A DNA stretch of 64,000 nt from Candidatus Omnitrophota bacterium (GTDB lineage Bacteria > Omnitrophota > Gorgyraeia > Zapsychrales > Zapsychraceae). Location: positions 907 to 64,906 of the forward strand of contig JANQMA010000014.1 in NCBI GenBank assembly GCA_028280285.1, in the 5' to 3' direction. The position numbers were made by a program, and so were the translations under genes. A model generated the notes under the pieces. The model saw only the letters and a list, made by a program, of their open reading frames with translations, made no database searches and was not told the origin of the DNA. Shown here in pieces: positions 1 to 64,000 of this stretch (position 1 is its first letter; every line of letters starts with the position of its first letter).

Positions 1-28
1 TCTAAAATACCTTCATGTAATAGATGTA

Positions 29-2647
29 ATGGATAAATTTTGGACAAATGGTCAAAATCCTTTGGATGCATGGAAGATGTTCAAACAAGATGTTGGTGGT
101 GATACTATAAATGTTATTTTTAGTGCTGATTTTACAAATGATATGGCAGAGTCTTTTAAGGCCTTTGAAGTATTGATAGAAAGCTGGAATGAAAATCCAG
201 ATAAATTTGTTGTAATGAATGATGTTTTAAAGAATTTTTCAGAAGATTTTTATAACCAGGTGGTATCTAGTGGCACAGGATACGAGGCATTTTTTGACAA
301 TTTTGGCGAGTATATAAAAGAAGACGATCTTCTGCAATCGAGTTTTATCTTATCCCAAATGCTTATGGATGCCGAACAGGTTTTTGAAAAATTCAATATA
401 GTAGATAGTGGTTTTGATAGTTTATCAACTTATTTAGGGGTTGCTAAGTATGTTGGGATATATGGAAAAGATGTCGTATTAAATGCTAATGATGCTTTTG
501 AAATACTTGATCGTGGTGAAGGGAGAGTTTCTGATCGTTATTTTGTTGCTAATGATAAGGGTGATATAGCAAGAATAACTAACGAAAAATATTTTGATGC
601 GGCTCAAAGGCATGGCGATAAGTTTGGTGTTCATGTTCAAAATGTATTGCGATTTTTTGAATCCGAAGAAGGAGCATATAGTAATGACAAGTTTGAGGAT
701 ACGGTTATAAATATAAGATTGCGTCAAACTATGCCAGAGCTTGTAGATTTATATGTAAAATTTGGTGCTAATGCTTTTCAGAGCGCTCTTAATGATAGTG
801 TACGTAGTAAGTTATTTCAAGGCCAAGGAAGTGAAGATTTTTTAAATCAATTTAAAAGTGAACTAGGAGATGAGGCTTCGCTTGGGCGTGAAAATGAAGT
901 CGACTCGGCAGCGATGGCGGAGCAGGATGATAATACCGCTCTAACAGATGAACAAATAAAACAGAGGTCTGATCCACGTTATACGAAAATTATTTTTGAA
1001 ATGCACAAAATTATTAAACATGCTGTTGGGGTTATGGGTGGAACTGAGAATGACGTTCAGCGTATTGCGGAAAAAGTACAGTTGGACATTATTAATCAAA
1101 GACGTTCTGGATATAACAAAGAAAGTGCGACAATATATTGGAATCCTAATAATGGATATGAAGGCCTTGGTTCTGAGGTTGGACATGCGATCCATTATAT
1201 TCTTGGGAGTGAAGATATACATAGGGGAATCGCTGAGGTTTACGATGCTTATGTCCATTATTTAGTTGCTAATAAGACAGCAATACAACAAAGGAGTGGT
1301 GTTTTTAGTGAGGAAAGAATTATTATTGGCAGGGCGTTGTTAAAGTTTATTGAGTCAGAGGAAAATCCATGGAAATGGAAAGATATAAATACATTGAATA
1401 ATGAAGAAGGTGTTCAGTTTTATCGAAAGTTTTATTTATTTTTGGTAGATGAATATGTTAATGTTCATCAGAGTGAAGATATTCTATATGATGCAAAAAG
1501 ATTGAAGGATTTCTTGGATAAAACTAAGAGGGATGTATATGATAAGTTTACTCATTTTATTGGTGTAGCTCTTTTAGAGAGGTTATTATCTTTTAATGAT
1601 AATGATATTTTAGCTGTCGGAAGGCAGTTATTTAAAGCATTAAATGATGAAAATATTGATTTCGAAACACCGAGCTCGTTTATAAGGGATGTTGTGTATG
1701 ACAGAACGGAAGACTTGGATATTATGGGTGATAAAAAACCTATAGATTTTCTGACAATAGGACAATTAGGCGATTTCGATTCATTGGCATTAGAAGAAGG
1801 TTTGTTAAAAGATGCAATGGATATTTCCTTTAGAGGCGAATCAGAAATTCATATGATGCCTCGGTATAATTTAGGGGGGCTGATTGAAGAAACTATTAAA
1901 ACACGTAGGAAAACAAAAATACAGGCAGTAGAATCAAGGGCTGAACTTAAACCCGAAAAAATATGGAGAGCGGTAGATCCGGTAAAGCTAGATCTGGTTG
2001 TATTAGCTGAAATGCCAACTCCGGTAAAGCTAGATGTGGTTGGATTAGATAGAATGCCAACTTATGATTTTGTTAATTTAAGGCCTCCTGAAGAAATAAG
2101 GAGATCAAATACAAAGTCTATTTATCGTTTTTTAATTTCAAATGATAAAATTATGCCCAGTGATCGATTCCGTCTGAGATTAAATTATTATAAATGGGTA
2201 GTTTCTGAAAAATTTCAAACTTGGCGGGATACTATATATTCTTTAGCCATTAAGCTTTCCCATCCAGAATATGAAGCATTGGAAGATCTGCCGGTGGAGG
2301 AATCAGATGATGAGAAAGACTCTGCTATGATAGTGAAGCAAGATCCGGCAAATCTCGGTGGGATTGATTTGAATCCAGCCAACTGGGAGCTTAAGACCAA
2401 GGGCATGCAAGGCTCGGATTGTTCGGAAGACGGGTTTGATGATTGTTTGAAGTTTGATATTCCTCAGGAGCAAATTGAGCAGTTACGTTTAAGCATTGAC
2501 GGGCTGGTGCCGGTGATTATTAACGTCCAGCCGGTGACCAATCTCCCACTATTTTTAGGTCTTGCTGATGAATTGCCGGATGAAAAGCAGCCGCAAAGGG
2601 AATCGGAGGAGGAGCTGGTCCTCGACGCTTTTATCAAAGAGTCTTAG
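29..2647 (+). CDS. Large hypothetical protein (872 aa) with no N-terminal signal peptide; carries the conserved C-terminal module shared with the two giant proteins
   Basis: Long ORF with an in-frame TAA at 26-28 just upstream, so the start lies inside the window. Its last ~90 aa (GGIDLNPANWELKTKG ... IDGLVPVIINVQPVTNLPLFLGLADELPDE plus an acidic tail) align with the C-termini of the ORFs ending at 31006 and 62247 and with the fragment at 3861-4069. No recognisable catalytic motif. Confidence 0.6.
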   Translation: MDKFWTNGQNPLDAWKMFKQDVGGDTINVIFSADFTNDMAESFKAFEVLIESWNENPDKFVVMNDVLKNFSEDFYNQVVSSGTGYEAFFDNFGEYIKEDDLLQSSFILSQMLMDAEQVFEKFNIVDSGFDSLSTYLGVAKYVGIYGKDVVLNANDAFEILDRGEGRVSDRYFVANDKGDIARITNEKYFDAAQRHGDKFGVHVQNVLRFFESEEGAYSNDKFEDTVINIRLRQTMPELVDLYVKFGANAFQSALNDSVRSKLFQGQGSEDFLNQFKSELGDEASLGRENEVDSAAMAEQDDNTALTDEQIKQRSDPRYTKIIFEMHKIIKHAVGVMGGTENDVQRIAEKVQLDIINQRRSGYNKESATIYWNPNNGYEGLGSEVGHAIHYILGSEDIHRGIAEVYDAYVHYLVANKTAIQQRSGVFSEERIIIGRALLKFIESEENPWKWKDINTLNNEEGVQFYRKFYLFLVDEYVNVHQSEDILYDAKRLKDFLDKTKRDVYDKFTHFIGVALLERLLSFNDNDILAVGRQLFKALNDENIDFETPSSFIRDVVYDRTEDLDIMGDKKPIDFLTIGQLGDFDSLALEEGLLKDAMDISFRGESEIHMMPRYNLGGLIEETIKTRRKTKIQAVESRAELKPEKIWRAVDPVKLDLVVLAEMPTPVKLDVVGLDRMPTYDFVNLRPPEEIRRSNTKSIYRFLISNDKIMPSDRFRLRLNYYKWVVSEKFQTWRDTIYSLAIKLSHPEYEALEDLPVEESDDEKDSAMIVKQDPANLGGIDLNPANWELKTKGMQGSDCSEDGFDDCLKFDIPQEQIEQLRLSIDGLVPVIINVQPVTNLPLFLGLADELPDEKQPQRESEEELVLDAFIKES
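1979..2062 (+). repeat. In-frame 42-bp tandem duplication (x2) inside the 872-aa ORF (PVKLDLVVLAEMPT / PVKLDVVGLDRMPT)
   Basis: ccggtaaagctagatctggttgtattagctgaaatgccaact is followed directly by ccggtaaagctagatgtggttggattagatagaatgccaact. Confidence 0.8.
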
Positions 2648-2654
2648 ATAATTT

Positions 2655-2707
2655 TTACATATTGATAATTATATTGACAATATGTAAATTTGTGTTATCT
2701 TTAAGAT
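2655..2707 (+). promoter_or_regulatory. Candidate sigma70-type promoter inside a perfect 10-bp inverted repeat, upstream of ATPase gene 1
   Basis: TTGACA at 2674-2679, a 16-nt spacer, then TATCTT at 2696-2701, about 7 nt before the ATG at 2708. Perfect inverted repeat ttacatattg (2655-2664) / caatatgtaa (2678-2687) overlaps the -35. Confidence 0.4.
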
Positions 2708-3868
2708 ATGATCGAGCGTCATTTAGCAAAACAAATTAAGCGATATGCCCGCCAATATCCGGTGATTACCCTTACCGGTCCACGCCAATCTGGTAAGACG
2801 ACACTGTGTCAAAAACTATTTAATAAACACACGTATTATTCTCTAGAAGACCTTGATATACGTCAGCAAGCCAAACAGGATCCGCGTGCATTCCTACAAC
2901 GGTGCAGTAGAAAGGGCGCTGTTCTCGATGAGATCCAACGTGTACCCGAGTTGACATCTTATATTCAGGGTATTGTTGATGAGCATAAGAAAAACGGGAT
3001 GTTTATTTTAACAGGAAGTCAAAACTTTCAAGTTATTGACACTGTTTCCCAATCACTCGCTGGGCGGACTGCTTTGGCCACGTTATTGCCGTTTAGTTTT
3101 TCTGAGGTTTACGATAAAAAGTGTCCTTCCTTAGATAAACTTCTTTTGATGGGGTTTTATCCGCGTATCCATGACAAGAAGCTTAAGCCTGCCGATATGC
3201 TTTCATTCTATATTAATACGTATTTGGAGCGGGATATGCGCGCACTTTTAAATGTAAAAGACTTAGGACAGTTCGAAGTTTTTTTAAAGTTATGTGCGGC
3301 CCGAACGGGACAGGTTTTGAATATGTCAAATCTGGCCAATGACTGCGGCGTTAATCATAATACTATAAAAAGTTGGCTTAGTGTTCTTGAAGCCAGCTAT
3401 ATTATTCATTTAGTTAGGCCGCATCATCGTAATTTTCGAAAACGGCTAATCAAATCACCAAAGCTTTATTTTATTGACGTTGGTTTAGCGGCCTATCTAT
3501 TGGATATCATAAAGGTTGAGCATATGGCCAATCATCCATTGCGCGGGGCGTTATTTGAAACATTTGTTGTTGCTGAAATTCTTAAAATGCGCTTCAATAA
3601 TGGGCAAAGATCTAATCTATATTATTTTCGGGATAATGTTGGTAATGAAGTTGATCTCATTCTTGATTACGGCACAGATGTCATTGCCATCGAGATCAAA
3701 TCTGGAAAGACAATGAATGCGAGCTTTTTAAAAGGCTTGCACTATTACAAAAAATTAAATAAAAGACATGTGAAACAGTCTATTCTTATCTATGGTGGAG
3801 AGGATGCGTATAAATATTTAGAATGTGATGTTATGGGTTATAAAAATATTGCTTCTGTTAAAATTTGA
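2708..3868 (+). CDS. AAA+ ATPase of the DUF4143 / COG1373 family (386 aa)
   Basis: N-terminal Walker A (TGPRQSGKTTL) and Walker B (VLDEIQRV) motifs; the C-terminal half matches the DUF4143 architecture of the COG1373 'predicted ATPase' family. Confidence 0.8.
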   Translation: MIERHLAKQIKRYARQYPVITLTGPRQSGKTTLCQKLFNKHTYYSLEDLDIRQQAKQDPRAFLQRCSRKGAVLDEIQRVPELTSYIQGIVDEHKKNGMFILTGSQNFQVIDTVSQSLAGRTALATLLPFSFSEVYDKKCPSLDKLLLMGFYPRIHDKKLKPADMLSFYINTYLERDMRALLNVKDLGQFEVFLKLCAARTGQVLNMSNLANDCGVNHNTIKSWLSVLEASYIIHLVRPHHRNFRKRLIKSPKLYFIDVGLAAYLLDIIKVEHMANHPLRGALFETFVVAEILKMRFNNGQRSNLYYFRDNVGNEVDLILDYGTDVIAIEIKSGKTMNASFLKGLHYYKKLNKRHVKQSILIYGGEDAYKYLECDVMGYKNIASVKI

Positions 3869-4069
3869 TATTCATAGGAGCAGATCGAGCAATTACGCTT
3901 AAGCATTGACGGGCTTGTGCCGGTGATTATTAATGTCCAGCCGATGACCAATCTTCCATTATTTTTAGGCCTGGCAGATGACTTGCCGGATGACGAAGAG
4001 CCGTTTGAAGCAGCGAAGGCCGAAATCGGTGATTTGTCGGCCGTGTGGCAAGAGCAAACAATTTATTGA
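3861..4069 (+). pseudogene. Orphan 3' fragment of the conserved C-terminal module (no start codon), about 90% nt-identical to 2447-2580
   Basis: After two stop codons, translates in frame to EQIEQLRLSIDGLVPVIINVQPMTNLPLFLGLADDLPDDEEPF...QTIY* (3878-4069). The DNA homology to the 3' end of the 29-2647 gene starts at about 3861 (aaatttgatattc), inside the last codons of ATPase gene 1. Confidence 0.6.
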
Positions 4070-4104
4070 CTTTTATGACCTTTTAGGTTATATTAGTCAA
4101 TATT
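4066..4104 (+). promoter_or_regulatory. Candidate sigma70 promoter for ATPase gene 2 (TTGACT-17-TATATT)
   Basis: TTGACT at 4066-4071 overlaps the fragment's stop codon; 17-nt spacer; TATATT at 4089-4094; ATG at 4105. A 7-bp inverted repeat attgact / agtcaat flanks it. Confidence 0.45.
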
Positions 4105-5310
4105 ATGATTAAACGATTTATTTCCAATAGCTTACAAGACGAAATTTCCCAACCGGAAATCAATATCCTTCTGGGTCCCCGGCAGGTTGGTAAAACAACG
4201 CTTCTCAAACAGCTTAAAGCGTATGCCAAAAGAGCGAGGCGTACGCCTTGTTTTTTTGATTTAGAGCAGCCGCAAATTCTTGCCCAATTCAATAGTTCTC
4301 CAACAGAAGTGATCGAAACTTTAAAAAGTGCCGGTGATGTTATTTTTATCGATGAATTTCAATACATTCAAAATGCCTCAAAAATATTTAAGGCTATTTA
4401 TGATGCGGGTAAGAATATTAAAATTATCTGTTCAGGTTCTTCTTCGATTGAAATTCATAAGCATCTTAAGGAAAGCCTTGCGGGGCGAAAGTTTCTTTTT
4501 CGTATTTATCCACTATCATTTGATGAAATACGCAAAAGATTAAAGGGTTCTTTGGAAGCGTATCTACTTTATGGAGGCCTTCCCGGACTTACGCATACAG
4601 ACGATTTTGCACGAAAACGTTTGATGCTTGATGAGTTATTAAGCAGCTACATATTAAAAGATATTAAATCACTGATCAAAGAAGAGAACATCCGCGCGTT
4701 CAATCATCTGCTTTATTTGCTTGCGCAAAATCAAGGATCAACGATCTCAATAACCGGTCTTGCTAATCAGGTTAACTTGAGTGTAAAAGCGGTCAGTCGT
4801 TATTTGGACATTCTCGAGCAAACGTATGTTAATTTTAGAGTACATAGTTATTCTAATAATCTTGGTAATGAATTAAAAAAATCATGTAAACATTACCTTT
4901 ATGACCTGGGTATACGTAATGCACTGCTTAAGGACTTTTCGTCGATAAAAAATCGTAAGGATAAAGGGGTTTTATATGAAAGTTTTGTCTTTCTTTCGTT
5001 GCTTGTGCGGCTGCAAACGAACATGGAGTTGAAATTTTGGCGCACAAAAGACGGTGATGAAGTTGATTTCATTCTTTTAGAGAATCGCATTCCTTTGCCT
5101 ATTGAGGTAAAAAGTAAGTTAAACAGCTCCTCTATACCAAAGGGATTAAAAAGATTTCTACTGCGTTACAGCGATGTGAAACACGCTTATGTTGTTAATG
5201 AAAACCTTACCGATCAAATTACTTACAAGTCCTGTACCATTGATTTTATAACTTTTGAAAATATCTCCTCCATCATTACGTCTCCGCTCATAAGAATGGA
5301 GGCTTCTTGA
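4105..5310 (+). CDS. AAA+ ATPase of the DUF4143 / COG1373 family (401 aa), divergent paralog of the 2708-3868 gene
   Basis: Walker A (LGPRQVGKTTL) and Walker B (FIDEFQYI); same domain order as the gene at 2708; about 30% identity over the N-terminal region. Confidence 0.8.
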   Translation: MIKRFISNSLQDEISQPEINILLGPRQVGKTTLLKQLKAYAKRARRTPCFFDLEQPQILAQFNSSPTEVIETLKSAGDVIFIDEFQYIQNASKIFKAIYDAGKNIKIICSGSSSIEIHKHLKESLAGRKFLFRIYPLSFDEIRKRLKGSLEAYLLYGGLPGLTHTDDFARKRLMLDELLSSYILKDIKSLIKEENIRAFNHLLYLLAQNQGSTISITGLANQVNLSVKAVSRYLDILEQTYVNFRVHSYSNNLGNELKKSCKHYLYDLGIRNALLKDFSSIKNRKDKGVLYESFVFLSLLVRLQTNMELKFWRTKDGDEVDFILLENRIPLPIEVKSKLNSSSIPKGLKRFLLRYSDVKHAYVVNENLTDQITYKSCTIDFITFENISSIITSPLIRMEAS

Positions 5311-5464
5311 TTTTTTAAGGGTTTATTCTCTAATTCTAAAATTACTCCTTTAATCTTGACTATTATTTAATTACTTGTAACATATCTGCATACTTAGATA
5401 TTTCTGATAATATTTCTCTAGATCCCTAGCGGTTGAAGGTTAAGGGACCTCGTTTATCAATACA

Positions 5465-6346
5465 ATGGACGAATCGCAAAACCCTACAGAAGAAACAGAA
5501 AACGAGGAAGAAAAACCTTTTTTAAAGGTTATCGTTCATTCGTTCTTTATCATCCCGTTTTTGATTGCTGTTTTTTGCGTCATTCTTTTTGCCGGCATGC
5601 ATCTTTTAACGAGAGAAAACCGCACTGTTTATGATTACCTTGAAGATGTCAAGGCAGGCGGTGTAACCAAACGCTGGCAGGGAGCCTTTGAACTTTCTAA
5701 AATTTTAGCCAACCCCAAACTCCTTCCGGAAGACACCCGTTTTTATGACGAGCTGATCGGTGCCTTTGAGCAAGCGCGCCATGACGATAATCGTGTGCGT
5801 CAGTATTTGGCATTGGCCATGGGGCGTACCGAGCGCACGGAATTCTTACAGCCGTTACTCGATGGGCTTAAAGCCGAAAAGGAAGAGAATTTACCGGCGA
5901 TTATTTATGCGATTGGTATGCTTAAGCAAAAAGAGTCAGCCAAGTATTTGTACGATTTCTTAGCACACCCTAATGCACGCATTCGTTCCATTGCAACTGT
6001 TGCGCTAGGTAATTTAGGGGACAGAGCTTCGATCAAACAGCTTAAGAAGGTACTTGGGGATAGCGAGCCGAATGTCAGGTGGGGTGCGGCGATTTCACTC
6101 GCTAACCTGGACGACGACAGCGGTAAAGAGATTTTATTACAACTCTTAACACGCAGTTATTACGAAAGTTACGAGCAAGTCGATCAAAATGAAGTTAAAA
6201 ATTTAATTCTATCTACTATTGACGCATGTCAAAAATTAGATAATAATGACTTAAACGTTGCAATTAAACAATTAGCAGAATCAGACCCCAATATGAAAAT
6301 ACGCGCACGCGCACTTGAGGCACTTAACAAAAAAAATAATGAGTAG
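5465..6346 (+). CDS. HEAT / PBS-lyase-like repeat protein with one N-terminal TM helix (293 aa)
   Basis: N-terminal hydrophobic helix, then repeated alpha-helical motifs (e.g. RIRSIATVALGNLGD, NVRWGAAISLANLDD). Its stop overlaps the Rieske start (ATGAGTAG). Confidence 0.5.
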   Translation: MDESQNPTEETENEEEKPFLKVIVHSFFIIPFLIAVFCVILFAGMHLLTRENRTVYDYLEDVKAGGVTKRWQGAFELSKILANPKLLPEDTRFYDELIGAFEQARHDDNRVRQYLALAMGRTERTEFLQPLLDGLKAEKEENLPAIIYAIGMLKQKESAKYLYDFLAHPNARIRSIATVALGNLGDRASIKQLKKVLGDSEPNVRWGAAISLANLDDDSGKEILLQLLTRSYYESYEQVDQNEVKNLILSTIDACQKLDNNDLNVAIKQLAESDPNMKIRARALEALNKKNNE

Positions 6347-6863
6347 TAATCCAAATAATCAAACCACACTTGATCAACCTGTTGAACGCAGATCTTTTAT
6401 CAAATGGGCCACCATTGGCTGGGCCGCCTTTATCGGTGTTGTTGGCGGCTACGCATCAATCCTCATCCGTTATCTTTTCCCTAATGTATTATTTGAGCCA
6501 AAACAGTCTTTCCGTGCCGGAAAGCCGGATGAGTATGTTATAGGAGAAGTCTCGGAACGATTTAAAGATTTGCATGGTGTCTGGATTGTCCGTGAGACAG
6601 ATAAGATTTATGCCTTGGCGACCGTCTGTACACATCTCGGTTGTACGCCGACATGGATGCCGGGTGAGGCCAAATTTAAATGCCCATGTCACGGATCTGG
6701 ATTTTATAAAAACGGGATTAATTTCGAAGGGCCGGCGCCACGACCGCTTGAAAGATATTTAATCGGGTTTAACGATAGCGGAGAAATCGTTATCGATAAG
6801 ACAAAAAAGTTTCAGTATGAAAAGGGAGAGTGGGATGATCCGCAATCCTTTATCGCAGCGTAA
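6339..6863 (+). CDS. petC: Rieske [2Fe-2S] iron-sulfur subunit of a cytochrome bc/b6f-type complex, Tat signal
   Basis: Twin-arginine motif (ERRSFIKW) and Rieske boxes CTHLGC ... CPCHGS. Most likely start is the ATG at 6339 (MSSNPNNQ); the ORF track's 6315 start overlaps the upstream gene. Confidence 0.85.
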   Translation: MSSNPNNQTTLDQPVERRSFIKWATIGWAAFIGVVGGYASILIRYLFPNVLFEPKQSFRAGKPDEYVIGEVSERFKDLHGVWIVRETDKIYALATVCTHLGCTPTWMPGEAKFKCPCHGSGFYKNGINFEGPAPRPLERYLIGFNDSGEIVIDKTKKFQYEKGEWDDPQSFIAA

Positions 6864-6864
6864 T

Positions 6865-6932
6865 ATGTGATCTGTGGTCCGTGGTCAGTGCTCTGATAAA
6901 GATCACAGAACACAGACAACAGACCACACATA
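6865..6932. repeat. Imperfect inverted repeat built from tandem heptamers (TCNGTGG / CAGANCA), downstream of the Rieske gene
   Basis: tgtgatc tgtggtc cgtggtc agtg ... gatcaca gaacaca gacaaca gaccaca. Member of the heptamer-palindrome family described in the findings. Confidence 0.45.
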
Positions 6933-6962
6933 AGCTATTGATGAACTACTTGGAGGAGCAAG

Positions 6963-7763
6963 GTGAGCAATCACGATCCGAATAAAGAAACACTATTTCA
7001 AAAAATGCAAAAGACACAGGTCTTTCGTGCCATTTTCAGAACCGGCGGGGCAATCGACACGCACAAAAAGCGTGTGCTGGTTACTCTTAATAATGTCTTT
7101 TTGCATCTTCATCCGGTGCGTTTGCCCAAACATGCGGTGAAAGTCAAATACACGTGGTGTATGGGTGGGCTTTCCTTTTTTGTTTTTCTTGTTTTGACTA
7201 TTACCGGGATTCTTTTGATGTTTTATTATCGCCCGACGGTTGAATATGCATATGGCGATGTGACGGATTTAAGCGAGCAAGTGCCGCTCGGCATTATGCG
7301 CGAAATCCACAGGTGGGCCGCGCATTTGATGGTTATTACGGTATGGCTGCACATGTTTCGTGTATTTATGACAGGTTCGTATAAACCGCCGCGTGAGTTT
7401 AACTGGATTGTCGGGGTTATTTTACTTATTTTAACGATGCTTATGAGTTTTACCGGTTATCTGCTTCCGTGGGATCAGCTGGCGATTTGGGCGATTACGG
7501 TTGGAGCTAATATGGCTGCCGCCACGCCGGTTATTGGTACCGCGGGGCCTGGCGCATCACTGCTCGCTATTGGTGATGTTAATTTTGTTCATGGAACAGC
7601 GGATGCCAAATTTGCGATGCTTGGCGGGCGTTTTGTCGGGGAGGCAGCGCTTATACGGTTTTATGTGTTGCATTGTATCGGCCTTCCGTTTGTGATGATG
7701 CTTTTTATGATTGTCCATTTCTGGCGGGTACGGAAGGACGGAGGGATATCAGGGCCGACATGA
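6963..7763 (+). CDS. petB: Cytochrome b, N-terminal (b6-like) half, GTG start
   Basis: Four-TM protein with conserved heme-ligand histidines ([18 protein letters not shown]) and the [10 protein letters not shown] motif typical of cytochrome b/b6. Confidence 0.85.
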
Positions 7764-8878
7764 TCGAATCTATCAAACTTTTTATCAATCAAATCACAGC
7801 ACCGCAAATCAGCTTTACCGCTATCATATTGCTGTTCTTCTTTATTTTTCCACCATCCGAGGGGCTCTATAAGTTTCATAAAAAGATAGGTCTGCATAAG
7901 CTTTGGACGAATGCGGGCGGCAAGTTTATGATGGGCGCTTTATTTTTGTTTTTTTGCTTCGGAATCATGGATGAAAACTTTCGTCTCATTGTAACAAAAG
8001 CGGATAATGTGCCGATTGTGGGGCTTTTATTTTTGGTTGTTTTCTTTTTGTGGTTTGCATTGAAACAAGGTTACGATAATGATAAACGCATCGAAGAAGG
8101 CAAGGGCCCGATCGAAGCCGAAGATGCCAAAGAAAAGGTGCTTGTTTGGCCTGATTTAGTTTATATTGAACTTATTGCGATCGTCGGCTGTTCCATTCTT
8201 TTACTCGTTTGGGCTATGGGGCTCGCCGCACCACTCGAAGCGCCGGCCAACCCAACTGTTTCCCCTAATCCGTCTAAAGCGCCATGGTACTTTCTTGGGC
8301 TTCAGGAAATGCTTGTCTATTTTGATCCGTGGATTGCCGGTGTGCTTTTCCCAGCGATTATTAAGCTTGGGTTTATGGCGATTCCTTTTATTGATAACAA
8401 TCCTAAGGGGGCCGGTTATTACACATTTAATGAAAGAAAAATGGCCATTTCCATTTTCTTATTTTTATGGCTTGTCCTTTGGATCTTTCTTATTTCTACA
8501 GGCACTTTCCTGCGTGGACCTAACTGGAACTTTTTTGGGCCGTTCGAATATTGGGATACGCATAAACTTGAGGCATTAACGAATATTAATCTTTCTGAGC
8601 TTGTCTACATGATCTGGCTGGGCCAAGCTTTGCCGGATAATATTCTTATAAGAGAAATGTGGGGATTTTTGTTGATCGGCGCTTACTTTGTCATTACACC
8701 GGCACTATTAACCGTTACAATATTTAAAAAAGTATTTCAGCGCCTTGGGCCTGTGCGTTACAGCGTGTTTATTGTTCTTTTGCTGCTTGCGTGCAGCCTG
8801 CCGATCAAAATGTATCTGAGATGGGCGTTTAATATTAAATACTTAGTCGCGATTCCGGAGTTCTTCTTTAATATTTAA
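7760..8878 (+). CDS. petD: Cytochrome b C-terminal half (subunit-IV-like, extended)
   Basis: Polytopic membrane protein with a PEWY-type Qo motif ([10 protein letters not shown]). Probable start is the ATG at 7760 overlapping the upstream stop (ATGA); the track's 7673 start overlaps the petB reading frame. Confidence 0.7.
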
Positions 8879-8895
8879 GAGAAAGATTTTATCCT

Positions 8896-11874
8896 GTGAG
8901 TAAAGAGCCTGAAAGTCATTATAGCATAGATAAATTGCACTTCATTTTTGCCCTTGCGGCGCTTGCGCTTTTGGTTATTGTCGGAGGCGTATTTATGAAG
9001 GATTATGATCGCAAGTGGAAGGACTATCAAAAGAAATTCCGCACTTACGAGATTGAAGTTGCCCGTACCACGTATGATGCAGAGCTTAATGAGCTGAACG
9101 ATGATGCAGCCTACCAGGAATTATTAACGGAAATTGAAAAAGCCGAAAAAGACTACGAAGCTAATTGTCTTGGTAATGACGCACTCGAGCAAGAGATTGA
9201 GGATCTTGAAACGCAAAAAATTCTTAAGGAGCAAGACTTAAAATATACCAATGCCGAACGCGATGCCGCCAAGTTCCGTTATGAAAATGCTGTGGGGCAT
9301 CATGTGGGGGATCCTAAAGCGACCAAGGGCGAATACAAATCTTTCGCGGATCGTGCAAAGACTCTTAAAAGAGAAGTTGAGGACTTAAAGGTTGCGCTTG
9401 CAGCGAAAACAGAAATCAAAGCTAAATGCGGTAAACAACTAACGGAGTTAGAGCGTAAAAAACGCCGCATAACCTCAGAGCGTGATATTGTTGAACGCAA
9501 GCTTGATGCGATTGATCCAAATCAAATGGATTTCACTAATCGTGTGGCCCAAATGGTGCGTGATCTTCCGATTCTCGACTTATCCACACCGACAACCGAA
9601 GTTAAACAAATTGTTCTGAAAGATATCACGGATGACCGCATTATCCGGCAAGTTCCCAAAGTTGATCGTTGTATCACATGCCATTTAGGAATTGACAATC
9701 CGGCCTATAAAGATTTTCCTCAACCGTATAAAACGCATCCTAATTTAGATCAATATGTCAGCAATGATTCCGCGCATCCGATGGAACAATATGGGTGTAC
9801 GGTCTGTCATGGCGGCCGTGGCCGGGCGACAAGCTTTCAAACAGCTGTGCATACCCCACAAAACGAAGAACAAAAGCAAGACTGGAAAAAGAAATATAAT
9901 TGGAAAGCCGATCATCATTGGGAAGAGCCAATGTATCCGTTGCAATATACAGAAGCTGGATGCTTTAAATGTCATAGCGGCGAATATCCGATTAAAGGAG
10001 CTGAAACGCTTAATTTAGGTTTACAAATTATTGAAAGAGCCGGTTGTTATGCCTGTCATGAGCTGGAACGTTACAAGGATTGGCCGAAGCCGGGACCTGA
10101 CTTAACACATATTGCTTCCAAACTATCCAAAGAGTTTGCGTATAAATGGATCGAAGATCCACACTTTTTTCGTAAAGATACGTGGATGCCGGCCTACTAC
10201 AATTTAGCGAATAATAGTGATCTCATGTCAATGGCGCGCGGGCAACAAGAGATTCATGCCATGGTTAATTACTTATTTGCTGAATCACAAGATTTTAACC
10301 TATCTAAAATGCCGAGAAAAGCTAACGCTGAAAATGGCGCAGAGCTTGTGGCCTCGCTCGGATGTTATGCGTGTCATCAATCCAAACCACTTGACGGTGA
10401 CCATGATGTTACCAACGATGATTTACGCCGCCAGCATGGGCCAACACTCACCGGGCTCGGTACAAAGACATCCAAAGAATGGGTTTATGATTGGCTTAAA
10501 GATCCGAATCGTTATCATCCGGAGACACGCATGCCGAATATGCGTTTATCAGACCAAGAAGCGGCCGACATCGCCGAGCATTTGACTCAGGATACACATA
10601 AAACATTTGTGATGAAAAGCATTCCGGGGTTTGATGAAGACATTATTAACGATATCACCATGGAGTTTTTAGGTAAACAAATGCCAAAGACATCGGCGGA
10701 AAAGAAACTGGCCACAATGGATTTGGATCAAAAGCTTAAATATTCCGGCGAGAAGTTAATCGGACGTTATGGCTGTTACTCTTGTCATAATATTAAAGGC
10801 TTTGACAATGCCAAACCGATCGGCATTGCACTTGATGAAGAGGGAAGTAAAGCCTTGCATAAACTCGATTTCGGTTATGTTCATGTGGATCATACGAAAC
10901 ACGGATGGTTTGATCAAAAACTGAAAGCACCACGCAGTTTCGATAATCATAAGGTCAAAGCGCCGGGCGAGAAACTCCTTATGCCGAACTTCAGATTATC
11001 GGCGCATGAACGTGAAGCGGTGGTCACATCTATTTTGGGTTTTGTCACCGATGTCACGGTTAAAAATAAAATTAAACCACGTACGCCTGAAAATTTACAA
11101 CTCGAAAAGGGACAGGAAATCATTGCTCAGATGAATTGCCGCAGCTGTCATAAGATAGAAGGCGAAGGGGCAACGGTACAAGATACAATCGTCGACTGGC
11201 TTAAAGCCTATCAAGGTAAAACCGATAGTGAGGCGGAAAAGTTTCTGACAAGCTTTTCGCCGCCTGATCTTCACGGAGCCGGGAAAAAGATTGATATCGA
11301 ATGGCTATTTAACTTCCTGCATTCACCGGATGTTGAAGTGCGTCCTTGGCTTGAAGCGCGTATGCCGACATACAAATTTAATGTAGGTCACTTAAATACA
11401 CTTGTGCAATACTTTAATACGTTAGATGGGGAAGATAAATTCCCGGTTAATCCGAAACCGGATGTGTCTTTAACTGATCACGAATACAAACAAGCCGAAA
11501 AGTTATTTTCTTTAGAATATCTCGGATGTAATCTATGTCATATTGTCGGCAATGAAACACCAACCGGAACACAAGATACTTGGGCTCCGGATTTGACGCT
11601 TGCCAAAACGCGTTTAAAACCGGAATGGATCATTGAATGGATTAAAGATCCACAAGCACTTGTGCCGGGCACCAACATGCCGACATTTTTTGACCCAAGC
11701 GATTATGAAAACTCCGGTGCGCCGGATATCCTTGATGGGGATGAGGATGAACAAATCCGCGTTCTGCGCAATTACTTGATGACATTGACCCCGGATAAAC
11801 GTAAGACTAAGGTCAAAGTCGAAATCCCAGCTTCTGATACCAATGAAGCGGGGGCATCCGAAGCCACACCATAA
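8896..11874 (+). CDS. Membrane-anchored multiheme cytochrome c (8 CxxCH sites), GTG start
   Basis: N-terminal TM helix, a coiled-coil stretch, then CITCH, CTVCH, CFKCH, CYACH, CYACH, CYSCH, CRSCH and CNLCH. It sits where cytochrome c1/f would in a bc operon. Confidence 0.85.
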   Translation: MSKEPESHYSIDKLHFIFALAALALLVIVGGVFMKDYDRKWKDYQKKFRTYEIEVARTTYDAELNELNDDAAYQELLTEIEKAEKDYEANCLGNDALEQEIEDLETQKILKEQDLKYTNAERDAAKFRYENAVGHHVGDPKATKGEYKSFADRAKTLKREVEDLKVALAAKTEIKAKCGKQLTELERKKRRITSERDIVERKLDAIDPNQMDFTNRVAQMVRDLPILDLSTPTTEVKQIVLKDITDDRIIRQVPKVDRCITCHLGIDNPAYKDFPQPYKTHPNLDQYVSNDSAHPMEQYGCTVCHGGRGRATSFQTAVHTPQNEEQKQDWKKKYNWKADHHWEEPMYPLQYTEAGCFKCHSGEYPIKGAETLNLGLQIIERAGCYACHELERYKDWPKPGPDLTHIASKLSKEFAYKWIEDPHFFRKDTWMPAYYNLANNSDLMSMARGQQEIHAMVNYLFAESQDFNLSKMPRKANAENGAELVASLGCYACHQSKPLDGDHDVTNDDLRRQHGPTLTGLGTKTSKEWVYDWLKDPNRYHPETRMPNMRLSDQEAADIAEHLTQDTHKTFVMKSIPGFDEDIINDITMEFLGKQMPKTSAEKKLATMDLDQKLKYSGEKLIGRYGCYSCHNIKGFDNAKPIGIALDEEGSKALHKLDFGYVHVDHTKHGWFDQKLKAPRSFDNHKVKAPGEKLLMPNFRLSAHEREAVVTSILGFVTDVTVKNKIKPRTPENLQLEKGQEIIAQMNCRSCHKIEGEGATVQDTIVDWLKAYQGKTDSEAEKFLTSFSPPDLHGAGKKIDIEWLFNFLHSPDVEVRPWLEARMPTYKFNVGHLNTLVQYFNTLDGEDKFPVNPKPDVSLTDHEYKQAEKLFSLEYLGCNLCHIVGNETPTGTQDTWAPDLTLAKTRLKPEWIIEWIKDPQALVPGTNMPTFFDPSDYENSGAPDILDGDEDEQIRVLRNYLMTLTPDKRKTKVKVEIPASDTNEAGASEATP

Positions 11875-11877
11875 GAG

Positions 11878-12651
11878 ATGTTATCCACAATAACACTACT
11901 CACTAGTTTGCTTTTTGCAGCGATTTATCCACTCTGTTTTTTTATCAGTGCTGATGATCCTCTTAAAGAGAAATTTCATCGTTTTCACATTGGCCTGCCT
12001 AATATTGTCGCCGGTATTCTGACGGTCTTTGTATGCCTTGGCGACTACCCACGCGATATTCAAATCACTACATTCATTTGGGCTGTTTTGTTTACTGTAG
12101 TAACGGCCATTGCTTGGTCCAGAGATACCGTCAATTTGATTGCGGTTGCTGCTATTACGATTTTAGGAACCCACGTTTTCGGTAATCTTTATTATGAATT
12201 GGCTGCTCAAAGTTACATTCAAGTGTGGGTGTGGCTTTTAAGCGGCGGTATTTTTTGTGCATCGCTTTACGCGATGAATCTCGGCCATTGGTATTTAAAT
12301 GTGCACGGATTGCCGATTAAGCATTTAAGGCGTGCCAATTACGTATTGTGGGCGAGTGTCATTGTGCGTTTGATTTGGGATATTATAATCATTTTCACGA
12401 CGAGCGTTAGTTGGGATGGAGAAGAGGTGAGTGCATTTCAATTTCTTAATTCCACCGAAGGTTTCTTTATTTATATCGGTCTATTTTTCGGTGTTTTGTT
12501 TCCGGCAGCCGGTCTCTATTTTTCCAATGAAACAATCCGCCTTAAAAATACACAGTCGACCACCGGCATCCTTTATGTCCTTTTGTGTGGTATTTTAATA
12601 GGGGACATAACCTTTAAATACTATTGTCTGCGTTATGGTCTTGCTTTATGA
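11878..12651 (+). CDS. Polytopic integral membrane protein (about 7 TM), function unknown
   Basis: Hydrophobicity pattern only. Confidence 0.5.
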   Translation: MLSTITLLTSLLFAAIYPLCFFISADDPLKEKFHRFHIGLPNIVAGILTVFVCLGDYPRDIQITTFIWAVLFTVVTAIAWSRDTVNLIAVAAITILGTHVFGNLYYELAAQSYIQVWVWLLSGGIFCASLYAMNLGHWYLNVHGLPIKHLRRANYVLWASVIVRLIWDIIIIFTTSVSWDGEEVSAFQFLNSTEGFFIYIGLFFGVLFPAAGLYFSNETIRLKNTQSTTGILYVLLCGILIGDITFKYYCLRYGLAL

Positions 12652-13064
12652 AACAACTGTTTTGCAAATGTCCTCACTGTAAAGCCGATCAGATCATTCC
12701 TGTTGATGCTACAACAATGACCATTGATTGCCCTGGTTGCGGTAAATCCATGGGCGAAATTAAAAATAAAGAGGATATATTTGATTACTGCCCGATCTGC
12801 GACTGCCGTCAATTTTATCTGACCAAAGACTTTAATCAATATCTGGGCTACGGGATTGTTGTTTTGGCCTGTATTCTGGTTCCGGTAACCTATGGTTTAA
12901 GTCTACCTGTCCTCGCCTTGATCGACTGGCTTCTCTATAAACGGGCCAAAAACGTGGTCAATTGCTACAGATGCGGTTGTGAGTTCCATAATATCGATTA
13001 TTCCCACAAAAATTTTAAACCCTTTATGCACCATATCGGTCTTAAATACGATAAATACAGGTGA
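12648..13064 (+). CDS. Zinc-ribbon (2x CxxC pairs) protein with a C-terminal TM helix
   Basis: CKCPHC...CPGCGK and CPICDC...CYRCGC motifs; start ATG overlaps the upstream stop (ATGA). Confidence 0.5.
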   Translation: MKQLFCKCPHCKADQIIPVDATTMTIDCPGCGKSMGEIKNKEDIFDYCPICDCRQFYLTKDFNQYLGYGIVVLACILVPVTYGLSLPVLALIDWLLYKRAKNVVNCYRCGCEFHNIDYSHKNFKPFMHHIGLKYDKYR

Positions 13065-13150
13065 AAACAACTTTTAAAGAAAATCAAATTTACGGAAATT
13101 TCCTTTAATTTGAGCCTAAATTGTGTACAATATTTATTATAAATCAACGA

Positions 13151-13180
13151 TTGACATCTGCTGTGATTTATCAATAATAT
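13151..13180 (+). promoter_or_regulatory. Candidate promoter (TTGACA-18-TAATAT) for the cupredoxin/cox operon
   Basis: TTGACA at 13151-13156 and TAATAT at 13175-13180, about 40 nt upstream of the ATG at 13221. Confidence 0.4.
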
Positions 13181-13220
13181 TCCATATATTTTTTAAGTAA
13201 CTGATTACAAAGGATTTATC

Positions 13221-13949
13221 ATGAACCTAGCAACACATTTTCTTCGCTTTACCATTTGCTTAACCGTTATAACTTTTTTTGCATCATCTACCCTGGCCGG
13301 AACAATCACCGGTAATATTAAATATGAAGGAAAGGTTCCTAAATTTCGTGAAATCAAAATGGATGCCGATCCTATTTGTTTAACGAAACACACAGATGCT
13401 GTTTTTCCCCAAACACTTGAGCTGGGTGAAGGGCAGACTATGGCGAACATTTTTGTTTACATTTCTAAAGGTGTTCCCAAAAAAGATTACCCAACACCGA
13501 CAGAGCCGCTTGTCCTAGATCAAGAGGGGTGTATGTACGCACCGTATGTTTCAGGGGTAATGGTTAATCAAGACATTAAAGTGCTCAATCCCGACGGGAC
13601 ATTGCATAATGTGCATGCGGTCCCCAAAATCAACGCAGAATTTAATATTGCTATGCCGAAATTCCGTAAAGAAGTAACCAAATCGTTTGATAAACCTGAG
13701 ATGTATATTCCGTTTAAATGCGACGTGCATCCCTGGATGATTGCCTATGTTTCGGTTATGGAGCATCCGTTTTTTGATACAACAGAAACAGACGGTAATT
13801 TTGAGATAACAGGCTTGCCGGCAGGAACGTATGAAGTCTCAGCCTGGCATCAAAAATTAGGCACCCAAACAGCAAGTGTTACGATTGCAGCTGAAGGCGA
13901 AAGCCAGACAGCTGACTTTATTTTTTCAAGACCGCAAAAAACTAAATAA
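13221..13949 (+). CDS. Secreted cupredoxin-like (type-1 copper) domain fused to a carboxypeptidase-regulatory-like beta-sandwich domain
   Basis: Signal peptide; amicyanin-like ligand pattern H...C-x2-H-x2-M (FKCDVHPWM); C-terminal DGNFEITGLPAGTYEV motif. Lies immediately upstream of coxI. Confidence 0.6.
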   Translation: MNLATHFLRFTICLTVITFFASSTLAGTITGNIKYEGKVPKFREIKMDADPICLTKHTDAVFPQTLELGEGQTMANIFVYISKGVPKKDYPTPTEPLVLDQEGCMYAPYVSGVMVNQDIKVLNPDGTLHNVHAVPKINAEFNIAMPKFRKEVTKSFDKPEMYIPFKCDVHPWMIAYVSVMEHPFFDTTETDGNFEITGLPAGTYEVSAWHQKLGTQTASVTIAAEGESQTADFIFSRPQKTK

Positions 13950-13965
13950 ATTATAAGGAAATCCC

Positions 13966-15687
13966 ATGGGACATTCGCAAAGTTTTTGGACTAAATACGT
14001 CTTTTCAACCGATCACAAAACCATCGGTATTCAATACGGTGTTACATCGCTTTTCTTTTTATTGTTTGGTTTTGTCTTAATGATGATTATGCGCTGGCAG
14101 TTGGCCTACCCGGAGCAACCGATCCCATGGATTGGCCAATGGTTAGGGGATGCCCGTGCGCCTGGTGGTGTTATGCTCCCTGAATTTTACAATGAGCTGG
14201 GGGCCATGCATGGAACGATTATGGTCTTTCTCGGTGTTGTCCCGCTTGGGGTGGGATGTTTCGGGAATTTGATTGTGCCGCTTCAGATTGGCGCACCGGA
14301 TATGTGTTTTCCAAAGCTTAATATGGCAAGCTACTGGGTATTCTTACTTGGTGGTTTGGTTATGCTTTTTAGTTTCTTTTTGCCAGGCGGAGCAGCGAAC
14401 TCCGGGTGGACAGCTTATCCGCCACTGGCCAATATTGCAACCATAGGCCAAACGGTATGGATCCTCGGTATGGTTTTTTTAATCACATCATCGCTTCTGG
14501 GTGGGATTAATTTTATTGCAACAATTTTTCAGTTGCGTGCTCCAGGATTGACTTTTATGCGTCTTCCATTTTTTGTTTGGGGACAGCTTGTCACAGCTTT
14601 CCTTTTATTACTTGCGTTTCCACCACTGGAAGCAGCCGGTATTTTACAATTAATGGACCGTGTGGCAGGCACAAGCTTCTTTATGCCAAGCGGTTTGCTT
14701 ATTTCTGGTGAAGTCCCGGATGTCAGTGGAGGTGGAAGCGTTCTTCTATGGCAGCATTTATTTTGGTTTTTAGGTCATCCGGAGGTATACGTTATTTTGC
14801 TTCCGGCGATCGGTATTGTGACCGAAGTTTTCGCGAATAATATCCGCAAACCTATCTGGGGTTATAAACTAATGGTTTATTCGATTTTATTCCTCGGATT
14901 TATTTCCTTTGTTGTCTGGGCACATCACATGTATTTAACTGGTATGGGAACAGCTATTAGTGCGTTTTTCCAGGCGACAACAATGATTATTTCGATTCCA
15001 TCTGTTATTGTTTTAACATGCTTGATGATTTCCATGTGGGGCGGATCCATTCGGTTTAATATGCCGATGTTATTTGCTCTGGCTTTTATTCCGATGTTCG
15101 GTATTGGCGGTTTAACCGGTTTACCTTTGGGACTTGCCGCAACGGATATTTATTTACACGACACTTATTATGTCATCGGGCATTTTCACTATGTCGTTGC
15201 GCCTGGTGTTATATTTGCCCTATTTGCCGGGATTTATTATTGGTACCCGAAATTTACCGGTCGGTATATGAATGAGTTTCTCGGCCACTTGCATTTTTGG
15301 CCATCGTTAATCTGCATGAACATTGTTTTTATGCCGATGATGATCCAAGGCTTGGCCGGAATGTCACGCCGCATGTATGACGGCGGGGCAATTTATTCAC
15401 ATAATCAGGGTGTTTTAGATTGGAATATCTTTATTTCCATGGGCGCTTGGACACTGGCGCTTGCGCAAATACCGTTTATCATTAGTTTCTTTATGAGTGC
15501 ATTTACAGGTAAGAAAGTTGAGAGTGATAATCCATGGCAGGCCACAACGCTTGAGTGGCAAACACCAACGCCACCGGGTCATGGTAATTTTGAAACAATA
15601 CCGACCGTTTATCATGGGCCGTATGAGTACAGCGTGCCTGGGGCTTCCAAAGACTTTACACCACAAAACGAAGAGGGGGTTAAATAA
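13966..15687 (+). CDS. ctaD: Cytochrome c oxidase subunit I (heme-copper oxidase catalytic subunit)
   Basis: Twelve TM helices with the WFFGHPEVY, HHMY and VIGHFHYV heme/CuB ligand motifs. Confidence 0.95.
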   Translation: MGHSQSFWTKYVFSTDHKTIGIQYGVTSLFFLLFGFVLMMIMRWQLAYPEQPIPWIGQWLGDARAPGGVMLPEFYNELGAMHGTIMVFLGVVPLGVGCFGNLIVPLQIGAPDMCFPKLNMASYWVFLLGGLVMLFSFFLPGGAANSGWTAYPPLANIATIGQTVWILGMVFLITSSLLGGINFIATIFQLRAPGLTFMRLPFFVWGQLVTAFLLLLAFPPLEAAGILQLMDRVAGTSFFMPSGLLISGEVPDVSGGGSVLLWQHLFWFLGHPEVYVILLPAIGIVTEVFANNIRKPIWGYKLMVYSILFLGFISFVVWAHHMYLTGMGTAISAFFQATTMIISIPSVIVLTCLMISMWGGSIRFNMPMLFALAFIPMFGIGGLTGLPLGLAATDIYLHDTYYVIGHFHYVVAPGVIFALFAGIYYWYPKFTGRYMNEFLGHLHFWPSLICMNIVFMPMMIQGLAGMSRRMYDGGAIYSHNQGVLDWNIFISMGAWTLALAQIPFIISFFMSAFTGKKVESDNPWQATTLEWQTPTPPGHGNFETIPTVYHGPYEYSVPGASKDFTPQNEEGVK

Positions 15688-16280
15688 TGGATACTATTCC
15701 TTATACGGTAAAACCCCGGTCTGATACAGGGCTTTATAATGCAAAGTTAGGTATTTGGTTGTTTTTAGCTTCGGAAGTTATGCTTTTCGGTGCGTTATTT
15801 TCTACTTATATTATTTTGCGTGTATTAGGGCAAGATTGGCCGCTCGGCTCAACTATTCTTAATGTTCCGATCGGAACGGTTAATACGGTGATTCTGATTA
15901 CATCTAGTATTACGATGGTTTTTGCGTGGACCTCTTTGAAGAAAAAAAACTGGGGGGCACATAAACTGCATCTAGGTCTTACGATCGGCCTCGCGATCCT
16001 TTTTTTGATTATTAAGGGCTTTGAGTACGCCGCTAAATTTGAACATCATCATTATCCGTCTGAAAGCACATTTATGGCGATTTATTTTACGCTGACGGGT
16101 TTACATGCTCTGCATATTGTCGGTGGAATTGTGGTCTTGGGGTATTTCTTTGGGCCTGGGGCCAAAATGTGGCAGTCAGATCCCGACCGCTTTACAAACC
16201 GCATTGAGATCGTCGGGCTTTATTGGCATTTTGTTGACTTGGTGTGGATATTTTTATTTCCGGTGTTGTACTTACTATAA
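15687..16280 (+). CDS. ctaE: Cytochrome c oxidase subunit III
   Basis: About 5-TM protein with COX3-family motifs (YWHFVD); start overlaps the coxI stop. Confidence 0.85.
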   Translation: MDTIPYTVKPRSDTGLYNAKLGIWLFLASEVMLFGALFSTYIILRVLGQDWPLGSTILNVPIGTVNTVILITSSITMVFAWTSLKKKNWGAHKLHLGLTIGLAILFLIIKGFEYAAKFEHHHYPSESTFMAIYFTLTGLHALHIVGGIVVLGYFFGPGAKMWQSDPDRFTNRIEIVGLYWHFVDLVWIFLFPVLYLL

Positions 16281-16291
16281 GGGAGACATAG

Positions 16292-16603
16292 ATGGGAAAC
16301 ACGCATAATCTGGAAAAAGAACTCAAAATTTATAAAGGTGTGTATATCGGTTTACTTTTTTTGACCGTTGTCACAGTTGCCGTAAGTTATTTGCATGTGC
16401 CGGTCTGGGCTGCGGTTATTATTGCCCTTATTGTGGCGACCTTCAAAGCATCGCTTGTGGCTAACTTTTTTATGCATTTGGCGCACGAAAAACCACTTAT
16501 TTTGTGGACTATGGCTTTTACGGTCTTTTTTATGTTGTGCATGATTGCTTTAATCATTGCATCTCAATTTGATGTGTATCAAGGACTTTATTATGAATCT
16601 TAA
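16292..16603 (+). CDS. ctaF: Cytochrome c oxidase subunit IV (caa3-type, CtaF-like)
   Basis: Small 3-TM protein directly downstream of coxIII, as in caa3 operons. Confidence 0.6.
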   Translation: MGNTHNLEKELKIYKGVYIGLLFLTVVTVAVSYLHVPVWAAVIIALIVATFKASLVANFFMHLAHEKPLILWTMAFTVFFMLCMIALIIASQFDVYQGLYYES

Positions 16604-16793
16604 ACAATTTCATATCATTTTTATTGTTGCATCGATTCTGATTGCGTTTGCGTTTGCCTTTTGGGCGTTTGTTCAGTATAACTACACATCGTCCATTGGA
16701 TATATTGTGACAGGTGTTATTTCCGGTATATGCGGACTATGTTTGGCGCTTTATGAAATAACCTTTATCAAAAAGAATCAGTCATTGTCATAA
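16593..16793 (+). CDS. Small 2-TM membrane protein
   Basis: ORF with an ATG at 16593 (MNLKQFHIIF); hydrophobic; lies within the cox operon. Confidence 0.4.
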   Translation: MNLKQFHIIFIVASILIAFAFAFWAFVQYNYTSSIGYIVTGVISGICGLCLALYEITFIKKNQSLS

Positions 16794-17023
16794 TGAAAAA
16801 ATCATTTTTAATTATTAGTGCATTTCTATTTAATTGTGTGATTATTGAGCAATCTCTGGCTTGTTATGTTTGTTTTTCACAAGTTAAGGATGATCCACAT
16901 ATGCAAGGACTGAAATATGCCATACTATTTTTACTTGCTGTGATTGTTTTTGTATTGTTGTTGCTTGGAAAATTCTTTTTATCTGTCCGTCATCGTGAAA
17001 AACTCATGATGAAAAACGATTAA
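16793..17023 (+). CDS. Small membrane protein with an N-terminal signal/TM and a CYVC motif
   Basis: ORF abuts the previous stop (ATGA) and is hydrophobic. Confidence 0.4.
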   Translation: MKKSFLIISAFLFNCVIIEQSLACYVCFSQVKDDPHMQGLKYAILFLLAVIVFVLLLLGKFFLSVRHREKLMMKND

Positions 17024-17033
17024 GGGGTATTTA

Positions 17034-17819
17034 ATGGATATTGTTAAACTACTGCATTTACCGGTCAATGCCTCATCCCATGGGCATGAAATTGATATGA
17101 TGATGTTTATCATTCATTTATTTATGCTTGTGCTGTTTGTCGGTTGGGGAATATTTTTTATCATAACTCTTTTCCGCTTCAACAAATGGGCTAATCCAAA
17201 AGCGAACTATAAAGGCGTTACAAACCATGTCTCATCTTATATTGAGATTGGCGTGGTTGTCTTTGAAGTCATTCTGCTGGTTGCCTTTTCTATTCCTTTT
17301 TGGGCTAAACAGGTTAGTGCACTGCCGGAGCGAACCGATGCTATTCAGGTAAGAATTGTCGCAGAACAGTATGCGTGGAATATTCACTATCCCGGACCTG
17401 ATGGTATTTTTGGATCAACCGCGATTAAATTTTTTAATAAGCAATCCAATCCACTTGGGATAGATCCCGATGATCCAAACGGGAAAGATGATTTTGTCAC
17501 TATTAACCAACTTAATTTACCGATCGGAAAACCGACCATCGTTCATCTATCATCTAAAGATGTTATTCACAGTTTCTTTTTACCGGAAATGCGTGTTAAA
17601 CAAGATGCCATTCCCGGGATGTCGATTCCAACGTGGTTTACTCCGACGAAAACCGGAAACTGGGATATTGCCTGTGCGCAGCTGTGTGGTTTGGGGCATT
17701 ATCGTATGAAGGGTTATTTAAATATCATGAGCCAGGCAGAGTTTGATGACTGGTTCGCCGGTCAAGTTCCGTCAGCCGATGGTGAAGGGGGCGACGAGTA
17801 CGACGATTTTTGGAATTAA
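17034..17819 (+). CDS. ctaC: Cytochrome c oxidase subunit II (CuA site)
   Basis: Two N-terminal TM helices plus a cupredoxin domain with CuA ligands H...C-x-QLCG-x2-H-x2-M (CAQLCGLGHYRM). Confidence 0.9.
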   Translation: MDIVKLLHLPVNASSHGHEIDMMMFIIHLFMLVLFVGWGIFFIITLFRFNKWANPKANYKGVTNHVSSYIEIGVVVFEVILLVAFSIPFWAKQVSALPERTDAIQVRIVAEQYAWNIHYPGPDGIFGSTAIKFFNKQSNPLGIDPDDPNGKDDFVTINQLNLPIGKPTIVHLSSKDVIHSFFLPEMRVKQDAIPGMSIPTWFTPTKTGNWDIACAQLCGLGHYRMKGYLNIMSQAEFDDWFAGQVPSADGEGGDEYDDFWN

Positions 17820-17846
17820 TCCTGCCAGAATAAACTATTACGTACA

Positions 17847-17878
17847 AGGGGCCATACCAATGGCCCCTAAATTTTTAT
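17847..17878 (+). terminator. Intrinsic terminator-like GC hairpin after ctaC
   Basis: aggggccat / acca / atggcccct (9-bp stem) followed by aaattttta. Confidence 0.5.
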
Positions 17879-17879
17879 C

Positions 17880-18866
17880 ATGACAACACATCCTAATCCT
17901 GGGTTAAGAGTTTTTTCTAAATTGCTTTGCGCAGCCACGCTGTTTTTGATTTTTGCCGGCGCTATGGTCAACAGCACAGGATCCGGACTGGCCGTGCCCG
18001 ACTGGCCAACATCCTACGGTAACTGGTTTTTTGTACCAATGGTGGGCGGGGTATTTTATGAGCATGGTCACCGTCTCATTGCCGAGGCTGTAGGGCTTAT
18101 GACTGTTGTGCTTGCTATATGGATCAAACTGAAAGATACACGCAAGTGGCTGCATGTGCTTGGATTTGTTGCGGTGGCGGCGGTTATTATCCAAGGTGTT
18201 CTTGGCGGACTCACCGTGCTTTATTATTTGCCAACACCGATTTCTGTTATGCATGGTGTGTTGGCGCAAAGCTTTTTGATTTTAACCGTTGTGATTGCTT
18301 ACGACCTGTCTAAAGAACGTAATGACCGGCTGGATGCGAACGGTCTTGATAGCACATGCTCTAAACTAATTAAGCCAGCTGTTATCTTCGGACTACTGAT
18401 TTATCTACAGCTTATTTTAGGGGCAATCATGCGTCATTCAGGCGCAGGGCTCGCGATTTACGATTTCCCGACGATGGCAGGCACATGGTGGCCCACGCTT
18501 AATGAAGGGATGCTATTTACTATTAATGATTGGCGCTTTGAAAATAACCTTGATCCTGTTAATATGACGCAAGTTACCCTGCATTTGATTCACCGTATCG
18601 GTGCAGCGGTGATTCTTGTTTATTTAATTTTTCTTAATATCAATGCCTTTAAAAATGGAAAATTGACACCGCGCTTAAAAAACACTGTTTTATTAATTGA
18701 CCTTTTGGTTGCCATACAGATTATCCTTGGTATTATGACTGTGTTAACGGGAAAGCATCCACATGTAACAAGCACGCATGTGGCATGTGGGGCACTCACT
18801 TTAAGTTTATCGGCCATACTTGTTTTACGCGCCATGCCGGCACGTTTGAGTGATATGAAAAAGTAA
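17880..18866 (+). CDS. ctaA: Heme A synthase
   Basis: Eight-TM protein with paired conserved His residues (HGHRLIAE, HLIHRIGA) typical of CtaA/COX15. Confidence 0.8.
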   Translation: MTTHPNPGLRVFSKLLCAATLFLIFAGAMVNSTGSGLAVPDWPTSYGNWFFVPMVGGVFYEHGHRLIAEAVGLMTVVLAIWIKLKDTRKWLHVLGFVAVAAVIIQGVLGGLTVLYYLPTPISVMHGVLAQSFLILTVVIAYDLSKERNDRLDANGLDSTCSKLIKPAVIFGLLIYLQLILGAIMRHSGAGLAIYDFPTMAGTWWPTLNEGMLFTINDWRFENNLDPVNMTQVTLHLIHRIGAAVILVYLIFLNINAFKNGKLTPRLKNTVLLIDLLVAIQIILGIMTVLTGKHPHVTSTHVACGALTLSLSAILVLRAMPARLSDMKK

Positions 18867-18868
18867 AA

Positions 18869-18947
18869 TTGTAATTAGTAATTGGTAATTAGTAATTTGT
18901 GGAGCAACTCACCGTACAAATTACCAACTACTAATTACTAAATACCA
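18869..18947. repeat. Heptamer-built inverted repeat (GTAATTR x4 / mirror) between ctaA and ctaB
   Basis: tgtaatt agtaatt ggtaatt agtaatt tgt - ggagcaactcaccgt - acaaatt accaact actaatt actaaat acc. Confidence 0.6.
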
Positions 18948-18963
18948 TTAACATTTTTAAATA

Positions 18964-19824
18964 ATGAACAAAAAAATATCTGCTTACATAGAAATGACAA
19001 AACCGCGGATCATGACCCTGGTCCTGGTGACAACGGCTTTGGGGTATTATTTAGGAGGCCAAGGTATTAATTCCTGGCTTCAGTTTGTGTATCTTCTGAT
19101 CGCCTCCGGACTTGTGTGTGGCGGCAGCAGTGTTCTCAATCATTATCTTGAGCGCGACTATGACGCCAAGATGAATAGAACAAAAAATCGTCCAATTCCG
19201 TCCGGCATAATTAGTCCCAATAATGCCTTACAATTCGGGATCATTCTAACACTCATCGGTGTTTTTATTCTCTACACGAAAATTAATATTTTGACTTCCT
19301 TTTTAGGCCTTCTGACAACATTTCTCTATGTTTTAGTCTATACCCCCATGAAACGTGTTAGTTGGTTTAATACAACCGTCGGTGCTGTTCCAGGCGCTAT
19401 TCCGCCCCTCGGTGGATGGGCGGCTGCTACCGGCACGCTTGATTTCAACGCGGGGATGCTATTTCTCATTATGTTTATTTGGCAGCATCCGCATTTCTAT
19501 GCGATCGCTTGGATGCTTAAGGAAGATTACAAGCGAGGGGGCTTTCAAATGCTTCCTTTAGTTGAAAATGGCAAACAAAAAACATTCACACAAATTCTTT
19601 GGTATTCTATTATTTTAATTCCCGTTTCAGTTGTTCCGACGCTGACTGGCTTATCTGGCTATATTTATTGTGTTGGATCAATTGTTTTAGGGCTTTTGCT
19701 GTTTTATACAAGTTGGAGTTTTATCAAATCCGGTTCAATAGAAGATGCCCGTAATTTACTTAAGGCAACGGTGTATTATCTTCCGGTATTATTGTTTTTT
19801 ATTATCATCGACGTACAATTCTAA
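18964..19824 (+). CDS. ctaB: Protoheme IX farnesyltransferase (heme O synthase)
   Basis: UbiA-family polytopic protein; NRTKNRPIPSG and WQHPHF motifs. Confidence 0.9.
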   Translation: MNKKISAYIEMTKPRIMTLVLVTTALGYYLGGQGINSWLQFVYLLIASGLVCGGSSVLNHYLERDYDAKMNRTKNRPIPSGIISPNNALQFGIILTLIGVFILYTKINILTSFLGLLTTFLYVLVYTPMKRVSWFNTTVGAVPGAIPPLGGWAAATGTLDFNAGMLFLIMFIWQHPHFYAIAWMLKEDYKRGGFQMLPLVENGKQKTFTQILWYSIILIPVSVVPTLTGLSGYIYCVGSIVLGLLLFYTSWSFIKSGSIEDARNLLKATVYYLPVLLFFIIIDVQF

Positions 19825-20402
19825 TGAAAAAAACATTTATTATTATCATTGTGATTATCGGTTTTATTGCGGCCATTGGGTTTGCCGGTGTGACGCTTTA
19901 TAAAATACTTGATAAACCACCACTTCCAGTTTTAGGGCAAGTCAATAACTTCACCCTTGTTGATGCCGATGGAAAGCCGTTTAGTCTTAAACGCCTGGAG
20001 GATAAAATCTGGATTGCGGATTTTTTCTTTACTACCTGTAGTGATATCTGTCCGATTATGACAAAAAACATGAAGTCTCTCTATGAATCATTTAAACTCG
20101 AGCCGAAGATGCGCTTGGTATCCATTACAGTCAACCCTGAACAAGATACGCCAGCAACACTCAAACGCTACGCCAAAGAAGCAGGCGCTGATGCTAAAAA
20201 TTGGTACTTTTTGACAGGGGAAAGAGCCGTCATTCGGGATCTTTTAATTAACAGCTTTAAACTCGGAGATGTGAAAGAGCCAATCTTCCACAGTTCCTAT
20301 TTTGCTCTTGTCGATAGAGCAGGACTTATTCGCGGCTATTATGACGGAACAGATGATGAGGCCGTTGCCAAACTGTTTAAAGATGCCGCTTCACTGCTTT
20401 AA
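19824..20402 (+). CDS. sco1: SCO1/SenC copper chaperone for oxidase assembly
   Basis: N-terminal TM helix and a thioredoxin fold with CxxxCP (CSDICP). Confidence 0.85.
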   Translation: MKKTFIIIIVIIGFIAAIGFAGVTLYKILDKPPLPVLGQVNNFTLVDADGKPFSLKRLEDKIWIADFFFTTCSDICPIMTKNMKSLYESFKLEPKMRLVSITVNPEQDTPATLKRYAKEAGADAKNWYFLTGERAVIRDLLINSFKLGDVKEPIFHSSYFALVDRAGLIRGYYDGTDDEAVAKLFKDAASLL

Positions 20403-20404
20403 TC

Positions 20405-20824
20405 ATGGATATTTCTGTATTTCCCACAATTAATGCCAGCCTTAACGGGCTTGCCGGTGTTTTTCTTTATTTGGGCTACAGAGCCGTTAAAAAGGGAAAT
20501 ACCGCGCTTCACCGCCAGCATATGGTAACGGCTTTAATTTGCTCGGCACTATTTCTTGCGTGCTATTTGACTTATCACTATTTAAAAAAAGGGCTTGTGA
20601 CACGCTACGAAGAGGAAGGTGTGCTTAGAATCATTTATCTTGCCATTCTTATTTCGCATACAATCCTGGCAGCCATTGTCCCGCCGGCGGCCATTACAGC
20701 CGTTGTGCATGCTGTGCGTGGCAATTTTGTTAAGCACATCCGCATCACGCGTTGGCTTTATCCGGTATGGATTTATGTCTCGATTACGGGCGTGATTGTC
20801 TATCTTATGCTTTACGTTTTTTAA
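20405..20824 (+). CDS. DUF420-family membrane protein (commonly co-encoded with caa3 oxidases)
   Basis: Four-TM small protein directly downstream of sco1. Confidence 0.6.
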   Translation: MDISVFPTINASLNGLAGVFLYLGYRAVKKGNTALHRQHMVTALICSALFLACYLTYHYLKKGLVTRYEEEGVLRIIYLAILISHTILAAIVPPAAITAVVHAVRGNFVKHIRITRWLYPVWIYVSITGVIVYLMLYVF

Positions 20825-21120
20825 TGCGAAAAAGTTTTAGGAAAAACCGTCCCATCTGCTTTTCTTTTTCCCAAAAAAATTGAAATTGGCCCAACAGCAC
20901 TGCGAAGATTAAGAGATTAATCTGGTAGGTAGGAAATACGATTAAAAGCCAGAGGAAGAATTTGATCAGAAAAGGCGTTTGTTCCGTTACACCGATAATA
21001 TGAAAAAAAGGTTTACGGACAAAGAGGATCGAACTGCCGGCCAGCGAAAACACCAGCAAAATCAAAATCACATCCAGATTCGATTTAATATTCCATTTGG
21101 CTTTTAATTTTTCAAACATA
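20805..21120 (-). CDS. Small membrane protein (about 105 aa), last gene of the minus-strand operon
   Basis: Hydrophobic ORF; preferred start MFEKLKAKW at 21120 follows the upstream stop with a TAATTATG junction. Confidence 0.35.
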
Positions 21121-21122
21121 AT

Positions 21123-21250
21123 TAAAAAGTCGTTGTCATAAAAATTACACCGCATACAAGCACAACAACAGCCGTCGCTGCCAAAACATAAATCATTTTA
21201 AGAAAGCCGTCCGCTCCGGTATCAAATTTTAAAATGGTTTTCCATTTCAT
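21123..21250 (-). CDS. Tiny 1-TM protein (44 aa) not in the ORF track
   Basis: MKWKTILKFDTGADGFLKMIYVLAATAVVVLVCGVIFMTTTF*; its start overlaps the upstream stop (ATGA). Confidence 0.3.
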
Positions 21251-21408
21251 GATTTAAGCAAAAACCTGTCGATAACCCACCCTGTAAAAAATAAAGACAT
21301 GCCAATAAGAAGTATACGCGGATTCATTAAATTGGGAAACTTCATAAAAAAGTCAATGGATATTAAAATCAGTCCGGATGCTTGGATAACTTTGGCAACA
21401 TAATACAT
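21247..21408 (-). CDS. Tiny membrane protein (about 54 aa) not in the ORF track
   Basis: MYYVAKVIQASGLILISIDFFMKFPNLMNPRILLIGMSLFFTGWVIDRFLLKS*; starts 2 nt after the upstream stop (TAATTATG). Confidence 0.3.
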   Translation of the reverse strand: MYYVAKVIQASGLILISIDFFMKFPNLMNPRILLIGMSLFFTGWVIDRFLLKS

Positions 21409-21410
21409 AA

Positions 21411-21890
21411 TTAACTTTGTTTAATGCCTGACATAGCCAAAATATTTTCCGTGTTTTCACGGAAACATTTATTTTGGATAACTTTAATACGACAATAATC
21501 AATAATGCAAAAAATAAAAAGACTATAATAAATCCATGGATGAATGCGATGTGTATCCACAGCACCCACCAAACAAAATAAGATAATCATAAAGAGCATA
21601 TTAAGAAGAAGAGGAGGATACACAATGCGTTTGATCCCGATTGACTTTTTATGATATTTAGGATCAAGATTATTATCTTTCGTATAATCGCGGACACTAA
21701 CACCTGTCCCGACGAAGAAAAAGATAACCAAAGTTTCTGTAAAGGCATAAAGGATGCTAACAAGCACCATAAAGGTGAGATGATTCGCCGCAAAGAGGTG
21801 AAATTTTAAGAAACTTTGAAAAAAAGCAATACATAAACCTGCGAGTGTAAACAGACTCATTACATAGCAGGTGATCATAAAAAACCACAT
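21411..21890 (-). CDS. Polytopic membrane protein (159 aa), 7 nt downstream of the ferredoxin gene
   Basis: Four to five hydrophobic helices. Confidence 0.45.
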   Translation of the reverse strand: MWFFMITCYVMSLFTLAGLCIAFFQSFLKFHLFAANHLTFMVLVSILYAFTETLVIFFFVGTGVSVRDYTKDNNLDPKYHKKSIGIKRIVYPPLLLNMLFMIILFCLVGAVDTHRIHPWIYYSLFIFCIIDYCRIKVIQNKCFRENTENILAMSGIKQS

Positions 21891-21896
21891 GGGTAC

Positions 21897-22178
21897 TTAT
21901 TCTTCTTTAGCGAGAGGTTCCTTCTTTTCTGTGATAACAGGAAGGTCGCCGGTTTTATCGGCATTAAGCTGAATATAGCTTTGCCATTGTTCAGGAACGT
22001 CTTCTTCGGTATAAATCGCTTGGACAGGACATTCGGGAATACATGCACCGCAATCGATACATACATCCGGATCAATAACGAGCATCTCGGCATCTTCATG
22101 GAAACAGTCAACAGGGCAGACCGTTACACAATCCGTATATTTACATTTAACGCATGGTTCAGTAACCACATGAGCCAT
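21897..22178 (-). CDS. fdxA: 7Fe (3Fe-4S / 4Fe-4S) ferredoxin, Azotobacter FdxA type
   Basis: [17 protein letters not shown] plus [12 protein letters not shown] cluster motifs. Confidence 0.9.
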
Positions 22179-22254
22179 AATTTACCTCCACATTCTTTTT
22201 ATCAGGTTAAACACATAAAGAATATAACAGCTTTTTATCCGCTGTCAATCACGA

Positions 22255-23763
22255 TTACAAAGAAACCGGTTCGTGCGCTTGGATTTCTTGCACAACGTTT
22301 TTCTCTACGTCATCTTTTTTCGTTTTAAACAAATTAATAAATTTTTTAAAGAAGTAATCAATGAACGCTTTAAAGCCGTATAATTTACGCAGCAAATCAC
22401 CGACCGTACGGATAGAAATCAACATCTGCCACATTTGCTTTGGGCGCAAATAGAACTCTTTTAACCCCTTGTCTATATATTCATCGATATCACGGCTTGA
22501 AAACTGTGGATAACTCAAAAGTGTCCGTTGTTCTTTCTGCGCATTGAGCCATTCGCGCCAATCATTGGCTCTTAAATAACCATTCTTTTTGGCCCATTTA
22601 TAAATAGATGTCCCGGGATAAGAAGCAACACCGGTTACTTGAATGGTATCAAGGGGAAGAGACTTGGCAAAATCGATTGTTTCCTGGGCTGTTTTTTTAG
22701 TCTCACCAGGAGCTCCAATCATAAAGCAGCCGTGGATGGTAAATCCAAGGTCATGCGCCCGATGGGCATAATCCCGGGCACCCTTAACGCTTACGCCACC
22801 TTTATTAACCGCTTTAAGCCCGTCATCATAACCAAACTCAAATCCTGTCATAAGCATACGGCAGCCGGCCTCACGCATAAGCGGAAGGACCTCTAAATCC
22901 GTATTGGTGCGCATATTGCACGACCAGGTAATTTTTTTATGAATACCGCGTTTCATAATTTCACGGCAAACATTTTCAACATGTTCATTGTCCGCGGCGA
23001 ATGTATCGGTCTCAAACATGATCTCACGAATCTGCGGATGAAGCTTTAGGTCATATTCCATTTCTTCGGCGACCTGAACGGCTGTGCGATTACGTAACTT
23101 ATAGCCATACATAAGCTGCGGATCACGGCAAAAGGTACAACCATTATTGCAGCCACGTCCGGTCATAAGCGTTAAAAATGGAAATTTCTTGCCACCGTCG
23201 GGATACCATTCGGGTTCAATCAATTGCCAGGCAGGGAAAGGGAGTTCAGTCACATCAAGCACCGGACGATCAGGATTGGTGATAACGTTTTGACCATCCC
23301 ACCACGTCATACCCAAAACTTTTGACGGTTCAGTGCCATTCGCTAAATCCCGCAATGTATAATCATATTCACCACGCAGGATATAATCAACAACGCCACC
23401 GCTGATTTCAAAAGTGTTTTCAGGGACTGCCGAGGCATGCTGCCCGACAAAAGCAACCTTACAATTCGTTTTATCTTTGATTACACGCGCTTGTTCAATG
23501 TCATTGTAAACAGACGGCGTTGTCGCGTGGATCATCAAGAGATCCGGATTAAAATCAAAAATGATTTTATAAGATTCTTCCGGCGTCAGATTACGGGCTG
23601 CCGCCTCAATAAACTTAACATCATGGCCGGCATCAATAGAGACCTGGATGGCGGTAAGCATATACTCAGGATGCCGCTGCACACGACCGCGGGACTTGGC
23701 CGCCCAGCGGGCCACACGGACAAAATCTTCACCAAAAGAGGGATTTAAGACTGCAATTTTCAT
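22255..23763 (-). CDS. B12-binding-domain radical SAM enzyme (class B)
   Basis: N-terminal B12-binding-like domain and the radical SAM motif GRGCNNGCTFC. Substrate unknown; the same architecture occurs in hopanoid/lipid methylases and BchE-like enzymes. Confidence 0.75.
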   Translation of the reverse strand: MKIAVLNPSFGEDFVRVARWAAKSRGRVQRHPEYMLTAIQVSIDAGHDVKFIEAAARNLTPEESYKIIFDFNPDLLMIHATTPSVYNDIEQARVIKDKTNCKVAFVGQHASAVPENTFEISGGVVDYILRGEYDYTLRDLANGTEPSKVLGMTWWDGQNVITNPDRPVLDVTELPFPAWQLIEPEWYPDGGKKFPFLTLMTGRGCNNGCTFCRDPQLMYGYKLRNRTAVQVAEEMEYDLKLHPQIREIMFETDTFAADNEHVENVCREIMKRGIHKKITWSCNMRTNTDLEVLPLMREAGCRMLMTGFEFGYDDGLKAVNKGGVSVKGARDYAHRAHDLGFTIHGCFMIGAPGETKKTAQETIDFAKSLPLDTIQVTGVASYPGTSIYKWAKKNGYLRANDWREWLNAQKEQRTLLSYPQFSSRDIDEYIDKGLKEFYLRPKQMWQMLISIRTVGDLLRKLYGFKAFIDYFFKKFINLFKTKKDDVEKNVVQEIQAHEPVSL

Positions 23764-23772
23764 GTCGAAAGG

Positions 23773-23831
23773 TAATTTTAGCGTTGCTGGAGGCTAGCAA
23801 CGAGCGACTAGCATCGAGCAACTAATTAGTT
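23773..23831. repeat. Heptamer-built palindromic element (AGCNNCN units) in the divergent region between the rSAM gene and the giant gene
   Basis: agcgttgct...agcaacg agcgact agcatcg agcaact aattagttg, including the caactaattagttg palindrome. Confidence 0.45.
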
Positions 23832-23995
23832 GATATACACATAATAGTACTCCCCGAAGACATTTCAAGAATTAATTGATAAAAGATTGATGCTTTCGAG
23901 ACTTTGAATATCAGAACTATTTTTTGCATTAATAATAATATATGTAATACTTGCACTACTATTTTTTAAAGTTATATAAGGAATTAATATCTGTG

Positions 23996-26900
23996 ATGCG
24001 TACCCACTGGACATATAGGTTCATTGCATTGGTTGTAAGCTGTTTATTTACAGTTACTTCGATCAATCCCGTCTATGCTCAAGTCCAGCCTGTTTCGGAT
24101 ATTGTTCCTAAACTACTTCCTATCAATGGTTTAAATCAGCCCTTTGAACCTATGCTTATCAAAGGCCTTAAAGTTAATCAAACCAACCCCTTCGAGATGG
24201 AATTTATTGTCAGTAATAAGAAGAGTGGTCAGTTTAAGAAGGAGTCTGCTCGGCTTATAAAATACTTCCTTGCGGCCTTAACCATTCCTGGAAAAGACAT
24301 GTGGGTGAATTTGTCCCCTTACGAAAAAAACCGGATTATTCCCGAATCCTTTGGTCAGACTGAGATGGGAAGGGAGCTGTTAGTTCAGGATTATCTCTTA
24401 AAACAGGTCACAGCATCATTATTGCATCCGGATGGTGAATATGGACAAAAATTTTGGGCCAAGATAGCGACCCAAGCATCCCAGGATATACCGTTAGAAT
24501 TATTCAGCAAAGTCTGGATCATACCGGATAAAGCAGTGGTGTATGAAAATGGAGGGACAGCCTATGTGGTGGAGGCGAGTTTAAAGGTGATGTTGGAGCG
24601 TGACTATTTAGCGGTTCAAACAGATGCTAGATCCTCGATGCTTGATGCTAGTCAACAAGAACTAGTATCTAGTATCCAGCATCCAGCATCTAATAACCTA
24701 ATCCGTGAAATTATAATCCCCGCCATCACCCAGGAGGTAAATGAATCCAAAAACTTCGCCAAACTCCGTCAAATCTATCACAGTCTCATCCTTGCGACCT
24801 GGTACAAAAAAAAGATGCAAAACGGGATTCTGAACCAAATCTATGTCGATCAAAACAAAACCGATGGGTTCATCCATAATGACCCTGAAGCAGCCAACAA
24901 AATTTGGCGAGAATATACCGAAACATTTAAAGAAGGAGCGTACAATTCCATCAAAGAAGAATACGATCCGCAGACCCAGCAAATCATCCCAAAGAAATAT
25001 TTTTCTGGCGGAGCTGATATGGCTAGCCTTGAAACAGAATCAATAGATAATTTTGTCTTAAAAGATGATGAAAGAGATATGGCTGTTCTTAAGATTAAAT
25101 TAAACTTAGAAAAATCTGACTTCGCGAGCTTAGCTAAAAGATTTTGGGAAAGACTAAGTATAGGTGGATTTGATATAGAAACTATCAAAAAATTATCGAC
25201 AGCTGTGCTAGACCAAAAAATTGAAAACCCAAAACAGTACGTTAATTCACTTATTGATTTTAAAAACTCTGTTAAACAAGCAACTTTATTAGAAAATCTT
25301 ATTAAAAGCATCATCAGTGCCAAAGATCCCAAAGGTCTCATTGATAACTATAAAATTATCATCGATAAAGTACACTATGGCTTGGGGCGTGATTCACAAG
25401 AGGACCTGGATAAACACCTAAAAAAGATTAGCGAGCAAGAGTCCCCTGAAACAGTGGCCCAAGAGGTAGTAGATATCCACTCAAAACTAAAGGAATTAGG
25501 CCGTAAAGACTACTACTACGTTGCTAATGATATATTTAAATATATTTTAGTTTCGGATGATTACGCCAGAAACACTGCTCTTCTTAATAAATCCACACTA
25601 CTCACTCAAATCTTTAAACTCATCAATGAACTCAATACCGAATCAAAAGATTACTATGACCTTGATTCTGATATCAAAGATAGAATTGTCTTAAAGATAC
25701 TTAGTGATACTGACATTGAAGCGATAGCTGATAGCTTTATTGAGTTTTATGTTAACTTAAAATACTTCGATTTACTGGGAAGCCAAAAAAGTAACCTTCT
25801 AACAACCATCATAGAACATACAAAATATAAGCAATTAGTGGTTTGGATGAACGCTAATTCGGATACTATTAAAAAGAATGCAAAAGCTATTCCTAAACAT
25901 GAAAAAAGAATGCAATATCTACAACAGGTTATTGAATCCTATGATGGCAGCAATACCGTCATTGATACAGGTGAGTACGGACAACTTAAAGCCCTACTCA
26001 ACAGTACATCTATAGAAAAAGAGGATATTGAAGAATTACTAGAGACAGCATCTAACACAGATACTATATCTCTACTGTTAAGTTTTACAAAATATCTGAT
26101 TGATAAAAGTAAGTTTGAAGATGCTTTAGATAAAGGATTTAAAGATGATTTATATAGAAAGTTACTGAAAAGCATCATCAACGCCAAAGATCCCAAAGGT
26201 CTCATTGATAACTATAAAATTATCATCGATGAAGTACACTATGACTTAAAGCGTAAATCACAAGAGGACCTGGATAAACACCTAAAAAAGATTAGCGAGC
26301 AAGAGTCCCCTGAAACAGTGGCCCAAGAGGTAGTGGATATCCACTCAAAACTGAAGGAATTAGGCAATAAAGACTACTACTACGTTGCTAATGATATATT
26401 TAAATATATTTTAGAATCTGATAATTATTCTAAATCTATTCACAGCTTAACCAACAAAATAATATTACAATCATTGTTTGATCTTATAACTAATCATCAT
26501 GATAAAAAAATTAGTAATTTAGTTAAACTTCATCTGCCCAATACTACCGAAAATCTAGATTACACAAAAATACTAGTTCTAGAGCACTTAAAATGGAATA
26601 TCATTCATAAAGAATTACTCGAAATTTTAAATAATAGTGAAATACTTTCAGTCTTTATAAAGACTACAAATGAAATTATCAAAACATCAAAAATCAATCC
26701 AAAAAAGGAGATCAATATATTCTTGTCTGGACTGGATGAGTACTTAAAAGTGCAAGATATTTATAAACCCCTTTTAGAGTGGAATGAAGAGGATTGGAAT
26801 TATTTAGTTAACCGTCAAGAACTAGAAAATACATTAAAAAGTAAAAATTCATCATTTGATGAAAAAATGGATTTATTAAATTTCTACCATAGATTTCGTC

Positions 26901-29900
26901 CGGTAACCTCATACAGTTTTAAAACCATACGGTCATTATTTGAACAAGAAGCTCAAACAGATGAGCAAAAAATCGAAGTTGTTGAGTATGTGGTTGATTT
27001 AATTAGAGACAAAAACGATATGGAAAATAGTTTCCCTTATTTAAGAGGGTTGGTCCAAAAAATAGCCCGCAAGCGTCCCAAACAAGGGGAATCGACTATT
27101 GAATTAACTCCTGTTGAACGGTCAATCTTAGAAGCTTTTGACACTATCGAACAGCGTGATCATTTGATTGACGTGATGCTTAATCCACACATGTCTTTGG
27201 ATACTAAAGAGTCGCTTTTGTCGATAACAGCCGGAACTGTTCTTGATCCAGGTTTAACGACAATTTATCAACAATTGAAAACTAAAAGAGAAAAAAAGAC
27301 ATTTTTTGAATTATTCTTGCGTATTAAAATAGAATTTAATATCAAACCACCGGCACTTATACTCCAATACCTTTTAAATGGTCAATTGACTTTTGAAAAT
27401 TTAAAACAAGCAGTACCAAAAGTTCAAGGAAAGTCTCTTAAAAATCTGATAGAAAGCCCAGAGTTTTTAGAAAAAGACAATAATTTTTTTCTGCTCAGTT
27501 ACTTTATATTTAATCCCTCAAAATGGGAATACGCACATCAACAACGGTTTGATCAATTTAAAAGTATTATGGATATTGTCAAATCGCATATTCAAAATTC
27601 AAACTTTACCAAAGCTGCAGAAAAAGAATTATATGCATCGATCAGAAAACATTCATCGGAGGCAGAGGAAATAATTGCTGCGCTCAAAACCGGTGAAAGT
27701 ATTATTCCCAAAATTTCCGGGATGAAAGATGCGGATGGTCAATTTATTCCCCAGCCGGTGAATATAAGCTATGCAGAATCCGAGGCTTTAAAACAGCAAA
27801 GAACGGATTTTATGATGGAGTTTAATCTCCGCTTAATGAATATCTTAAAGGCCATGCATTATATAAAAAACATAACAGCTATTACTAACAGATACCAGGA
27901 TGAGTCTGTTGAATTGCGGTCTCAATTTAATGACCTTATTAAGTCAATCCAAGGGTTAGGGGGTTTTGATAATCAGCTTTTAATACAACTGCATGACATG
28001 TATTTAAACGCCTTAAAAATCCTTCCCAAATTTAAATTTGCAAATGCAACCGACCTTGAGCAAGAAATACAAAATCAAACACAAAAATTTCTCTTAGCAT
28101 TTAAGAAAAAAGCTTTAATGCCAGTATACGGTTTTAGACCATTACTTGAGCAATATAAAATTAAAAATAATGATAAGCTCATCCATTCCTTAAGTGAATA
28201 TGATATTGATCTGTTTTATAGGGCCTTTCAGAATAAATCACGATGGGGCAAGGCATATCAGGAGACGGATCATTTTGAAGGATTCATTAAACAAACATTT
28301 TCGCTTATTCCCGAACTTTTTTCTAAGAAGCATTTTGGCGACCTTTACACGGAACCGTTTCAAAAAGCCTGGGGAGAGATGGTTGGACATTTTTCGACTA
28401 CTGCAAAACAATATGAAAAAATAATACAAGATCAAGATGATGTTAATGGAAAGTCAAAATTAGTTTATGCATCTTTGTTATCTAAAAGTGACATTCTTCC
28501 GTATATTAGGTTTGGTGATGCCCCAGAGTGTTGTTTGAGTTCACATAAGGAGAGTGATCAGTTATCACAAGGTTATATAGAATATATGGCATCAGCTCTA
28601 CTTGATCAGGGGACGCATGTTATTCTCTTTCATACAGAAAATAAACCGGTTGGCTTTATTTTATGGCACTTCGCTAAAGACAAAAAAGACAAACTTGTGG
28701 CCGCCAGTGCGCGACTTTATTTACAGACCCAATACCGTTCCACAATATCTACACAGAATATAATGAAAAAAGCTGAAGAGATTATGGCTCACCTGGGAAT
28801 ACAAGAAATTCATGTATCCGATACTTCCTATCCAGGGGCCCAAGGTATTCCTGAGGGATATGAAGGAGCCCATAGTATTGAACTCAAACGCATTCAAACA
28901 ACCACAAGTGTTGAGACAACCACAACGGATTTGGACCGTTATTTATCTAATCATTTTCGTTCAATGAGCATGCATAGCAAACGTTTAGATAATGTGCTGA
29001 TAAACAAGAACGATGCTCTCCTTGAAACAGCGCCAGAACCACACGAAGATCCTCTGGAGTTGGAACTGGTAGAAAATAATCCGCTTAATGTCCAGGAAAT
29101 AATCGCTCAAGGTGATATTATTGAATCGAAAAGCGCTCAAGAATACCAAAATACGTTAAATTTGAAATTTACACAATTAGGTATTATAGAAGCATCGAAA
29201 TTTCGTGTATTTATTAGAGACGCTGATATTCAATTACACGTGCTGAGACCAAGGAGTTTCGATAAACCAACCTTTGGATTAAATGTGCCATTTACCTCTA
29301 AGAACAAAGATCTTTATGCCATAAGCCAGGAGGAAGATGGCAAAATCAATATTTATATCAGCGAATTTGCTTACCTATATGGCAGTCAGGCTCTTACACA
29401 AGAACTAATTGCCCAAGAGTTGTATAAAATTTTTGCTAAAAGTCAGTCTCTGGAAGCAACAAATGACATTGACTTAGAAAGAATGATTAATGCCGAGTAT
29501 GAGAATTATTTTAAAAGTTGGTTAGAGTCTTTGAGCGCAGTAGAGCTCTCAGATTTAGGATTAAAGGGACAAATAAAGCGTATGACGATGCGTTCTTTTG
29601 TTTTCGGCCGTTTAATGGGAGAGTTACATGTAGATCAACAAAGCAAACTTACACATTTTATGCGAGAACGCAGGGAGGTTTCTATAAAACTTAATCAGAG
29701 AAATACAGAGTCACAGGAAATAACAATGCCTATCCCTGAAGATGCCTGGGAACTGATGGCCGATATTATGATCAATAAAAAAAATCCAGGAGAATTTATT
29801 AATACTAAAATGCAAAAGGACCATTTATTGTATTGGCTGTTCGCTTCTTATGCACCAGTTGTTTTTAATTCTATAGCCAAACAAATAAAAAATTTAATCG

Positions 29901-31006
29901 ACAACAATCATTTAAATATATTAATGGTCTCGATTGGGAGAGAGAATCAAAGCACCATTGATCAATATCTACAAACTGGAGACGAAGAGAGATTACGAGA
30001 AATAATAAATTCCCGTATTTTTTCAGCAGATTCCAATGATTCCATTAAGGCAACTGATGGATGGCTTAATATCTTTAAATGGGTATATGATTATAATTTG
30101 ATGACTCGTGTTCCTATAGAGATCAAAGCTATTGCCGATAGCTATGATGGGCCCGAAGCTATATCTGAAGATCTAAAGCTTTCATCCGCACTAGCGGATA
30201 GCGACACTAATGTTGTACTGTTAGGATATTATGGGCTTCGCGAGTACTTAAATGATGAACAACAAGAAAATATATTGATTCATATTGATCCGGTAACCGG
30301 TTTTTTTAACAATACCTCAAACTCTTTAAGTTATGCGTTTAATTTTTTGCTTGCAAGCAGAGAAGATCTTATCTTAGAGATTAAAGACAGTAACTTTGAG
30401 AATGAATCAATCGTATTTTTGGAGAATTCAGAATGGCAACAGTTGACGTTTAAAGCTGGTGAGATAGAAGGAATAGCATATTCTGACGAAGAAAAACAAA
30501 GTATCGTATCCTATTATCAACGCATTGCACCACTTATTGATAAATTTAATAAGTACCATTCTGTTTACGTAAGCATCCCTGGAGAAGATGGAGGGGATGA
30601 AGAACAATCACCAAAACTAACCCCGGAAACGCCCGAATATTCCCCTGTAGGTACTCCTACTGGTGCTGTTACCGATGCAGGGGTGCGTAAAGGAGGGATT
30701 GATTTTAATCCGGCAGGAATGGAGCTGGAAATCAAGACACAAGATACAGGGCACACGACACAGGTAAACTGTGTTGATGAGCCTGATCATGCTAACTGCA
30801 TTCAATTGCATTTTACTCCTGAACAAATCAAAGACATGCGTCAAAATATTACCGGCATTACTCCTGTCATCATCGATATCAGGCCGATGATTAATCTCCC
30901 TTTATTTCTAGGCTTTAATGATTCTGAAAGGCCTGCTGATGATACGGAAACGGTGGAGAAAGAAAACCGAGACTTGTTTGCAAGACTGGAAGAAATAGCT
31001 ATCTAA
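23996..31006 (+). CDS. Giant secreted protein (about 2336 aa): signal peptide, conserved N-terminal domain, variable repeat-containing middle, conserved C-terminal module
   Basis: Probable start is the ATG at 23996 (MRTHW...); the track's 23951 start is a TTG codon. Signal peptide ...SINPVYA|QV. The N-terminal domain is homologous to that of the 58012 ORF (WVNLSPYEKNRIIP...GQTEMGRELLVQDYLLKQ). The C-terminus carries GGIDFNP ... ITPVIIDIRPMINLPLFLGF plus an acidic tail. Confidence 0.7.
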   Translation: MRTHWTYRFIALVVSCLFTVTSINPVYAQVQPVSDIVPKLLPINGLNQPFEPMLIKGLKVNQTNPFEMEFIVSNKKSGQFKKESARLIKYFLAALTIPGKDMWVNLSPYEKNRIIPESFGQTEMGRELLVQDYLLKQVTASLLHPDGEYGQKFWAKIATQASQDIPLELFSKVWIIPDKAVVYENGGTAYVVEASLKVMLERDYLAVQTDARSSMLDASQQELVSSIQHPASNNLIREIIIPAITQEVNESKNFAKLRQIYHSLILATWYKKKMQNGILNQIYVDQNKTDGFIHNDPEAANKIWREYTETFKEGAYNSIKEEYDPQTQQIIPKKYFSGGADMASLETESIDNFVLKDDERDMAVLKIKLNLEKSDFASLAKRFWERLSIGGFDIETIKKLSTAVLDQKIENPKQYVNSLIDFKNSVKQATLLENLIKSIISAKDPKGLIDNYKIIIDKVHYGLGRDSQEDLDKHLKKISEQESPETVAQEVVDIHSKLKELGRKDYYYVANDIFKYILVSDDYARNTALLNKSTLLTQIFKLINELNTESKDYYDLDSDIKDRIVLKILSDTDIEAIADSFIEFYVNLKYFDLLGSQKSNLLTTIIEHTKYKQLVVWMNANSDTIKKNAKAIPKHEKRMQYLQQVIESYDGSNTVIDTGEYGQLKALLNSTSIEKEDIEELLETASNTDTISLLLSFTKYLIDKSKFEDALDKGFKDDLYRKLLKSIINAKDPKGLIDNYKIIIDEVHYDLKRKSQEDLDKHLKKISEQESPETVAQEVVDIHSKLKELGNKDYYYVANDIFKYILESDNYSKSIHSLTNKIILQSLFDLITNHHDKKISNLVKLHLPNTTENLDYTKILVLEHLKWNIIHKELLEILNNSEILSVFIKTTNEIIKTSKINPKKEINIFLSGLDEYLKVQDIYKPLLEWNEEDWNYLVNRQELENTLKSKNSSFDEKMDLLNFYHRFRPVTSYSFKTIRSLFEQEAQTDEQKIEVVEYVVDLIRDKNDMENSFPYLRGLVQKIARKRPKQGESTIELTPVERSILEAFDTIEQRDHLIDVMLNPHMSLDTKESLLSITAGTVLDPGLTTIYQQLKTKREKKTFFELFLRIKIEFNIKPPALILQYLLNGQLTFENLKQAVPKVQGKSLKNLIESPEFLEKDNNFFLLSYFIFNPSKWEYAHQQRFDQFKSIMDIVKSHIQNSNFTKAAEKELYASIRKHSSEAEEIIAALKTGESIIPKISGMKDADGQFIPQPVNISYAESEALKQQRTDFMMEFNLRLMNILKAMHYIKNITAITNRYQDESVELRSQFNDLIKSIQGLGGFDNQLLIQLHDMYLNALKILPKFKFANATDLEQEIQNQTQKFLLAFKKKALMPVYGFRPLLEQYKIKNNDKLIHSLSEYDIDLFYRAFQNKSRWGKAYQETDHFEGFIKQTFSLIPELFSKKHFGDLYTEPFQKAWGEMVGHFSTTAKQYEKIIQDQDDVNGKSKLVYASLLSKSDILPYIRFGDAPECCLSSHKESDQLSQGYIEYMASALLDQGTHVILFHTENKPVGFILWHFAKDKKDKLVAASARLYLQTQYRSTISTQNIMKKAEEIMAHLGIQEIHVSDTSYPGAQGIPEGYEGAHSIELKRIQTTTSVETTTTDLDRYLSNHFRSMSMHSKRLDNVLINKNDALLETAPEPHEDPLELELVENNPLNVQEIIAQGDIIESKSAQEYQNTLNLKFTQLGIIEASKFRVFIRDADIQLHVLRPRSFDKPTFGLNVPFTSKNKDLYAISQEEDGKINIYISEFAYLYGSQALTQELIAQELYKIFAKSQSLEATNDIDLERMINAEYENYFKSWLESLSAVELSDLGLKGQIKRMTMRSFVFGRLMGELHVDQQSKLTHFMRERREVSIKLNQRNTESQEITMPIPEDAWELMADIMINKKNPGEFINTKMQKDHLLYWLFASYAPVVFNSIAKQIKNLIDNNHLNILMVSIGRENQSTIDQYLQTGDEERLREIINSRIFSADSNDSIKATDGWLNIFKWVYDYNLMTRVPIEIKAIADSYDGPEAISEDLKLSSALADSDTNVVLLGYYGLREYLNDEQQENILIHIDPVTGFFNNTSNSLSYAFNFLLASREDLILEIKDSNFENESIVFLENSEWQQLTFKAGEIEGIAYSDEEKQSIVSYYQRIAPLIDKFNKYHSVYVSIPGEDGGDEEQSPKLTPETPEYSPVGTPTGAVTDAGVRKGGIDFNPAGMELEIKTQDTGHTTQVNCVDEPDHANCIQLHFTPEQIKDMRQNITGITPVIIDIRPMINLPLFLGFNDSERPADDTETVEKENRDLFARLEEIAI
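25301..25553 (+). repeat. Internal repeat copy 1 (about 250 bp) of the giant gene; about 95% identical to copy 2
   Basis: LIKSIISAKDPKGLIDNYKIIIDKVHYGLGRDSQEDLDKHLKKISEQESPETVAQEVVDIHSKLKELGRKDYYYVANDIFKYIL. Confidence 0.85.
26165..26411 (+). repeat. Internal repeat copy 2, about 860 bp downstream of copy 1
   Basis: LLKSIINAKDPKGLIDNYKIIIDEVHYDLKRKSQEDLDKHLKKISEQESPETVAQEVVDIHSKLKELGNKDYYYVANDIFKYIL. The identical antisense pseudo-ORFs (MRPLGSLALMM) in the ORF track reflect the same duplication. Confidence 0.85.
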
Positions 31007-31018
31007 ATAAAAGGATAG

Positions 31019-31072
31019 TTGACGTCCATACACCCCTTCTATATAATAACCCCACCATTCAAGAAGAGGAGG
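31019..31072 (+). promoter_or_regulatory. Near-consensus sigma70 promoter (TTGACG-17-TATAAT) plus AGGAGG ribosome-binding site for acnA
   Basis: TTGACG at 31019-31024, 17-nt spacer, TATAAT at 31042-31047, AGGAGG at 31067-31072, ATG at 31079. Confidence 0.6.
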
Positions 31073-31078
31073 AATTTA

Positions 31079-33772
31079 ATGGCAAGCAACTTTTCCAAAG
31101 ATCAAGTCCAGGAAGCACTTAAAGCTGGTTCCAAAGAATACACCATATACAGCATACCCAAATTTGCCAATCTCAATATCGGAAAGCCACAACAACTGCC
31201 ATTTTCCATCAAAGTTCTCCTTGAAAGCGCACTGCGTAATTATGATGATTATCAAGTCACCCTCGATGATATCACAAAATTAGCCAACTGGTCACCCGCT
31301 CAGACTGAACCGCAAGAAATTGCCTTTAAGCCGGGGCGTGTTGTCCTTCAAGATTTTACCGGTGTGCCCTGTGTGGTTGATTTGGCGGCCATGCGCAACG
31401 GTCTTAAAAATTTAGGTGGCGATTATAAAAAGATTAATCCGCAAGTACAATGTGATCTTGTCATTGACCATTCTGTTCAAGTTGATGCTTTTGGTTCTAG
31501 AGAAGCCTTTGCCAAAAATGTTGAGCTGGAATTTTCACGCAATAAAGAACGTTATGAATTTCTTAAATGGGGACAAAACGCGTTTGAAAATTTCCGTGTT
31601 GTGCCGCCGGCCACAGGAATTGTCCATCAAGTTAATTTAGAATACTTAGCCAAAGGTGTTTTACAAAAAGACGGTGCCGCTTATCCGGACAGTTTAGTTG
31701 GAACAGATTCGCATACAACTATGATTAATGGTCTTGGTGTTGTCGGTTGGGGCGTCGGTGGTATTGAAGCAGAGGCTGTTATGCTCGGCGAGCCGATTAA
31801 TATGCTTATGCCTCAGGTTATTGGGTTTAAACTTAAAGGACAATTAAGCGAAGGCGTTACGGCAACCGATTTGGTGTTGGTCGTAACACAGATGCTGCGT
31901 CAAAAGGGTGTCGTCGGTAAATTTGTTGAATTTTTTGGTGATGGGTTGGCCCATCTGAGTTTACCTGATCGGGCAACGATTTCGAATATGGCACCGGAAT
32001 ATGGTGCGACGATCGGCATTTTCCCGATCGATGAACAGACCTTAAGTTATTTGAAATTATCCGGACGTACGGATGAAGAGATTGACCTTGTTGAACAATA
32101 TTATAAAGCACAAGGCATGTTTTATACAGCGGATAGCATTGACCCCGAGTATACAGATACACTGGAACTTGATTTATCTACGGTACAGCCTTGTCTCGCC
32201 GGACCGAAACGACCGCAAGATAAAATCAATCTAACAGATATGAAAGACGAATTTCATGCAGATTTAATAAAACCTGTAAAGGATAGAGGGTTTGGTCTTG
32301 AAAATGGTCATTTGGATAAATCCATTAATATGGTTGATGGCGATGTAACAGAGGAAATGTATCATGGTTCGGTCGTTATTGCGGCGATTACTAGTTGTAC
32401 TAACACATCTAATCCATCGGTATTACTTGCCGCCGGGTTAGTCGCTAAAAAAGCAAGCGAGCTTGGTCTTAAAGTTAAAAAGTATGTTAAGACCAGTTTT
32501 GCACCGGGTTCCCAGGTTGTTGACGAGTATATTAATAAAGCAGGGCTTATGCCTTACCTTGAAGACCTTGGTTTTCACATTGTCGGTTATGGATGCACAA
32601 CATGTATCGGTAACAGCGGGCCTTTACCTGAGCCTGTCGCCAAGGCCATCGTTGATGGGGACCTTGTGGCTACATCTGTTTTAAGCGGTAACCGCAACTT
32701 CGAAGGACGTGTTAGTCCTTTAACCAAAGGAAATTATTTGGCTTCGCCGCCATTGGTTGTAGCGTACGCACTTGCCGGGACAGTTGATATTAATTTAGAC
32801 AAAGATCCTGTCGGACAAGATAAAGACGGCAATGATGTTTATTTAAAAGATATTTGGCCGACAACACAAGAGGTCAATGATCTTGCCGCCCAGGCCGTCA
32901 GTGCCGATGATTTTCGCAAACGGTACGGCAATGTGAGTGACGGTAATGCCGACTGGAATGAGATTGCATCGACCGCATCTGATCTTTACGCATGGAAAGA
33001 AGACAGCACGTATGTCCAGGAGCCACCGTTTTTTATTGGTATGACAGGTGACGTTGCGCCTATTGAAGAACTGAAAGGAGCGCAATGTTTAGTTAAGGTG
33101 GGGGATTCCATTACAACCGATCACATATCCCCAGCCGGTGTCATTGCCGAAGATTCTCCGGCAGGAAAGTATTTAAAAAGTCTTGGGGTAGAGAAAAAAG
33201 ATTTTAATAGTTACGGTTCCCGTCGGGGTAATGATCGTGTTATGACACGGGGCACATTCGCCAACGTTAAACTGCGTAATCAACTCGCGCCAGGTACAGA
33301 AGGCTCATGGACAACCCATTTCCCGTCAGGAGAAAAAACAAGCATCTATGATGCATCTCTTAAATATAAAGAATCTAACACACCTCTTATTGTTCTAGCC
33401 GGCAAAGACTATGGTATGGGTTCATCACGCGACTGGGCGGCCAAGGGAACAGCCCTCTTAGGAGTTAAAGCGGTTATTGCCGAGAGTTATGAGCGTATTC
33501 ACCGCAGTAACCTGGCCGGTATGGGTGTTTTGCCTCTGCAGTTTAAAGAAGGCGAGAGCCACGAAACATTAGGCCTTAAGGGGGATGAAGTGTTTGATTT
33601 TGAAGGCATCAATGATGATTTAAAACCGCGCCAAACAATCACCGTCACGGCAAAGTCTCCTGGAGGAGACGAAAAAACATTTGATGTTATTTGTCGTCTC
33701 GATACACCTGTTGAAATTGACTATGTTAAAAATGGGGGGATTCTTCAAACCGTCTTGCGCAAACTTGCTTAA
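31079..33772 (+). CDS. acnA: Aconitate hydratase A
   Basis: About 897 aa; aconitase family with Fe-S ligand cysteines ([22 protein letters not shown]) and the characteristic swivel-domain C-terminus. The start is placed at the ATG after the RBS rather than the track's 31019. Confidence 0.9.
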
Positions 33773-33773
33773 C

Positions 33774-33857
33774 CAGCGTTTAGCGAATAGCGGATAGCGA
33801 ATAGTAGTAAACAGAAAATAGATGATAGTAACCTAAACGCTATACGCTTTACGCTAA
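33774..33857. repeat. Heptamer-built inverted repeat ((TAGCGRA)n / (TWWACGC)n) after acnA
   Basis: cagcgtt tagcgaa tagcgga tagcgaa tag ... ctaaacg ctatacg ctttacg ctaat. Confidence 0.6.
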
Positions 33858-33880
33858 TAACTAGGATTATTGATTATCCA

Positions 33881-35860
33881 ATGAAAAATCTCTACACCCA
33901 ATCCGATGCTGATAAATGCAATAATGATCCTCTGCGCTTACGTGTCTACACATCCAGACTACTCGGTCAAGACTCTTCACTCGTCTTACATGGAGGAGGT
34001 AACACATCGGTTAAGACTGAAGTCGCTAATCTCTTTGGAGAAAAAGAAAAAGTTCTTTATGTGAAGGGAAGCGGTTGGGATTTGGCAACAATTGAAGCGG
34101 AGGGTTTTGCTCCTGTCAAAATGGACACGCTGCTTAAAATGGCCGAGTTAGACACACTTGACGATATGACTATGGTCAAAAATCAACGCGCTGCCATGCT
34201 CGATCCATCAGCGCCTAATCCGTCGGTGGAAGCGATCCTTCATGCGGTTATTCCCTTTAATTTTGTCGATCATACCCATGCCGATGCCGTTGTGACAGTC
34301 ACCAATACACCGAAAGGCAAAGAGCATGTCGATGCCATTTATGGTGATCGCGTTCTTGTTATTCCGTATGTGATGCCGGGTTTTATTTTGGCGAGAGAGA
34401 TTTACAAAATCACAAAAGAAATCAATTGGTCCGACTATGAAGGAATGGTTCTTCTTAATCATGGCATCTTTACCTGGGGAGATACCGCCCGTGAGAGTTA
34501 TGACCGTATGATTAAACTCGTTGATGAAGCAGAACAATATATCAATAAGCAAAATGCCGCTATTGATTTCGTTGAGACAACAAAGGTTTTTCCGAGTATC
34601 AACTTATTTGAATTTGCCAAACTGCGGCGCGAAGTATCGAAGGAGCGCGGTGGCGCTGTTGTCGCTCGTCTTGAAACCGACTCCTATCGCACGCATTTTG
34701 CAAATCTTAGCAATGTCAAAAAAATCGCTACGCGTGGATTATTGACGCCTGATCATGTCATAAGAAATAAACGCATTCCGATGATTATTGAAAGTGATGT
34801 CAAAAAATCTGTTGCCAATTTTGTCCGCGATTATGAAAAGTATTTCAAACACAATACCGACGGTACGTTAACCTGCCTTGATCCGGCACCGCGTTGGGGT
34901 ATTTGGCCAAACATCGGAACAGTCACATTTGGACGAACAGTCAAAGAATGCATTATTATTTCTGATATTACGCATCACACCATGAAGGCGATTGAAACGG
35001 CCGAGAAGCTCGGCGGATGGAAAACACTAGGAGAAAAAGATATTTTTGAAATGGAGTATTGGGTTTTAGAACAAGCCAAGTTGAAAAAGTCCGGTTCGGC
35101 TTCTATTTTTCAAGGGAAGGTGGCCGTTGTCACAGGTGCCGCGAGCGGCATTGGACGGGCCTGTGTTGAAAAGTTACACCAGTTCGGCGCTGTAGTCGTA
35201 GCTTTAGATATCAATCCAGACATTCGGACAATGTTTAATAAATCTGATATCATTGGTCTTGTCTGTGACTTAACCGATGAGGTTGCGATCCATGAGGCCA
35301 TTACAACAACTGTGCGTAACTTCGGCGGACTCGATATTATTGTCAGTAATGCCGGTACTTTTCCGGCCAGTGAACTGCTTGATGAGATGAAACGCTCGAC
35401 ATGGGATAAAAGTATTAATACGAACCTTTCCAGCCATCAAATTTTGATGCAGCATGCCTTGCCATTCTTAAAAGAAGGGATTGATCCGGCGATTGTCATT
35501 GTCGGATCAAAGAATGTCGCCGCACCGGGACCGGGCATATCGGCCTATTCTGTCGCTAAAGCAGGGCTTACACAACTAGCGCGTGTGGCTGCCCTGGAAT
35601 GTGCCGCAGCAGGCATTCGGGTCAATGTCGTTCATCCCAACGCCGTCTTCGATACAGCCATCTGGACAGACGATGTGCTGACCAAGCGGGCTAAAAACTA
35701 CAATATGTCCGTTGATGAGTACAAAACAAACAATCTGCTTAAAACTGCAATCACATCCGCCGATGTGGCCGAACTGGTTGCCACCATGGCCGGTCCTGTC
35801 TTTAGCAAAACCACCGGCGCCCAAGTTTCTATTGATGGCGGCAATGATCGGACGATTTGA
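33881..35860 (+). CDS. Bifunctional class II aldolase / short-chain dehydrogenase (rhamnulose-1-phosphate aldolase/alcohol dehydrogenase-like)
   Basis: N-terminal aldolase/adducin-like domain (HGGGNTSVK) fused to a C-terminal SDR domain (TGAASGIGRA ... YSVAKAG). Confidence 0.7.
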   Translation: MKNLYTQSDADKCNNDPLRLRVYTSRLLGQDSSLVLHGGGNTSVKTEVANLFGEKEKVLYVKGSGWDLATIEAEGFAPVKMDTLLKMAELDTLDDMTMVKNQRAAMLDPSAPNPSVEAILHAVIPFNFVDHTHADAVVTVTNTPKGKEHVDAIYGDRVLVIPYVMPGFILAREIYKITKEINWSDYEGMVLLNHGIFTWGDTARESYDRMIKLVDEAEQYINKQNAAIDFVETTKVFPSINLFEFAKLRREVSKERGGAVVARLETDSYRTHFANLSNVKKIATRGLLTPDHVIRNKRIPMIIESDVKKSVANFVRDYEKYFKHNTDGTLTCLDPAPRWGIWPNIGTVTFGRTVKECIIISDITHHTMKAIETAEKLGGWKTLGEKDIFEMEYWVLEQAKLKKSGSASIFQGKVAVVTGAASGIGRACVEKLHQFGAVVVALDINPDIRTMFNKSDIIGLVCDLTDEVAIHEAITTTVRNFGGLDIIVSNAGTFPASELLDEMKRSTWDKSINTNLSSHQILMQHALPFLKEGIDPAIVIVGSKNVAAPGPGISAYSVAKAGLTQLARVAALECAAAGIRVNVVHPNAVFDTAIWTDDVLTKRAKNYNMSVDEYKTNNLLKTAITSADVAELVATMAGPVFSKTTGAQVSIDGGNDRTI

Positions 35861-36089
35861 CAAATCCAGTCTGATCACGTAGAATCATTCCTCACATATA
35901 ATAATAATATTTAAGTAATATATTATATATCCGATAATCCGGTTAAGTTATTTGGTGTTCGGTGGCGATGCCCGTATCGGTTTTTGGTCATGTTAAACGT
36001 ATTTTGTAACGACAAACGCTAACCGATATACGAAACGGGTTTCGAAACCGAAAAACGTTAACAAATGAATTCAGTATTAGGAGTATTTA
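35861..36089 (+). promoter_or_regulatory. Long (about 230 nt) structured 5' leader upstream of leuC; candidate attenuator
   Basis: Mutually exclusive hairpins (cgtatcggtt / aaccgatatacg; gaaacgggtttc / gtttcgaaac) and a 10-codon mini-ORF (atgttaaacgtattttgtaacgacaaacgctaa). No T-box consensus found. Confidence 0.25.
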
Positions 36090-37496
36090 ATGGGTAAGAC
36101 ATTATATGAAAAAATCTGGGATACCCACATGGTGCGTGAAAGCCAAGGGGATACGTCCATTATTTATATAGACCGTCATTTGGTCCACGAAGTCACCAGT
36201 CCGCAGGCCTTTGAAGGGCTTAGACTTACAGGCCGTAAGGTGCGTTGTCCACAAAAGACCATTGCCACCATGGATCACAACGTTTCGACCAGGACAAAAG
36301 TTTTTTCTGAAATGGAAAAGACATCGCAGATCCAAATGGAGGCGCTCATCAAAAACTGTGAAGAGTTTGGCATTACTTGCTACGACCATCAGCACCCTGA
36401 CCAAGGTGTTGTGCACATCATCGGCCCTGAGCAAGGCCTAACACAACCCGGGATGACCATTGTCTGCGGCGATTCGCATACAGCGACTCATGGCGCTTTT
36501 GGGGCATTGGCCTTTGGTATCGGAACTTCTGAAGTCGAACATGTGCTTGCAACACAAACCTTACAGCAAAATAAATCCAAAACAATGCTCATTAATGTCG
36601 AAGGCGAGTTAGGATTTGGTGTAACGGCCAAAGACATTATTTTATATATCATCGGTCAAATCGGAACGGCCGGAGCAACCGGTTATGTAATTGAATACGC
36701 CGGAAGCGCGATCCGTAATCTTTCGATGGAAGGACGTATGACTATTTGTAATATGAGCATCGAAGCCGGTGCGCGCGCCGGGATGATTGCGCCTGATCAA
36801 ACGACTTTTGATTATATCCAAGGACGCGACTTTGCCCCGAAAGGTGAACAGTGGGAACAGGCTGTCAACTATTGGAAATCCCTGACGTCAGATCCCGATG
36901 CCAAATTCGATACTGTTTTAGATTTAAAAGCAGAAGATATCGCCCCACAGGTTACATGGGGCACATCACCTGGGCAGGTAACATCGGTCACAGCAACTGT
37001 CCCTGATCCGGAAAGTTTTACCGATGCGGTTGAACGCACATCAGCCCGTCAGGCGCTTGATTATATTAAACTTGAGGCTAACACACCGATTGAAGGTATT
37101 GCGATCGATAAAGTATTCATCGGTTCGTGTACAAATGGACGTATCGAAGATTTGCGGGTTGCCGCCAAAATTGTGGAAGGCAAAAAAGTCGCCGACAATG
37201 TGCAGGCGATTGTTGTGCCTGGTTCAGGCCGTGTTTTACGTCAAGCTGAAGAAGAAGGGTTGGCCCAAATCTTTCGCGATGCCGGTTTTGAATGGCGTTT
37301 TGCCGGATGCTCGATGTGTTTAGGCATGAACGATGATCAATTAACGGCCGGTGAGCGTTGCGCCTCAACGTCCAACCGTAACTTTGAAGGCCGTCAAGGC
37401 CCCGGCGGATTAACCCATTTGATGAGTCCGGAAATGGCCGCTATCGCCGCCCTTGAGGGAAAGATAGTTGATATAAGAAAATATAAAAAATCTTAA
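36090..37496 (+). CDS. leuC: 3-isopropylmalate dehydratase large subunit
   Basis: Aconitase-family catalytic domain; Fe-S cysteines ([15 protein letters not shown]). Confidence 0.95.
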
Positions 37497-37501
37497 CCAT
37501 G

Positions 37502-37571
37502 AGGTTTTAGGGATTAGGTTTTGGGTTTTAGTAAAATAATATCTAACCCCCAACACCTTAAACCTAAAACC
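37502..37571. repeat. Heptamer-built inverted repeat ((GGTTTTA)n / (CTAAAAC)n) between leuC and leuD
   Basis: aggtttta gggatta ggttttg ggtttta g ... ctaaccc ccaacac cttaaac ctaaaac c, followed by gctttttt. Confidence 0.6.
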
Positions 37572-37598
37572 ATTTAGTGCTTTTTTAAGGATCAAAAT

Positions 37599-38210
37599 AT
37601 GGAACCATTTACAACACACACCGGTATTGCCGCACCGCTTGACCGTGCCAATGTCGATACCGATGCGATTATACCCAAACAATTTTTACGCAAAATTGAC
37701 CGTACGGGATTTGGCGTGCATTTATTTCATGAGCTACGTTACACTGATTATGAGGGCACGCAGGAAAATTCGGACTTTATTTTAAATCAGGAGCCTTATC
37801 GTAGTGCAACGGTTTTACTTGCGCGGGATAATTTTGGCTGCGGCTCATCCCGTGAGCATGCGCCGTGGGCGATTGCTGATTTTGGTTTTAAGGTAATCAT
37901 CGCACCGAGCTTTGCCGATATTTTTAAAAACAATTGCGTTAAAAACGGTATTTTAACCATTGTTTTATCACAAGAAGAGGTTGAAGAATTGTTTCAATTA
38001 ACAGCAAGTGATAAGGGTGTCGAATTTACAGCTGATCTTGAAGAACAAAAACTAACCGCCGGTGGCAAAGAATATACTTTTGATCTTCATCCGTTTTCTA
38101 AAGAATGTTTGCTTAAAGGCTTAGATCATATTGGATGGACATCTCAATTTGAAAATCAAATCAGAACCTATGAGCAGAAATTGAAAACTACAACGCCATG
38201 GCTTACGTAA
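37599..38210 (+). CDS. leuD: 3-isopropylmalate dehydratase small subunit
   Basis: Aconitase swivel domain ([12 protein letters not shown]). Confidence 0.95.
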
Positions 38211-38211
38211 A

Positions 38212-38283
38212 CAGCGGATAGCGGTTAGCGTAAAGCGAATAGATTAATTTCTAAACGCTATACGCCATACGCTAAACGCTAAG
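38212..38283. repeat. Heptamer-built inverted repeat (CGGATAG / CTAAACG units) after leuD; same family as 33774-33857
   Basis: cagcggatag cggttag cgtaaag cgaatag ... ctaaacg ctatacg ccatacg ctaaacg ctaag. Confidence 0.6.
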
Positions 38284-38310
38284 ATTATCAGCAGAAGATA
38301 AGAGTTAATT

Positions 38311-40011
38311 ATGACTAAACAAAAAAGAAAATATTCCTCCAAAGTTGTTGACGGTTATGATCGCGCACCGAGCCGTTCGATGCTGCGTGCAGTCGGATTT
38401 AAAGACGCGGATTTCAAAAAACCGCAAATCGGTATTGCCTCAACATGGAGCATGGTAACACCCTGTAACATGCACATCGATGGCCTGGCTAAAAAATCAT
38501 GTAAGGGTGTTGATGCGGCTGGCGGTAAAGGTGTTATCTTTAATACCATCACAATCTCCGATGGTATTTCCATGGGTAGTGAAGGGATGAAGTATTCGCT
38601 TGTTTCACGCGAGGTCATCGCTGATTCTTTAGAAACAGTTGTTGGTTGTCAGGGATTTGACGGTGTTGTGGCGATCGGCGGCTGTGATAAAAATATGCCT
38701 GGGTGTCTCATTGGCATGGCGCGCTTAAACCGTCCGTCTGTTTTTGTTTATGGTGGGACAATTTTACCGGGGTGTATGACAGGTAAGGAAGTCGGTAAAA
38801 AACTGGACATTGTCTCTGTCTTTGAAGCTGTCGGAGCCTACTCAAATAAAAAGATCTCAAATAAAGAATTAAAAAAAGTTGAAACACTTTCTATTCCCGG
38901 TCCTGGTTCATGTGGTGGGATGTATACGGCTAACACCATGGCATCAGCCATTGAAGCGTTAGGTATGAGTTTGCCGGGATCATCCGCCCAAAATGCGATT
39001 TCGAAAGAAAAATCAAAAGACTGTGTTGAGGCTGGTAAGGCCGTTCTTAATTTACTTCAAAAAAATATTCGTCCGCGCGATATTATGACACGTAAGGCCT
39101 TTGAAAATGCGATTACAGTTGTCACAGCGCTTGCCGGTTCAACCAACGCGGTTTTGCATTTGCTTGCCATGGCGAACGCTTGCGGCGTTAATCTTTCGAT
39201 TGATGATTTTACGCGTATCGGTAAAAAGGTTCCTGTTTTAGGCGATTTGAAACCAAGCGGTAAGTATTTAATGTCGGAATTAATTGCCATCGGCGGTATT
39301 CAACCGCTTATGAAGATGCTTCTTAAAAAAGGATTACTTCATGGCGATTGCATGACGGTCACCGGCAAAACAATGGCCCAAAATCTAAAGAACGTTAAGC
39401 CGTATCCGGTTAAACAGGATATTATCCGCCCATTCGATGATCCGATCAAAAAGACCGGACACTTGGTTATTCTCTACGGTAACTTAGCTAAGACCGGGGC
39501 GGTGGCCAAAATCAGTGGCAAGGAAGGGTTGTTTTTTTCTGGCAAGGCGATCGTTTTTGAATCGGAGGAAACAGCACTTCAGGCGATCCTTTCCGGCAAA
39601 GTTAAGAAGGGGCATGTTGTTGTTGTGCGCTACGAAGGGCCGAAGGGCGGACCTGGTATGCGTGAGATGTTATCTCCCACATCAGCCATTATGCGTAAAG
39701 GTTTGGGTAAAGATGTTGCGCTTATTACTGACGGACGTTTTTCCGGTGGAAGCCACGGTTTTGTTGTCGGGCATGTGTCTCCTGAAGCTTATGATGGCGG
39801 AACGATCGCCATTATCAAAAATGGGGACCCGATTACCATTGATGCCAAGAAACAAAAAATCAATTTAGATATTCCGGCAACGGAAATTAAAAAACGCTTA
39901 AAAGCTTGGAAACGACCGAAATCAAAATATACTAAAGGAGTCCTTGCGAAATATCGTCATACAGTATCGTCTGCTCATCTTGGAGCAGTAACAGATTTGG
40001 ATTTAACATAA
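38311..40011 (+). CDS. ilvD: Dihydroxy-acid dehydratase
   Basis: IlvD/EDD family; CDKNMPG and GGSCGGMYTANTM motifs. Confidence 0.95.
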   Translation: MTKQKRKYSSKVVDGYDRAPSRSMLRAVGFKDADFKKPQIGIASTWSMVTPCNMHIDGLAKKSCKGVDAAGGKGVIFNTITISDGISMGSEGMKYSLVSREVIADSLETVVGCQGFDGVVAIGGCDKNMPGCLIGMARLNRPSVFVYGGTILPGCMTGKEVGKKLDIVSVFEAVGAYSNKKISNKELKKVETLSIPGPGSCGGMYTANTMASAIEALGMSLPGSSAQNAISKEKSKDCVEAGKAVLNLLQKNIRPRDIMTRKAFENAITVVTALAGSTNAVLHLLAMANACGVNLSIDDFTRIGKKVPVLGDLKPSGKYLMSELIAIGGIQPLMKMLLKKGLLHGDCMTVTGKTMAQNLKNVKPYPVKQDIIRPFDDPIKKTGHLVILYGNLAKTGAVAKISGKEGLFFSGKAIVFESEETALQAILSGKVKKGHVVVVRYEGPKGGPGMREMLSPTSAIMRKGLGKDVALITDGRFSGGSHGFVVGHVSPEAYDGGTIAIIKNGDPITIDAKKQKINLDIPATEIKKRLKAWKRPKSKYTKGVLAKYRHTVSSAHLGAVTDLDLT

Positions 40012-41093
40012 TGGCTGGAAATATTTACGGCGACATCTTTAAAGTCACAACCTTCGGTGAATCCCATGGACCGGCGATCGGATGCATTGTCGATGGTGTT
40101 CCACCGGGACTTGAACTATCTGAAAGCGATATTCAATATGATTTAGACCGCCGCAAGCCGGGCCAAAGTAAAATTACAACGCAAAGACAAGAGGCCGATG
40201 CCGTTGAAATCCTCTCAGGTGTGTTTGAGGGCAAAACAACAGGATGTTCGCTTGCGCTTCTGATTCGCAATAAAGACCACCGTTCCAAAGACTATTCCAA
40301 TATCAAAGACATTTTCCGTCCCGGGCATGCGGACTACACCTTTTTAAAGAAATACGGTCTGCGTGATTACCGTGGGGGTGGACGTTCTTCAGGACGCGAG
40401 ACCGCCGCTCGTGTTGCTGCCGGAGCGGTTGCCAAAAAAATTCTTCAAGTACACGGAATCAATATTATTGCTTATACAAAATCCGTCGGTGATGTTGAGG
40501 CCAAAAAGATTGATTATTCCGTCATCGAGCAAAATATTGTGCGTGCCCCTGATTTAAAGGCAGCCGATAAAATGATTGAAGTTATTGAAGCGGCCCGTAA
40601 GAATACCGATTCCATCGGTGGTGTTGTCGAAGCTGTGATCCATAAATGCCCACCGGGACTGGGCGATCCTGTCTTTGGTAAGCTCAATGCCAAACTATCG
40701 TACGGCCTGATGTCGATCGGTACTATCCGTGGCATAGAATTCGGCCTGGGTTTTGACGCCACCAAAATGCATGGCAGTGAGCACAATGATAAATTTTATA
40801 TGGATGGTGACCGTGTGCGCACAATGTCCAATAATGCCTCCGGCATGCTCGGTGGTATTTCTAACGGCGAGGATATTATCCTGCGTGTTGCCGTTAAGCC
40901 GCCTTCATCGATTGCTCAGACACAGCAAACAGTCAGCATTGATGGGAAAGATACAACGTGCGAGGTAAAGGGAAGGCACGATCCTTGTATTTGCCCACGG
41001 GTGGTTCCTGTGGTTGAATCGATGATTGCACTTACGGTCGTTGATTGTTTGATGCTTCATAAAGCCATTCAATTACCCGACACTGATGACTAA
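40011..41093 (+). CDS. aroC: Chorismate synthase
   Basis: GESHG, RSSGRETA and GG(I/S)SNG motifs. Confidence 0.95.
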   Translation: MAGNIYGDIFKVTTFGESHGPAIGCIVDGVPPGLELSESDIQYDLDRRKPGQSKITTQRQEADAVEILSGVFEGKTTGCSLALLIRNKDHRSKDYSNIKDIFRPGHADYTFLKKYGLRDYRGGGRSSGRETAARVAAGAVAKKILQVHGINIIAYTKSVGDVEAKKIDYSVIEQNIVRAPDLKAADKMIEVIEAARKNTDSIGGVVEAVIHKCPPGLGDPVFGKLNAKLSYGLMSIGTIRGIEFGLGFDATKMHGSEHNDKFYMDGDRVRTMSNNASGMLGGISNGEDIILRVAVKPPSSIAQTQQTVSIDGKDTTCEVKGRHDPCICPRVVPVVESMIALTVVDCLMLHKAIQLPDTDD

Positions 41094-41952
41094 TTCCAAT
41101 AAAAAAACGGTTTTGATTACAGGCTGCTCCAGCGGTTTTGGATTTGTAACGGCCGTTCATTTAGCCCGCGCAGGTTATGATGTGATTGCCACTATGCGCA
41201 ATTTAGATAAACAAAACCCGCTGATCAATGAGCTTCATTTACATAACGTCGATGCAAAAATCAAACAATTAGATGTCACTGATAAAACTTCTGTTCAAAA
41301 GTGTATCGATGAAATAGCCGAAGAGAGAGGGTATATTGATATCCTTATCAATAATGCCGGTGGGGTTATGGCCGGATCATTCGAAGATTTGACCGATGAA
41401 GAGATACGTGGACAGTTAGAAGTAAATTTTTTTGGCGTGCAAAATGTCACACGAGCCTGTATCCCGCTTATGCGTCAGCGGCCAGGCACGAAGATTATCA
41501 ATATATCCAGTGTTTCAGGATTTTCCGCAACACCGTGCTTAGGCGCTTACTCGACGTCCAAATGGGCGCTGGAGGCGTTTTCAGAAAGTCTTCGTTATGA
41601 ACTCAAACAATTTGATATTGATGTTTTACTTGTTCAACCTGGTTCTTACATAACCAAAATCTTTACAGAGAACGCACGTACCGCACAAAAATTCAAATCC
41701 CCGGATAGTCCGTATACAAAGACATCAATACTTTTAGAAAATCGTATCAATGATATCTTAAAAGATAATAAAAAAGATATCAGTGAAATACCGGAGTTAA
41801 TTGAAAAGTTAATTGTGCAAAAAAGACCAAAGTTTCGTAATATTCCGGATTTGGAAAGTAAAATTCAATACACGCTGCGCAAATTCTTTCCCTATAGCTG
41901 GTATGAAGCCATTGTCAGCCAAGTCTTAAATCTCAGATCCTTAAAGAAATAA
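41086..41952 (+). CDS. Short-chain dehydrogenase/reductase (SDR)
   Basis: TGCSSGFG Rossmann motif and YSTSK catalytic motif. Confidence 0.8.
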   Translation: MTNSNKKTVLITGCSSGFGFVTAVHLARAGYDVIATMRNLDKQNPLINELHLHNVDAKIKQLDVTDKTSVQKCIDEIAEERGYIDILINNAGGVMAGSFEDLTDEEIRGQLEVNFFGVQNVTRACIPLMRQRPGTKIINISSVSGFSATPCLGAYSTSKWALEAFSESLRYELKQFDIDVLLVQPGSYITKIFTENARTAQKFKSPDSPYTKTSILLENRINDILKDNKKDISEIPELIEKLIVQKRPKFRNIPDLESKIQYTLRKFFPYSWYEAIVSQVLNLRSLKK

Positions 41953-42015
41953 GGTTTTAGGTGTTGGGTGTTAGTCGACTAAAAACCCAAAACCTTACAC
42001 CTTAAGCCTTTTTTT
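41951..42015. terminator. Bidirectional terminator-like heptamer palindrome between convergent SDR (+) and MBL hydrolase (-) genes
   Basis: aaggtttta ggtgttg ggtgtta gtcgac taaaaac ccaaaac cttacac cttaagcc followed by ttttttt at 42009-42015; T-rich on the opposite side as well. Confidence 0.55.
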
Positions 42016-42715
42016 ACAGCATGAAACCCATACGTTGGACAAGAAAATCTTCCTCAGAGTCGGCTTGCAGGTAAGGATTAGTTTGTTTTTGATCGCCCAG
42101 TGTAGCATAGGGGGTAGAACCATAATTGTGCCCGGGGAAAAGAATAAGATCATCGGGAAGTTTGAGGATAACATCATAAAGCGAATGATACATTTGTTTA
42201 GGGTTTGAGCCCGGCAAATCCGCACGTCCGCAACCGTCGATAAAAATGGCATCACCGGCAATACACGCATTCTTATAAATAAAAAGCTGACAGCCCGGTG
42301 AATGGCCCGGCACATGCATACAGGTTAATTCAATGCCACCGATCATAACTTTACCGCCATCATCGACCTTATTCATTTGGTTATAGCGCGGAACCTTTCC
42401 ATAATCATCGGTTTCATGCACAGAGACATAAGCGTCAACTGGATAACGGTCCGTCATTTCATCAAAACCTTGGATATGATCGGGATGGCAATGAGTGAGA
42501 AGTACGGCAACGATTTTGTAACCCTTTTTTTCCGCCTCACGGCAAAGAAAATCGACATCCCAGGCCGGATCGACAACAGCGATTTCACTCGTCCGTTTAT
42601 CCCCAATAAAATAGATAAAATTATTGAGCGGACCGATTTCCTTTTGTTCTAGAATTAATTCTTCCGGAAGATTCATAGTAATCATCATTATAGTGTATTG
42701 ACAGAATATTGTCAC
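42014..42715 (-). CDS. Metallo-beta-lactamase-fold hydrolase (hydroxyacylglutathione hydrolase / glyoxalase II-like)
   Basis: THCHPDH metal-binding motif and MBL fold. Confidence 0.75.
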   Translation of the reverse strand: MTIFCQYTIMMITMNLPEELILEQKEIGPLNNFIYFIGDKRTSEIAVVDPAWDVDFLCREAEKKGYKIVAVLLTHCHPDHIQGFDEMTDRYPVDAYVSVHETDDYGKVPRYNQMNKVDDGGKVMIGGIELTCMHVPGHSPGCQLFIYKNACIAGDAIFIDGCGRADLPGSNPKQMYHSLYDVILKLPDDLILFPGHNYGSTPYATLGDQKQTNPYLQADSEEDFLVQRMGFML

Positions 42716-42740
42716 TCTCTATAATAGGAAAAGACATAGC

Positions 42741-42796
42741 GTAGGGGACGCTCGCGAGCGTCCCTCAAATTAGGGCCGTTCACGAACGGCCCCTAC
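42741..42796. promoter_or_regulatory. Nested GC-rich palindromes in an AT-rich divergent promoter region
   Basis: gtagggg [acgctcgcgagcgt] ccctcaaattaggg [ccgttcacgaacgg] cccctac. Contains a perfect 20-bp palindrome gggacgctcgcgagcgtccc (42744-42763) and the near-palindrome gggccgttcacgaacggccc, enclosed by a gtagggg / cccctac outer stem. Confidence 0.4.
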
Positions 42797-42834
42797 TATT
42801 ATCCATGCTATTTAATATTTAACAAAGGACTCCC

Positions 42835-43386
42835 ATGGCCCTCATTGAATCGATATCTATTCCGCTTGGCACCACAATGCCACACTTCAAGCTAAATGAT
42901 GCCAACGGAACAAGTTTTGACAGTGATGATCTATTTATCGACAGTAAAGGACTTTTAGTCGCTTTCACCTGTAATCATTGTCCGTATGCTATCGCGGTCT
43001 GGCCGCGATTAATTGATCTAGCTGAACATGCCCAAGAGCTTGATATTGCCACCGTTGCCATTAACCCAAATATCAATCCAGATTACTCCGAGGATTCTGC
43101 CGAAAAAATGGCTGAAAAAGTAGACGAATGGGATATGGGGCTTCCATATTTAGTGGATCAAGAGCAATCAACCGCCAAGGCCTTCAAGGCCCAATGCACG
43201 CCTGACATCTATCTTTTTGATGCTAATCAAAAACTGGTCTACCATGGCCGCATTGATGATAATTGGAAAGACCCATCCAAGGTGACGAAAGAGGAACTCA
43301 AGGAGGCCATCAATGCTTTAGCCGCCGGCACAGACATCAACCCCGACCAAAAACCCACTATGGGTTGCTCGATTAAATGGTGTTAA
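42835..43386 (+). CDS. Thioredoxin-fold thiol-disulfide oxidoreductase (AhpC/TSA-redoxin-like)
   Basis: CNHCPY CxxC active-site motif in a thioredoxin-like fold. Confidence 0.6.
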   Translation: MALIESISIPLGTTMPHFKLNDANGTSFDSDDLFIDSKGLLVAFTCNHCPYAIAVWPRLIDLAEHAQELDIATVAINPNINPDYSEDSAEKMAEKVDEWDMGLPYLVDQEQSTAKAFKAQCTPDIYLFDANQKLVYHGRIDDNWKDPSKVTKEELKEAINALAAGTDINPDQKPTMGCSIKWC

Positions 43387-43398
43387 AAAGGAGTAAAA

Positions 43399-43776
43399 AT
43401 GACAGTTACAGAAGAAAACATCGCCGCATTATTTGACCGTTGGAATGAATCTTTGCAAACAGGAAACCCTGCGAAAGTGGTCGATAATTATGCAGAGCGC
43501 TCTATTTTGCTGCCAACCGTTTCGAATAAACCACGCTTAACGCGCGCGGAAAAAGAAGATTATTTCGTTCACTTTTTAGCGAACTCACCCTCGGGAACGA
43601 TTGACATGCGTCATATTGATATCAACGGTGATGTGGCCGTTGATTCCGGGCTTTACTCATTTACCTTTGCTAAGACAGGGGATGTGGTTAAAGCGCGTTA
43701 TACGTTTGTTTATCAGTGGGATGGCGAACAATGGCTTATTATTAGTCATCACTCTTCAGGCATGCCGGAAGGTTAA
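43399..43776 (+). CDS. SnoaL-like / DUF4440 (NTF2-fold) protein
   Basis: About 125 aa with an NTF2-like pattern ([12 protein letters not shown] ... [14 protein letters not shown]). Confidence 0.5.
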
Positions 43777-44258
43777 AAATCAATTCTGATATGCGTGCTT
43801 TTTGTTTCGAGTTTACGGTGTGTAACGCCTGCCATGTCCAACATTTTCTTTGAGGCAATGTCGGTTGGTGTGCCGTTATATTTATCCGAGAGATAAACGA
43901 CTTCACTGATACCGGATTGAATAATCAATTTCGTACATTCATTGCACGGAAATAAGGCCACATAGATGCGGGCGCCTTTAAGACTCTGTACAGAGTTAAG
44001 AATGGCATTCGCTTCGGCATGAACAACGTAAGGATATTTTGTGTCATTTGTGTCTTCGGCCTCCCGTCCCCAAGGGAGATCCTCATCGGAACATCCGCGA
44101 GGAAATCCATTATACCCTATCCCGACAATCCGATTGTCCTGATTGACAATGCAAGCACCAACCTGGGTACTAGGATCTTTGCTGCGATGAGCAGAGAGAA
44201 GGGCAATGCCCATAAAGTATTCATCCCAACCAATATAATCTGTACGTTTTGTTTCCAT
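43773..44258 (-). CDS. comEB: dCMP deaminase (cytidine/deoxycytidylate deaminase family)
   Basis: HAEANAI and PCNECTKLI zinc-binding motifs. Confidence 0.85.
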
Positions 44259-44360
44259 GGTTTAAGTTATCCTTTCTTAAAGAGGTATTTAAGCTAGCAT
44301 ACTTGCGGTAAGTAATCAACTATTACAAGTGTTGATTGTTTTTAGATAGAAAAAATTTCC

Positions 44361-44404
44361 ATTTGACAAAACCACATGGGTGTGGATAATAAACAGAAAA
44401 ATTT
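44361..44404 (+). promoter_or_regulatory. Candidate zur-znu operon promoter (TTGACA-17-ATAATA) with an overlapping AT palindrome (candidate Zur box)
   Basis: TTGACA at 44361-44366, spacer aaaccacatgggtgtgg, then ATAATA; the downstream agaaaaattttct near-palindrome overlaps the predicted transcription start. Confidence 0.4.
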
Positions 44405-44415
44405 TCTATTTACCT

Positions 44416-44826
44416 ATGAGTGATTACTTATCAAAATTGAGAGAAAACGGTCTTAAGGTAACCCCTAAACGCTTGGCAATTATAGACTTTTTTGCCGAGA
44501 AAAATTGTGCGCTTACCCCCGAAGAAGTGTGGGTGCCACTGAAAAAAAAATTTGGCCAATTAGGTTTGCCAAGTGTCTATCGTAATCTTGAGGCACTTGC
44601 GGACTGTGGTATTTTAACGCGGATTCATCAATTTGATAATAAGCGTCATTATGCGCTTTGCCCTTGCAATCCATATCATAATTATCACATTGTATGTAGT
44701 GAATGTGGGAAGGTGGAGCAAGTTGAAGACAACCTTTTAGAAGGACTGACGGAGGTCAAAGGGTTTAAGGTACTGAATCATTTTCTACAATTAGAAGGGA
44801 TCTGTGAAACATGCGAAAAGAATTAA
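44416..44826 (+). CDS. zur: Fur-family zinc uptake regulator
   Basis: Fur fold with C-terminal CxxC pairs (CPCNP...CSECGK, CETCEK); directly upstream of znuACB. The start is placed at the ATG downstream of the predicted promoter rather than 44380. Confidence 0.75.
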   Translation: MSDYLSKLRENGLKVTPKRLAIIDFFAEKNCALTPEEVWVPLKKKFGQLGLPSVYRNLEALADCGILTRIHQFDNKRHYALCPCNPYHNYHIVCSECGKVEQVEDNLLEGLTEVKGFKVLNHFLQLEGICETCEKN

Positions 44827-45701
44827 TGAGATCAATTAAACTAACGCTATTAGTTTTTATTAGTTTGCTTACCGGTGTTCAGGGTGTTCATGCCAATGAA
44901 ACTGTGAAAGTGGCCACAACCATCCTGCCAATCAAAAATTTTGTTGAAAAAGTAGGCGGCGATAAGGTCGAAGCGTTCTCACTTATTCCTCCAGGGGGTA
45001 ACCCGCATACGTATGAACCAACGCCTGGTCAAATGAAGAAATTCTCAGAGGTAGATCTTTTTGTCAAACTAAGTATGCATTTTGAATTTGAAGAAACATG
45101 GATTCCAAAGCTTGAAAAACTTAATAAAAAAGTAAAAACTGTTAATTCCTCTAGAAATATCACACCAATTCCAATGATTGAAGGTGGACATCATGATCAT
45201 CACGATCACCATGATCACGGGCAGTGGGATCCGCACACATGGGTATCTATTAAAAACGCAATGGTTATAGCTTCAACAATTAAGGATGCCTTAGTCGATC
45301 ATGATCCGGCCAATGCAGACTATTATAGAGAAAATGCGCAAAACTTTTTGATTGAACTTGACGATCTTCATCAAGAAATTAAACAAAGTCTAAATGATAA
45401 AAAACAACGGGCCATTTTTATTTATCATCCTGCTTGGGGATATTTTGCCCATGATTATGGTTTAGAACAAGTTGTGATCGAGCAACATGGTAAAGAACCT
45501 TCGGCTAAAGATTTGGCTCGTTTTGTCAAACAAGCGAATGACAGGGGAATTAAAGCAATTTTTACATCTCCGGAGTTTAGTGATAAAAGCGCAAAAGTTA
45601 TTGCGAGTGAAATTGGCGGAAGGGTAGTTTCGATTGACCATTTAGGTGAAAACTTTGTGAGTAATATGCGTGAAGCAGGAAAAGCTTTTCAAGCTAATTG
45701 A
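44811..45701 (+). CDS. znuA: Zinc ABC transporter substrate-binding protein with a His-rich loop
   Basis: Signal peptide, cluster-9 solute-binding fold, and a GGHHDHHDHHDHGQWDPH loop typical of ZnuA. Confidence 0.9.
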   Translation: MRKELMRSIKLTLLVFISLLTGVQGVHANETVKVATTILPIKNFVEKVGGDKVEAFSLIPPGGNPHTYEPTPGQMKKFSEVDLFVKLSMHFEFEETWIPKLEKLNKKVKTVNSSRNITPIPMIEGGHHDHHDHHDHGQWDPHTWVSIKNAMVIASTIKDALVDHDPANADYYRENAQNFLIELDDLHQEIKQSLNDKKQRAIFIYHPAWGYFAHDYGLEQVVIEQHGKEPSAKDLARFVKQANDRGIKAIFTSPEFSDKSAKVIASEIGGRVVSIDHLGENFVSNMREAGKAFQAN

Positions 45702-46441
45702 TTTTTTATATGGATACTTGCGTGGCAGTTCAAAATGTTTCTTTTTCTTATGGAAATGTACAGGTTATTCACAATGTGAATCTGGATATTAAGGAAAAAG
45801 ATTTTTTAGGAATTATCGGTCCAAATGGTGGTGGTAAAACAACGTTGCTCAAAATTATACTTGGTTTACTTAAACCTACACAAGGTGATGTGACTGTATT
45901 TGGTCAGTCACCTGTTGAAGGCCGGCGAGAAATCGGTTATATTCCTCAAATCATGAACTTTGATCGTAATTTTCCGATAAGTGTGCGTGATGTTGTGTTG
46001 ATGGGATGTATGCCGCGCCGTGGGATTATGAAACGATGTACTTCGCAATGTTATAATCAATCGACCGAAGTACTAAAGAGTGTTGATATGCTTAATTATG
46101 CGGATCATCCAATGGGTCAATTATCGCAAGGCCAGCAACAACGTGTGTTTATTGCGCGGGCGCTTGCGGGTAATCCAAAGTTGCTTTTAATGGATGAGCC
46201 AACGGCGAGTGTTGATCCAACGATTCAATCAAATTTTTATTCTTTATTAGTTAAGCTTAATAAAGATATTCCGGTTGTTTTGGTTTCGCACGATATCGGC
46301 GTTATATCAGCGTATGTTACAAAGATTGCATGTTTAAATCGCGAATTGTATTATCATGATGCGAAAGAAATTACCGAAGAAGATTTTCAAAAAGTGTATG
46401 GTGCTTCGCATCGTTTTTTAAAGGAGCATAAACATGGTTGA
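45698..46441 (+). CDS. znuC: Zinc ABC transporter ATP-binding protein
   Basis: Walker A GPNGGGKTT, ABC signature LSQGQQQR and Walker B LLLMDEP. Confidence 0.9.
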   Translation: MIFYMDTCVAVQNVSFSYGNVQVIHNVNLDIKEKDFLGIIGPNGGGKTTLLKIILGLLKPTQGDVTVFGQSPVEGRREIGYIPQIMNFDRNFPISVRDVVLMGCMPRRGIMKRCTSQCYNQSTEVLKSVDMLNYADHPMGQLSQGQQQRVFIARALAGNPKLLLMDEPTASVDPTIQSNFYSLLVKLNKDIPVVLVSHDIGVISAYVTKIACLNRELYYHDAKEITEEDFQKVYGASHRFLKEHKHG

Positions 46442-47234
46442 GCTGCTTCAATTTGAGTTTATGCAAAATGCGTTTCTTGCGGCTATCCTGACAAGCATTG
46501 TTTGCGGTGTTATCGGAAGCTTTGTTGTGATTCGCCGCCTTGTATTTATTAGTAGTGGGATTGCGCATGCGGCGTTCGGAGGCATAGGGATTGGTTATTA
46601 TTTAGGAATTAATCCCTTGCTTGGCATTTTACCTTTTAGTTTACTCTCTGCACTAGGCATTGGAGTGATTAGCCAAAGAAAGTGGGCGTCGGAAGATAGT
46701 CTTATCGGGATTTTCTGGGCGGTGGGAATGTCGATCGGTGTGATTTTTATCGGGCTCACGCCGGGTTATGCGCCTGATTTATTTAGCTATTTATTTGGAA
46801 GTATTTTGACAGTTCCACGTTCAGATCTTTTTGTTATGAGTGGTTTGTGTGTCAGTGTGCTGCTAGTTGTTTATGCGTTCTATCGTCCTTTTGTGGCAAT
46901 GTGTTTTGAAGAAGAGTCAGCGCAAGTTTTAGGTATTCCCGTTGGTATTTTGTATCTTGTTTTATTATGTCTTATTGCCGTTGCTGTTGTGATTATGGTA
47001 AGGATCGTTGGTATTGTTCTTGTGATTGCGCTTTTAACCATTCCAGCGACGATTGCCCGGCAGTATACGCATAATCTTAAACGTATGATGTTACTCGCGA
47101 TTGCGATCGGCATTGGATGTACCTTTGGAGGGCTGTATTTGTCTTACAAGTTTGATTTGGCTTCAGGGGCTACAATTATTGTGGTTTCTGGTTTGGCGTT
47201 TATTATGTCAGTACTTGTGCCCAAAAAGGGATAA
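46434..47234 (+). CDS. znuB: Zinc ABC transporter permease
   Basis: Eight-TM ABC-3 family permease. Confidence 0.9.
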   Translation: MVELLQFEFMQNAFLAAILTSIVCGVIGSFVVIRRLVFISSGIAHAAFGGIGIGYYLGINPLLGILPFSLLSALGIGVISQRKWASEDSLIGIFWAVGMSIGVIFIGLTPGYAPDLFSYLFGSILTVPRSDLFVMSGLCVSVLLVVYAFYRPFVAMCFEEESAQVLGIPVGILYLVLLCLIAVAVVIMVRIVGIVLVIALLTIPATIARQYTHNLKRMMLLAIAIGIGCTFGGLYLSYKFDLASGATIIVVSGLAFIMSVLVPKKG

Positions 47235-47269
47235 ACTTTTTAAATTATAAATGAAAGAATATATTAAAA

Positions 47270-48385
47270 ATGAAACATGATGTTGTCATTATAGGCGCCG
47301 GAGCGGCAGGCGTAGGGATCGCTGCTATGCTTAAGGATTTGGGTGTGGAAGATATGCTCATTCTTGAACGGGACATTGTTGGCGCAACGTTCGATAAATG
47401 GCCGAAAGAAATGCAGCTGATCACGCCCTCGTTTACAACGAACTTCTATGGTCATCTTGATTTAAATGCCATTGCATCCGGAACATCTCCTGCGTTTACG
47501 CTACGCAAGGAACATCCAACCGGTCGAGAATATGCAAAATATTTAAGGGGGGTATCAGAATATTATGACTTGGATGTTAAGGGGAATACAAATGTCAGTG
47601 CAGTGACGTATTCTGATAACTCTTTTAAAATAGATATCGGTGAAGATAAGCCGATGGAGTCCCGTTTTGTGATTTGGGCCGCTGGTGAATTTCAGTATCC
47701 CAATACAAGCTCTTTTCCAGGCGCTGAATTGTGTTTGCATAACAGTTTGGTTGCCAGTTGGAAACAGATTAAAGGTGATGATATTTATATTATTGGTGGT
47801 TATGAAAGTGGCATTGATGCGGCCGTCCATTTAAGCCGGTTAGGTAAAAAGGTTTATGTGTTAGACGGTGATGCGCGCTGGAATAAAAAAACCACAGACC
47901 CCAGTGAGAATTTATCACCTTTTACCATGGAGAGATTAAAAGAAGAGCTGAAACATGGACGGATTGAACTCATTGGGGGTTCAAAGATTAAAGCTATTCG
48001 CCGTGAAGATGATCAGTATGTGATTGATGTTCAGAGAAAAGCTACCTCTTATCACAGCCAAGCACAACCTATTTTAGCGACAGGATTCAAAAGTAGTCTG
48101 ACGCTGATTAACAATCTGTTTGATTGGGAAGAGGAAGAATCATATGCGCTGCTTACGGAGGAGGATGAATCCACTAAAACACCTGGATTGTTTCTCGTTG
48201 GGCCGCAAGTGCGTCACGATGATCTTATTTTTTGTTTTATTTATAAATACCGCCAACGCTTTGGCGTGGTTGCCAATGCGATTGGAGAAAGATTAGGAAT
48301 GGATACAACAATGCTTGAGATATATAGAAGAGAAGGACTCTACTTAGATGACTTGAGCTGTTGTGGAGAGGAGTGTATTTGCTAA
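47270..48385 (+). CDS. FAD/NAD(P)-binding oxidoreductase with a Cys-rich C-terminal tail (CCGEECIC)
   Basis: N-terminal GxGxxG (VVIIGAGAAGVG) and a second dinucleotide-binding motif (IIGGYESGIDAA); ends ...DDLSCCGEECIC. Confidence 0.6.
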   Translation: MKHDVVIIGAGAAGVGIAAMLKDLGVEDMLILERDIVGATFDKWPKEMQLITPSFTTNFYGHLDLNAIASGTSPAFTLRKEHPTGREYAKYLRGVSEYYDLDVKGNTNVSAVTYSDNSFKIDIGEDKPMESRFVIWAAGEFQYPNTSSFPGAELCLHNSLVASWKQIKGDDIYIIGGYESGIDAAVHLSRLGKKVYVLDGDARWNKKTTDPSENLSPFTMERLKEELKHGRIELIGGSKIKAIRREDDQYVIDVQRKATSYHSQAQPILATGFKSSLTLINNLFDWEEEESYALLTEEDESTKTPGLFLVGPQVRHDDLIFCFIYKYRQRFGVVANAIGERLGMDTTMLEIYRREGLYLDDLSCCGEECIC

Positions 48386-48573
48386 TGAGTGAAGAATTAA
48401 TTCAAGGAAAAGTTAAATCTAAAATATGCTTGGCGTGGTTGTTTCAGCTTATAGCGAGTTTATCGTGGATGATCTCTGTTTTTGTCTATGGATCCTATGA
48501 GCTGGGAGACTGCTTACAATTGTTAGCGGCATCTGCGTGGACTGTATCTAATGTAATAAGTTTTTTTCAATAG
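48361..48573 (+). CDS. Small 2-TM membrane protein
   Basis: ORF overlapping the oxidoreductase 3' end; hydrophobic. Confidence 0.3.
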   Translation: MWRGVYLLMSEELIQGKVKSKICLAWLFQLIASLSWMISVFVYGSYELGDCLQLLAASAWTVSNVISFFQ

Positions 48574-48594
48574 ATAACTTAAGGAAAGAAATTA

Positions 48595-48810
48595 ATGACA
48601 GAAATAGATATTCCTAATACATACGAAGAATGGCTGAATTTATTGAAGTCTCATGCCAATGACGTTTTATCGAGAGAAAGAATTGATAAAAGAATTAAAG
48701 AATTGAGTAATCTCAACAATACAGAAACCATACAATTCTGTAACCTTTACGGGGATGAACATCGACAGAGGGTTATAGAATGGTTTAAGCGTGCCGCAGA
48801 AGAGTTGTAA
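48595..48810 (+). CDS. Small hypothetical protein (71 aa)
   Basis: ORF sitting between operon genes. Confidence 0.3.
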   Translation: MTEIDIPNTYEEWLNLLKSHANDVLSRERIDKRIKELSNLNNTETIQFCNLYGDEHRQRVIEWFKRAAEEL

Positions 48811-48824
48811 AATAGAGATTAAAG

Positions 48825-49796
48825 ATGAACGATCATAACAAAACTCCAATCACAATCGTTGCTGGCTTTTTAGGCGCAGGTAAAACGACTTTACTGAACA
48901 ACATGCTTTCTTTGCGGAAGGATCGTAAATTAGCTGTTATTGTTAATGATTTCGGTTCGATTAACATTGATAGCCGTTTAATCAAGTCCGTTGATGAAGG
49001 TATCATTGAATTATCTGATGGATGTGTTTGCTGTAGCATCCGGGCAAAGTTTTTTGACACAGTTATGCAATTATTAAAATCTTCTTATGCCCCTGATCAT
49101 ATCATTGTTGAATGCAGTGGTATATCCGATCCGGGATTGGTTTCAACCACATTACTTTCGCCTATGCTTCGACCTTTATTAAAGGTTGATGGAGTTATTA
49201 CTGTCGTTGATGCCAAGAATGTGCTGTCATTCTACAAAGCGTATCCGACACTAGTTGAAAAACAAATAGAATTTTCTAATTTTGTTGTTCTTAATAAGAT
49301 TGATCTGATTTCAAAGGAGATTAAAACAGAGGCTATAAATTTTGTTAGAAAGGTCCAGCCTGAGGTTCGTATTATTGAAGCAGTTAATGCGAATGTGCCG
49401 GTTGATCTATTATTAGGATTTTCAGAGGGTAATGGTGAGTTGGATAATTCGCTCAACGAAGAATTAAATGAGTATGATACGACACAATGGTTTGACTCGA
49501 TAAGTTATCGAACCGATAAAGTATTTTCTAAAAGGGCGTTAAATGATTGGAAAGATCACTTGCCTCCTGAGATTGTTAGGGCTAAAGGTATACTCAATTT
49601 GGGCAAGAAAGAAGGTATCGTTAATTTTAGTTTAGTCGGCAGTTGGAGTAAATTCGAAAAAATGACAGCTGTAACTGAAATAAGTGAGTCCGAAATGGTT
49701 TTGATTGGCAGTAAAGGATGGGCAGAGGACTACGATATTAATAAAAAATTGGATCAATGTTTAGAAGGCAATTATAAGGAAAGCGGTAAATGTTAA
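48825..49796 (+). CDS. COG0523 / CobW-family GTPase (putative zinc metallochaperone, ZigA/YeiR-like)
   Basis: GTPase P-loop GFLGAGKTTLLN and the metal-binding GCVCCS motif characteristic of COG0523. Confidence 0.85.
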   Translation: MNDHNKTPITIVAGFLGAGKTTLLNNMLSLRKDRKLAVIVNDFGSINIDSRLIKSVDEGIIELSDGCVCCSIRAKFFDTVMQLLKSSYAPDHIIVECSGISDPGLVSTTLLSPMLRPLLKVDGVITVVDAKNVLSFYKAYPTLVEKQIEFSNFVVLNKIDLISKEIKTEAINFVRKVQPEVRIIEAVNANVPVDLLLGFSEGNGELDNSLNEELNEYDTTQWFDSISYRTDKVFSKRALNDWKDHLPPEIVRAKGILNLGKKEGIVNFSLVGSWSKFEKMTAVTEISESEMVLIGSKGWAEDYDINKKLDQCLEGNYKESGKC

Positions 49797-51238
49797 AAGT
49801 CTATAATTCTCTTACACGAACAAAGGAAGAATTTAAAACACTTGAACCCAACAAGGTAAAAATGTATGTCTGTGGGCCGACAGTTTACGATCTTTTGCAT
49901 ATCGGTAATTTTCGCGGTGCGATTATCTTCAATTTGGTTCGTAATTGGCTTGAGCAGTCTGGTTATGAAGTTACGTTTGTTTATAATTATACAGACATCG
50001 ATGACAAAATTATCAATAAGGCCAATGAGGAAGGAAAAGATGCGCTGGATGTTTCACGGCATTATATAGAGAAATTTAAAGAAGATTATGCCGCGTTAAA
50101 GCTTCCGGCCCATTCACATAATCCAAAATGTAGCGATTATATGCCGCAAATGGTTGAATTTATCAATACGCTGATTGAAAAAGGCAATGCTTATGAGGTG
50201 GATGGTTCTGTGTTTTATGCGATTGACAGTTTTGATGAATACGGAAAGTTAAGTGGCAAGAATATTGAGCAACTCCAAGCGGGGTATCGTGTCGACTCTG
50301 ATAAACGAAAACGAAATCTTCTTGATTTCATATTATGGAAGCCGGCGAAGGAAGGAGAGCCGGCGTGGGATTCCCCGTGGGGAGCTGGCCGGCCCGGATG
50401 GCATATTGAATGTTCAACGATGAATTATGCTATTCATGGTGAACAAATTGATATTCACGGTGGAGGAATTGATTTAATTTTTCCACATCATGAAAACGAA
50501 ATTGCTCAAACCGAAGCAAGGACAGGCAAGCAATTTGCGACCTATTGGATGCATAATAATTTCATTAATATGGGTGATGAAAAAATGTCCAAGTCTTTAG
50601 GCAATATTCTAAAGGCGCGCGATTTTATACAAAAATATCATTCCGAAATTTTAAAATTCCTTATTCTTTCTGTTCATTATCGTTCATTGTTAAATGCCAA
50701 CAAAGTGGCCGTTGAGCAAGCTATTGTTGGACTGAGACGTATTTATGGCGCATTACTGGAAGCGGGGAAAATTGTTAATCAAACTAAAGAAATCGGTGAG
50801 CATTTAGATTTCCAAAAGAAAATTGAACAAGCAGATAAAGAAGTGACTGCTGCGCTTAATGATGACTTTAATACGCCGCAGACTTTTGCCGCCATTTTTG
50901 AAATTGTGCGTACGTTTAATGGAGTATGTAAAGAGAAAGGGAAGTTACCCGTCAAGGCTGGGGCAGCAAAAATATTTATCGATTGGGTTAAAGCTAAAGG
51001 ACAATTGATGGGATTATTCCAAGAAGTCCCATCGGAATTATTACAGAGATTAAACGAAATATTGTTAGAGGAGAAAGGTTTATCGAGCGATAAGATTTTG
51101 GGATTAATGAAAGAACGTTGGACGGCACGTGAGGAGAAAAATTACAAACGGGCAGATGAAATTCGTGATGAACTGCTTGCGATGGGTGTGGAAGTCAAGG
51201 ACGGGGTTGAAGGAGTTCAGTGGCAAGTGAAGGCATGA
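49790..51238 (+). CDS. cysS: Cysteinyl-tRNA synthetase (zinc ligands retained)
   Basis: HIGN (HIGH-like) and KMSKS class-I motifs; Zn-ligand Cys/His positions conserved (CGPTVYD, HIECST, HGGGIDLIFPHHENE). Confidence 0.9.
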   Translation: MLKVYNSLTRTKEEFKTLEPNKVKMYVCGPTVYDLLHIGNFRGAIIFNLVRNWLEQSGYEVTFVYNYTDIDDKIINKANEEGKDALDVSRHYIEKFKEDYAALKLPAHSHNPKCSDYMPQMVEFINTLIEKGNAYEVDGSVFYAIDSFDEYGKLSGKNIEQLQAGYRVDSDKRKRNLLDFILWKPAKEGEPAWDSPWGAGRPGWHIECSTMNYAIHGEQIDIHGGGIDLIFPHHENEIAQTEARTGKQFATYWMHNNFINMGDEKMSKSLGNILKARDFIQKYHSEILKFLILSVHYRSLLNANKVAVEQAIVGLRRIYGALLEAGKIVNQTKEIGEHLDFQKKIEQADKEVTAALNDDFNTPQTFAAIFEIVRTFNGVCKEKGKLPVKAGAAKIFIDWVKAKGQLMGLFQEVPSELLQRLNEILLEEKGLSSDKILGLMKERWTAREEKNYKRADEIRDELLAMGVEVKDGVEGVQWQVKA

Positions 51239-51283
51239 GCGACTTTAAAGAAATTTTAAACAGGTTATCTAAAAGGAGAAAAA

Positions 51284-51772
51284 ATGAGTGATAAGCTTGA
51301 AATATTTGGGGTAAGAAATAGCGTAGAAGAAGTTGAAGAGGGTAATTTTCTCGCGCCTAAATTTGATAAAGACGGGTTAATTCCGGTCGTCACAACAGAC
51401 TATGATACCGGAGAAGTTTTGATGCATGCCTACATGAATAATGAGGCTCTGGCTAAAACAATCGAAATCGGTGAGGCGGTTTACTATAGCCGCAGCCGTA
51501 AGGTTATATGGCATAAAGGGGCAACCAGTGGTCTTGTTCAAAAAGTAAAAGAGTTACGGATTGATGATGATCAAGATTGTGTTTGGATGCGTGTTGACGT
51601 TCAAGGTGGCGCGAGTTGTCATGTCGGTTATCGTTCTTGTTTTTATAGAAGTGTTAATTTTGCGGATAAAGCAAAAGGTCAAGAGCCTGTTCAGCTTAAT
51701 TTTGAAGAAACACAGAAAGTGTTTGACCCCAAAGAAGTCTATGGAGACGCTCCCAATCCAACACAGCTTTAG
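51284..51772 (+). CDS. hisI: Phosphoribosyl-AMP cyclohydrolase
   Basis: WHKGATSG motif and the C...C zinc site (CHVGYRSC); about 160 aa. Confidence 0.8.
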
Positions 51773-51780
51773 AGTCAAAG

Positions 51781-51813
51781 GGGTCAGAGCAAAAATTTGC
51801 TCTGACCCTTTTT
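51781..51813 (+). terminator. Strong Rho-independent terminator ending the zur...hisI operon
   Basis: gggtcagagcaaa-aa-tttgctctgaccc (13-bp perfect stem) followed by ttttt. Confidence 0.85.
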
Positions 51814-51836
51814 AAAAGAAAAGAAAGGAAGAAAAA

Positions 51837-53042
51837 ATGAAGAAAGTTGTTTTATTAATGATCATCATGAGTTTTGCGATGTGCTCACTCGCTCATGCAG
51901 ACATCAATGAAGAAGTTCTTCGTGAGCTGCGCGCTTTAAAAGCACGCGTGATTGAGCTTGAAGCAAAAGTTCAGCAATATGAGCGCCAAGATATGGCCCG
52001 TACGCATGATGACCATGCCGGGCATGATGATCATCACGGACATGATCACGCAGCAGATGAAAAATGGGGCCCGTTTGGCGAGCATGATCATGGTGGGTTA
52101 GATTTTGACCGCATATCGATTCATGGAGGAGTTGACCTTCGCCTGACCGATGCTGAGGAAGCAGAAAAAGATGCTGTTCTGCAAGAGGCGGAAATCGCAC
52201 TTGAGGCAGAATTAACGGATTGGTTAACCGGTTTTGTGAGCATCACCAAAGAAAATGGTGAATCGGCCGCTGTTGAAGAAGCTTTTGGTGAGATGACTAT
52301 CGATGAATGGAACCTGAAGCTTAAAGGGGGGAAGTATTTTGTTCCTTTTGGTGCTCTTAATCAATTTGAATACTTTGATCGCCCTACCATTACCCGTTCC
52401 CCGATGGAAGAAGATTTCTTTGGTGAAGAACCTTGGATTGATACAGGGGCCACAGCGCAATTATTATTGCCTGAATTCGTTGATGGGTGGAAATCAGCTT
52501 TAACCGTTGGTTTATTTAATGGGGATAACGAAGCAAGCTTCGGTGACGATGACGAGGCGACATCAGAAAGCAATAACAATTTCCCTCTTTTGGTCCGCTA
52601 CCAAAAACATTATGAGGACGATTGGGGTTCTTTGAGTGGTGGATTTTCCTTTGCGCATGGGAATTCCGATGCCGCTGAAGATTTTGAGACAACAGTTAAA
52701 GGGGCCGATTTAGCACTTAATATCGGCAATTTTGACTTTCTTTTCGAGTATATTCATCGTGATAAAGAAGAAGCTGGCAATGGGTTAGTTGGTTATGGGT
52801 ATGATCTCAGTGCCTCATACACCGTGCCGCTCGAATATAAGTATCTGGAGTATGTAGAATTTCTTTTTGCCTACGGCATGAGTGATGCGAGCGAATCGAC
52901 CGAGAAAGAGCGCTTCGTACCGCAGCTGACGCTTGGCTTTACAGAGAATACAAAGCTACGCTTTCTCTATGAATTCCTAGAAGAGAAGCCAACGGATACA
53001 GACAATAATCGCTTCATATCCCAATTTGCATTCCAATTTTAA
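51837..53042 (+). CDS. His-rich outer-membrane beta-barrel protein (putative metal-regulated porin/receptor)
   Basis: Signal peptide, coiled-coil segment, His-rich stretch HDDHAGHDDHHGHDHAADEKWGPFGEHDHGG, alternating beta-strand pattern, and a C-terminal aromatic residue (…FAFQF). Confidence 0.6.
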   Translation: MKKVVLLMIIMSFAMCSLAHADINEEVLRELRALKARVIELEAKVQQYERQDMARTHDDHAGHDDHHGHDHAADEKWGPFGEHDHGGLDFDRISIHGGVDLRLTDAEEAEKDAVLQEAEIALEAELTDWLTGFVSITKENGESAAVEEAFGEMTIDEWNLKLKGGKYFVPFGALNQFEYFDRPTITRSPMEEDFFGEEPWIDTGATAQLLLPEFVDGWKSALTVGLFNGDNEASFGDDDEATSESNNNFPLLVRYQKHYEDDWGSLSGGFSFAHGNSDAAEDFETTVKGADLALNIGNFDFLFEYIHRDKEEAGNGLVGYGYDLSASYTVPLEYKYLEYVEFLFAYGMSDASESTEKERFVPQLTLGFTENTKLRFLYEFLEEKPTDTDNNRFISQFAFQF

Positions 53043-53056
53043 TTAATTATAAAAAG

Positions 53057-53140
53057 CCTATTCAACTGCGTCAGTTGAATAGGCTCCAATTAGACCTAAC
53101 CTCAAGGGTGTTCTAACGACACCCTTGACTTTTTTATTTT
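53057..53140 (+). terminator. Two tandem hairpins after the OMP gene; the second is an intrinsic terminator
   Basis: gcctattcaactg-cgt-cagttgaataggc at 53057-53085, then caagggtgt-tctaacg-acacccttg followed by acttttttatttt at 53103-53140. Confidence 0.7.
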
Positions 53141-53142
53141 AG

Positions 53143-53159
53143 ATGATACACTGTCTCAT
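53143..53159 (+). promoter_or_regulatory. Candidate Fur-family operator half-palindrome upstream of the second Fur-family gene
   Basis: atgatacactgtctcat; its reverse complement atgagacagtgtatcat matches 13 of 16 positions of the box at 53631-53652. Confidence 0.35.
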
Positions 53160-53171
53160 ATAAAGGATAAT

Positions 53172-53615
53172 ATGGATCAACGGATTAATAATGAAAAGGA
53201 AAAGTTTGTCAGCTTTCTTGAGAAAAACAGGGTTAGGTTCACACCGGCCCGTAAGATCGTTTTTGAAGAAGTGATGAAGGCGCACGGGCATTTTGCGGCT
53301 GAGGAGCTGGTCAAACAGTGTAAAAAGCATAAGCGTAATGTTTCCCGCGCAAGTGTTTACCGGTGCCTCCGTGAGATGTTGGAGGCAGGCATCATCCGCC
53401 AGACAGCCTATGGGGAGAAACATGCCCATTTTGAGCATATTTATGATGAAAAACCACATCACCACGCGCGCTGCATTCGGTGTGGTGATCTATTGGAAAT
53501 ACCTGATTTAGATGAAGAAAAACTTTACGCATCAATCCTTAAAAAGAAGAATTTTAAGGTAATCGGCCATGAAATGGTTTTTTATGGATTGTGCGATAGA
53601 TGTCAAGATGACTAA
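53172..53615 (+). CDS. Fur-family metalloregulator (second paralog; Fur/Mur/Zur-like)
   Basis: Fur fold with HHHxRCxRCG and a C-terminal CDRC motif. Confidence 0.8.
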   Translation: MDQRINNEKEKFVSFLEKNRVRFTPARKIVFEEVMKAHGHFAAEELVKQCKKHKRNVSRASVYRCLREMLEAGIIRQTAYGEKHAHFEHIYDEKPHHHARCIRCGDLLEIPDLDEEKLYASILKKKNFKVIGHEMVFYGLCDRCQDD

Positions 53616-53630
53616 AATTTTTTAACTATA

Positions 53631-53652
53631 AAATGAGATAGTATCTCACTTT
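53631..53652 (+). promoter_or_regulatory. 21-bp near-perfect palindrome (Fur-box-like operator) upstream of the TroA-like ABC operon
   Basis: aaatgagatagtatctcacttt with the 7-1-7 core tgagata g tatctca; about 20 nt before the GTG start at 53670. Confidence 0.5.
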
Positions 53653-53669
53653 AAGGAAGCGAGGAACCT

Positions 53670-54575
53670 GTGAAAAAATTATTTCTTTTCACAATTATGT
53701 TAAGTTTCGTATTAACCGCTCAGCCAGCTGTGGCGCAAAAAAAGCTTAATGTGGTCACCACGATCGGCCAAATCACCGATATCGTCACAATCATTGGTGG
53801 TGAAAATATAGAGGTAACGGGCCTAATGGGGGCAGGTGTTGATCCGCACCTTTACCGCGCTTCGGAGGGAGATGTTCATATTCTCTCAAAAGCTGATGTT
53901 ATTTTTTATAATGGGCTTAACTTGGAAGCCAAACTCGGCAAAATCTTAGCCAAAATGAAACGTGATAAAACAATTGTTGCCTTAGGAGAAAGCGTGCCGA
54001 AAAATTTACTACTTGATAGCGAGGATTACGTAGGGCACTCTGATCCTCATGTTTGGTTTAATGTCGAGCACTGGAGCCTTGTTGCCCAAAAAATAAGTAA
54101 TGTCCTGATCGAAAAAGATCCGGATCATACCGCTGATTATCAAAAAAACACCGATAAACTCATTGCCAGACTTAAAACGCTCCAAACATATGTTCTTAAT
54201 AGATCACAAGAGTTAAATAAAACACAACGTGTTTTGGTCACCGCCCATGATGCCTTTCGTTATTTCGGAAAAAAGTATGACTTTGAAGTTGTAGGCTTAC
54301 AAGGTATAAGCACTGAATCGGAAGCAGGCACAAAGGACGTCGCTGAACTGGCCGATTTTATCGCAGAGCGAAAGATCAAGGCCATCTTTATCGAATCGTC
54401 TGTTCCTGAACGTAATATCAAAGCGGTGCAGGAAGCTGTAAACGCGCGCGGCTGGAATGTTGAAATCGGTGGAGAACTTTTCTCAGACGCTATGGGTGAT
54501 GAAGGTACCGTGGAAGGAACATATATCGGCATGATTACGCATAATATCGATACGATTGTCGGTGCGTTAAAATAG
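53670..54575 (+). CDS. Metal (Mn/Fe/Zn) ABC transporter substrate-binding protein, TroA/MntC-like, GTG start
   Basis: Signal peptide and cluster-9 SBP fold without a His-rich loop (metal-ligand His in HLYR and HVWF). Confidence 0.8.
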   Translation: MKKLFLFTIMLSFVLTAQPAVAQKKLNVVTTIGQITDIVTIIGGENIEVTGLMGAGVDPHLYRASEGDVHILSKADVIFYNGLNLEAKLGKILAKMKRDKTIVALGESVPKNLLLDSEDYVGHSDPHVWFNVEHWSLVAQKISNVLIEKDPDHTADYQKNTDKLIARLKTLQTYVLNRSQELNKTQRVLVTAHDAFRYFGKKYDFEVVGLQGISTESEAGTKDVAELADFIAERKIKAIFIESSVPERNIKAVQEAVNARGWNVEIGGELFSDAMGDEGTVEGTYIGMITHNIDTIVGALK

Positions 54576-54648
54576 GTGAAAGGTAAAAGATGAATGGTAA
54601 AAGATTGAAATTATTTTTAACCTTTAACCTTCAACCCTTAACCTTACA
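54575..54648. repeat. Heptamer-built inverted repeat (GGTAAAA / TTTAACC units)
   Basis: aggtaaa agatgaa tggtaaa agattga ... tttaacc tttaacc ttcaacc cttaacc ttac. Confidence 0.55.
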
Positions 54649-54666
54649 AGTAAGGATAAACAAACA

Positions 54667-55428
54667 ATGACCAAACAAACTGAACTTTCTGCCATATCAA
54701 TCAATGACCTGACGGTTGCTTATAATGAGAAGCCTGTTTTGTGGGATATTGACTTTCATGCGCCACAAGGGGTGCTGCTCGCCATCGTCGGTCCAAACGG
54801 AGCTGGTAAATCAACACTGATAAAATCTATCCTTGGGTTGGTGAAACCTGCCGCCGGACAGATTCTTGTCTTTGACAATGACTACCGTCCGCAATCAAGG
54901 CTGATCGGTTATGTACCGCAAAAGAATTCTGTCGACTGGGATTTCCCAACCAGTGTACTTGATGTTGTCATGATGGGCTGTTACGGCGAACTCGGCTGGT
55001 TTAAACGCCCGAGCCACAAAGAACGTGAGCTCGCTATCAACTGTCTGGAAAAAGTCGGTATGAAGGAATTTATGAACCGGCAAATTAGTCAACTCTCCGG
55101 CGGCCAGCAGCAGCGTGTTTTTATTGCGCGTGCCTTTATGCAGGATGCGCCTATTTATTTAATGGATGAGCCGTTTGCCGGTGTTGATGCGGCCACCGAA
55201 AAAAGTATTATCGCTCTTTTAAGAGAGTTAAAGGACAAAGGCAAGACGGTTATCTGCGTTCATCATGATCTTCAAACACTCAAAGAATATTTTGACTGGG
55301 TAATGCTCCTTAATGTGCGGCGCCTCGCATTGGGACCTGTGAATGAAGTGTTAACAGCACAAAATCTGAAGAAAGCTTATGGAGGAAAGGCAGGGTTCCT
55401 CGCGGGGATGAATACGGAGGAGAAATAA
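54667..55428 (+). CDS. Metal ABC transporter ATP-binding protein
   Basis: Walker A GPNGAGKST, signature LSGGQQQR and Walker B YLMDEP. Confidence 0.9.
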   Translation: MTKQTELSAISINDLTVAYNEKPVLWDIDFHAPQGVLLAIVGPNGAGKSTLIKSILGLVKPAAGQILVFDNDYRPQSRLIGYVPQKNSVDWDFPTSVLDVVMMGCYGELGWFKRPSHKERELAINCLEKVGMKEFMNRQISQLSGGQQQRVFIARAFMQDAPIYLMDEPFAGVDAATEKSIIALLRELKDKGKTVICVHHDLQTLKEYFDWVMLLNVRRLALGPVNEVLTAQNLKKAYGGKAGFLAGMNTEEK

Positions 55429-55440
55429 AAGAACTAAAGC

Positions 55441-55508
55441 GTAATTAGTCGTTAGTCATTGGTCATTAGTGTTTAATAGTTCTAATGACTAAAGACCAAT
55501 GACCAAAG
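55441..55508. repeat. Heptamer-built inverted repeat (AGTCATT / AATGACY units)
   Basis: gtaatt agtcgtt agtcatt ggtcatt agtg ... ctaatga ctaaaga ccaatga ccaaag. Confidence 0.6.
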
Positions 55509-55514
55509 ATCAAA

Positions 55515-56654
55515 ATGATTGAATTTATCATCACATTATTTTCCGACCACACGCTACGCATTGTTGCCCTAGGCGCGATCACCATCGGTATAACCGCCGG
55601 AAGCCTTGGAGCCTTTGCCGTCCTGCGTCAACAAAGCTTACTTGGAGATGCCATTGCGCACGCAACACTCCCCGGGGTGTGCCTTGCATTTTTAATCACA
55701 CAAAGTAAAAGCAGTTTAATACTTCTTATCGGCGCAGCATTAGCCGGCTGGATCGGAACATTATTTTTGATGCTGATTACTCGAAATACACGGATTAAAA
55801 AGGATGCTGCGCTCGGCATTATTTTATCGGTCTTTTTTGGATTCGGTTTGGTATTACTTACCATTGTTCAAAAACTACCGACGGCAACGAAAGCAGGGCT
55901 AAATAAATTTTTATTCGGTAATGCCGCGACGCTCCTTCAAGAAGATCTGACAATTATTGCCACATTAAGTGCGGTTGTCCTCATGACACTTTTACTTTTA
56001 TGGAAAGAGGTGAAGGTATGCGTGTTTGATGAAGGATTTGCCAAAAGCATAGGGATTAAGATAACATTTGTCGATATTCTTTTAACTACACTGATTGTTA
56101 TCGCCATTGTGATTGGCCTGCAAACCGTTGGTGTTGTGCTTATGAGCGCCATGCTTGTTGCGCCGGCCGCTGCCGCCCGGCAATGGACGGACAATTTAAG
56201 TGTTATGGTTTTGTTATCGGCTGCTTTTGGTGCCTTATCCGGGTTATCAGGAGCTATAACAAGCAGCCTGGTGAGCAATCTTCCTACGGGGCCGACAATT
56301 GTAATTTTCTTAAGTACGTTGGTTGTAATTTCTTTATGTTTTGCGCCACGTAGAGGCATTATGTGGGATATCATCCGTTATAATAAAAGCCGTAAACAAA
56401 TCCAGACAACAACTATGCTTAAAAACCTTTTGCTGTTTTCAGAAATTAATACAAACGATCCGTTTCATCCGCATGATATTGCCGCTTTGGATGCGATCGG
56501 ACGCGGGGCCATCGATCAGACGATGCAGGAGTTAAAAAACAAAGGATGGGCCCAGCAGTTTAAAGATAAACGCTGGGCACTAACGCCTGTCGGACTAAAA
56601 GAGGCCAGAAGTTTGACAGAGGAGTATGAGAAGGGATTAATTACAGAAAATTAA
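55515..56654 (+). CDS. ABC-3 metal permease fused to a C-terminal DtxR/MntR-like winged-helix domain (YtgC-YtgR-like fusion)
   Basis: Eight-TM permease core (about 285 aa) followed by an ~90-aa extension (about 56367-56654). Its ...TMQELKNKGWAQQFKDKRWALTPVGLKEA segment matches the recognition-helix/wing pattern of DtxR (…[27 protein letters not shown]). Confidence 0.6.
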   Translation: MIEFIITLFSDHTLRIVALGAITIGITAGSLGAFAVLRQQSLLGDAIAHATLPGVCLAFLITQSKSSLILLIGAALAGWIGTLFLMLITRNTRIKKDAALGIILSVFFGFGLVLLTIVQKLPTATKAGLNKFLFGNAATLLQEDLTIIATLSAVVLMTLLLLWKEVKVCVFDEGFAKSIGIKITFVDILLTTLIVIAIVIGLQTVGVVLMSAMLVAPAAAARQWTDNLSVMVLLSAAFGALSGLSGAITSSLVSNLPTGPTIVIFLSTLVVISLCFAPRRGIMWDIIRYNKSRKQIQTTTMLKNLLLFSEINTNDPFHPHDIAALDAIGRGAIDQTMQELKNKGWAQQFKDKRWALTPVGLKEARSLTEEYEKGLITEN

Positions 56655-56659
56655 AAAGT

Positions 56660-56730
56660 GATGCTAGATCCTTGATACTGGATATTTAATCTAGCATCCA
56701 GGATCTGGGATCCAGTATCCAACGTCTAGA
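56660..56730. repeat. Heptamer-built inverted repeat (NNNNGAT / ATCNNNN units)
   Basis: gatgcta gatcctt gatactg gatattt aat ctagcat ccaggat ctgggat ccagtat ccaacgt ctagac. Confidence 0.6.
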
Positions 56731-56732
56731 CT

Positions 56733-57845
56733 ATGCTCACAACACAATTCGAAATAATGTTGCTCGCATCACTCACGGCCGTCACATGCGCCTTGCCGGG
56801 GGTATTCCTCATTTTACGTCGGGTCGCCCTGATGAGTGATGCCATCAGTCACGCAATACTGCTCGGTATTGTTCTGGCTTTCTTTATAACAAAAAATCTT
56901 TCATCCCCATTATTGATTGTTGGGGCAACGCTTGTCGGAATACTCACTGTAAGTCTTACCGAGCTTATCATCCGCACGCACAAGCTCAAAAAAGATGCGG
57001 CGATCGGTTTGGTATTTCCGCTGCTTTTTTCCATCGGTGTAGTATTAATTAATAAATACACAGGCGATGTGCATATCGATGCCGACTGTGTGTTATTTGG
57101 TGAACTGGCCTTTGCACCGTTTAACCGATTATATATAAACGATATTGATTTGGGTCCGCAGGGGATTTGGGTTATATCGGCCGCTTTAATGCTTAACATC
57201 ACGTTTATCTTTTTCTTTTATAAAGAACTGAAATTATCCACCTTTGATGCCGGTCTTGCCGCAGCCTTAGGGTTCTTTCCGGGATTAATCCATTACGCGC
57301 TTATGACACTTGTCAGTATCACAGCCGTTTCCGCCTTTGAAAGCGTAGGTTCAATCCTTGTTGTTGCGCTTATGATTGCGCCACCGGCCGGCGCTTATCT
57401 TTTAACGAACAGACTCTCGCATATGATCTTTATTAGTGCAGGCATAGGCATTATTTCGGCCATCGGCGGCTACGGCATGGCCTACGCCTTTAATGCCAAC
57501 ATTGCCGGCTCCATGGCAACCATCAGCGGCGTGATCTTTATTCTGATTTTGTTTTTCGCCCCGGAAAGAGGAATCCTGGCCAATATGGTTGTGCGCAAAT
57601 GGCATAAGTGGGACTTTGCCGCTTCAACACTGACCGTACATCTCCTTCAGGCCGAGATAGAGGATGCGGATTATACCGAGCATATTGTCAGCCACATGAT
57701 CCGCCACATGAAATGGACACCGGAATACACCTCAGAAGTTATTGCCCAGTGCATTCAGGAAGAATTTATTGAAAAGCACGGCAGCAAGCTTGTCCTCACA
57801 CCCTATGGACGCGAAAAAGCCAATCTTTCTTTGGTTAAAAATTGA
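56733..57845 (+). CDS. Second ABC-3 metal permease, also with a C-terminal DtxR-like winged-helix extension
   Basis: Permease core plus an ~90-aa tail (about 57570-57845) whose ...SEVIAQCIQEEFIEKHGSKLVLTPYGREKA segment again matches the DtxR helix-turn-helix and wing. Confidence 0.55.
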   Translation: MLTTQFEIMLLASLTAVTCALPGVFLILRRVALMSDAISHAILLGIVLAFFITKNLSSPLLIVGATLVGILTVSLTELIIRTHKLKKDAAIGLVFPLLFSIGVVLINKYTGDVHIDADCVLFGELAFAPFNRLYINDIDLGPQGIWVISAALMLNITFIFFFYKELKLSTFDAGLAAALGFFPGLIHYALMTLVSITAVSAFESVGSILVVALMIAPPAGAYLLTNRLSHMIFISAGIGIISAIGGYGMAYAFNANIAGSMATISGVIFILILFFAPERGILANMVVRKWHKWDFAASTLTVHLLQAEIEDADYTEHIVSHMIRHMKWTPEYTSEVIAQCIQEEFIEKHGSKLVLTPYGREKANLSLVKN

Positions 57846-58011
57846 TACTCCCGCTGTGAGCTATGCAAGCTCTCAACGGGTACCTAAGTGTCCCAGGATA
57901 AACTAGGACATACCAGGACAGCCCAGCATGTCCCATTGAAAGCGCTTTCTTTTATGTTATCCTTTTAAAACAAATATTTTAAGAATATTAATCAAACTAA
58001 GGGGATATATT

Positions 58012-61000
58012 ATGGTTTGGACATTTAAACGCACTACGCAACGATTAACACATCGTATTTTTTCAATTGTTATTGCCGTTGCATTTTTTTCAAGCTCTGT
58101 TTTACCTCAGGGCGCTCAAGCACAAGTGATTCCAACGCCAGCGCCAATGCCGGCGATTGGTAGCATGGTGCCTGTCAGTCCAGGGTACACACCGGCCATT
58201 ATTCGCGGATTAACCCTTTTTCCAGAGAATCCCCTACAATTTTCATTTTACATCGATTTAGGTGACAGTGGCTTAACGGCTGAAGAGCCAGCCCTTAAAG
58301 AAACATCTCAGCGTTTAATCAACTATTTCATGGCCGGATTAACAATCCCAAAAGAAGAATTCTGGGTGAACTTATCGCCGTATGAACAAAATCGTATTAT
58401 CCCTGATTCGCTGGGTCAAACAGCGATGGGACGCGATATGCTGGCCCAAGATTACCTACTCAAACAATTAACATCCTCACTCATGTACCCGGAAGATGAG
58501 CTGGGAAGCAAATTCTGGACACGCGTCAAAGAACGGGCCATGGAGCTGTATGGCACAGATGACATCCCGACCAATGTATTGAACAAAGTGTGGATTGCGC
58601 CAGAAAGTGCGGAAATTTACATTCACAACCAAGAAGTGTTTTTAACTAATAGTCGCTTAAAGGTAATGTTAGAAAAAGATTTATTTGCACAACGTCAAGC
58701 AGTGGGGGCGGATGTCACCCATATGGAGACATCTGGCACATTGGTGAGCTCTGATGAAGTGGCAGATGTTGTCCGTGAGGTAATATTACCAGAGATCGAA
58801 TATGAAGTAAATCATGGTCAAAATTTTGCGGTATTACGTCAGATTTTTAATTCGGTCATTTTGGCCTCATGGTACAAAGACAATTTAAAAGAGACCTTAT
58901 TAGGAAAGGTGTACGCTGATCAAAATAAGGTCACAGGCATCGATGACAATGACCAGGCAACGAATCAAGCGATTTATAAACAGTATGTTGAGGCATTTAA
59001 AGCAGGAGCCTATGACTATATTAAGGAAGAGTACAATCCAGCAACACAAGCTATGACAGCAAAAAAATATTTCTCTGGTGGGGTAGGAAATTTAGAAGAT
59101 TTAGCGATACTTATTAATGGAGAAGTGCATACACCGAATACAGATACCGAGACATTTTATCGTAGAGTCAGTGGATTTTCACCTCAAGTTGTCCGCGTTG
59201 GTGGAGAGAATGTTGAGGCGACAAAAGAAACGATTGAAGACTTACAAGCATATTTAGATGAACAAAGTACAAAAATTAAATCTGTGGAAAATAAGACTGC
59301 AGCGATGGATGCGCACGATGACGATGCGGCAGTTGTTATGGATGTATTAGCGGACAAAGATGCAGCGAGTTTGACGATACAACAATTAATAGATGTATTA
59401 CCACGAAAAGTGTTTAAGAAAAAGTTTAGAGATAGCTTGCTTCAAAAAATACCGTCACAAGAAGAAGTAGATACTATGTCTAAAGAAGATCTTCAGGCTA
59501 TCGAAAAGGATATCATTAATGCTATTGAACAGAGATTACGTGAGTATTTATGGGTGTCTACAAAAAGCATTCAAGATGATATGGGAATGTCTAATCAAAA
59601 ACGGGAAAGTTTTTGGTATGGAAGGGATGATTATATTTCCGTTAAGAATGAAGAGATCCAAGGCTTATTTTTACAGGTTTCTAGCAATTTGAGCAGGTTT
59701 GTAAGGGGGAAAGAGCTCGAGCTTCGTAGTCCTTTTGATAAATATGGGGATCGCCATCATTCCTTCAAACGCTTAGATTATGAAGTTATGAATAATGCAG
59801 CCCAGGCGATTGTAGAATGGGTGACGGAACAAAAATCTAATGTTGCTAGATTTTTAGAAAAACAAGAGGAAGAGGTGCGACAACAAGAGACCGCATTACG
59901 TGCAAGGTTGGGGGGGCAACACAGCCAAAAAGGTAAGACTATTCAAGATTTAATAAATACATTACCACGAAAAGTGCTTAATAAAAGTTTTAGAGATGGC
60001 TTACTTCAAAGAATACCATCAGCAGGAAAAGTAGATACTATGTCCGCAAAAGATCTTCTGGAAATTGAAAAAGGTATTATTGATGATATTGGGCAGAAGT
60101 TAAACGGTTATTTGTGGTCGTCTGCAGATAGCATGCAAAATGACATGGGAAGGTCAAATCAAAAACCGGAAAGTTTTTGGTATGGAAGAAGTGCAAGGGA
60201 TATTAGCGTTAAGTATAAAGATGGTGAATATATTTATTTGAGACTCTATGAGTATTTTCAAAAAGGCAAATTTCAGTTTCATGATGGGCACTATACTTAT
60301 TATTCCTTTAGTGGTTTAAGTTATGAAGTTATGAATAATGCGGCTCAGGCGATTGTAGAATGGGTAGTCCGACAAAATGACAATATTGCTAGGTCTTTAG
60401 AAAAACAAGAAGAAGTTGCGGGTCAACAAGAAGCGGCATTACGTGTAAGATTAGGTACGGAAAGCGATACAGCGGCGATTGAGGAGGTAAAGGAACTACA
60501 AAATAAGGAAGAAGCGAAAGATTCTGCCGTACTAGAAGATAAGGATATGGCGGCGCTTCTGTCGAACGAAAAATCACCGGATAATGATAGTGCAGCTTTT
60601 GGCAACCCTTTAATTCCTATGATACCCGAAATCGAAGATGTTGGAAGGCTTCCTGCTTATATCTTTTCGCGAAAACAAATTGAACTAATGACAGAACATT
60701 TACTAAGTACCATGGATGCAAATTCTGAAGCGACAGTAAAAATCAAAAAAACTATTGCCAGAATAATTGTAGCAGAAGCTCAAAAATACAGTGAGCGCCC
60801 TTTCTCTGGGTATTATGCGTCTTGGTACGCGTTTCGGATGGAAAAGGATAATGGAATTACACCAGCCGTTTATTTTGCAAAAGAGGTTATGGAGAATTTA
60901 ATTGCAAAAGGCTTTGAACATGATGATCTTATCAATTTTCATACAAGCTATTTACAAAAAAATATTTTTAAAACACACCGGAAAAAGATTATCGAAATTC

Positions 61001-62247
61001 AGAAAATAGAAAATTTTGAAGAAAAAAATATTTTACTGGAACAAGAATATAGGCGTTTTCAAAATATATTGATAGATATTTTTCTAAAAAATTTTAGTAG
61101 AAGGGTACAGGTACACTACGTTGACAGCCCAGAGTTTAGCAAAAAATTTAAGATTAATTTGTTCCCCAAAAAAAATGAAATACGTATTTTATATCCATAC
61201 AAACATACTGACCAAAAAGAGTACCTAATTTCAACAAATCCACCCGTTATCCATTTTCATGCTCATCTTGACTCATATAGAGTTTCATCTGAGATTGATA
61301 GATTACGGGCTAATATTTATTTTGCTCTTTTACCCGCTCTAATGGCTTTAGAAAAAAGTCAGGATAAGTCTAGAGCAAAATATACAAAAGAATACTATCA
61401 CACAAGTTTTTTTGAAAAAACTGTACTAGAAGATATACCAGAAAGCGCTGGGCTCAAAACAAACGATAAAGAAATACTCACATCTAAAATTGAACAAATA
61501 GAAGACTTGCTTGATGATTTTTTTCCGCTTCCAGATAGATTAAAAGAAATCCTAAGAATAATTAAACTTGAAGGCAACTTACAAAGCATGAAATCCAAGA
61601 TGGAAAAATTAAATTTAAAAGTGATCGATGCTTTAGTCGAACAATTGAACCAAAAAGGACTGATGGATACACTTGACATCCATTTGCCAAATAATCCTAG
61701 TTACTATTTACGCATTTCTCCATTAAAAAAAGGAGATAAAAATGTAATTACATTAAAAGGTTATGCTCCAGATTTTGGTGAATTTGCCGTAAACCAAATT
61801 ACAGTACAACAAATGTTGGAAATAATACCTATTATTAAAAAAGAACTGACAAGTTATAAAGATTTCAATGATAAACAACAAAAATTATTTAAATATTTTA
61901 CTTCTTGGAACGTTTTTCAGACTTTATTAGATAATGCCGCTCTTGAAAAAGATACAGAAGCCAAGAACGATTCAGCCGTTGGTGGTATCGATCTTAACCC
62001 TGATTTATTGGATCTGCAGATCAAGCGCGATGATAATGGCATTCCGTTGCCACTTAATCAGCAGCCGCTTGAACATATGAATATTGATGGGTTTGTCCCG
62101 GTCATCATTAATATTGTCCCAGTCCCGAATTTGCCATTGTTTTTAGGATTAATGGATAGCAATGATAATCCTATCCAAGACACGGAACCTTATCAATCGG
62201 CAGAAGTGTTCGGGCGTGAGGAATTCAGTTATTTACGTGAGCATTAA
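58012..62247 (+). CDS. Giant secreted protein (1411 aa), paralog of the 23996 ORF: signal peptide, conserved N-terminal domain, internal ~180-aa tandem repeat, conserved C-terminal module
   Basis: Signal peptide ...PQGAQA|QV; N-terminal domain homologous to that of the 23996 ORF (WVNLSPYEQNRIIP...GQTAMGRDMLAQDYLLKQ); C-terminus GGIDLNP ... IDGFVPVIINIVPVPNLPLFLGL plus a D/E-rich tail. Confidence 0.7.
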   Translation: MVWTFKRTTQRLTHRIFSIVIAVAFFSSSVLPQGAQAQVIPTPAPMPAIGSMVPVSPGYTPAIIRGLTLFPENPLQFSFYIDLGDSGLTAEEPALKETSQRLINYFMAGLTIPKEEFWVNLSPYEQNRIIPDSLGQTAMGRDMLAQDYLLKQLTSSLMYPEDELGSKFWTRVKERAMELYGTDDIPTNVLNKVWIAPESAEIYIHNQEVFLTNSRLKVMLEKDLFAQRQAVGADVTHMETSGTLVSSDEVADVVREVILPEIEYEVNHGQNFAVLRQIFNSVILASWYKDNLKETLLGKVYADQNKVTGIDDNDQATNQAIYKQYVEAFKAGAYDYIKEEYNPATQAMTAKKYFSGGVGNLEDLAILINGEVHTPNTDTETFYRRVSGFSPQVVRVGGENVEATKETIEDLQAYLDEQSTKIKSVENKTAAMDAHDDDAAVVMDVLADKDAASLTIQQLIDVLPRKVFKKKFRDSLLQKIPSQEEVDTMSKEDLQAIEKDIINAIEQRLREYLWVSTKSIQDDMGMSNQKRESFWYGRDDYISVKNEEIQGLFLQVSSNLSRFVRGKELELRSPFDKYGDRHHSFKRLDYEVMNNAAQAIVEWVTEQKSNVARFLEKQEEEVRQQETALRARLGGQHSQKGKTIQDLINTLPRKVLNKSFRDGLLQRIPSAGKVDTMSAKDLLEIEKGIIDDIGQKLNGYLWSSADSMQNDMGRSNQKPESFWYGRSARDISVKYKDGEYIYLRLYEYFQKGKFQFHDGHYTYYSFSGLSYEVMNNAAQAIVEWVVRQNDNIARSLEKQEEVAGQQEAALRVRLGTESDTAAIEEVKELQNKEEAKDSAVLEDKDMAALLSNEKSPDNDSAAFGNPLIPMIPEIEDVGRLPAYIFSRKQIELMTEHLLSTMDANSEATVKIKKTIARIIVAEAQKYSERPFSGYYASWYAFRMEKDNGITPAVYFAKEVMENLIAKGFEHDDLINFHTSYLQKNIFKTHRKKIIEIQKIENFEEKNILLEQEYRRFQNILIDIFLKNFSRRVQVHYVDSPEFSKKFKINLFPKKNEIRILYPYKHTDQKEYLISTNPPVIHFHAHLDSYRVSSEIDRLRANIYFALLPALMALEKSQDKSRAKYTKEYYHTSFFEKTVLEDIPESAGLKTNDKEILTSKIEQIEDLLDDFFPLPDRLKEILRIIKLEGNLQSMKSKMEKLNLKVIDALVEQLNQKGLMDTLDIHLPNNPSYYLRISPLKKGDKNVITLKGYAPDFGEFAVNQITVQQMLEIIPIIKKELTSYKDFNDKQQKLFKYFTSWNVFQTLLDNAALEKDTEAKNDSAVGGIDLNPDLLDLQIKRDDNGIPLPLNQQPLEHMNIDGFVPVIINIVPVPNLPLFLGLMDSNDNPIQDTEPYQSAEVFGREEFSYLREH
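59380..60456 (+). repeat. Two diverged (about 50% aa identity) tandem repeat units of roughly 530 bp inside the 1411-aa gene
   Basis: Unit 1 about 59380-59912 (QQLIDVLPRKVFKKKFRDSLLQKIP ... YEVMNNAAQAIVEWVTEQKSNVARFLEKQEEEVRQQETALRARLG); unit 2 about 59938-60456 (QDLINTLPRKVLNKSFRDGLLQRIP ... YEVMNNAAQAIVEWVVRQNDNIARSLEKQEEVAGQQEAALRVRLG). Confidence 0.75.
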
Positions 62248-63991
62248 TTTGATTTAAATAATCCCGGGTTTTAGGAAAGTTGGGGTCAATGGCCAGGGCT
62301 CTTTCAAAATAACGCCGGGCTTCGTTGTATTTTTTTTCAGCCGCTAAAAATAGACCAAATTGATTATATAAATAGGCACTCTGTGTTTGAGCTGCAATAC
62401 TTTCAGCCTGGGCAATGCTTCCAGAGCGGAAATAGGCAATTGCCAGATTATTATGCGTATCGATCGCCTTGGGATTAATGGCAAGAGCTCTTGTAAAATA
62501 CTCAATACCTTTTTTATATTTTCCTTCACGCACATAAACGATTCCCAAATTATTGAGCGTACGAAAATCATTAGCATTAAGAGCGAGGGACTTTTCATAA
62601 TATTGGACCGCTTCATCATGCTTTCCATTTTGTTCTAAAATCCGTCCAATATTATTATACGGTTTATCCCGGTCAGGACGAATGCGGATGGCTTCTTTAA
62701 GATGATACAAGGCCTTTTCTTCGTCGTCAGCTTCTTTGGCATAAAAGACCCCGAGGACATTGTGCGCCGAATAATTTTCATTACTGTATTCAAGCGCGCG
62801 CAGCATGAGTGTTTCATCATTTTTCCACACACTAATTTGATTAAATGACTGGATCGTAAAAAATATGACGAATAGAACAATGATGGAGGCAATCGCATCT
62901 TTGTTTTTGATATAACTTTTAAGCATATAAACAAATATAATTAAAATGCCAATCATCGGAAAATAGACAAACCTGTCGGCCACCCATGTCAGCCCGATAA
63001 TGGGAAGTGTTGTTACCAAAAACCATCCCCATCCGAGGAGGATCATCCATGTTTTTTTGCGCATTAAAAAGGAAATAACCGTAATGAAAACAACTCCGGC
63101 CAATGAAAACAAAAATGTGGAAAGCGCAATTTTCGGTTCCGGAATAGGCCCATACAACGATAGATCAAGCGGCATTAATATTTTCTGAATATAAAATAGA
63201 TACGCAACAATACCTTTAACAACCGGATGATTGATGTCGTATTCAAAGGCCTGAGGTTGGCCGAGAAACGGAATAGGGAGGTATAAGGCAACCATCAAAA
63301 AAAGCGGCCATTTATCAAGACCGCTCATCCAGATTTCTTTAATACTAATTGTTTTTTGATTCTCTAAACGCTCGTACAAGTCCAATAAAATAAGCACAAC
63401 CGGCAGTGTGATTACCATTGGTTTGGCCATGAGGCTTAGCGCAAAACTCAAAGCAAAAATAATAGTACGTACAAAGTTATTCGATTCTTTTCTCCAATAA
63501 TAGATGTGTATTGTAATCAGTCCAAAAAATATGCTTAAAACGTCTTTACGGGCCGTGATCCAGCCAATAATTTCCGCATGGAGCGGATGGAGGGCAAACA
63601 AAGAAGTTATCCACAGGCTTGCTGTATTAGAACTGGTTAAACGCCGCAAAAAGAAATAAAGGAGCCAAACATTAGCGATATGAAACAATAAATTCACCAC
63701 ATGATGCGCCCCGGCATTAAACTTAAAAAGACTTATATCAATCATCCGTGATATAAACGTTACCGGTTGCCAATAATCGGCAAACTCGGACGGTTTTGTC
63801 AAATCGGCCTGAAAGGCCCAGATAATTCCTTCAAGCGTCAAACCATCCCGGATGTAGGGATTGTCCCAAACAAAGGCATGATCATCCATGCCAAGGAATT
63901 GATTGTGATAGGTCTTACCAAAGGCCACACCAACAAGGCAAGAGAGAAGTAGAAGGAAGATTAGTTCGTTTTTACCACAAAATTTACGCAT
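62225..63991 (-). CDS. TMTC / PMT-2-like membrane glycosyltransferase with C-terminal TPR repeats
   Basis: N-terminal ~10-TM domain similar to dolichyl-phosphate-mannose protein mannosyltransferase / ArnT-like GT-C enzymes (DUF1736-like region), followed by about 7 TPR repeats (AYFRSG, ALAIDPNF, etc.). Convergent with, and overlapping, the 3' end of the giant gene. Confidence 0.65.
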   Translation of the reverse strand: MRKFCGKNELIFLLLLSCLVGVAFGKTYHNQFLGMDDHAFVWDNPYIRDGLTLEGIIWAFQADLTKPSEFADYWQPVTFISRMIDISLFKFNAGAHHVVNLLFHIANVWLLYFFLRRLTSSNTASLWITSLFALHPLHAEIIGWITARKDVLSIFFGLITIHIYYWRKESNNFVRTIIFALSFALSLMAKPMVITLPVVLILLDLYERLENQKTISIKEIWMSGLDKWPLFLMVALYLPIPFLGQPQAFEYDINHPVVKGIVAYLFYIQKILMPLDLSLYGPIPEPKIALSTFLFSLAGVVFITVISFLMRKKTWMILLGWGWFLVTTLPIIGLTWVADRFVYFPMIGILIIFVYMLKSYIKNKDAIASIIVLFVIFFTIQSFNQISVWKNDETLMLRALEYSNENYSAHNVLGVFYAKEADDEEKALYHLKEAIRIRPDRDKPYNNIGRILEQNGKHDEAVQYYEKSLALNANDFRTLNNLGIVYVREGKYKKGIEYFTRALAINPKAIDTHNNLAIAYFRSGSIAQAESIAAQTQSAYLYNQFGLFLAAEKKYNEARRYFERALAIDPNFPKTRDYLNQINAHVNN

Positions 63992-64000
63992 AATTACTCT

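Follow-up and report, generated by a model that had tools for sequence, protein, structure and literature searches.

A putative zinc-responsive operon that groups znuACB and a COG0523 GTPase with apparently ordinary copies of cysS and hisI in an Omnitrophota bacterium

In the 64-kb stretch of DNA analyzed here (the window), ten open reading frames lie on the plus strand between positions 44416 and 51772, as the initial annotation had stated. The first encodes a Fur-family regulator (44416-44826; PF01475, E = 1e-23). It is followed by a ZnuA-type substrate-binding protein with a signal peptide and a His-rich loop (44811-45701; PF01297, E = 4e-75), a ZnuC-type ABC ATPase (45698-46441; PF00005, ABC_tran; gene call in locus L001), whose start is a TTG at 45698 with an alternative ATG at 45722, and a ZnuB-type ABC-3 permease (46434-47234; PF00950, E = 5e-80). 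Between znuB and the COG0523 gene lie, as described earlier, an FAD/NAD(P) flavoprotein of the PDB 3D1C family ending in CCGEECIC (47270-48385; PF13738, Pyr_redox_3, E = 3e-95) and two small reading frames, one for a predicted two-helix membrane protein of 62-70 aa (48385-48573), the other for a soluble 71-aa protein (48595-48810). The block then continues with the COG0523 G3E GTPase (48825-49796; cobW, E = 4e-52; CobW_C, E = 2e-11), a full-length cysteinyl-tRNA synthetase (CysRS; 49790-51238; TIGR00435; PDB 8QHP, 1LI5) and a monofunctional phosphoribosyl-AMP cyclohydrolase, HisI (51284-51772; PRK00051). Profile matches upheld the families originally assigned (FUR, ZnuA, ABC_tran, ABC-3, cobW/CobW_C, CysRS, and HisI). 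The nine junctions measure, in gene order, -16, -4, -8, +35, -1, +21, +14, -7, and +45 nt; they had been described as overlapping or shorter than 40 nt, which holds for eight of them but not for cysS-hisI, where the gap is 45 nt. The overlaps include those within the flavoprotein/small-ORF pair and, by 7 nt, between the COG0523 gene and cysS.

The strong terminator reported after hisI is present on the plus strand at 51777-51813, as an intrinsic-terminator-like hairpin with a 16-17 bp stem followed by TTTTT (-25.8 kcal/mol, z = -6.8). Apart from this hairpin, a scan of the plus strand from 44.3 to 51.8 kb found no canonical terminator. A gene for a His-rich porin-like protein with a signal peptide (51837-53042, plus strand) begins 24 nt past the hairpin and matches the LbtU-family porin model weakly (34 bits against a cut-off of 90). 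A promoter-like site or box was looked for at this gene and none was found, and transcription of the operon may reach it by read-through. A second terminator, with an 11-bp stem and T6, lies at 53102-53128 on the plus strand, where it closes the block. Further along, a second Fur-family gene (53172-53615) has its own, different palindrome at 53629-53653, and a TroA/MntC-like transporter is also encoded.

A sigma-70-type promoter, TTGACA-16-GATAAT (44363-44390, plus strand), agrees with the consensus at 11 of 12 positions and outscores every other promoter site in the 11.3 kb scanned. Two operator boxes frame it. The upstream box, TAGATAGAAAAAATTTCCATTTG (44343-44365; 28.8-29.4 bits with the position weight matrix), shares its final 3 nt with the -35 hexamer. 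The downstream box, TAAACAGAAAA-A-TTTTCTATTTA (44390-44412), is a 23-bp palindrome of 11-1-11 form that spans the end of the -10 element and the predicted start site and stops 4 nt before the regulator ATG. The candidate Zur box proposed initially, agaaaaattttct, is real and forms the core of this palindrome (44395-44407). TTGAC and a TGTnnAtAAT -10 region are kept in four relatives, and promoter and box precede the fur homologue at loci L002, L003, L082, and L084, where the flanking noncoding DNA has diverged.

A search of the 64 kb for the 23-bp palindrome around agaaaaattttct returned two copies, both at this promoter. Likewise, with a matrix built from 8 sites, the window matched at the two promoter sites alone, with 27.5 and 29.4 bits, against a mean of 0.3 matches of at least 12 bits in shuffled windows. 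When the matrix was rebuilt from 13 sites, nothing in the window apart from the two promoter boxes (about 29 bits) scored above 8.1 bits. Furthermore, seven related contigs, including three outside the matrix training, have the same box ahead of a Fur-family gene, znuA or a flavoprotein gene. In these three, matches of at least 21 bits fall ahead of fur (L134), upstream of znuA-znuB-flavoprotein (L130), and both ahead of fur and ahead of a unit running from the flavoprotein gene to hisI-COG0523-COG0523 (L086). The remaining matches across 1.95 Mb of loci were all at or below 15 bits.

The symmetrized consensus of the box, TAAATGGAAATAATTTCCATTTA, is similar to TAATGGAAATTGTTTTCAATA, one of the Zur sites of Corynebacterium glutamicum verified by band shift (PMC2823685). 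That site serves cg0794 (COG0523) and cg0795 (oxidoreductase). There too, an oxidoreductase, likened to ours by description only, is co-regulated with a COG0523 gene, and boxes lie over -35 and -10; unlike the co-directional genes of the window, however, cg0794 and cg0795 are divergent (PMC2823685). Promoters with paired Zur boxes over -35 and -10 are on record: those of Bacillus subtilis yciC (zagA) and Streptomyces coelicolor znuA likewise have AT-rich palindromes of about 21-23 bp (PMC6103462). The putative sites described here differ from them in sequence details; their 47-bp center-to-center spacing is kept in the relatives L082 and L084.

Given the two promoter boxes, their conservation in seven contigs and their likeness to verified Zur boxes, a single Zur-repressed transcript is the best reading. 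The gene content, tight packing, promoter, terminator, and boxes with their conservation are established by sequence and comparison, and we give a probability of roughly 60% to the proposal that the region is one Zur-repressed operon, induced by zinc starvation, with what are most likely the normal copies of CysRS and HisI. The single transcription unit under Fur-family (Zur-type) control suggested initially is thus supported comparatively, by box conservation, uniqueness in the window and the untrained loci. When zinc is sufficient, the product of the first gene would bind both 23-bp palindromes (at -35 and at -10/start) and block RNA polymerase. Under zinc scarcity, this repressor would come off the DNA and a single transcript of about 7.4 kb would be made, starting at 44.4 kb and ending at the 51.8-kb hairpin; some transcription may continue into the His-rich porin-like gene. 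This transcript would encode the regulator, the high-affinity importer ZnuABC, the flavoprotein and its membrane partner, the 71-aa protein, the COG0523 GTPase, CysRS, and HisI. Synthesis of CysRS and HisI would then be raised beside a chaperone at the very time when loading their sites with metal is most difficult.

We infer that zinc is the signal and that the regulator is an autoregulated, zinc-sensing Zur. The protein carries two CxxC pairs and a Cys/His-rich stretch ahead of the first CxxC. HMM and PDB searches did not separate Zur from Fur or PerR and ranked it nearer to Fur or PerR, so its zinc specificity rests on context and operator similarity. Since its top matches are Fur and PerR, and Mn or Fe can be the cargo of ZnuA-family binding proteins, the regulator could instead sense iron, manganese or peroxide, as a protein of Fur, Mur or PerR type, with the operon serving that metal. 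We regard this as very improbable, because the His-rich loop of ZnuA (HHDHHDHHDH) is typical of zinc-specific members, the operon contains a COG0523 gene with the motif GCVCC, the operator resembles verified Zur boxes, and the second Fur-family gene and TroA/MntC-like transporter are available to cover Mn or Fe.

The joint transcription of the ten genes is also inferred, and it must be weighed against the expression needs of cysS. If the cell has no other cysS, this essential gene could not be fully repressed at plentiful zinc, and leaky transcription or internal promoters would be needed. In a rival reading, the zinc response would be limited to zur-znuACB and perhaps the flavoprotein, while internal constitutive promoters would drive most of the expression of COG0523-cysS-hisI, whose position would be a functionless relic of lineage synteny. 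An essential aminoacyl-tRNA synthetase must indeed be made when zinc is plentiful, and Fur and cysS are linked in relatives that have no znuABC, COG0523 or hisI, so local gene order could account for the position of cysS. Several promoter-like sites matching 9 of 12 positions do occur inside the COG0523 gene, but their number is no higher than expected by chance. Moreover, no terminator interrupts znuB to hisI, and junctions are overlapping or very short throughout, including the one between COG0523 and cysS. In L086, the box lies directly ahead of the flavoprotein-hisI-COG0523 unit, so a second genome provides an independent link of these three genes to the regulator. We consider mainly internal expression of the distal genes unlikely.

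The main point of this analysis is that CysRS and HisI look like ordinary copies, not spares. Both are full equivalogs by score (CysRS, 511 bits on TIGR00435 against a cut-off of 340; HisI, 159.5 bits on PRK00051 against 126). They had been said to retain their zinc ligands, which is correct for CysRS (C28, C209, H234, and E238); HisI, however, keeps two of its three Cys. Alignment with 1ZPS and within the subfamily shows that its D-C-D-x-D motif reads DDDQD, with Asp in place of the first zinc-ligand Cys. The replaced residue corresponds to C86 of M. thermoautotrophicus HisI and to Cys126 of MtHISN2, one of three thiols in the catalytic zinc site (PMC8102479). The DDDQD type is also found in zinc-unrelated contexts, in a complete Planctomycetales genome and many proteobacteria-like contigs, and close relatives lie outside zinc clusters at L085, L087, and L088. 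Judging from such neighbors, this widespread subfamily appears to serve as the ordinary HisI in some genomes.

Compared with 5.8 billion proteins, CysRS has its best matches at 61-64%, and the cysS of Omnitrophota MAGs is among them. In these nearest relatives, the orthologous cysS stands in a yidD-cysS-deaminase context just downstream of the same regulator, separated from it in the closest ones by a transporter gene and, in L003 and L134, by an opposite-strand gene too; cysS may have its own promoter there, ahead of yidD. Such a conserved context is what vertical inheritance of a main copy would produce. Together with the full-length, ordinary orthologues and a HisI subfamily not specific to zinc clusters, it argues against the low-zinc backup copies envisaged initially. 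Nor did a search of the 64-kb window find a second cysS or hisI.

It has been known since Haas et al. (2009) that Zur, znuABC, and COG0523 genes cluster with HisI and CysRS (PMC2770081). Their examples include Cupriavidus metallidurans, with YciC, FolE2, and CysS/QueD/Cam/PyrC paralogues, and the hisI2 of the Pseudomonas fluorescens/protegens regulon (PMC2770081). As further precedents, zinc starvation leaves CysRS under-metallated in Acinetobacter baumannii (PMC12458113), and zinc limitation induces hisI2 in P. protegens. By analogy, our cysS and hisI could be extra zinc-starvation paralogues (CysRS2 and HisI2) that back canonical copies. Every published case shows extra copies (PMC2770081; P. 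protegens hisI2), the Cys-to-Asp change in HisI could mean a different metal requirement, and our view of the genome spans 64 kb. Against this stand the complete CysRS, its ligands and score, and the genomic contexts given above, and we judge the paralogue interpretation to be quite improbable. The cluster shares with those of Haas et al. a Fur-family regulator, znuABC, COG0523, CysRS, and HisI grouped behind a palindromic operator, and a CysRS that, like their paralogues, keeps its zinc ligands. It differs from them in lineage (the nearest relatives here being Omnitrophota MAGs), in having the regulator within the same apparent transcription unit as all the other genes, in a HisI lacking one of three Cys ligands, and in enzymes that look like primary copies. 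The flavoprotein-small membrane protein pair and the translational coupling of COG0523 and cysS are further extras.

The COG0523 GTPase, a member of the zinc-metallochaperone family, has the P-loop GFLGAGKTT and the metal motif GCVCC and matches YjiA (1NIJ) at E = 1.5e-25. Assignment to ZigA or to CobW was rejected, with scores under both equivalog cut-offs. Among eukaryotes, ZNG1-METAP1 is a chaperone-client pair of this family. Bacterial pairs are ZagA-FolE in B. subtilis (bioRxiv 10.1101/594382) and MigC-MurD in Acinetobacter baumannii (PMC12208494). As in all of these, a zinc-starvation-induced COG0523 GTPase is presumed here to assist one zinc enzyme or a few of them; unlike in them, it is only gene order and translational coupling that suggest CysRS and HisI as candidate clients. 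The 7-nt overlap is compatible with chaperone-assisted metallation of CysRS/HisI.

No family match was found for the 71-aa protein, nor any homologue in the related loci examined. The flavoprotein aligns end to end with PDB 3D1C, a structural-genomics entry described as a flavin-containing putative monooxygenase (E = 1.5e-74), including the C-terminal tail, which is invariant in the family as CCxxxCxC and present in all homologues of 52-75% identity from several phyla. The YpdA/Bdr bacillithiol-disulfide reductases (7A76, 7A7B) are distant (E about 1e-10 to 1e-11); at 96.6 bits, the protein falls under the YpdA family cut-off of 339.9 and is thus not a Bdr. A homologue of the small membrane protein directly follows the flavoprotein in L130, L132, and L133 and occurs in the same cluster in L086, and the two presumably share a redox role.

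The ten genes between 44416 and 51772 all lie on the plus strand. They encode, in order, a Fur-family regulator (44416-44826; PF01475, E = 1e-23), a ZnuA protein with a His-rich loop, HHDHHDHHDH (44811-45701; PF01297), the ABC ATPase ZnuC (45698-46441; PF00005), the ABC-3 permease ZnuB (46434-47234; PF00950), a Pyr_redox_3 flavoprotein placed by family search and ending in CCGEECIC (47270-48385), a membrane protein of 62-70 aa (48385-48573), a 71-aa protein without a family match (48595-48810), a COG0523 GTPase (48825-49796; cobW, E = 4e-52; CobW_C, E = 2e-11), a cysteinyl-tRNA synthetase (CysRS, 49790-51238; TIGR00435, 511 bits versus a cut-off of 340) and a monofunctional HisI (51284-51772; PRK00051, 159.5 bits versus 126). 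Their junctions measure -16, -4, -8, +35, -1, +21, +14, -7 and +45 nt. The initial annotation had called all of them overlapping or shorter than 40 nt, which is correct for eight but not for the cysS-hisI gap of 45 nt. The 7-nt overlap of cysS with the COG0523 gene suggests that the two are translationally coupled. The GTPase has the P-loop GFLGAGKTT, the metal motif GCVCC (CxCC type) and a CobW_C domain, and since it scores under the cut-offs of both the ZigA equivalog (NF038288, 149 bits versus 600) and CobW (TIGR02475, 152 bits versus 332), it is regarded here as a generic COG0523 member. No further copy of cysS, hisI or the COG0523 gene turned up when the 64-kb window was searched.

The operon is framed by predicted transcription signals. 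Within the 11.3 kb scanned, the best promoter-like element is TTGACA-16-GATAAT (44363-44390), which agrees with the consensus at 11 of 12 positions. At the other end, a ViennaRNA scan of the plus strand for hairpins followed by T tracts located a stem of 16-17 bp at 51777-51813 (-25.8 kcal/mol, z = -6.8) followed by TTTTT. This has the features of an intrinsic terminator, as the strong terminator first placed at the operon end should, and the same scan gave no other canonical plus-strand terminator in the operon region before 53102-53128. Rfam models for riboswitches or leader RNAs returned, between 43.5 and 54 kb, a single match at chance level (E = 0.91, 23 bits versus a gathering threshold of 80). 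Because the U tract is short, partial read-through past the 51777-51813 hairpin is possible. The next gene (51837-53042) begins 24 nt beyond the hairpin. It has neither a promoter-like site nor a box, and may owe its expression to such read-through. It encodes a 401-aa secreted porin-like protein with the His-rich N-terminal stretch HDDHAGHDDHHGHDH...EHDHGG, and its match to the LbtU-family siderophore porin model is weak (34 bits, under the cut-off).

The candidate Zur box proposed at this promoter proved to be a real palindrome, present in two copies at the core promoter and recurring in relatives. The sequence agaaaaattttct forms the centre of the 11-1-11 palindrome TAAACAGAAAA-A-TTTTCTATTTA at 44390-44412, whose first base is the last base of the -10 element and whose end lies 4 nt 5' of the ATG. 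An upstream box at 44343-44365 abuts the -35 element and agrees with the downstream one at 18 of 23 positions. Upstream of fur in four related loci fetched for comparison (L002, L003, L082 and L084), the -35, the extended -10 and the box are kept in the alignment while the remaining non-coding DNA has diverged; the upstream box, too, is present in L082 and L084, with the same 47-bp spacing as in the window. In the 64-kb window, a weight matrix built on eight sites hit nothing but the promoter pair (27.5 and 29.4 bits), against a mean of 0.3 matches of at least 12 bits in shuffled windows. With a 13-site matrix, the next-best site in the window reached 8.1 bits, every operon-internal junction scored at or under -4 bits, and no box was seen before the flavoprotein gene, cysS, hisI, the porin-like gene or the second fur (best scores -4 to -22 bits). 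Furthermore, in loci outside the training set the matrix found sites of 21-30 bits before fur in L134, upstream of znuA-znuB-flavoprotein-small ORF in L130, and in L086 both before fur and before a unit running from the flavoprotein gene to hisI-COG0523-COG0523. All other matches in the 1.95 Mb of fetched loci were at 15 bits or less. The box thus occurs at fur, znuA or flavoprotein promoters of seven other contigs, three of them outside the training set.

The symmetrised consensus, TAAATGGAAATAATTTCCATTTA, is close to Zur sites of Corynebacterium glutamicum verified by band shift, such as TAATGGAAATTGTTTTCAATA (PMC2823685). The arrangement, with one box at -35 and one at -10/+1, also resembles the Zur box pairs at -35 and -10 known from the Bacillus subtilis yciC and Streptomyces coelicolor znuA promoters (PMC6103462). 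Together, these comparisons make a good case for the box as the operator of the operon's own Fur-family regulator. Judging by its distribution, the regulon in the Omnitrophota-related lineage takes in znuABC and the genes for the flavoprotein, HisI and COG0523; this poorly studied group thereby gains a candidate Zur-box consensus. Sequence searches against NCBIfam and PDB did not discriminate between Zur and Fur/PerR for this regulator; we infer zinc as the signal because of the His-rich loop of ZnuA, the COG0523 gene and the operator resemblance. The proposal of a single operon with a Zur box holds up on gene packing, promoter, conserved boxes and terminator.

Two further metal-related features flank the operon. 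On the minus strand and divergent from the Zur promoter region, 43773-44258 encodes a ComEB-type dCMP deaminase, a zinc enzyme with HAE and PCxxC motifs; in relatives, another CMP/dCMP-type deaminase gene lies immediately downstream of cysS. Downstream, at 53172-57845, genes for a TroA/MntC-like binding protein, an ATPase and two long permeases come after that of a second Fur-family regulator, and the set is probably a Mn, Fe or Zn system in its own right. Between this second fur and the transporter genes, a 12-1-12 palindrome, TAAAATGAGATA-G-TATCTCACTTTA (53629-53653), differs from the operon box.

Both linked enzymes had been read as retaining their zinc ligands, and this holds for CysRS only. 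The catalytic, DALR and anticodon-binding domains are all present by Pfam, and the ligands C28, C209, H234 and E238 are kept (E. coli numbering; the motifs agree with the PDB alignment). In a search of 5.8 billion proteins, cysS genes of Omnitrophota metagenome-assembled genomes were among the best matches (61-64% identity). Bdellovibrionota cysS comes next at 49-55%, an ordering that looks like vertical descent of a main copy. Six related loci (L002, L003, L082/L083, L084 and L134) have the order fur, a His/Cys-rich membrane protein of 226 aa, yidD in some, cysS and a deaminase gene, and their Fur proteins are 58-61% identical to that of the window in the five loci measured. This shared neighbourhood with the same regulator implies that the fur-cysS linkage is older than the operon. 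The fur-adjacent multi-pass protein of these Omnitrophota relatives (226-227 aa; L002 9014-9694, L003 7738-8421, L082 8972-9652, L084 8992-9672 and L134 4745-5428) has a His/Cys-rich C-terminus (e.g., CSHSHCKHKDVMEEEHPH), matches nothing in Pfam or NCBIfam and is put forward as a candidate zinc transporter. In another Omnitrophota relative (L135, 5782-8461), cysS is divergent from a gene for type-2 GTP cyclohydrolase I (FolE2, PF02649). FolE2 is the classic zinc-independent enzyme of Zur regulons.

In HisI, by contrast with CysRS, one ligand has been replaced. The protein contains a PRA-CH domain (PF01502, E = 1e-30) and matches PDB 1ZPS at E = 1.4e-33. The catalytic zinc of PRA-CH is held in every solved domain by three thiols, contributed by the Cys of D-C-D-x-D, the Cys of C-H and the Cys of S-C-F, and these ligand residues have been called universally conserved; the first is Cys126 in MtHISN2 and lies between Asp85 and Asp87 in the HisI of M. 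thermoautotrophicus (PMC8102479). The window HisI reads DDDQD (D94-D98) at this motif, so that Asp (D95) stands in place of the first zinc-ligand Cys and the three-cysteine site is incomplete; the other two cysteines and the catalytic His are kept. DDDQD is found in 12/12 aligned subfamily proteins and in 41 of the 42 related loci among L085-L128 in which the motif was found, counts that reflect a retrieval skewed to this subfamily and not a survey of all HisI. The sole canonical DCDGD belongs to an outlier at 49% identity. A Cys four residues past D95, following DDDQD, was considered as a substitute ligand and rejected, the position being T, A or S in many members. The subfamily, 72-90% identical across Omnitrophota, Lentisphaerales and Planctomycetota and also seen on proteobacteria-like contigs, is therefore a large group of HisI proteins without one Cys that the literature describes as universal. 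Its genes also occur in non-zinc contexts: L088 has the order moaB-dcd-hisI, and in a complete Planctomycetales genome the gene is close to gyrB and purE. In L087 (650-1030), the gene after a 90%-identical hisI encodes a Ni-superoxide-dismutase N-terminal motif (HCEVPCGIYDD).

The proximity of hisI to cysS and to zinc genes is repeated elsewhere. In 16 of 43 metagenome loci (L090, L094, L097-L099, L101, L103, L104, L107, L112, L113, L115, L117, L119, L126 and L128), cysS directly adjoins a DDDQD-type hisI, on contigs of 27% to 65% GC. The encoded CysRS are 36-46% identical to that of the window, and the full-length, checkable ones keep the zinc ligands, except in L104, which has Gly at C209. 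The pair is mostly divergent and sometimes convergent, folE lies in between in L104 and L107, and yidD and sufE are frequent flanks of cysS. We know of no published explanation for this recurrent cysS-hisI neighbourhood. Neither hisI nor cysS is mentioned in the Paracoccus denitrificans zinc RNA-seq paper. Additionally, hisI adjoins a ZnuA gene in L092, COG0523 and FolE genes in L093, and a Fur-family gene with DUF1636 in L102. In L086, where HisI is 88% and the flavoprotein 74% identical to those of the window, the order is znuA-znuC-znuB-fur, then box, flavoprotein, a 184-aa protein, the small membrane protein, hisI, two COG0523 genes and a CobW_C gene. These neighbourhoods make the association of hisI with zinc genes a repeated one, which agrees with the work of Haas et al. 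(2009).

The flavoprotein brings a further family into this context. PDB 3D1C, deposited as a "flavin-containing putative monooxygenase", aligns with it over the full length (E = 1.5e-74) and shares its C-terminal CCxxxCxC tail. Among the homologues, 20/20 of those read finish with (L/M)(D/E)DL(S/G)(C/D)C-x3-C-x-C. Assignment to the YpdA/Bdr bacillithiol-disulfide reductases was rejected (TIGR04018, 96.6 bits versus a cut-off of 339.9); PDB Bdr structures match at about E = 1e-10 only, as distant relatives. Homologues with 52-75% identity come from Bacteroidota, SAR202, cyanobacteria, Roseiflexus and many marine samples. A homologous two-helix membrane protein of about 65 aa is encoded directly 3' of the flavoprotein gene in the window, L130, L132 and L133, and two genes further away in L086, so that the pairing extends to four other loci and at least three phyla. 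In the window, L086, L130 and L131, ZnuABC genes adjoin the flavoprotein gene or are close to it. In a C. glutamicum zur mutant, the oxidoreductase gene cg0795, paired with a COG0523 gene, was the most strongly derepressed; PMC2823685 describes its product as an oxidoreductase, with neither family nor sequence. Literature on CzcO flavoproteins and cyanobacterial zinc contained nothing on the 3D1C-type family. A widespread family with a solved structure is now tied to zinc homeostasis.

It is important to consider whether cysS and hisI are low-zinc backup copies, as had been suggested, or the primary ones. A backup role is not supported, given the full-length CysRS with its ligands kept, the position of the relatives' cysS beside the same regulator, and the presence of this HisI type in non-zinc contexts as well. 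These indirect indications favour primary copies. Genes for LeuC, IlvD, AroC and cytochrome oxidase are also present in the window, from which the organism looks free-living and biosynthetically competent. If cysS is the sole copy, some zinc-independent expression is needed, by leakage or from internal promoters, and it is here that the single-operon model is weakest.

In the most likely mode of action, Zur with zinc bound would sit on both boxes and block the promoter. Zinc depletion would then yield one transcript for Zur, the ZnuABC importer, the flavoprotein and its partner, the 71-aa protein, COG0523, CysRS and HisI, and the two zinc-site enzymes would be made in larger amounts alongside the chaperone. 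Such a raised output fits the finding that CysRS is among the aminoacyl-tRNA synthetases that are under-metallated and less abundant in zinc-starved Acinetobacter baumannii (PMC12458113), and that few clients of bacterial COG0523 zinc chaperones are known, most remaining unknown (Chem Rev 2024, PMC11672702).

A 2009 paper already described clusters in which zur, znuABC and COG0523 genes stand with those of HisI and CysRS whose zinc ligands are conserved, and suggested an increased copy number under zinc deficiency as the explanation (PMC2770081). The window shares with the Haas 2009 clusters the Fur-family repressor, the palindromic operator at the core promoter, ZnuABC and COG0523. Given that description, it is a further case in a little-studied lineage and leaves the general picture unchanged. 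What goes beyond it is the apparent primary-copy status, the suggested COG0523-cysS coupling, the flavoprotein and membrane protein pair, and the HisI ligand substitution. A more far-reaching reading is tentative, at roughly three chances in ten: that the only CysRS and the only HisI are wired into a zinc-starvation operon, with cysS translationally coupled to COG0523, and that the 3D1C-family flavoprotein (CCxxxCxC) and its 65-aa membrane partner form an unrecognised component of the zinc-starvation response in several phyla. If true, the clients of a bacterial zinc chaperone would be written beside the chaperone gene in the genome. A COG0523 gene overlapping cysS and followed by hisI names two concrete candidate clients.

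Elsewhere in the window, a pair of neighbouring AAA_14/DUF4143 ATPase genes lies at 2708-5310, 23951-33772 contains two very large ORFs (2351 and 917 aa), and 58012-62247 a 1411-aa ORF without a Pfam match.

Follow-up and report, generated by a model that had tools for sequence, protein, structure and literature searches.

Paired, probably DtxR-derived winged-helix tails on both permeases of a metal ABC importer

Organization of the metal-uptake operon

Positions 53172-57845 of the window, by which we mean the whole 64,000-nucleotide stretch of DNA analysed, hold a five-gene metal-uptake operon of an Omnitrophota-like kind on the plus strand, in which a Fur-family regulator gene (fur) is followed by the genes for a periplasmic binding protein, an ABC ATPase and two permeases (Table 1). 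The order of binding protein, ATPase and permease pair is kept in all related loci, and in 10 genome or assembly loci and 6 metagenome loci the transporter genes are immediately preceded by fur. The best NCBIfam matches of the Fur-like protein are to PerR and Fur, every one of them below its cut-off. The two permease genes are paralogous, which points to a heterodimeric permease pair of the ABC-3 importer type.

The gene in front of fur encodes a signal-peptide protein with a histidine-rich stretch and a porin-like C-terminal part. Its match to Porin_4 is weak (E=0.0018, below the Pfam cut-off); analogous genes, for OMP-like proteins or OprB, are present in three related loci (L019, L020 and L022). 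The product is probably an outer-membrane metal channel, and we infer its association with the operon.

Table 1. Genes, domains, motifs and putative operator boxes of the metal-uptake locus
Feature	Position	Strand	Remarks
Signal-peptide protein	51837..53042	+	His-rich stretch HDDHAGHDDHHGHDH; C-terminal part porin-like, terminus ...AFQF
Operator box 1, TGATACAcTGTCTCA	53144..53158	.	7-1-7 inverted repeat; fur start codon 14 nt downstream
Fur-family metalloregulator, 147 aa	53172..53615	+	PF01475, E=1.2e-24
Operator box 2, TGAGATAgTATCTCA	53634..53648	.	Perfect 7-1-7 palindrome, 0 mismatches, between fur and the binding-protein gene
Periplasmic metal-binding protein, ZnuA/TroA family, 301 aa	53670..54575	+	PF01297, E=1.6e-77
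ABC ATPase, 253 aa	54667..55428	+	PF00005, E=3e-31
Permease 1 ORF, 379 aa	55515-56654	+	Coordinates confirmed
Permease 1 ABC-3 transmembrane core, residues 1-276	55515..56342	+	PF00950, E=1e-71, 242 bits
Tail 1, residues 277-379, 103 aa	56343..56654	+	Probably DtxR-derived winged helix without C-domain
D-P-F-H-P-H-D motif, tail 1	56457..56477	+	Loop/N-terminus of helix 2; candidate metal or interaction site, with the S-E ending helix 1
Permease 2 ORF, 370 aa	56733-57845	+	Coordinates confirmed
Permease 2 ABC-3 transmembrane core, residues 1-275	56733..57557	+	PF00950, E=1.6e-45, 156 bits
Tail 2, residues 276-370, 95 aa	57558..57845	+	Paralogous DtxR-type winged helix without C-domain
S-H-M-x-x-H-M-x-W motif, tail 2	57690..57716	+	Helix 2; candidate metal or interaction site, with E19 and E27

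Permease cores and C-terminal tails

Both permeases have an ABC-3 transmembrane core, the scores of which are to be read against the PF00950 gathering cut-off of 20.1 bits. The Pfam match runs to residue 276 of permease 1 and to residue 275 of permease 2, and solved homologues stop where the tails begin: PsaC (7KYP) aligns to residues 2-281 of permease 1 (E=1.6e-37) and terminates about 10 residues further on, while ZnuB (260 aa) matches the same permease with E=4.6e-20. The preliminary description had assigned each permease a C-terminal extension of about 90 residues. Both extensions were found, as were the peptides quoted from them, and they are slightly longer than first estimated because the connector helix is counted in here.

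In tail 1 an A-P-R-R-G junction is followed by a long connector helix running into helix 1, then by helices 2 and 3, a beta-hairpin wing and a short helix 4. In the models the connector forms one continuous helix of conserved length from the last transmembrane helix, and it is free of indels across the whole tail family. Neither tail has the metal-binding and dimerisation domain of DtxR, as had been supposed from the start: the proteins end 7-15 residues past their L-T-x-x-G, at the point where the R-R-H-R-L helix starts in DtxR and in the full-length fusion P0060 described below, and PF02742 was not found in either tail in a Pfam scan. With this domain gone, metal can no longer activate binding in the manner of DtxR, a loss that counts against a DNA-binding role of the tails.

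Fold and ancestry of the tails

A winged helix of DtxR/MntR type had been proposed for both tails, and AF2 topology, Foldseek and hhalign all bear this out. The AF2 model of tail 2 is compact (pLDDT 88, pTM 0.75), and its top Foldseek matches are DtxR, IdeR and MntR, with a probability of 1.00 and an rmsd of 1.8-2.3 Å over about 70 residues. Tail 1 was modelled less confidently, with a pLDDT of 63, in the same winged-helix topology, and Foldseek matched it to winged-helix regulators only. Aligned to a DtxR-type reference with hhalign, tail 1 gave a probability of 97% (E=6e-11) and tail 2 one of 93%; a probability of 93% was also obtained for the two tails against each other, which makes them paralogues. 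They share the signature L-x-L-T-x-x-G-R-x-x-A of the DtxR helix 3-wing-helix 4 region.

The tail domains are invisible to current domain databases, so that the proteins are annotated merely as 'metal ABC transporter permease'. When the tails were scanned against Pfam and NCBIfam, no family passed the threshold and PF01325 was at no time among the matches; all that appeared below threshold were winged-helix matches, to HVO_A0261_N in 10 of 14 tail-1 sequences and to HemN_C in 6 of 13 tail-2 sequences. A direct profile search of the PDB with the tail-1 alignment gave weak generic winged helices only (eS10, S19e, IclR, MarR), and one with the tail-2 alignment gave no useful match. The link to DtxR was reached solely by way of P0060, hhalign and the fold search.

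Word-index searches for homologues yielded few matches, most of them fragments at contig ends. An exhaustive HMMER search with the tail-1 profile yielded 62 matches among 1.84 billion cluster representatives, nearly all of them the C-termini of ABC-3 permeases. Among the 62 is P0060, a protein of 462 aa in which an ABC-3 core is followed by a tail-like winged helix and then by PF02742. Its C-terminus matches structures of DtxR, IdeR, ScaR and MntR, starting at DtxR residue 11; a homologue search seeded with this C-terminus returned three proteins only. Through P0060 the evolutionary tie to YtgC-YtgR-type fusions, which the preliminary description had suggested, is supported. It is highly probable (about 0.9, as a joint estimate for architecture and ancestry) that the tails derive from a DtxR-type repressor fused as in YtgC-YtgR, of which they represent the DNA-binding domain, and that the metal-binding and dimerisation domain was wholly lost.

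To our knowledge, work on permease-repressor fusions has been confined to Chlamydia, where the fusion is full-length and present in a single copy. YtgR is cleaved from YtgC and represses the ytg promoter, a process documented only in Chlamydia (PMC5599777); fusions as such are known from 11 phyla according to Thompson et al. (2012), as summarised in PMC5599777. The permeases of the window share with YtgC-YtgR (CT069 of Chlamydia trachomatis) and with P0060 and locus L016 an ABC-3 permease ending in a DtxR-type winged helix, a junction alike in kind and length (A-P-x-x-G and some 20 further residues) and the operon order binding protein, ATPase, permease, permease. In the YtgR type, however, a complete regulator including Fe_dep_repr_C sits on one permease and the other permease is plain (308 aa in L016), whereas here the C-domain is absent, both permeases have a tail, and there is a separate Fur gene. 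The conserved His/Glu/Asp motifs of the tails, absent from P0060, are also new. With DtxR, IdeR and MntR themselves they have in common the N-terminal winged-helix fold and the helix 3-wing-helix 4 signature, but they lack domain 2 and the SH3-like domain, and hence the canonical metal ligands; they are tethered to the membrane, several positions that would contact DNA are acidic or neutral, and they do not score with PF01325. The permease-repressor fusion would thus have had a second evolutionary outcome, in which the sensing and dimerising half was discarded and the DNA-binding half was duplicated onto both membrane subunits and acquired new motifs.

Distribution and selection

Both tails occur together in about 34 independent operons (L001-L013, L018-L023 and 15 metagenome contigs) of Omnitrophota, Margulisiibacteriota and others; rare operons have tail 1 only or tail 2 only, and in Babeliales-like operons with tail 1 neither Fur nor DtxR is adjacent. 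The in-frame junction and the tail length are identical in kind across the roughly 34 assemblies from several phyla, with a frameshift in just one of them (permease 1 of L011). Because synonymous sites are saturated, dN/dS was computable for some pairs only, and the pN of the tails was compared with that of the cores instead: it is 0.19-0.30 in the tails vs. 0.17-0.24 in the cores, with pS saturated, which indicates purifying selection. Together, the two tails represent an old and conserved subfamily subject to such selection. The preliminary description had called the double fusion unusual; the tail is indeed rare in databases, but it belongs to a conserved family extending over several phyla and is no one-off. 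Paired tails without a C-domain are a conserved yet undescribed design, and the tail family is compact and readily testable.

It is scarcely credible, then, that the tails are decaying remnants of a YtgR-like regulator, or joins of separate dtxR-like genes produced by assembly or frameshift. The tails are shorter than full DtxR fusions, and the frameshift in L011 would suit such a view, but it is opposed by a nonsynonymous divergence as low as that of the cores, by the indel-free connector and by the confident fold of tail 2. The artefact reading was rejected on the recurrence of in-frame fusions in independent assemblies; being recurrent and under purifying selection, the tails are neither artefact nor relic.

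Operator boxes and adjacent regulators

A Fur-family regulator and a Fur-box-like palindrome had been noted upstream of the permeases; both are present, and both are kept in relatives. The 15-mer of box 1 is found unchanged upstream of fur in L001, L004 and L012 and as close variants in L002, L003, L009 and L018, and equivalents of box 2 lie in the spacer between fur and the binding-protein gene of L003 and L009/L011. In all, 7-1-7 boxes are conserved in at least 8 relatives, with an identical 15-bp box amid diverged flanks. The half-sites are reproducibly asymmetric (T/G), TGATAYA vs. TGAGAYA, and this asymmetry is retained even in the inverted box. Further operator copies across the window are as numerous as expected by chance; a near-match at 39663 was dismissed as an operator, being intragenic.

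The 7-1-7 architecture of Fur-family operators is that of Baichoo and Helmann's model. Like the boxes of Fur, PerR and Zur, those of the window are 15-bp 7-1-7 inverted repeats with outer TGA...TCA that overlap the promoter of a fur-led metal-uptake operon. They differ at the inner positions, which read TGAkAyA here vs. the classical TGATAAT, a clade-specific variant, and are best regarded as putative Fur sites. The adjacent Fur-family protein would act on the two conserved boxes and in this way control transcription of the operon, of which it is likely to be the repressor.

The adjacent regulator varies, being Fur in most loci, a full standalone DtxR in L019 and missing from some, and the tails remain unchanged. 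L016 has a full DtxR in fused form and, adjacent, a second one that stands alone, so that an adjacent soluble regulator does not by itself exclude a regulatory role of the fused domain. No common palindrome was found upstream of the operons without adjacent Fur or DtxR (L013, L014, L022 and L024-L027), which leaves no candidate for a tail-specific operator.

Conserved residues of the tails

The most conserved exposed residues of the tails are His, Glu and Asp at the end of helix 1, in the loop and where helix 2 starts. The second His of the tail-1 motif D-P-F-H-P-H-D is conserved to at least 90% family-wide, and in tail 2 the same level (at least 90%) is attained by H36, M37 and W39; some divergent members have other residues in place of the first His of the tail-1 H-x-H and of H32 in tail 2. 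To judge from these patterns, two histidines and two carboxylates could serve as ligands in each tail, namely, in tail 1, the Glu that ends helix 1 together with H-x-H-D and, in tail 2, Glu/Glu/His/His. The H-x-H-D of tail 1, which opens the first HTH helix, presumably resembles in position the C-x-C-D metal site of ArsR.

The wing, with its basic residues (D-K-R-W-A-L-T), and the L-T-x-x-G-R-E-x-A signature are well preserved. The recognition helices of the two tails are 17% identical to each other. On helix 3 of tail 1 none of the exposed residues is conserved, even where genomes have an identical operator; its tail-2 counterpart is acidic in the window's clade and has K or R instead of E at its start in divergent lineages. 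By the hhalign mapping, the positions of Arg27, Arg29 and Arg47, which we take to contact phosphates in DtxR, are Pro, Asp and Glu in tail 1, and the position of Gln43, which presumably contacts a base, is Glu in tail 2 of the window's clade. The net charge is mostly positive in tail 1 and mostly negative in tail 2, which is net acidic in the window's clade. As an indicator of DNA binding net charge was dropped, the DtxR N-domain being, by our count, net acidic itself.

DNA binding or docking as the role of the tails

The ancestry of the tails suggests that they might still be a DNA-binding unit, in which two winged helices, paired by a permease heterodimer that would stand in for the lost dimerisation domain, bind an operator and, either tethered to the membrane or released as YtgR is, couple the state of the transporter or the metal level to transcription. 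Such a role would agree with the homology to the DNA-binding domain of a permease-fused DtxR, with the superposition of the tail-2 model on DNA-bound domains of DtxR and IdeR, and with the conserved wing and L-T-x-x-G-R signature. The presence of exactly two winged helices per transporter in the roughly 34 operons would fit the usual need for a dimer, a heterodimer could explain the T/G asymmetry of the operator half-sites, and the resemblance to ArsR supposed above, like the precedent of YtgR cleavage and repression (PMC5599777), speaks for the same view. However, a dedicated Fur (or DtxR) and an operator of classical Fur 7-1-7 architecture would already explain the regulation. Recognition helices as different as those of the two tails would lead one to expect a strongly asymmetric site, but a near-palindrome is seen. 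The variable surface of tail-1 helix 3 despite identical operators, the Pro, Asp and Glu at presumed contact positions, the single-tail operons and the want of a common alternative operator in Fur-less operons count against it as well. Altogether this role seems unlikely, although far from negligible.

The more specific mechanism of the preliminary description, a cleavage-activated heterodimeric transcription factor, does not hold up well: the operon comes with a regulator and a putative operator of its own, and helix 3 is without conserved exposed residues in tail 1 and acidic in tail 2 of the window's clade. Nor need the tails form a heterodimer, since operons with one tail only exist. A variant that dispenses with cleavage would make the transporter itself the transcription factor, the rigidly joined tails acting as a pseudo-dimeric DNA-binding unit, a 'trigger transporter' made of the parts of a dismantled DtxR. 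The conformation or metal occupancy of the importer would set the geometry of the tails and with it their affinity for DNA, and flux would be read at the slightly asymmetric operator without cleavage or a classical metal-binding domain. We consider this very doubtful. Should the tails have kept their DNA binding, the transporter would represent a new type of heterodimeric regulator, anchored in the membrane.

Winged helices often serve as protein-interaction modules, and the tails could be docking sites for the NBDs, for Fur or DtxR, or for a metal acceptor or chaperone, serving metal handover or complex assembly with no sensing involved. Conserved surface patches outside the classical recognition helix, the opposite net charges of the two tails and the weak, sub-threshold similarity of 6 of 13 tail-2 orthologues to HemN_C, which is winged-helix-like and does not bind DNA, are all compatible with docking. 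It is nevertheless improbable: the same tails occur next to different regulators or to none (Fur, DtxR, neither), and the conserved residues are typical metal ligands and not a hydrophobic interface.

The tails as a putative sensor or gate

The reading that we tentatively favour over a DNA-binding factor, while granting it somewhat less than an even chance, is that the tails are a cytoplasmic metal-sensing or gating module attached to the transporter. They would remain on the transporter as a built-in regulatory module and not be released as a repressor; when imported metal is plentiful, it would bind the conserved exposed His, Glu and Asp residues, and the metal-bound tails would restrain the transporter through the rigid connector. 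This would be a case of trans-inhibition, as by the zinc-sensing domain of ZnuC on ZnuBC.

Several observations point toward a sensor: the conservation of His, Glu and Asp alongside a variable helix 3 in tail 1, the acidic tail 2, the lack of the ZnuC motif from the ATPase, the existence of a built-in metal sensor in ZnuC, and the single-tail operons. Others point away from it, namely the retention of fold, basic wing and DtxR-like signature that would be expected of a DNA-binding domain, the replacement of candidate ligands, the K or R at the start of tail-2 helix 3, locus L016, the Babeliales-like operons without a regulator, and the missing PF01325 match.

In E. coli ZnuBC, the zinc-sensing domain of the ZnuC subunit, which has the motif CxxxHxCC, binds the transported metal and locks the transporter (bioRxiv 10.1101/2025.07.03.663024). 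When the ATPase of the window was compared with the published motif, CxxxHxCC was absent and the C-terminus had no Cys/His cluster. The ZnuC domain resembles the tails in being a cytoplasmic C-terminal add-on to an ABC importer subunit, present in two copies per transporter, and ZnuBC belongs to the same metal-importer cluster; it differs in being located on the ATPase and not on the permease, and in its unrelated fold and motif, so that the likeness is one of proposed working principle only. If the tails do sense metal and gate the pore, they would represent a new post-translational control of metal uptake, sited on the permease, and a clear case of a DNA-binding domain reused for another job. 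MetN, with its C2 domain, and ModC, with TOBE, also have C-terminal trans-inhibition domains in two cytoplasmic copies per ABC importer, borne on the ATPase and with folds unrelated to those of the tails.

The operon and the limits of the permease cores

The co-directional genes at 53172-57845 encode a metal importer of the ABC-3 group together with a Fur-family regulator, and the two permeases are paralogues of each other; the preliminary description had located both permease genes correctly and quoted their peptides accurately. The ABC-3 match ends at residue 276 of permease 1 and residue 275 of permease 2, and this is also where the closest solved permeases stop: ZnuB is 260 aa long, while PsaC (7KYP, E=2e-37) aligns with residues 2-281 and ends about 10 residues further on. 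The tails beyond this point comprise 103 residues (tail 1) and 95 residues (tail 2). Pfam and NCBIfam scans recognised neither of them, and PF01325, the DtxR N-domain, was never among the matches.

Genes of the metal-uptake operon and its inverted-repeat boxes
Feature	Position	Strand	Remarks
Box 1, TGATACAcTGTCTCA	53144-53158		7-1-7 inverted repeat, 14 nt 5' of fur start codon
Fur-family regulator (fur)	53172-53615	+	PF01475, E=1e-24
Box 2, TGAGATAgTATCTCA	53634-53648		7-1-7 inverted repeat, between fur and binding-protein gene
ZnuA/TroA-family binding protein (SBP)	53670-54575	+	PF01297, E=2e-77
ABC ATPase	54667-55428	+	
Permease 1	55515-56654	+	ABC-3, 379 aa
Permease 2	56733-57845	+	ABC-3, 370 aa

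Fold and descent of the tails

Both tails have the winged-helix fold of DtxR-type regulators, as had been proposed from the sequence; the evidence comes from structure prediction, Foldseek and hhalign. The two are homologous, the A-P-x-R-G junction included (hhalign 93%, E=3e-7). For tail 2, a 23-row alignment that included the paralogous family gave a confident AlphaFold2 model (pLDDT 88, pTM 0.75), in which a long helix 1 runs on from the membrane and is followed by H2, H3, a wing and H4; N-domains of DtxR, IdeR or MntR are the majority of its top 50 PDB matches, superposing at 1.8-2.3 A across 68-73 columns with a probability of 1.00. The tail-1 model, from a shallow alignment, is of modest confidence (pLDDT 63), with the topology H1, beta, H2, H3, beta-hairpin, H4. 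Its Foldseek matches are without exception winged-helix regulators, MarR and IclR proteins leading by E-value, and it superposes on MntR, IdeR and DtxR at 2.6-3.0 A.

When 1.84 billion cluster representatives were searched exhaustively by HMMER with the tail-1 profile, no more than 62 proteins passed E<=1e-3, and almost all were C-termini of ABC-3 permeases or fragments of such permeases. One of these, the 462-aa P0060, has in order an ABC-3 core, a tail-like segment and PF02742 (Fe_dep_repr_C); its C-terminal 170 residues match the structures of DtxR, IdeR, ScaR, SloR and MntR (E down to 9e-14), in alignments whose first DtxR residue, 11, belongs to winged-helix helix 1. Against a DtxR-type reference alignment of P0060, three further proteins (P0070, P0071 and P0072) and DtxR, IdeR and MntR sequences, hhalign gave 97% for tail 1 (E=6e-11, 56 columns) and 93% for tail 2 (E=3e-7, 35 columns). 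By structure and descent, then, the tails belong to the DtxR winged-helix lineage. Both stop short of the DtxR dimerisation domain, at the start of its R-R-H-R-L helix, and neither contains PF02742, which bears out the earlier remark that the metal-binding and dimerisation domain is missing.

PMC5599777 gives full-length permease-repressor fusions as reported from 11 phyla and states that in Chlamydia YtgR is released by cleavage and represses the ytg promoter. In the operon of P0060, which is classical and YtgABCD-like, a single permease is fused, the other (308 aa) is plain, and a standalone DtxR gene adjoins them. YtgC-YtgR fusions retain PF02742 and involve one permease, whereas in the window both permeases are fused and the tails lack the metal-site and dimerisation features that define DtxR regulators. 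ABC-3 importers, DtxR winged helices and YtgC-YtgR fusions are known; the truncated and doubled fusion seems to be new, since we found no description of either form in the searchable literature.

Tail-1-like domains also occur outside permeases. P0045 (122 aa) is a single transmembrane helix followed by such a domain, and P0063 (189 aa), which may be an insertion-generated chimera, carries one behind an IS-like Zn-ribbon and HTH N-terminus.

Distribution and maintenance

In a genome scan the tail-1 motif occurred in 14 MAGs, for the most part Candidatus Omnitrophota, the others being Margulisiibacteriota, Babeliales and some labelled Planctomycetales; all but one (13/14) have both tails in unchanged gene order. 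Five more divergent operons, reached via representative proteins, likewise carry tail 1 on permease 1 (profile E-values 1e-16 to 1e-30) and tail 2 on permease 2 (1e-22 to 1e-38). The tail-2 metagenome scan gave 23 loci, and 15 of the contigs reaching the end of permease 1 have both tails.

Some operons depart from this pattern, and they show the tails to be modular. In the Babeliales-like ones (L014, L025/L026, L027) only tail 1 is present, and permease 2, at 282-284 aa, is plain; in L046 (3280-5237) it is permease 1 that is plain, and the single tail, tail 2, sits on permease 2; and the permease-1-like core of L043 (1760-2905; 64% identity) bears a domain of the tail-2 type, which matches the tail-2 profile at E=6e-31 and gives no match to the tail-1 profile. 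The Babeliales-like operons always have a glutaredoxin/GST_N-like gene directly 5' of the binding-protein gene, and no Fur or DtxR gene adjoins them.

Compared with seven relatives, pN is 0.19-0.30 for the tails, close to the 0.17-0.24 of the membrane cores, synonymous sites being saturated; dN/dS, for the calculable cases only, is about 0.09-0.19. The connector from the membrane to helix 1 has zero indels across the family. From this recurrence, low pN and indel-free connector it follows that the fusions are real, old and selectively maintained. Neither a relic nor an artefact of assembly or frameshift joining separate genes, the latter raised in the preliminary description, fits in-frame double fusions that recur in the same order with tails about as constrained as the cores. 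In L011 (5112-6270), an Omnitrophota MAG, a frameshift that is probably an assembly error splits permease 1 just 5' of the tail, and because of it NCBI lists a 'partial' hypothetical protein, P0005.

Probable operators and the soluble regulator

The Fur-family gene and Fur-box-like palindrome noted earlier upstream are both kept in relatives. Boxes 1 and 2 share one half-site, and their 7-1-7 arrangement, ending in TGA...TCA, is the one classically seen in the Fur family. The box-1 15-mer is unchanged in L001, L004 and L012 (four genomes with the window), the flanks being fully diverged; close variants occur in L002, L003, L009 and L018, and L003 and L009 have inverted copies in the fur-SBP spacer. 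A Fur gene adjoins most operons whose contigs reach far enough upstream, and L019 has a full-length standalone DtxR instead. Read most simply, the operon is repressed by its soluble regulator rather than by the tails. The half-sites show a small but reproducible T/G difference (TGATAYA vs TGAGAYA), also in the inverted boxes, and promoter overlap, Fur binding mode or a heterodimeric binder are candidate reasons.

A GC-rich hairpin followed by a T-run (53108-53140, CCTCAAGGGTG...CACCCTTGACTTTTTTATTTT) lies immediately 5' of the fur operator, and L001 and L004 have a similar element at the equivalent place; it probably terminates transcription of the upstream gene and so insulates the fur promoter. 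In L019, itself a double-tail operon, a 9-4-9 palindrome (1484-1505, AAAGTTTACCATGATAAACTTT) that bears no relation to the 7-1-7 box precedes the standalone DtxR gene and is a candidate operator for DtxR.

Conserved residues and possible roles

Among 19 tail-1 and 18 tail-2 sequences, the best-kept positions besides core and turn residues lie where helix 1 ends, in the loop after it and where helix 2 starts: in tail 1, S-E and D-P-F-H-P-H-D (56457-56477; second His at least 90% conserved), and in tail 2, E19, E27 and S-H-M-x-x-H-M-x-W (57690-57716; H36, M37 and W39 at least 90%). Each tail thus has about two His and two carboxylates among its conserved positions; Mn(II)/Fe(II) sites typically have this composition, which suggests a candidate metal site. 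In the 19 sequences none of the exposed residues in helix 3 of tail 1 is conserved, even among genomes with an identical operator; helix 3 of tail 2 is acidic in the window clade (T-S-E-V-I-A-Q...Q-E-E), with K/R in divergent members. By the hhalign register, tail 1 has Pro/Asp/Glu in place of the phosphate-contacting arginines of DtxR.

The CxxxHxCC zinc-sensing motif by which ZnuC locks ZnuBC shut at replete zinc (bioRxiv 10.1101/2025.07.03.663024) is absent from the window ATPase. Taken together with the pattern of conserved residues, this leads us to favour, at a probability of roughly 0.45, a transporter-attached sensing or gating module, which would act through the rigid connector helix. 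A serious rival, though a less likely one, is a DNA-binding pseudo-dimer, tethered or released, much like the cleavage-activated, possibly heterodimeric factors first envisaged: fold, wing and DtxR signature are all kept, each transporter has exactly two domains, and in L016, the P0060 operon, a fused regulator coexists with an adjoining soluble one. A protein-docking role is less likely again. The tails are a compact, conserved domain pair invisible to domain databases.

Neighbouring genes

Directly 5' of fur, a 401-aa protein (51837-53042, +) with a signal peptide, a His-rich stretch (HDDHAGHDDHHGHDH) and a weakly porin-like C-terminal part ending in ...AFQF may be the outer-membrane metal channel of the system; related operons are accompanied by OprB or OMP-like genes ending in Phe (L019 3165-4226, L022 2231-3316, L020 3839-4996). 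On the 3' side, 58012-62247 (+) encodes a 1411-aa protein that has a signal-like segment at its N-terminus and, internally, two repeats of some 200 aa each (IQQLIDVLPRKVFKKKFRD... and IQDLINTLPRKVLNKSFRD...).
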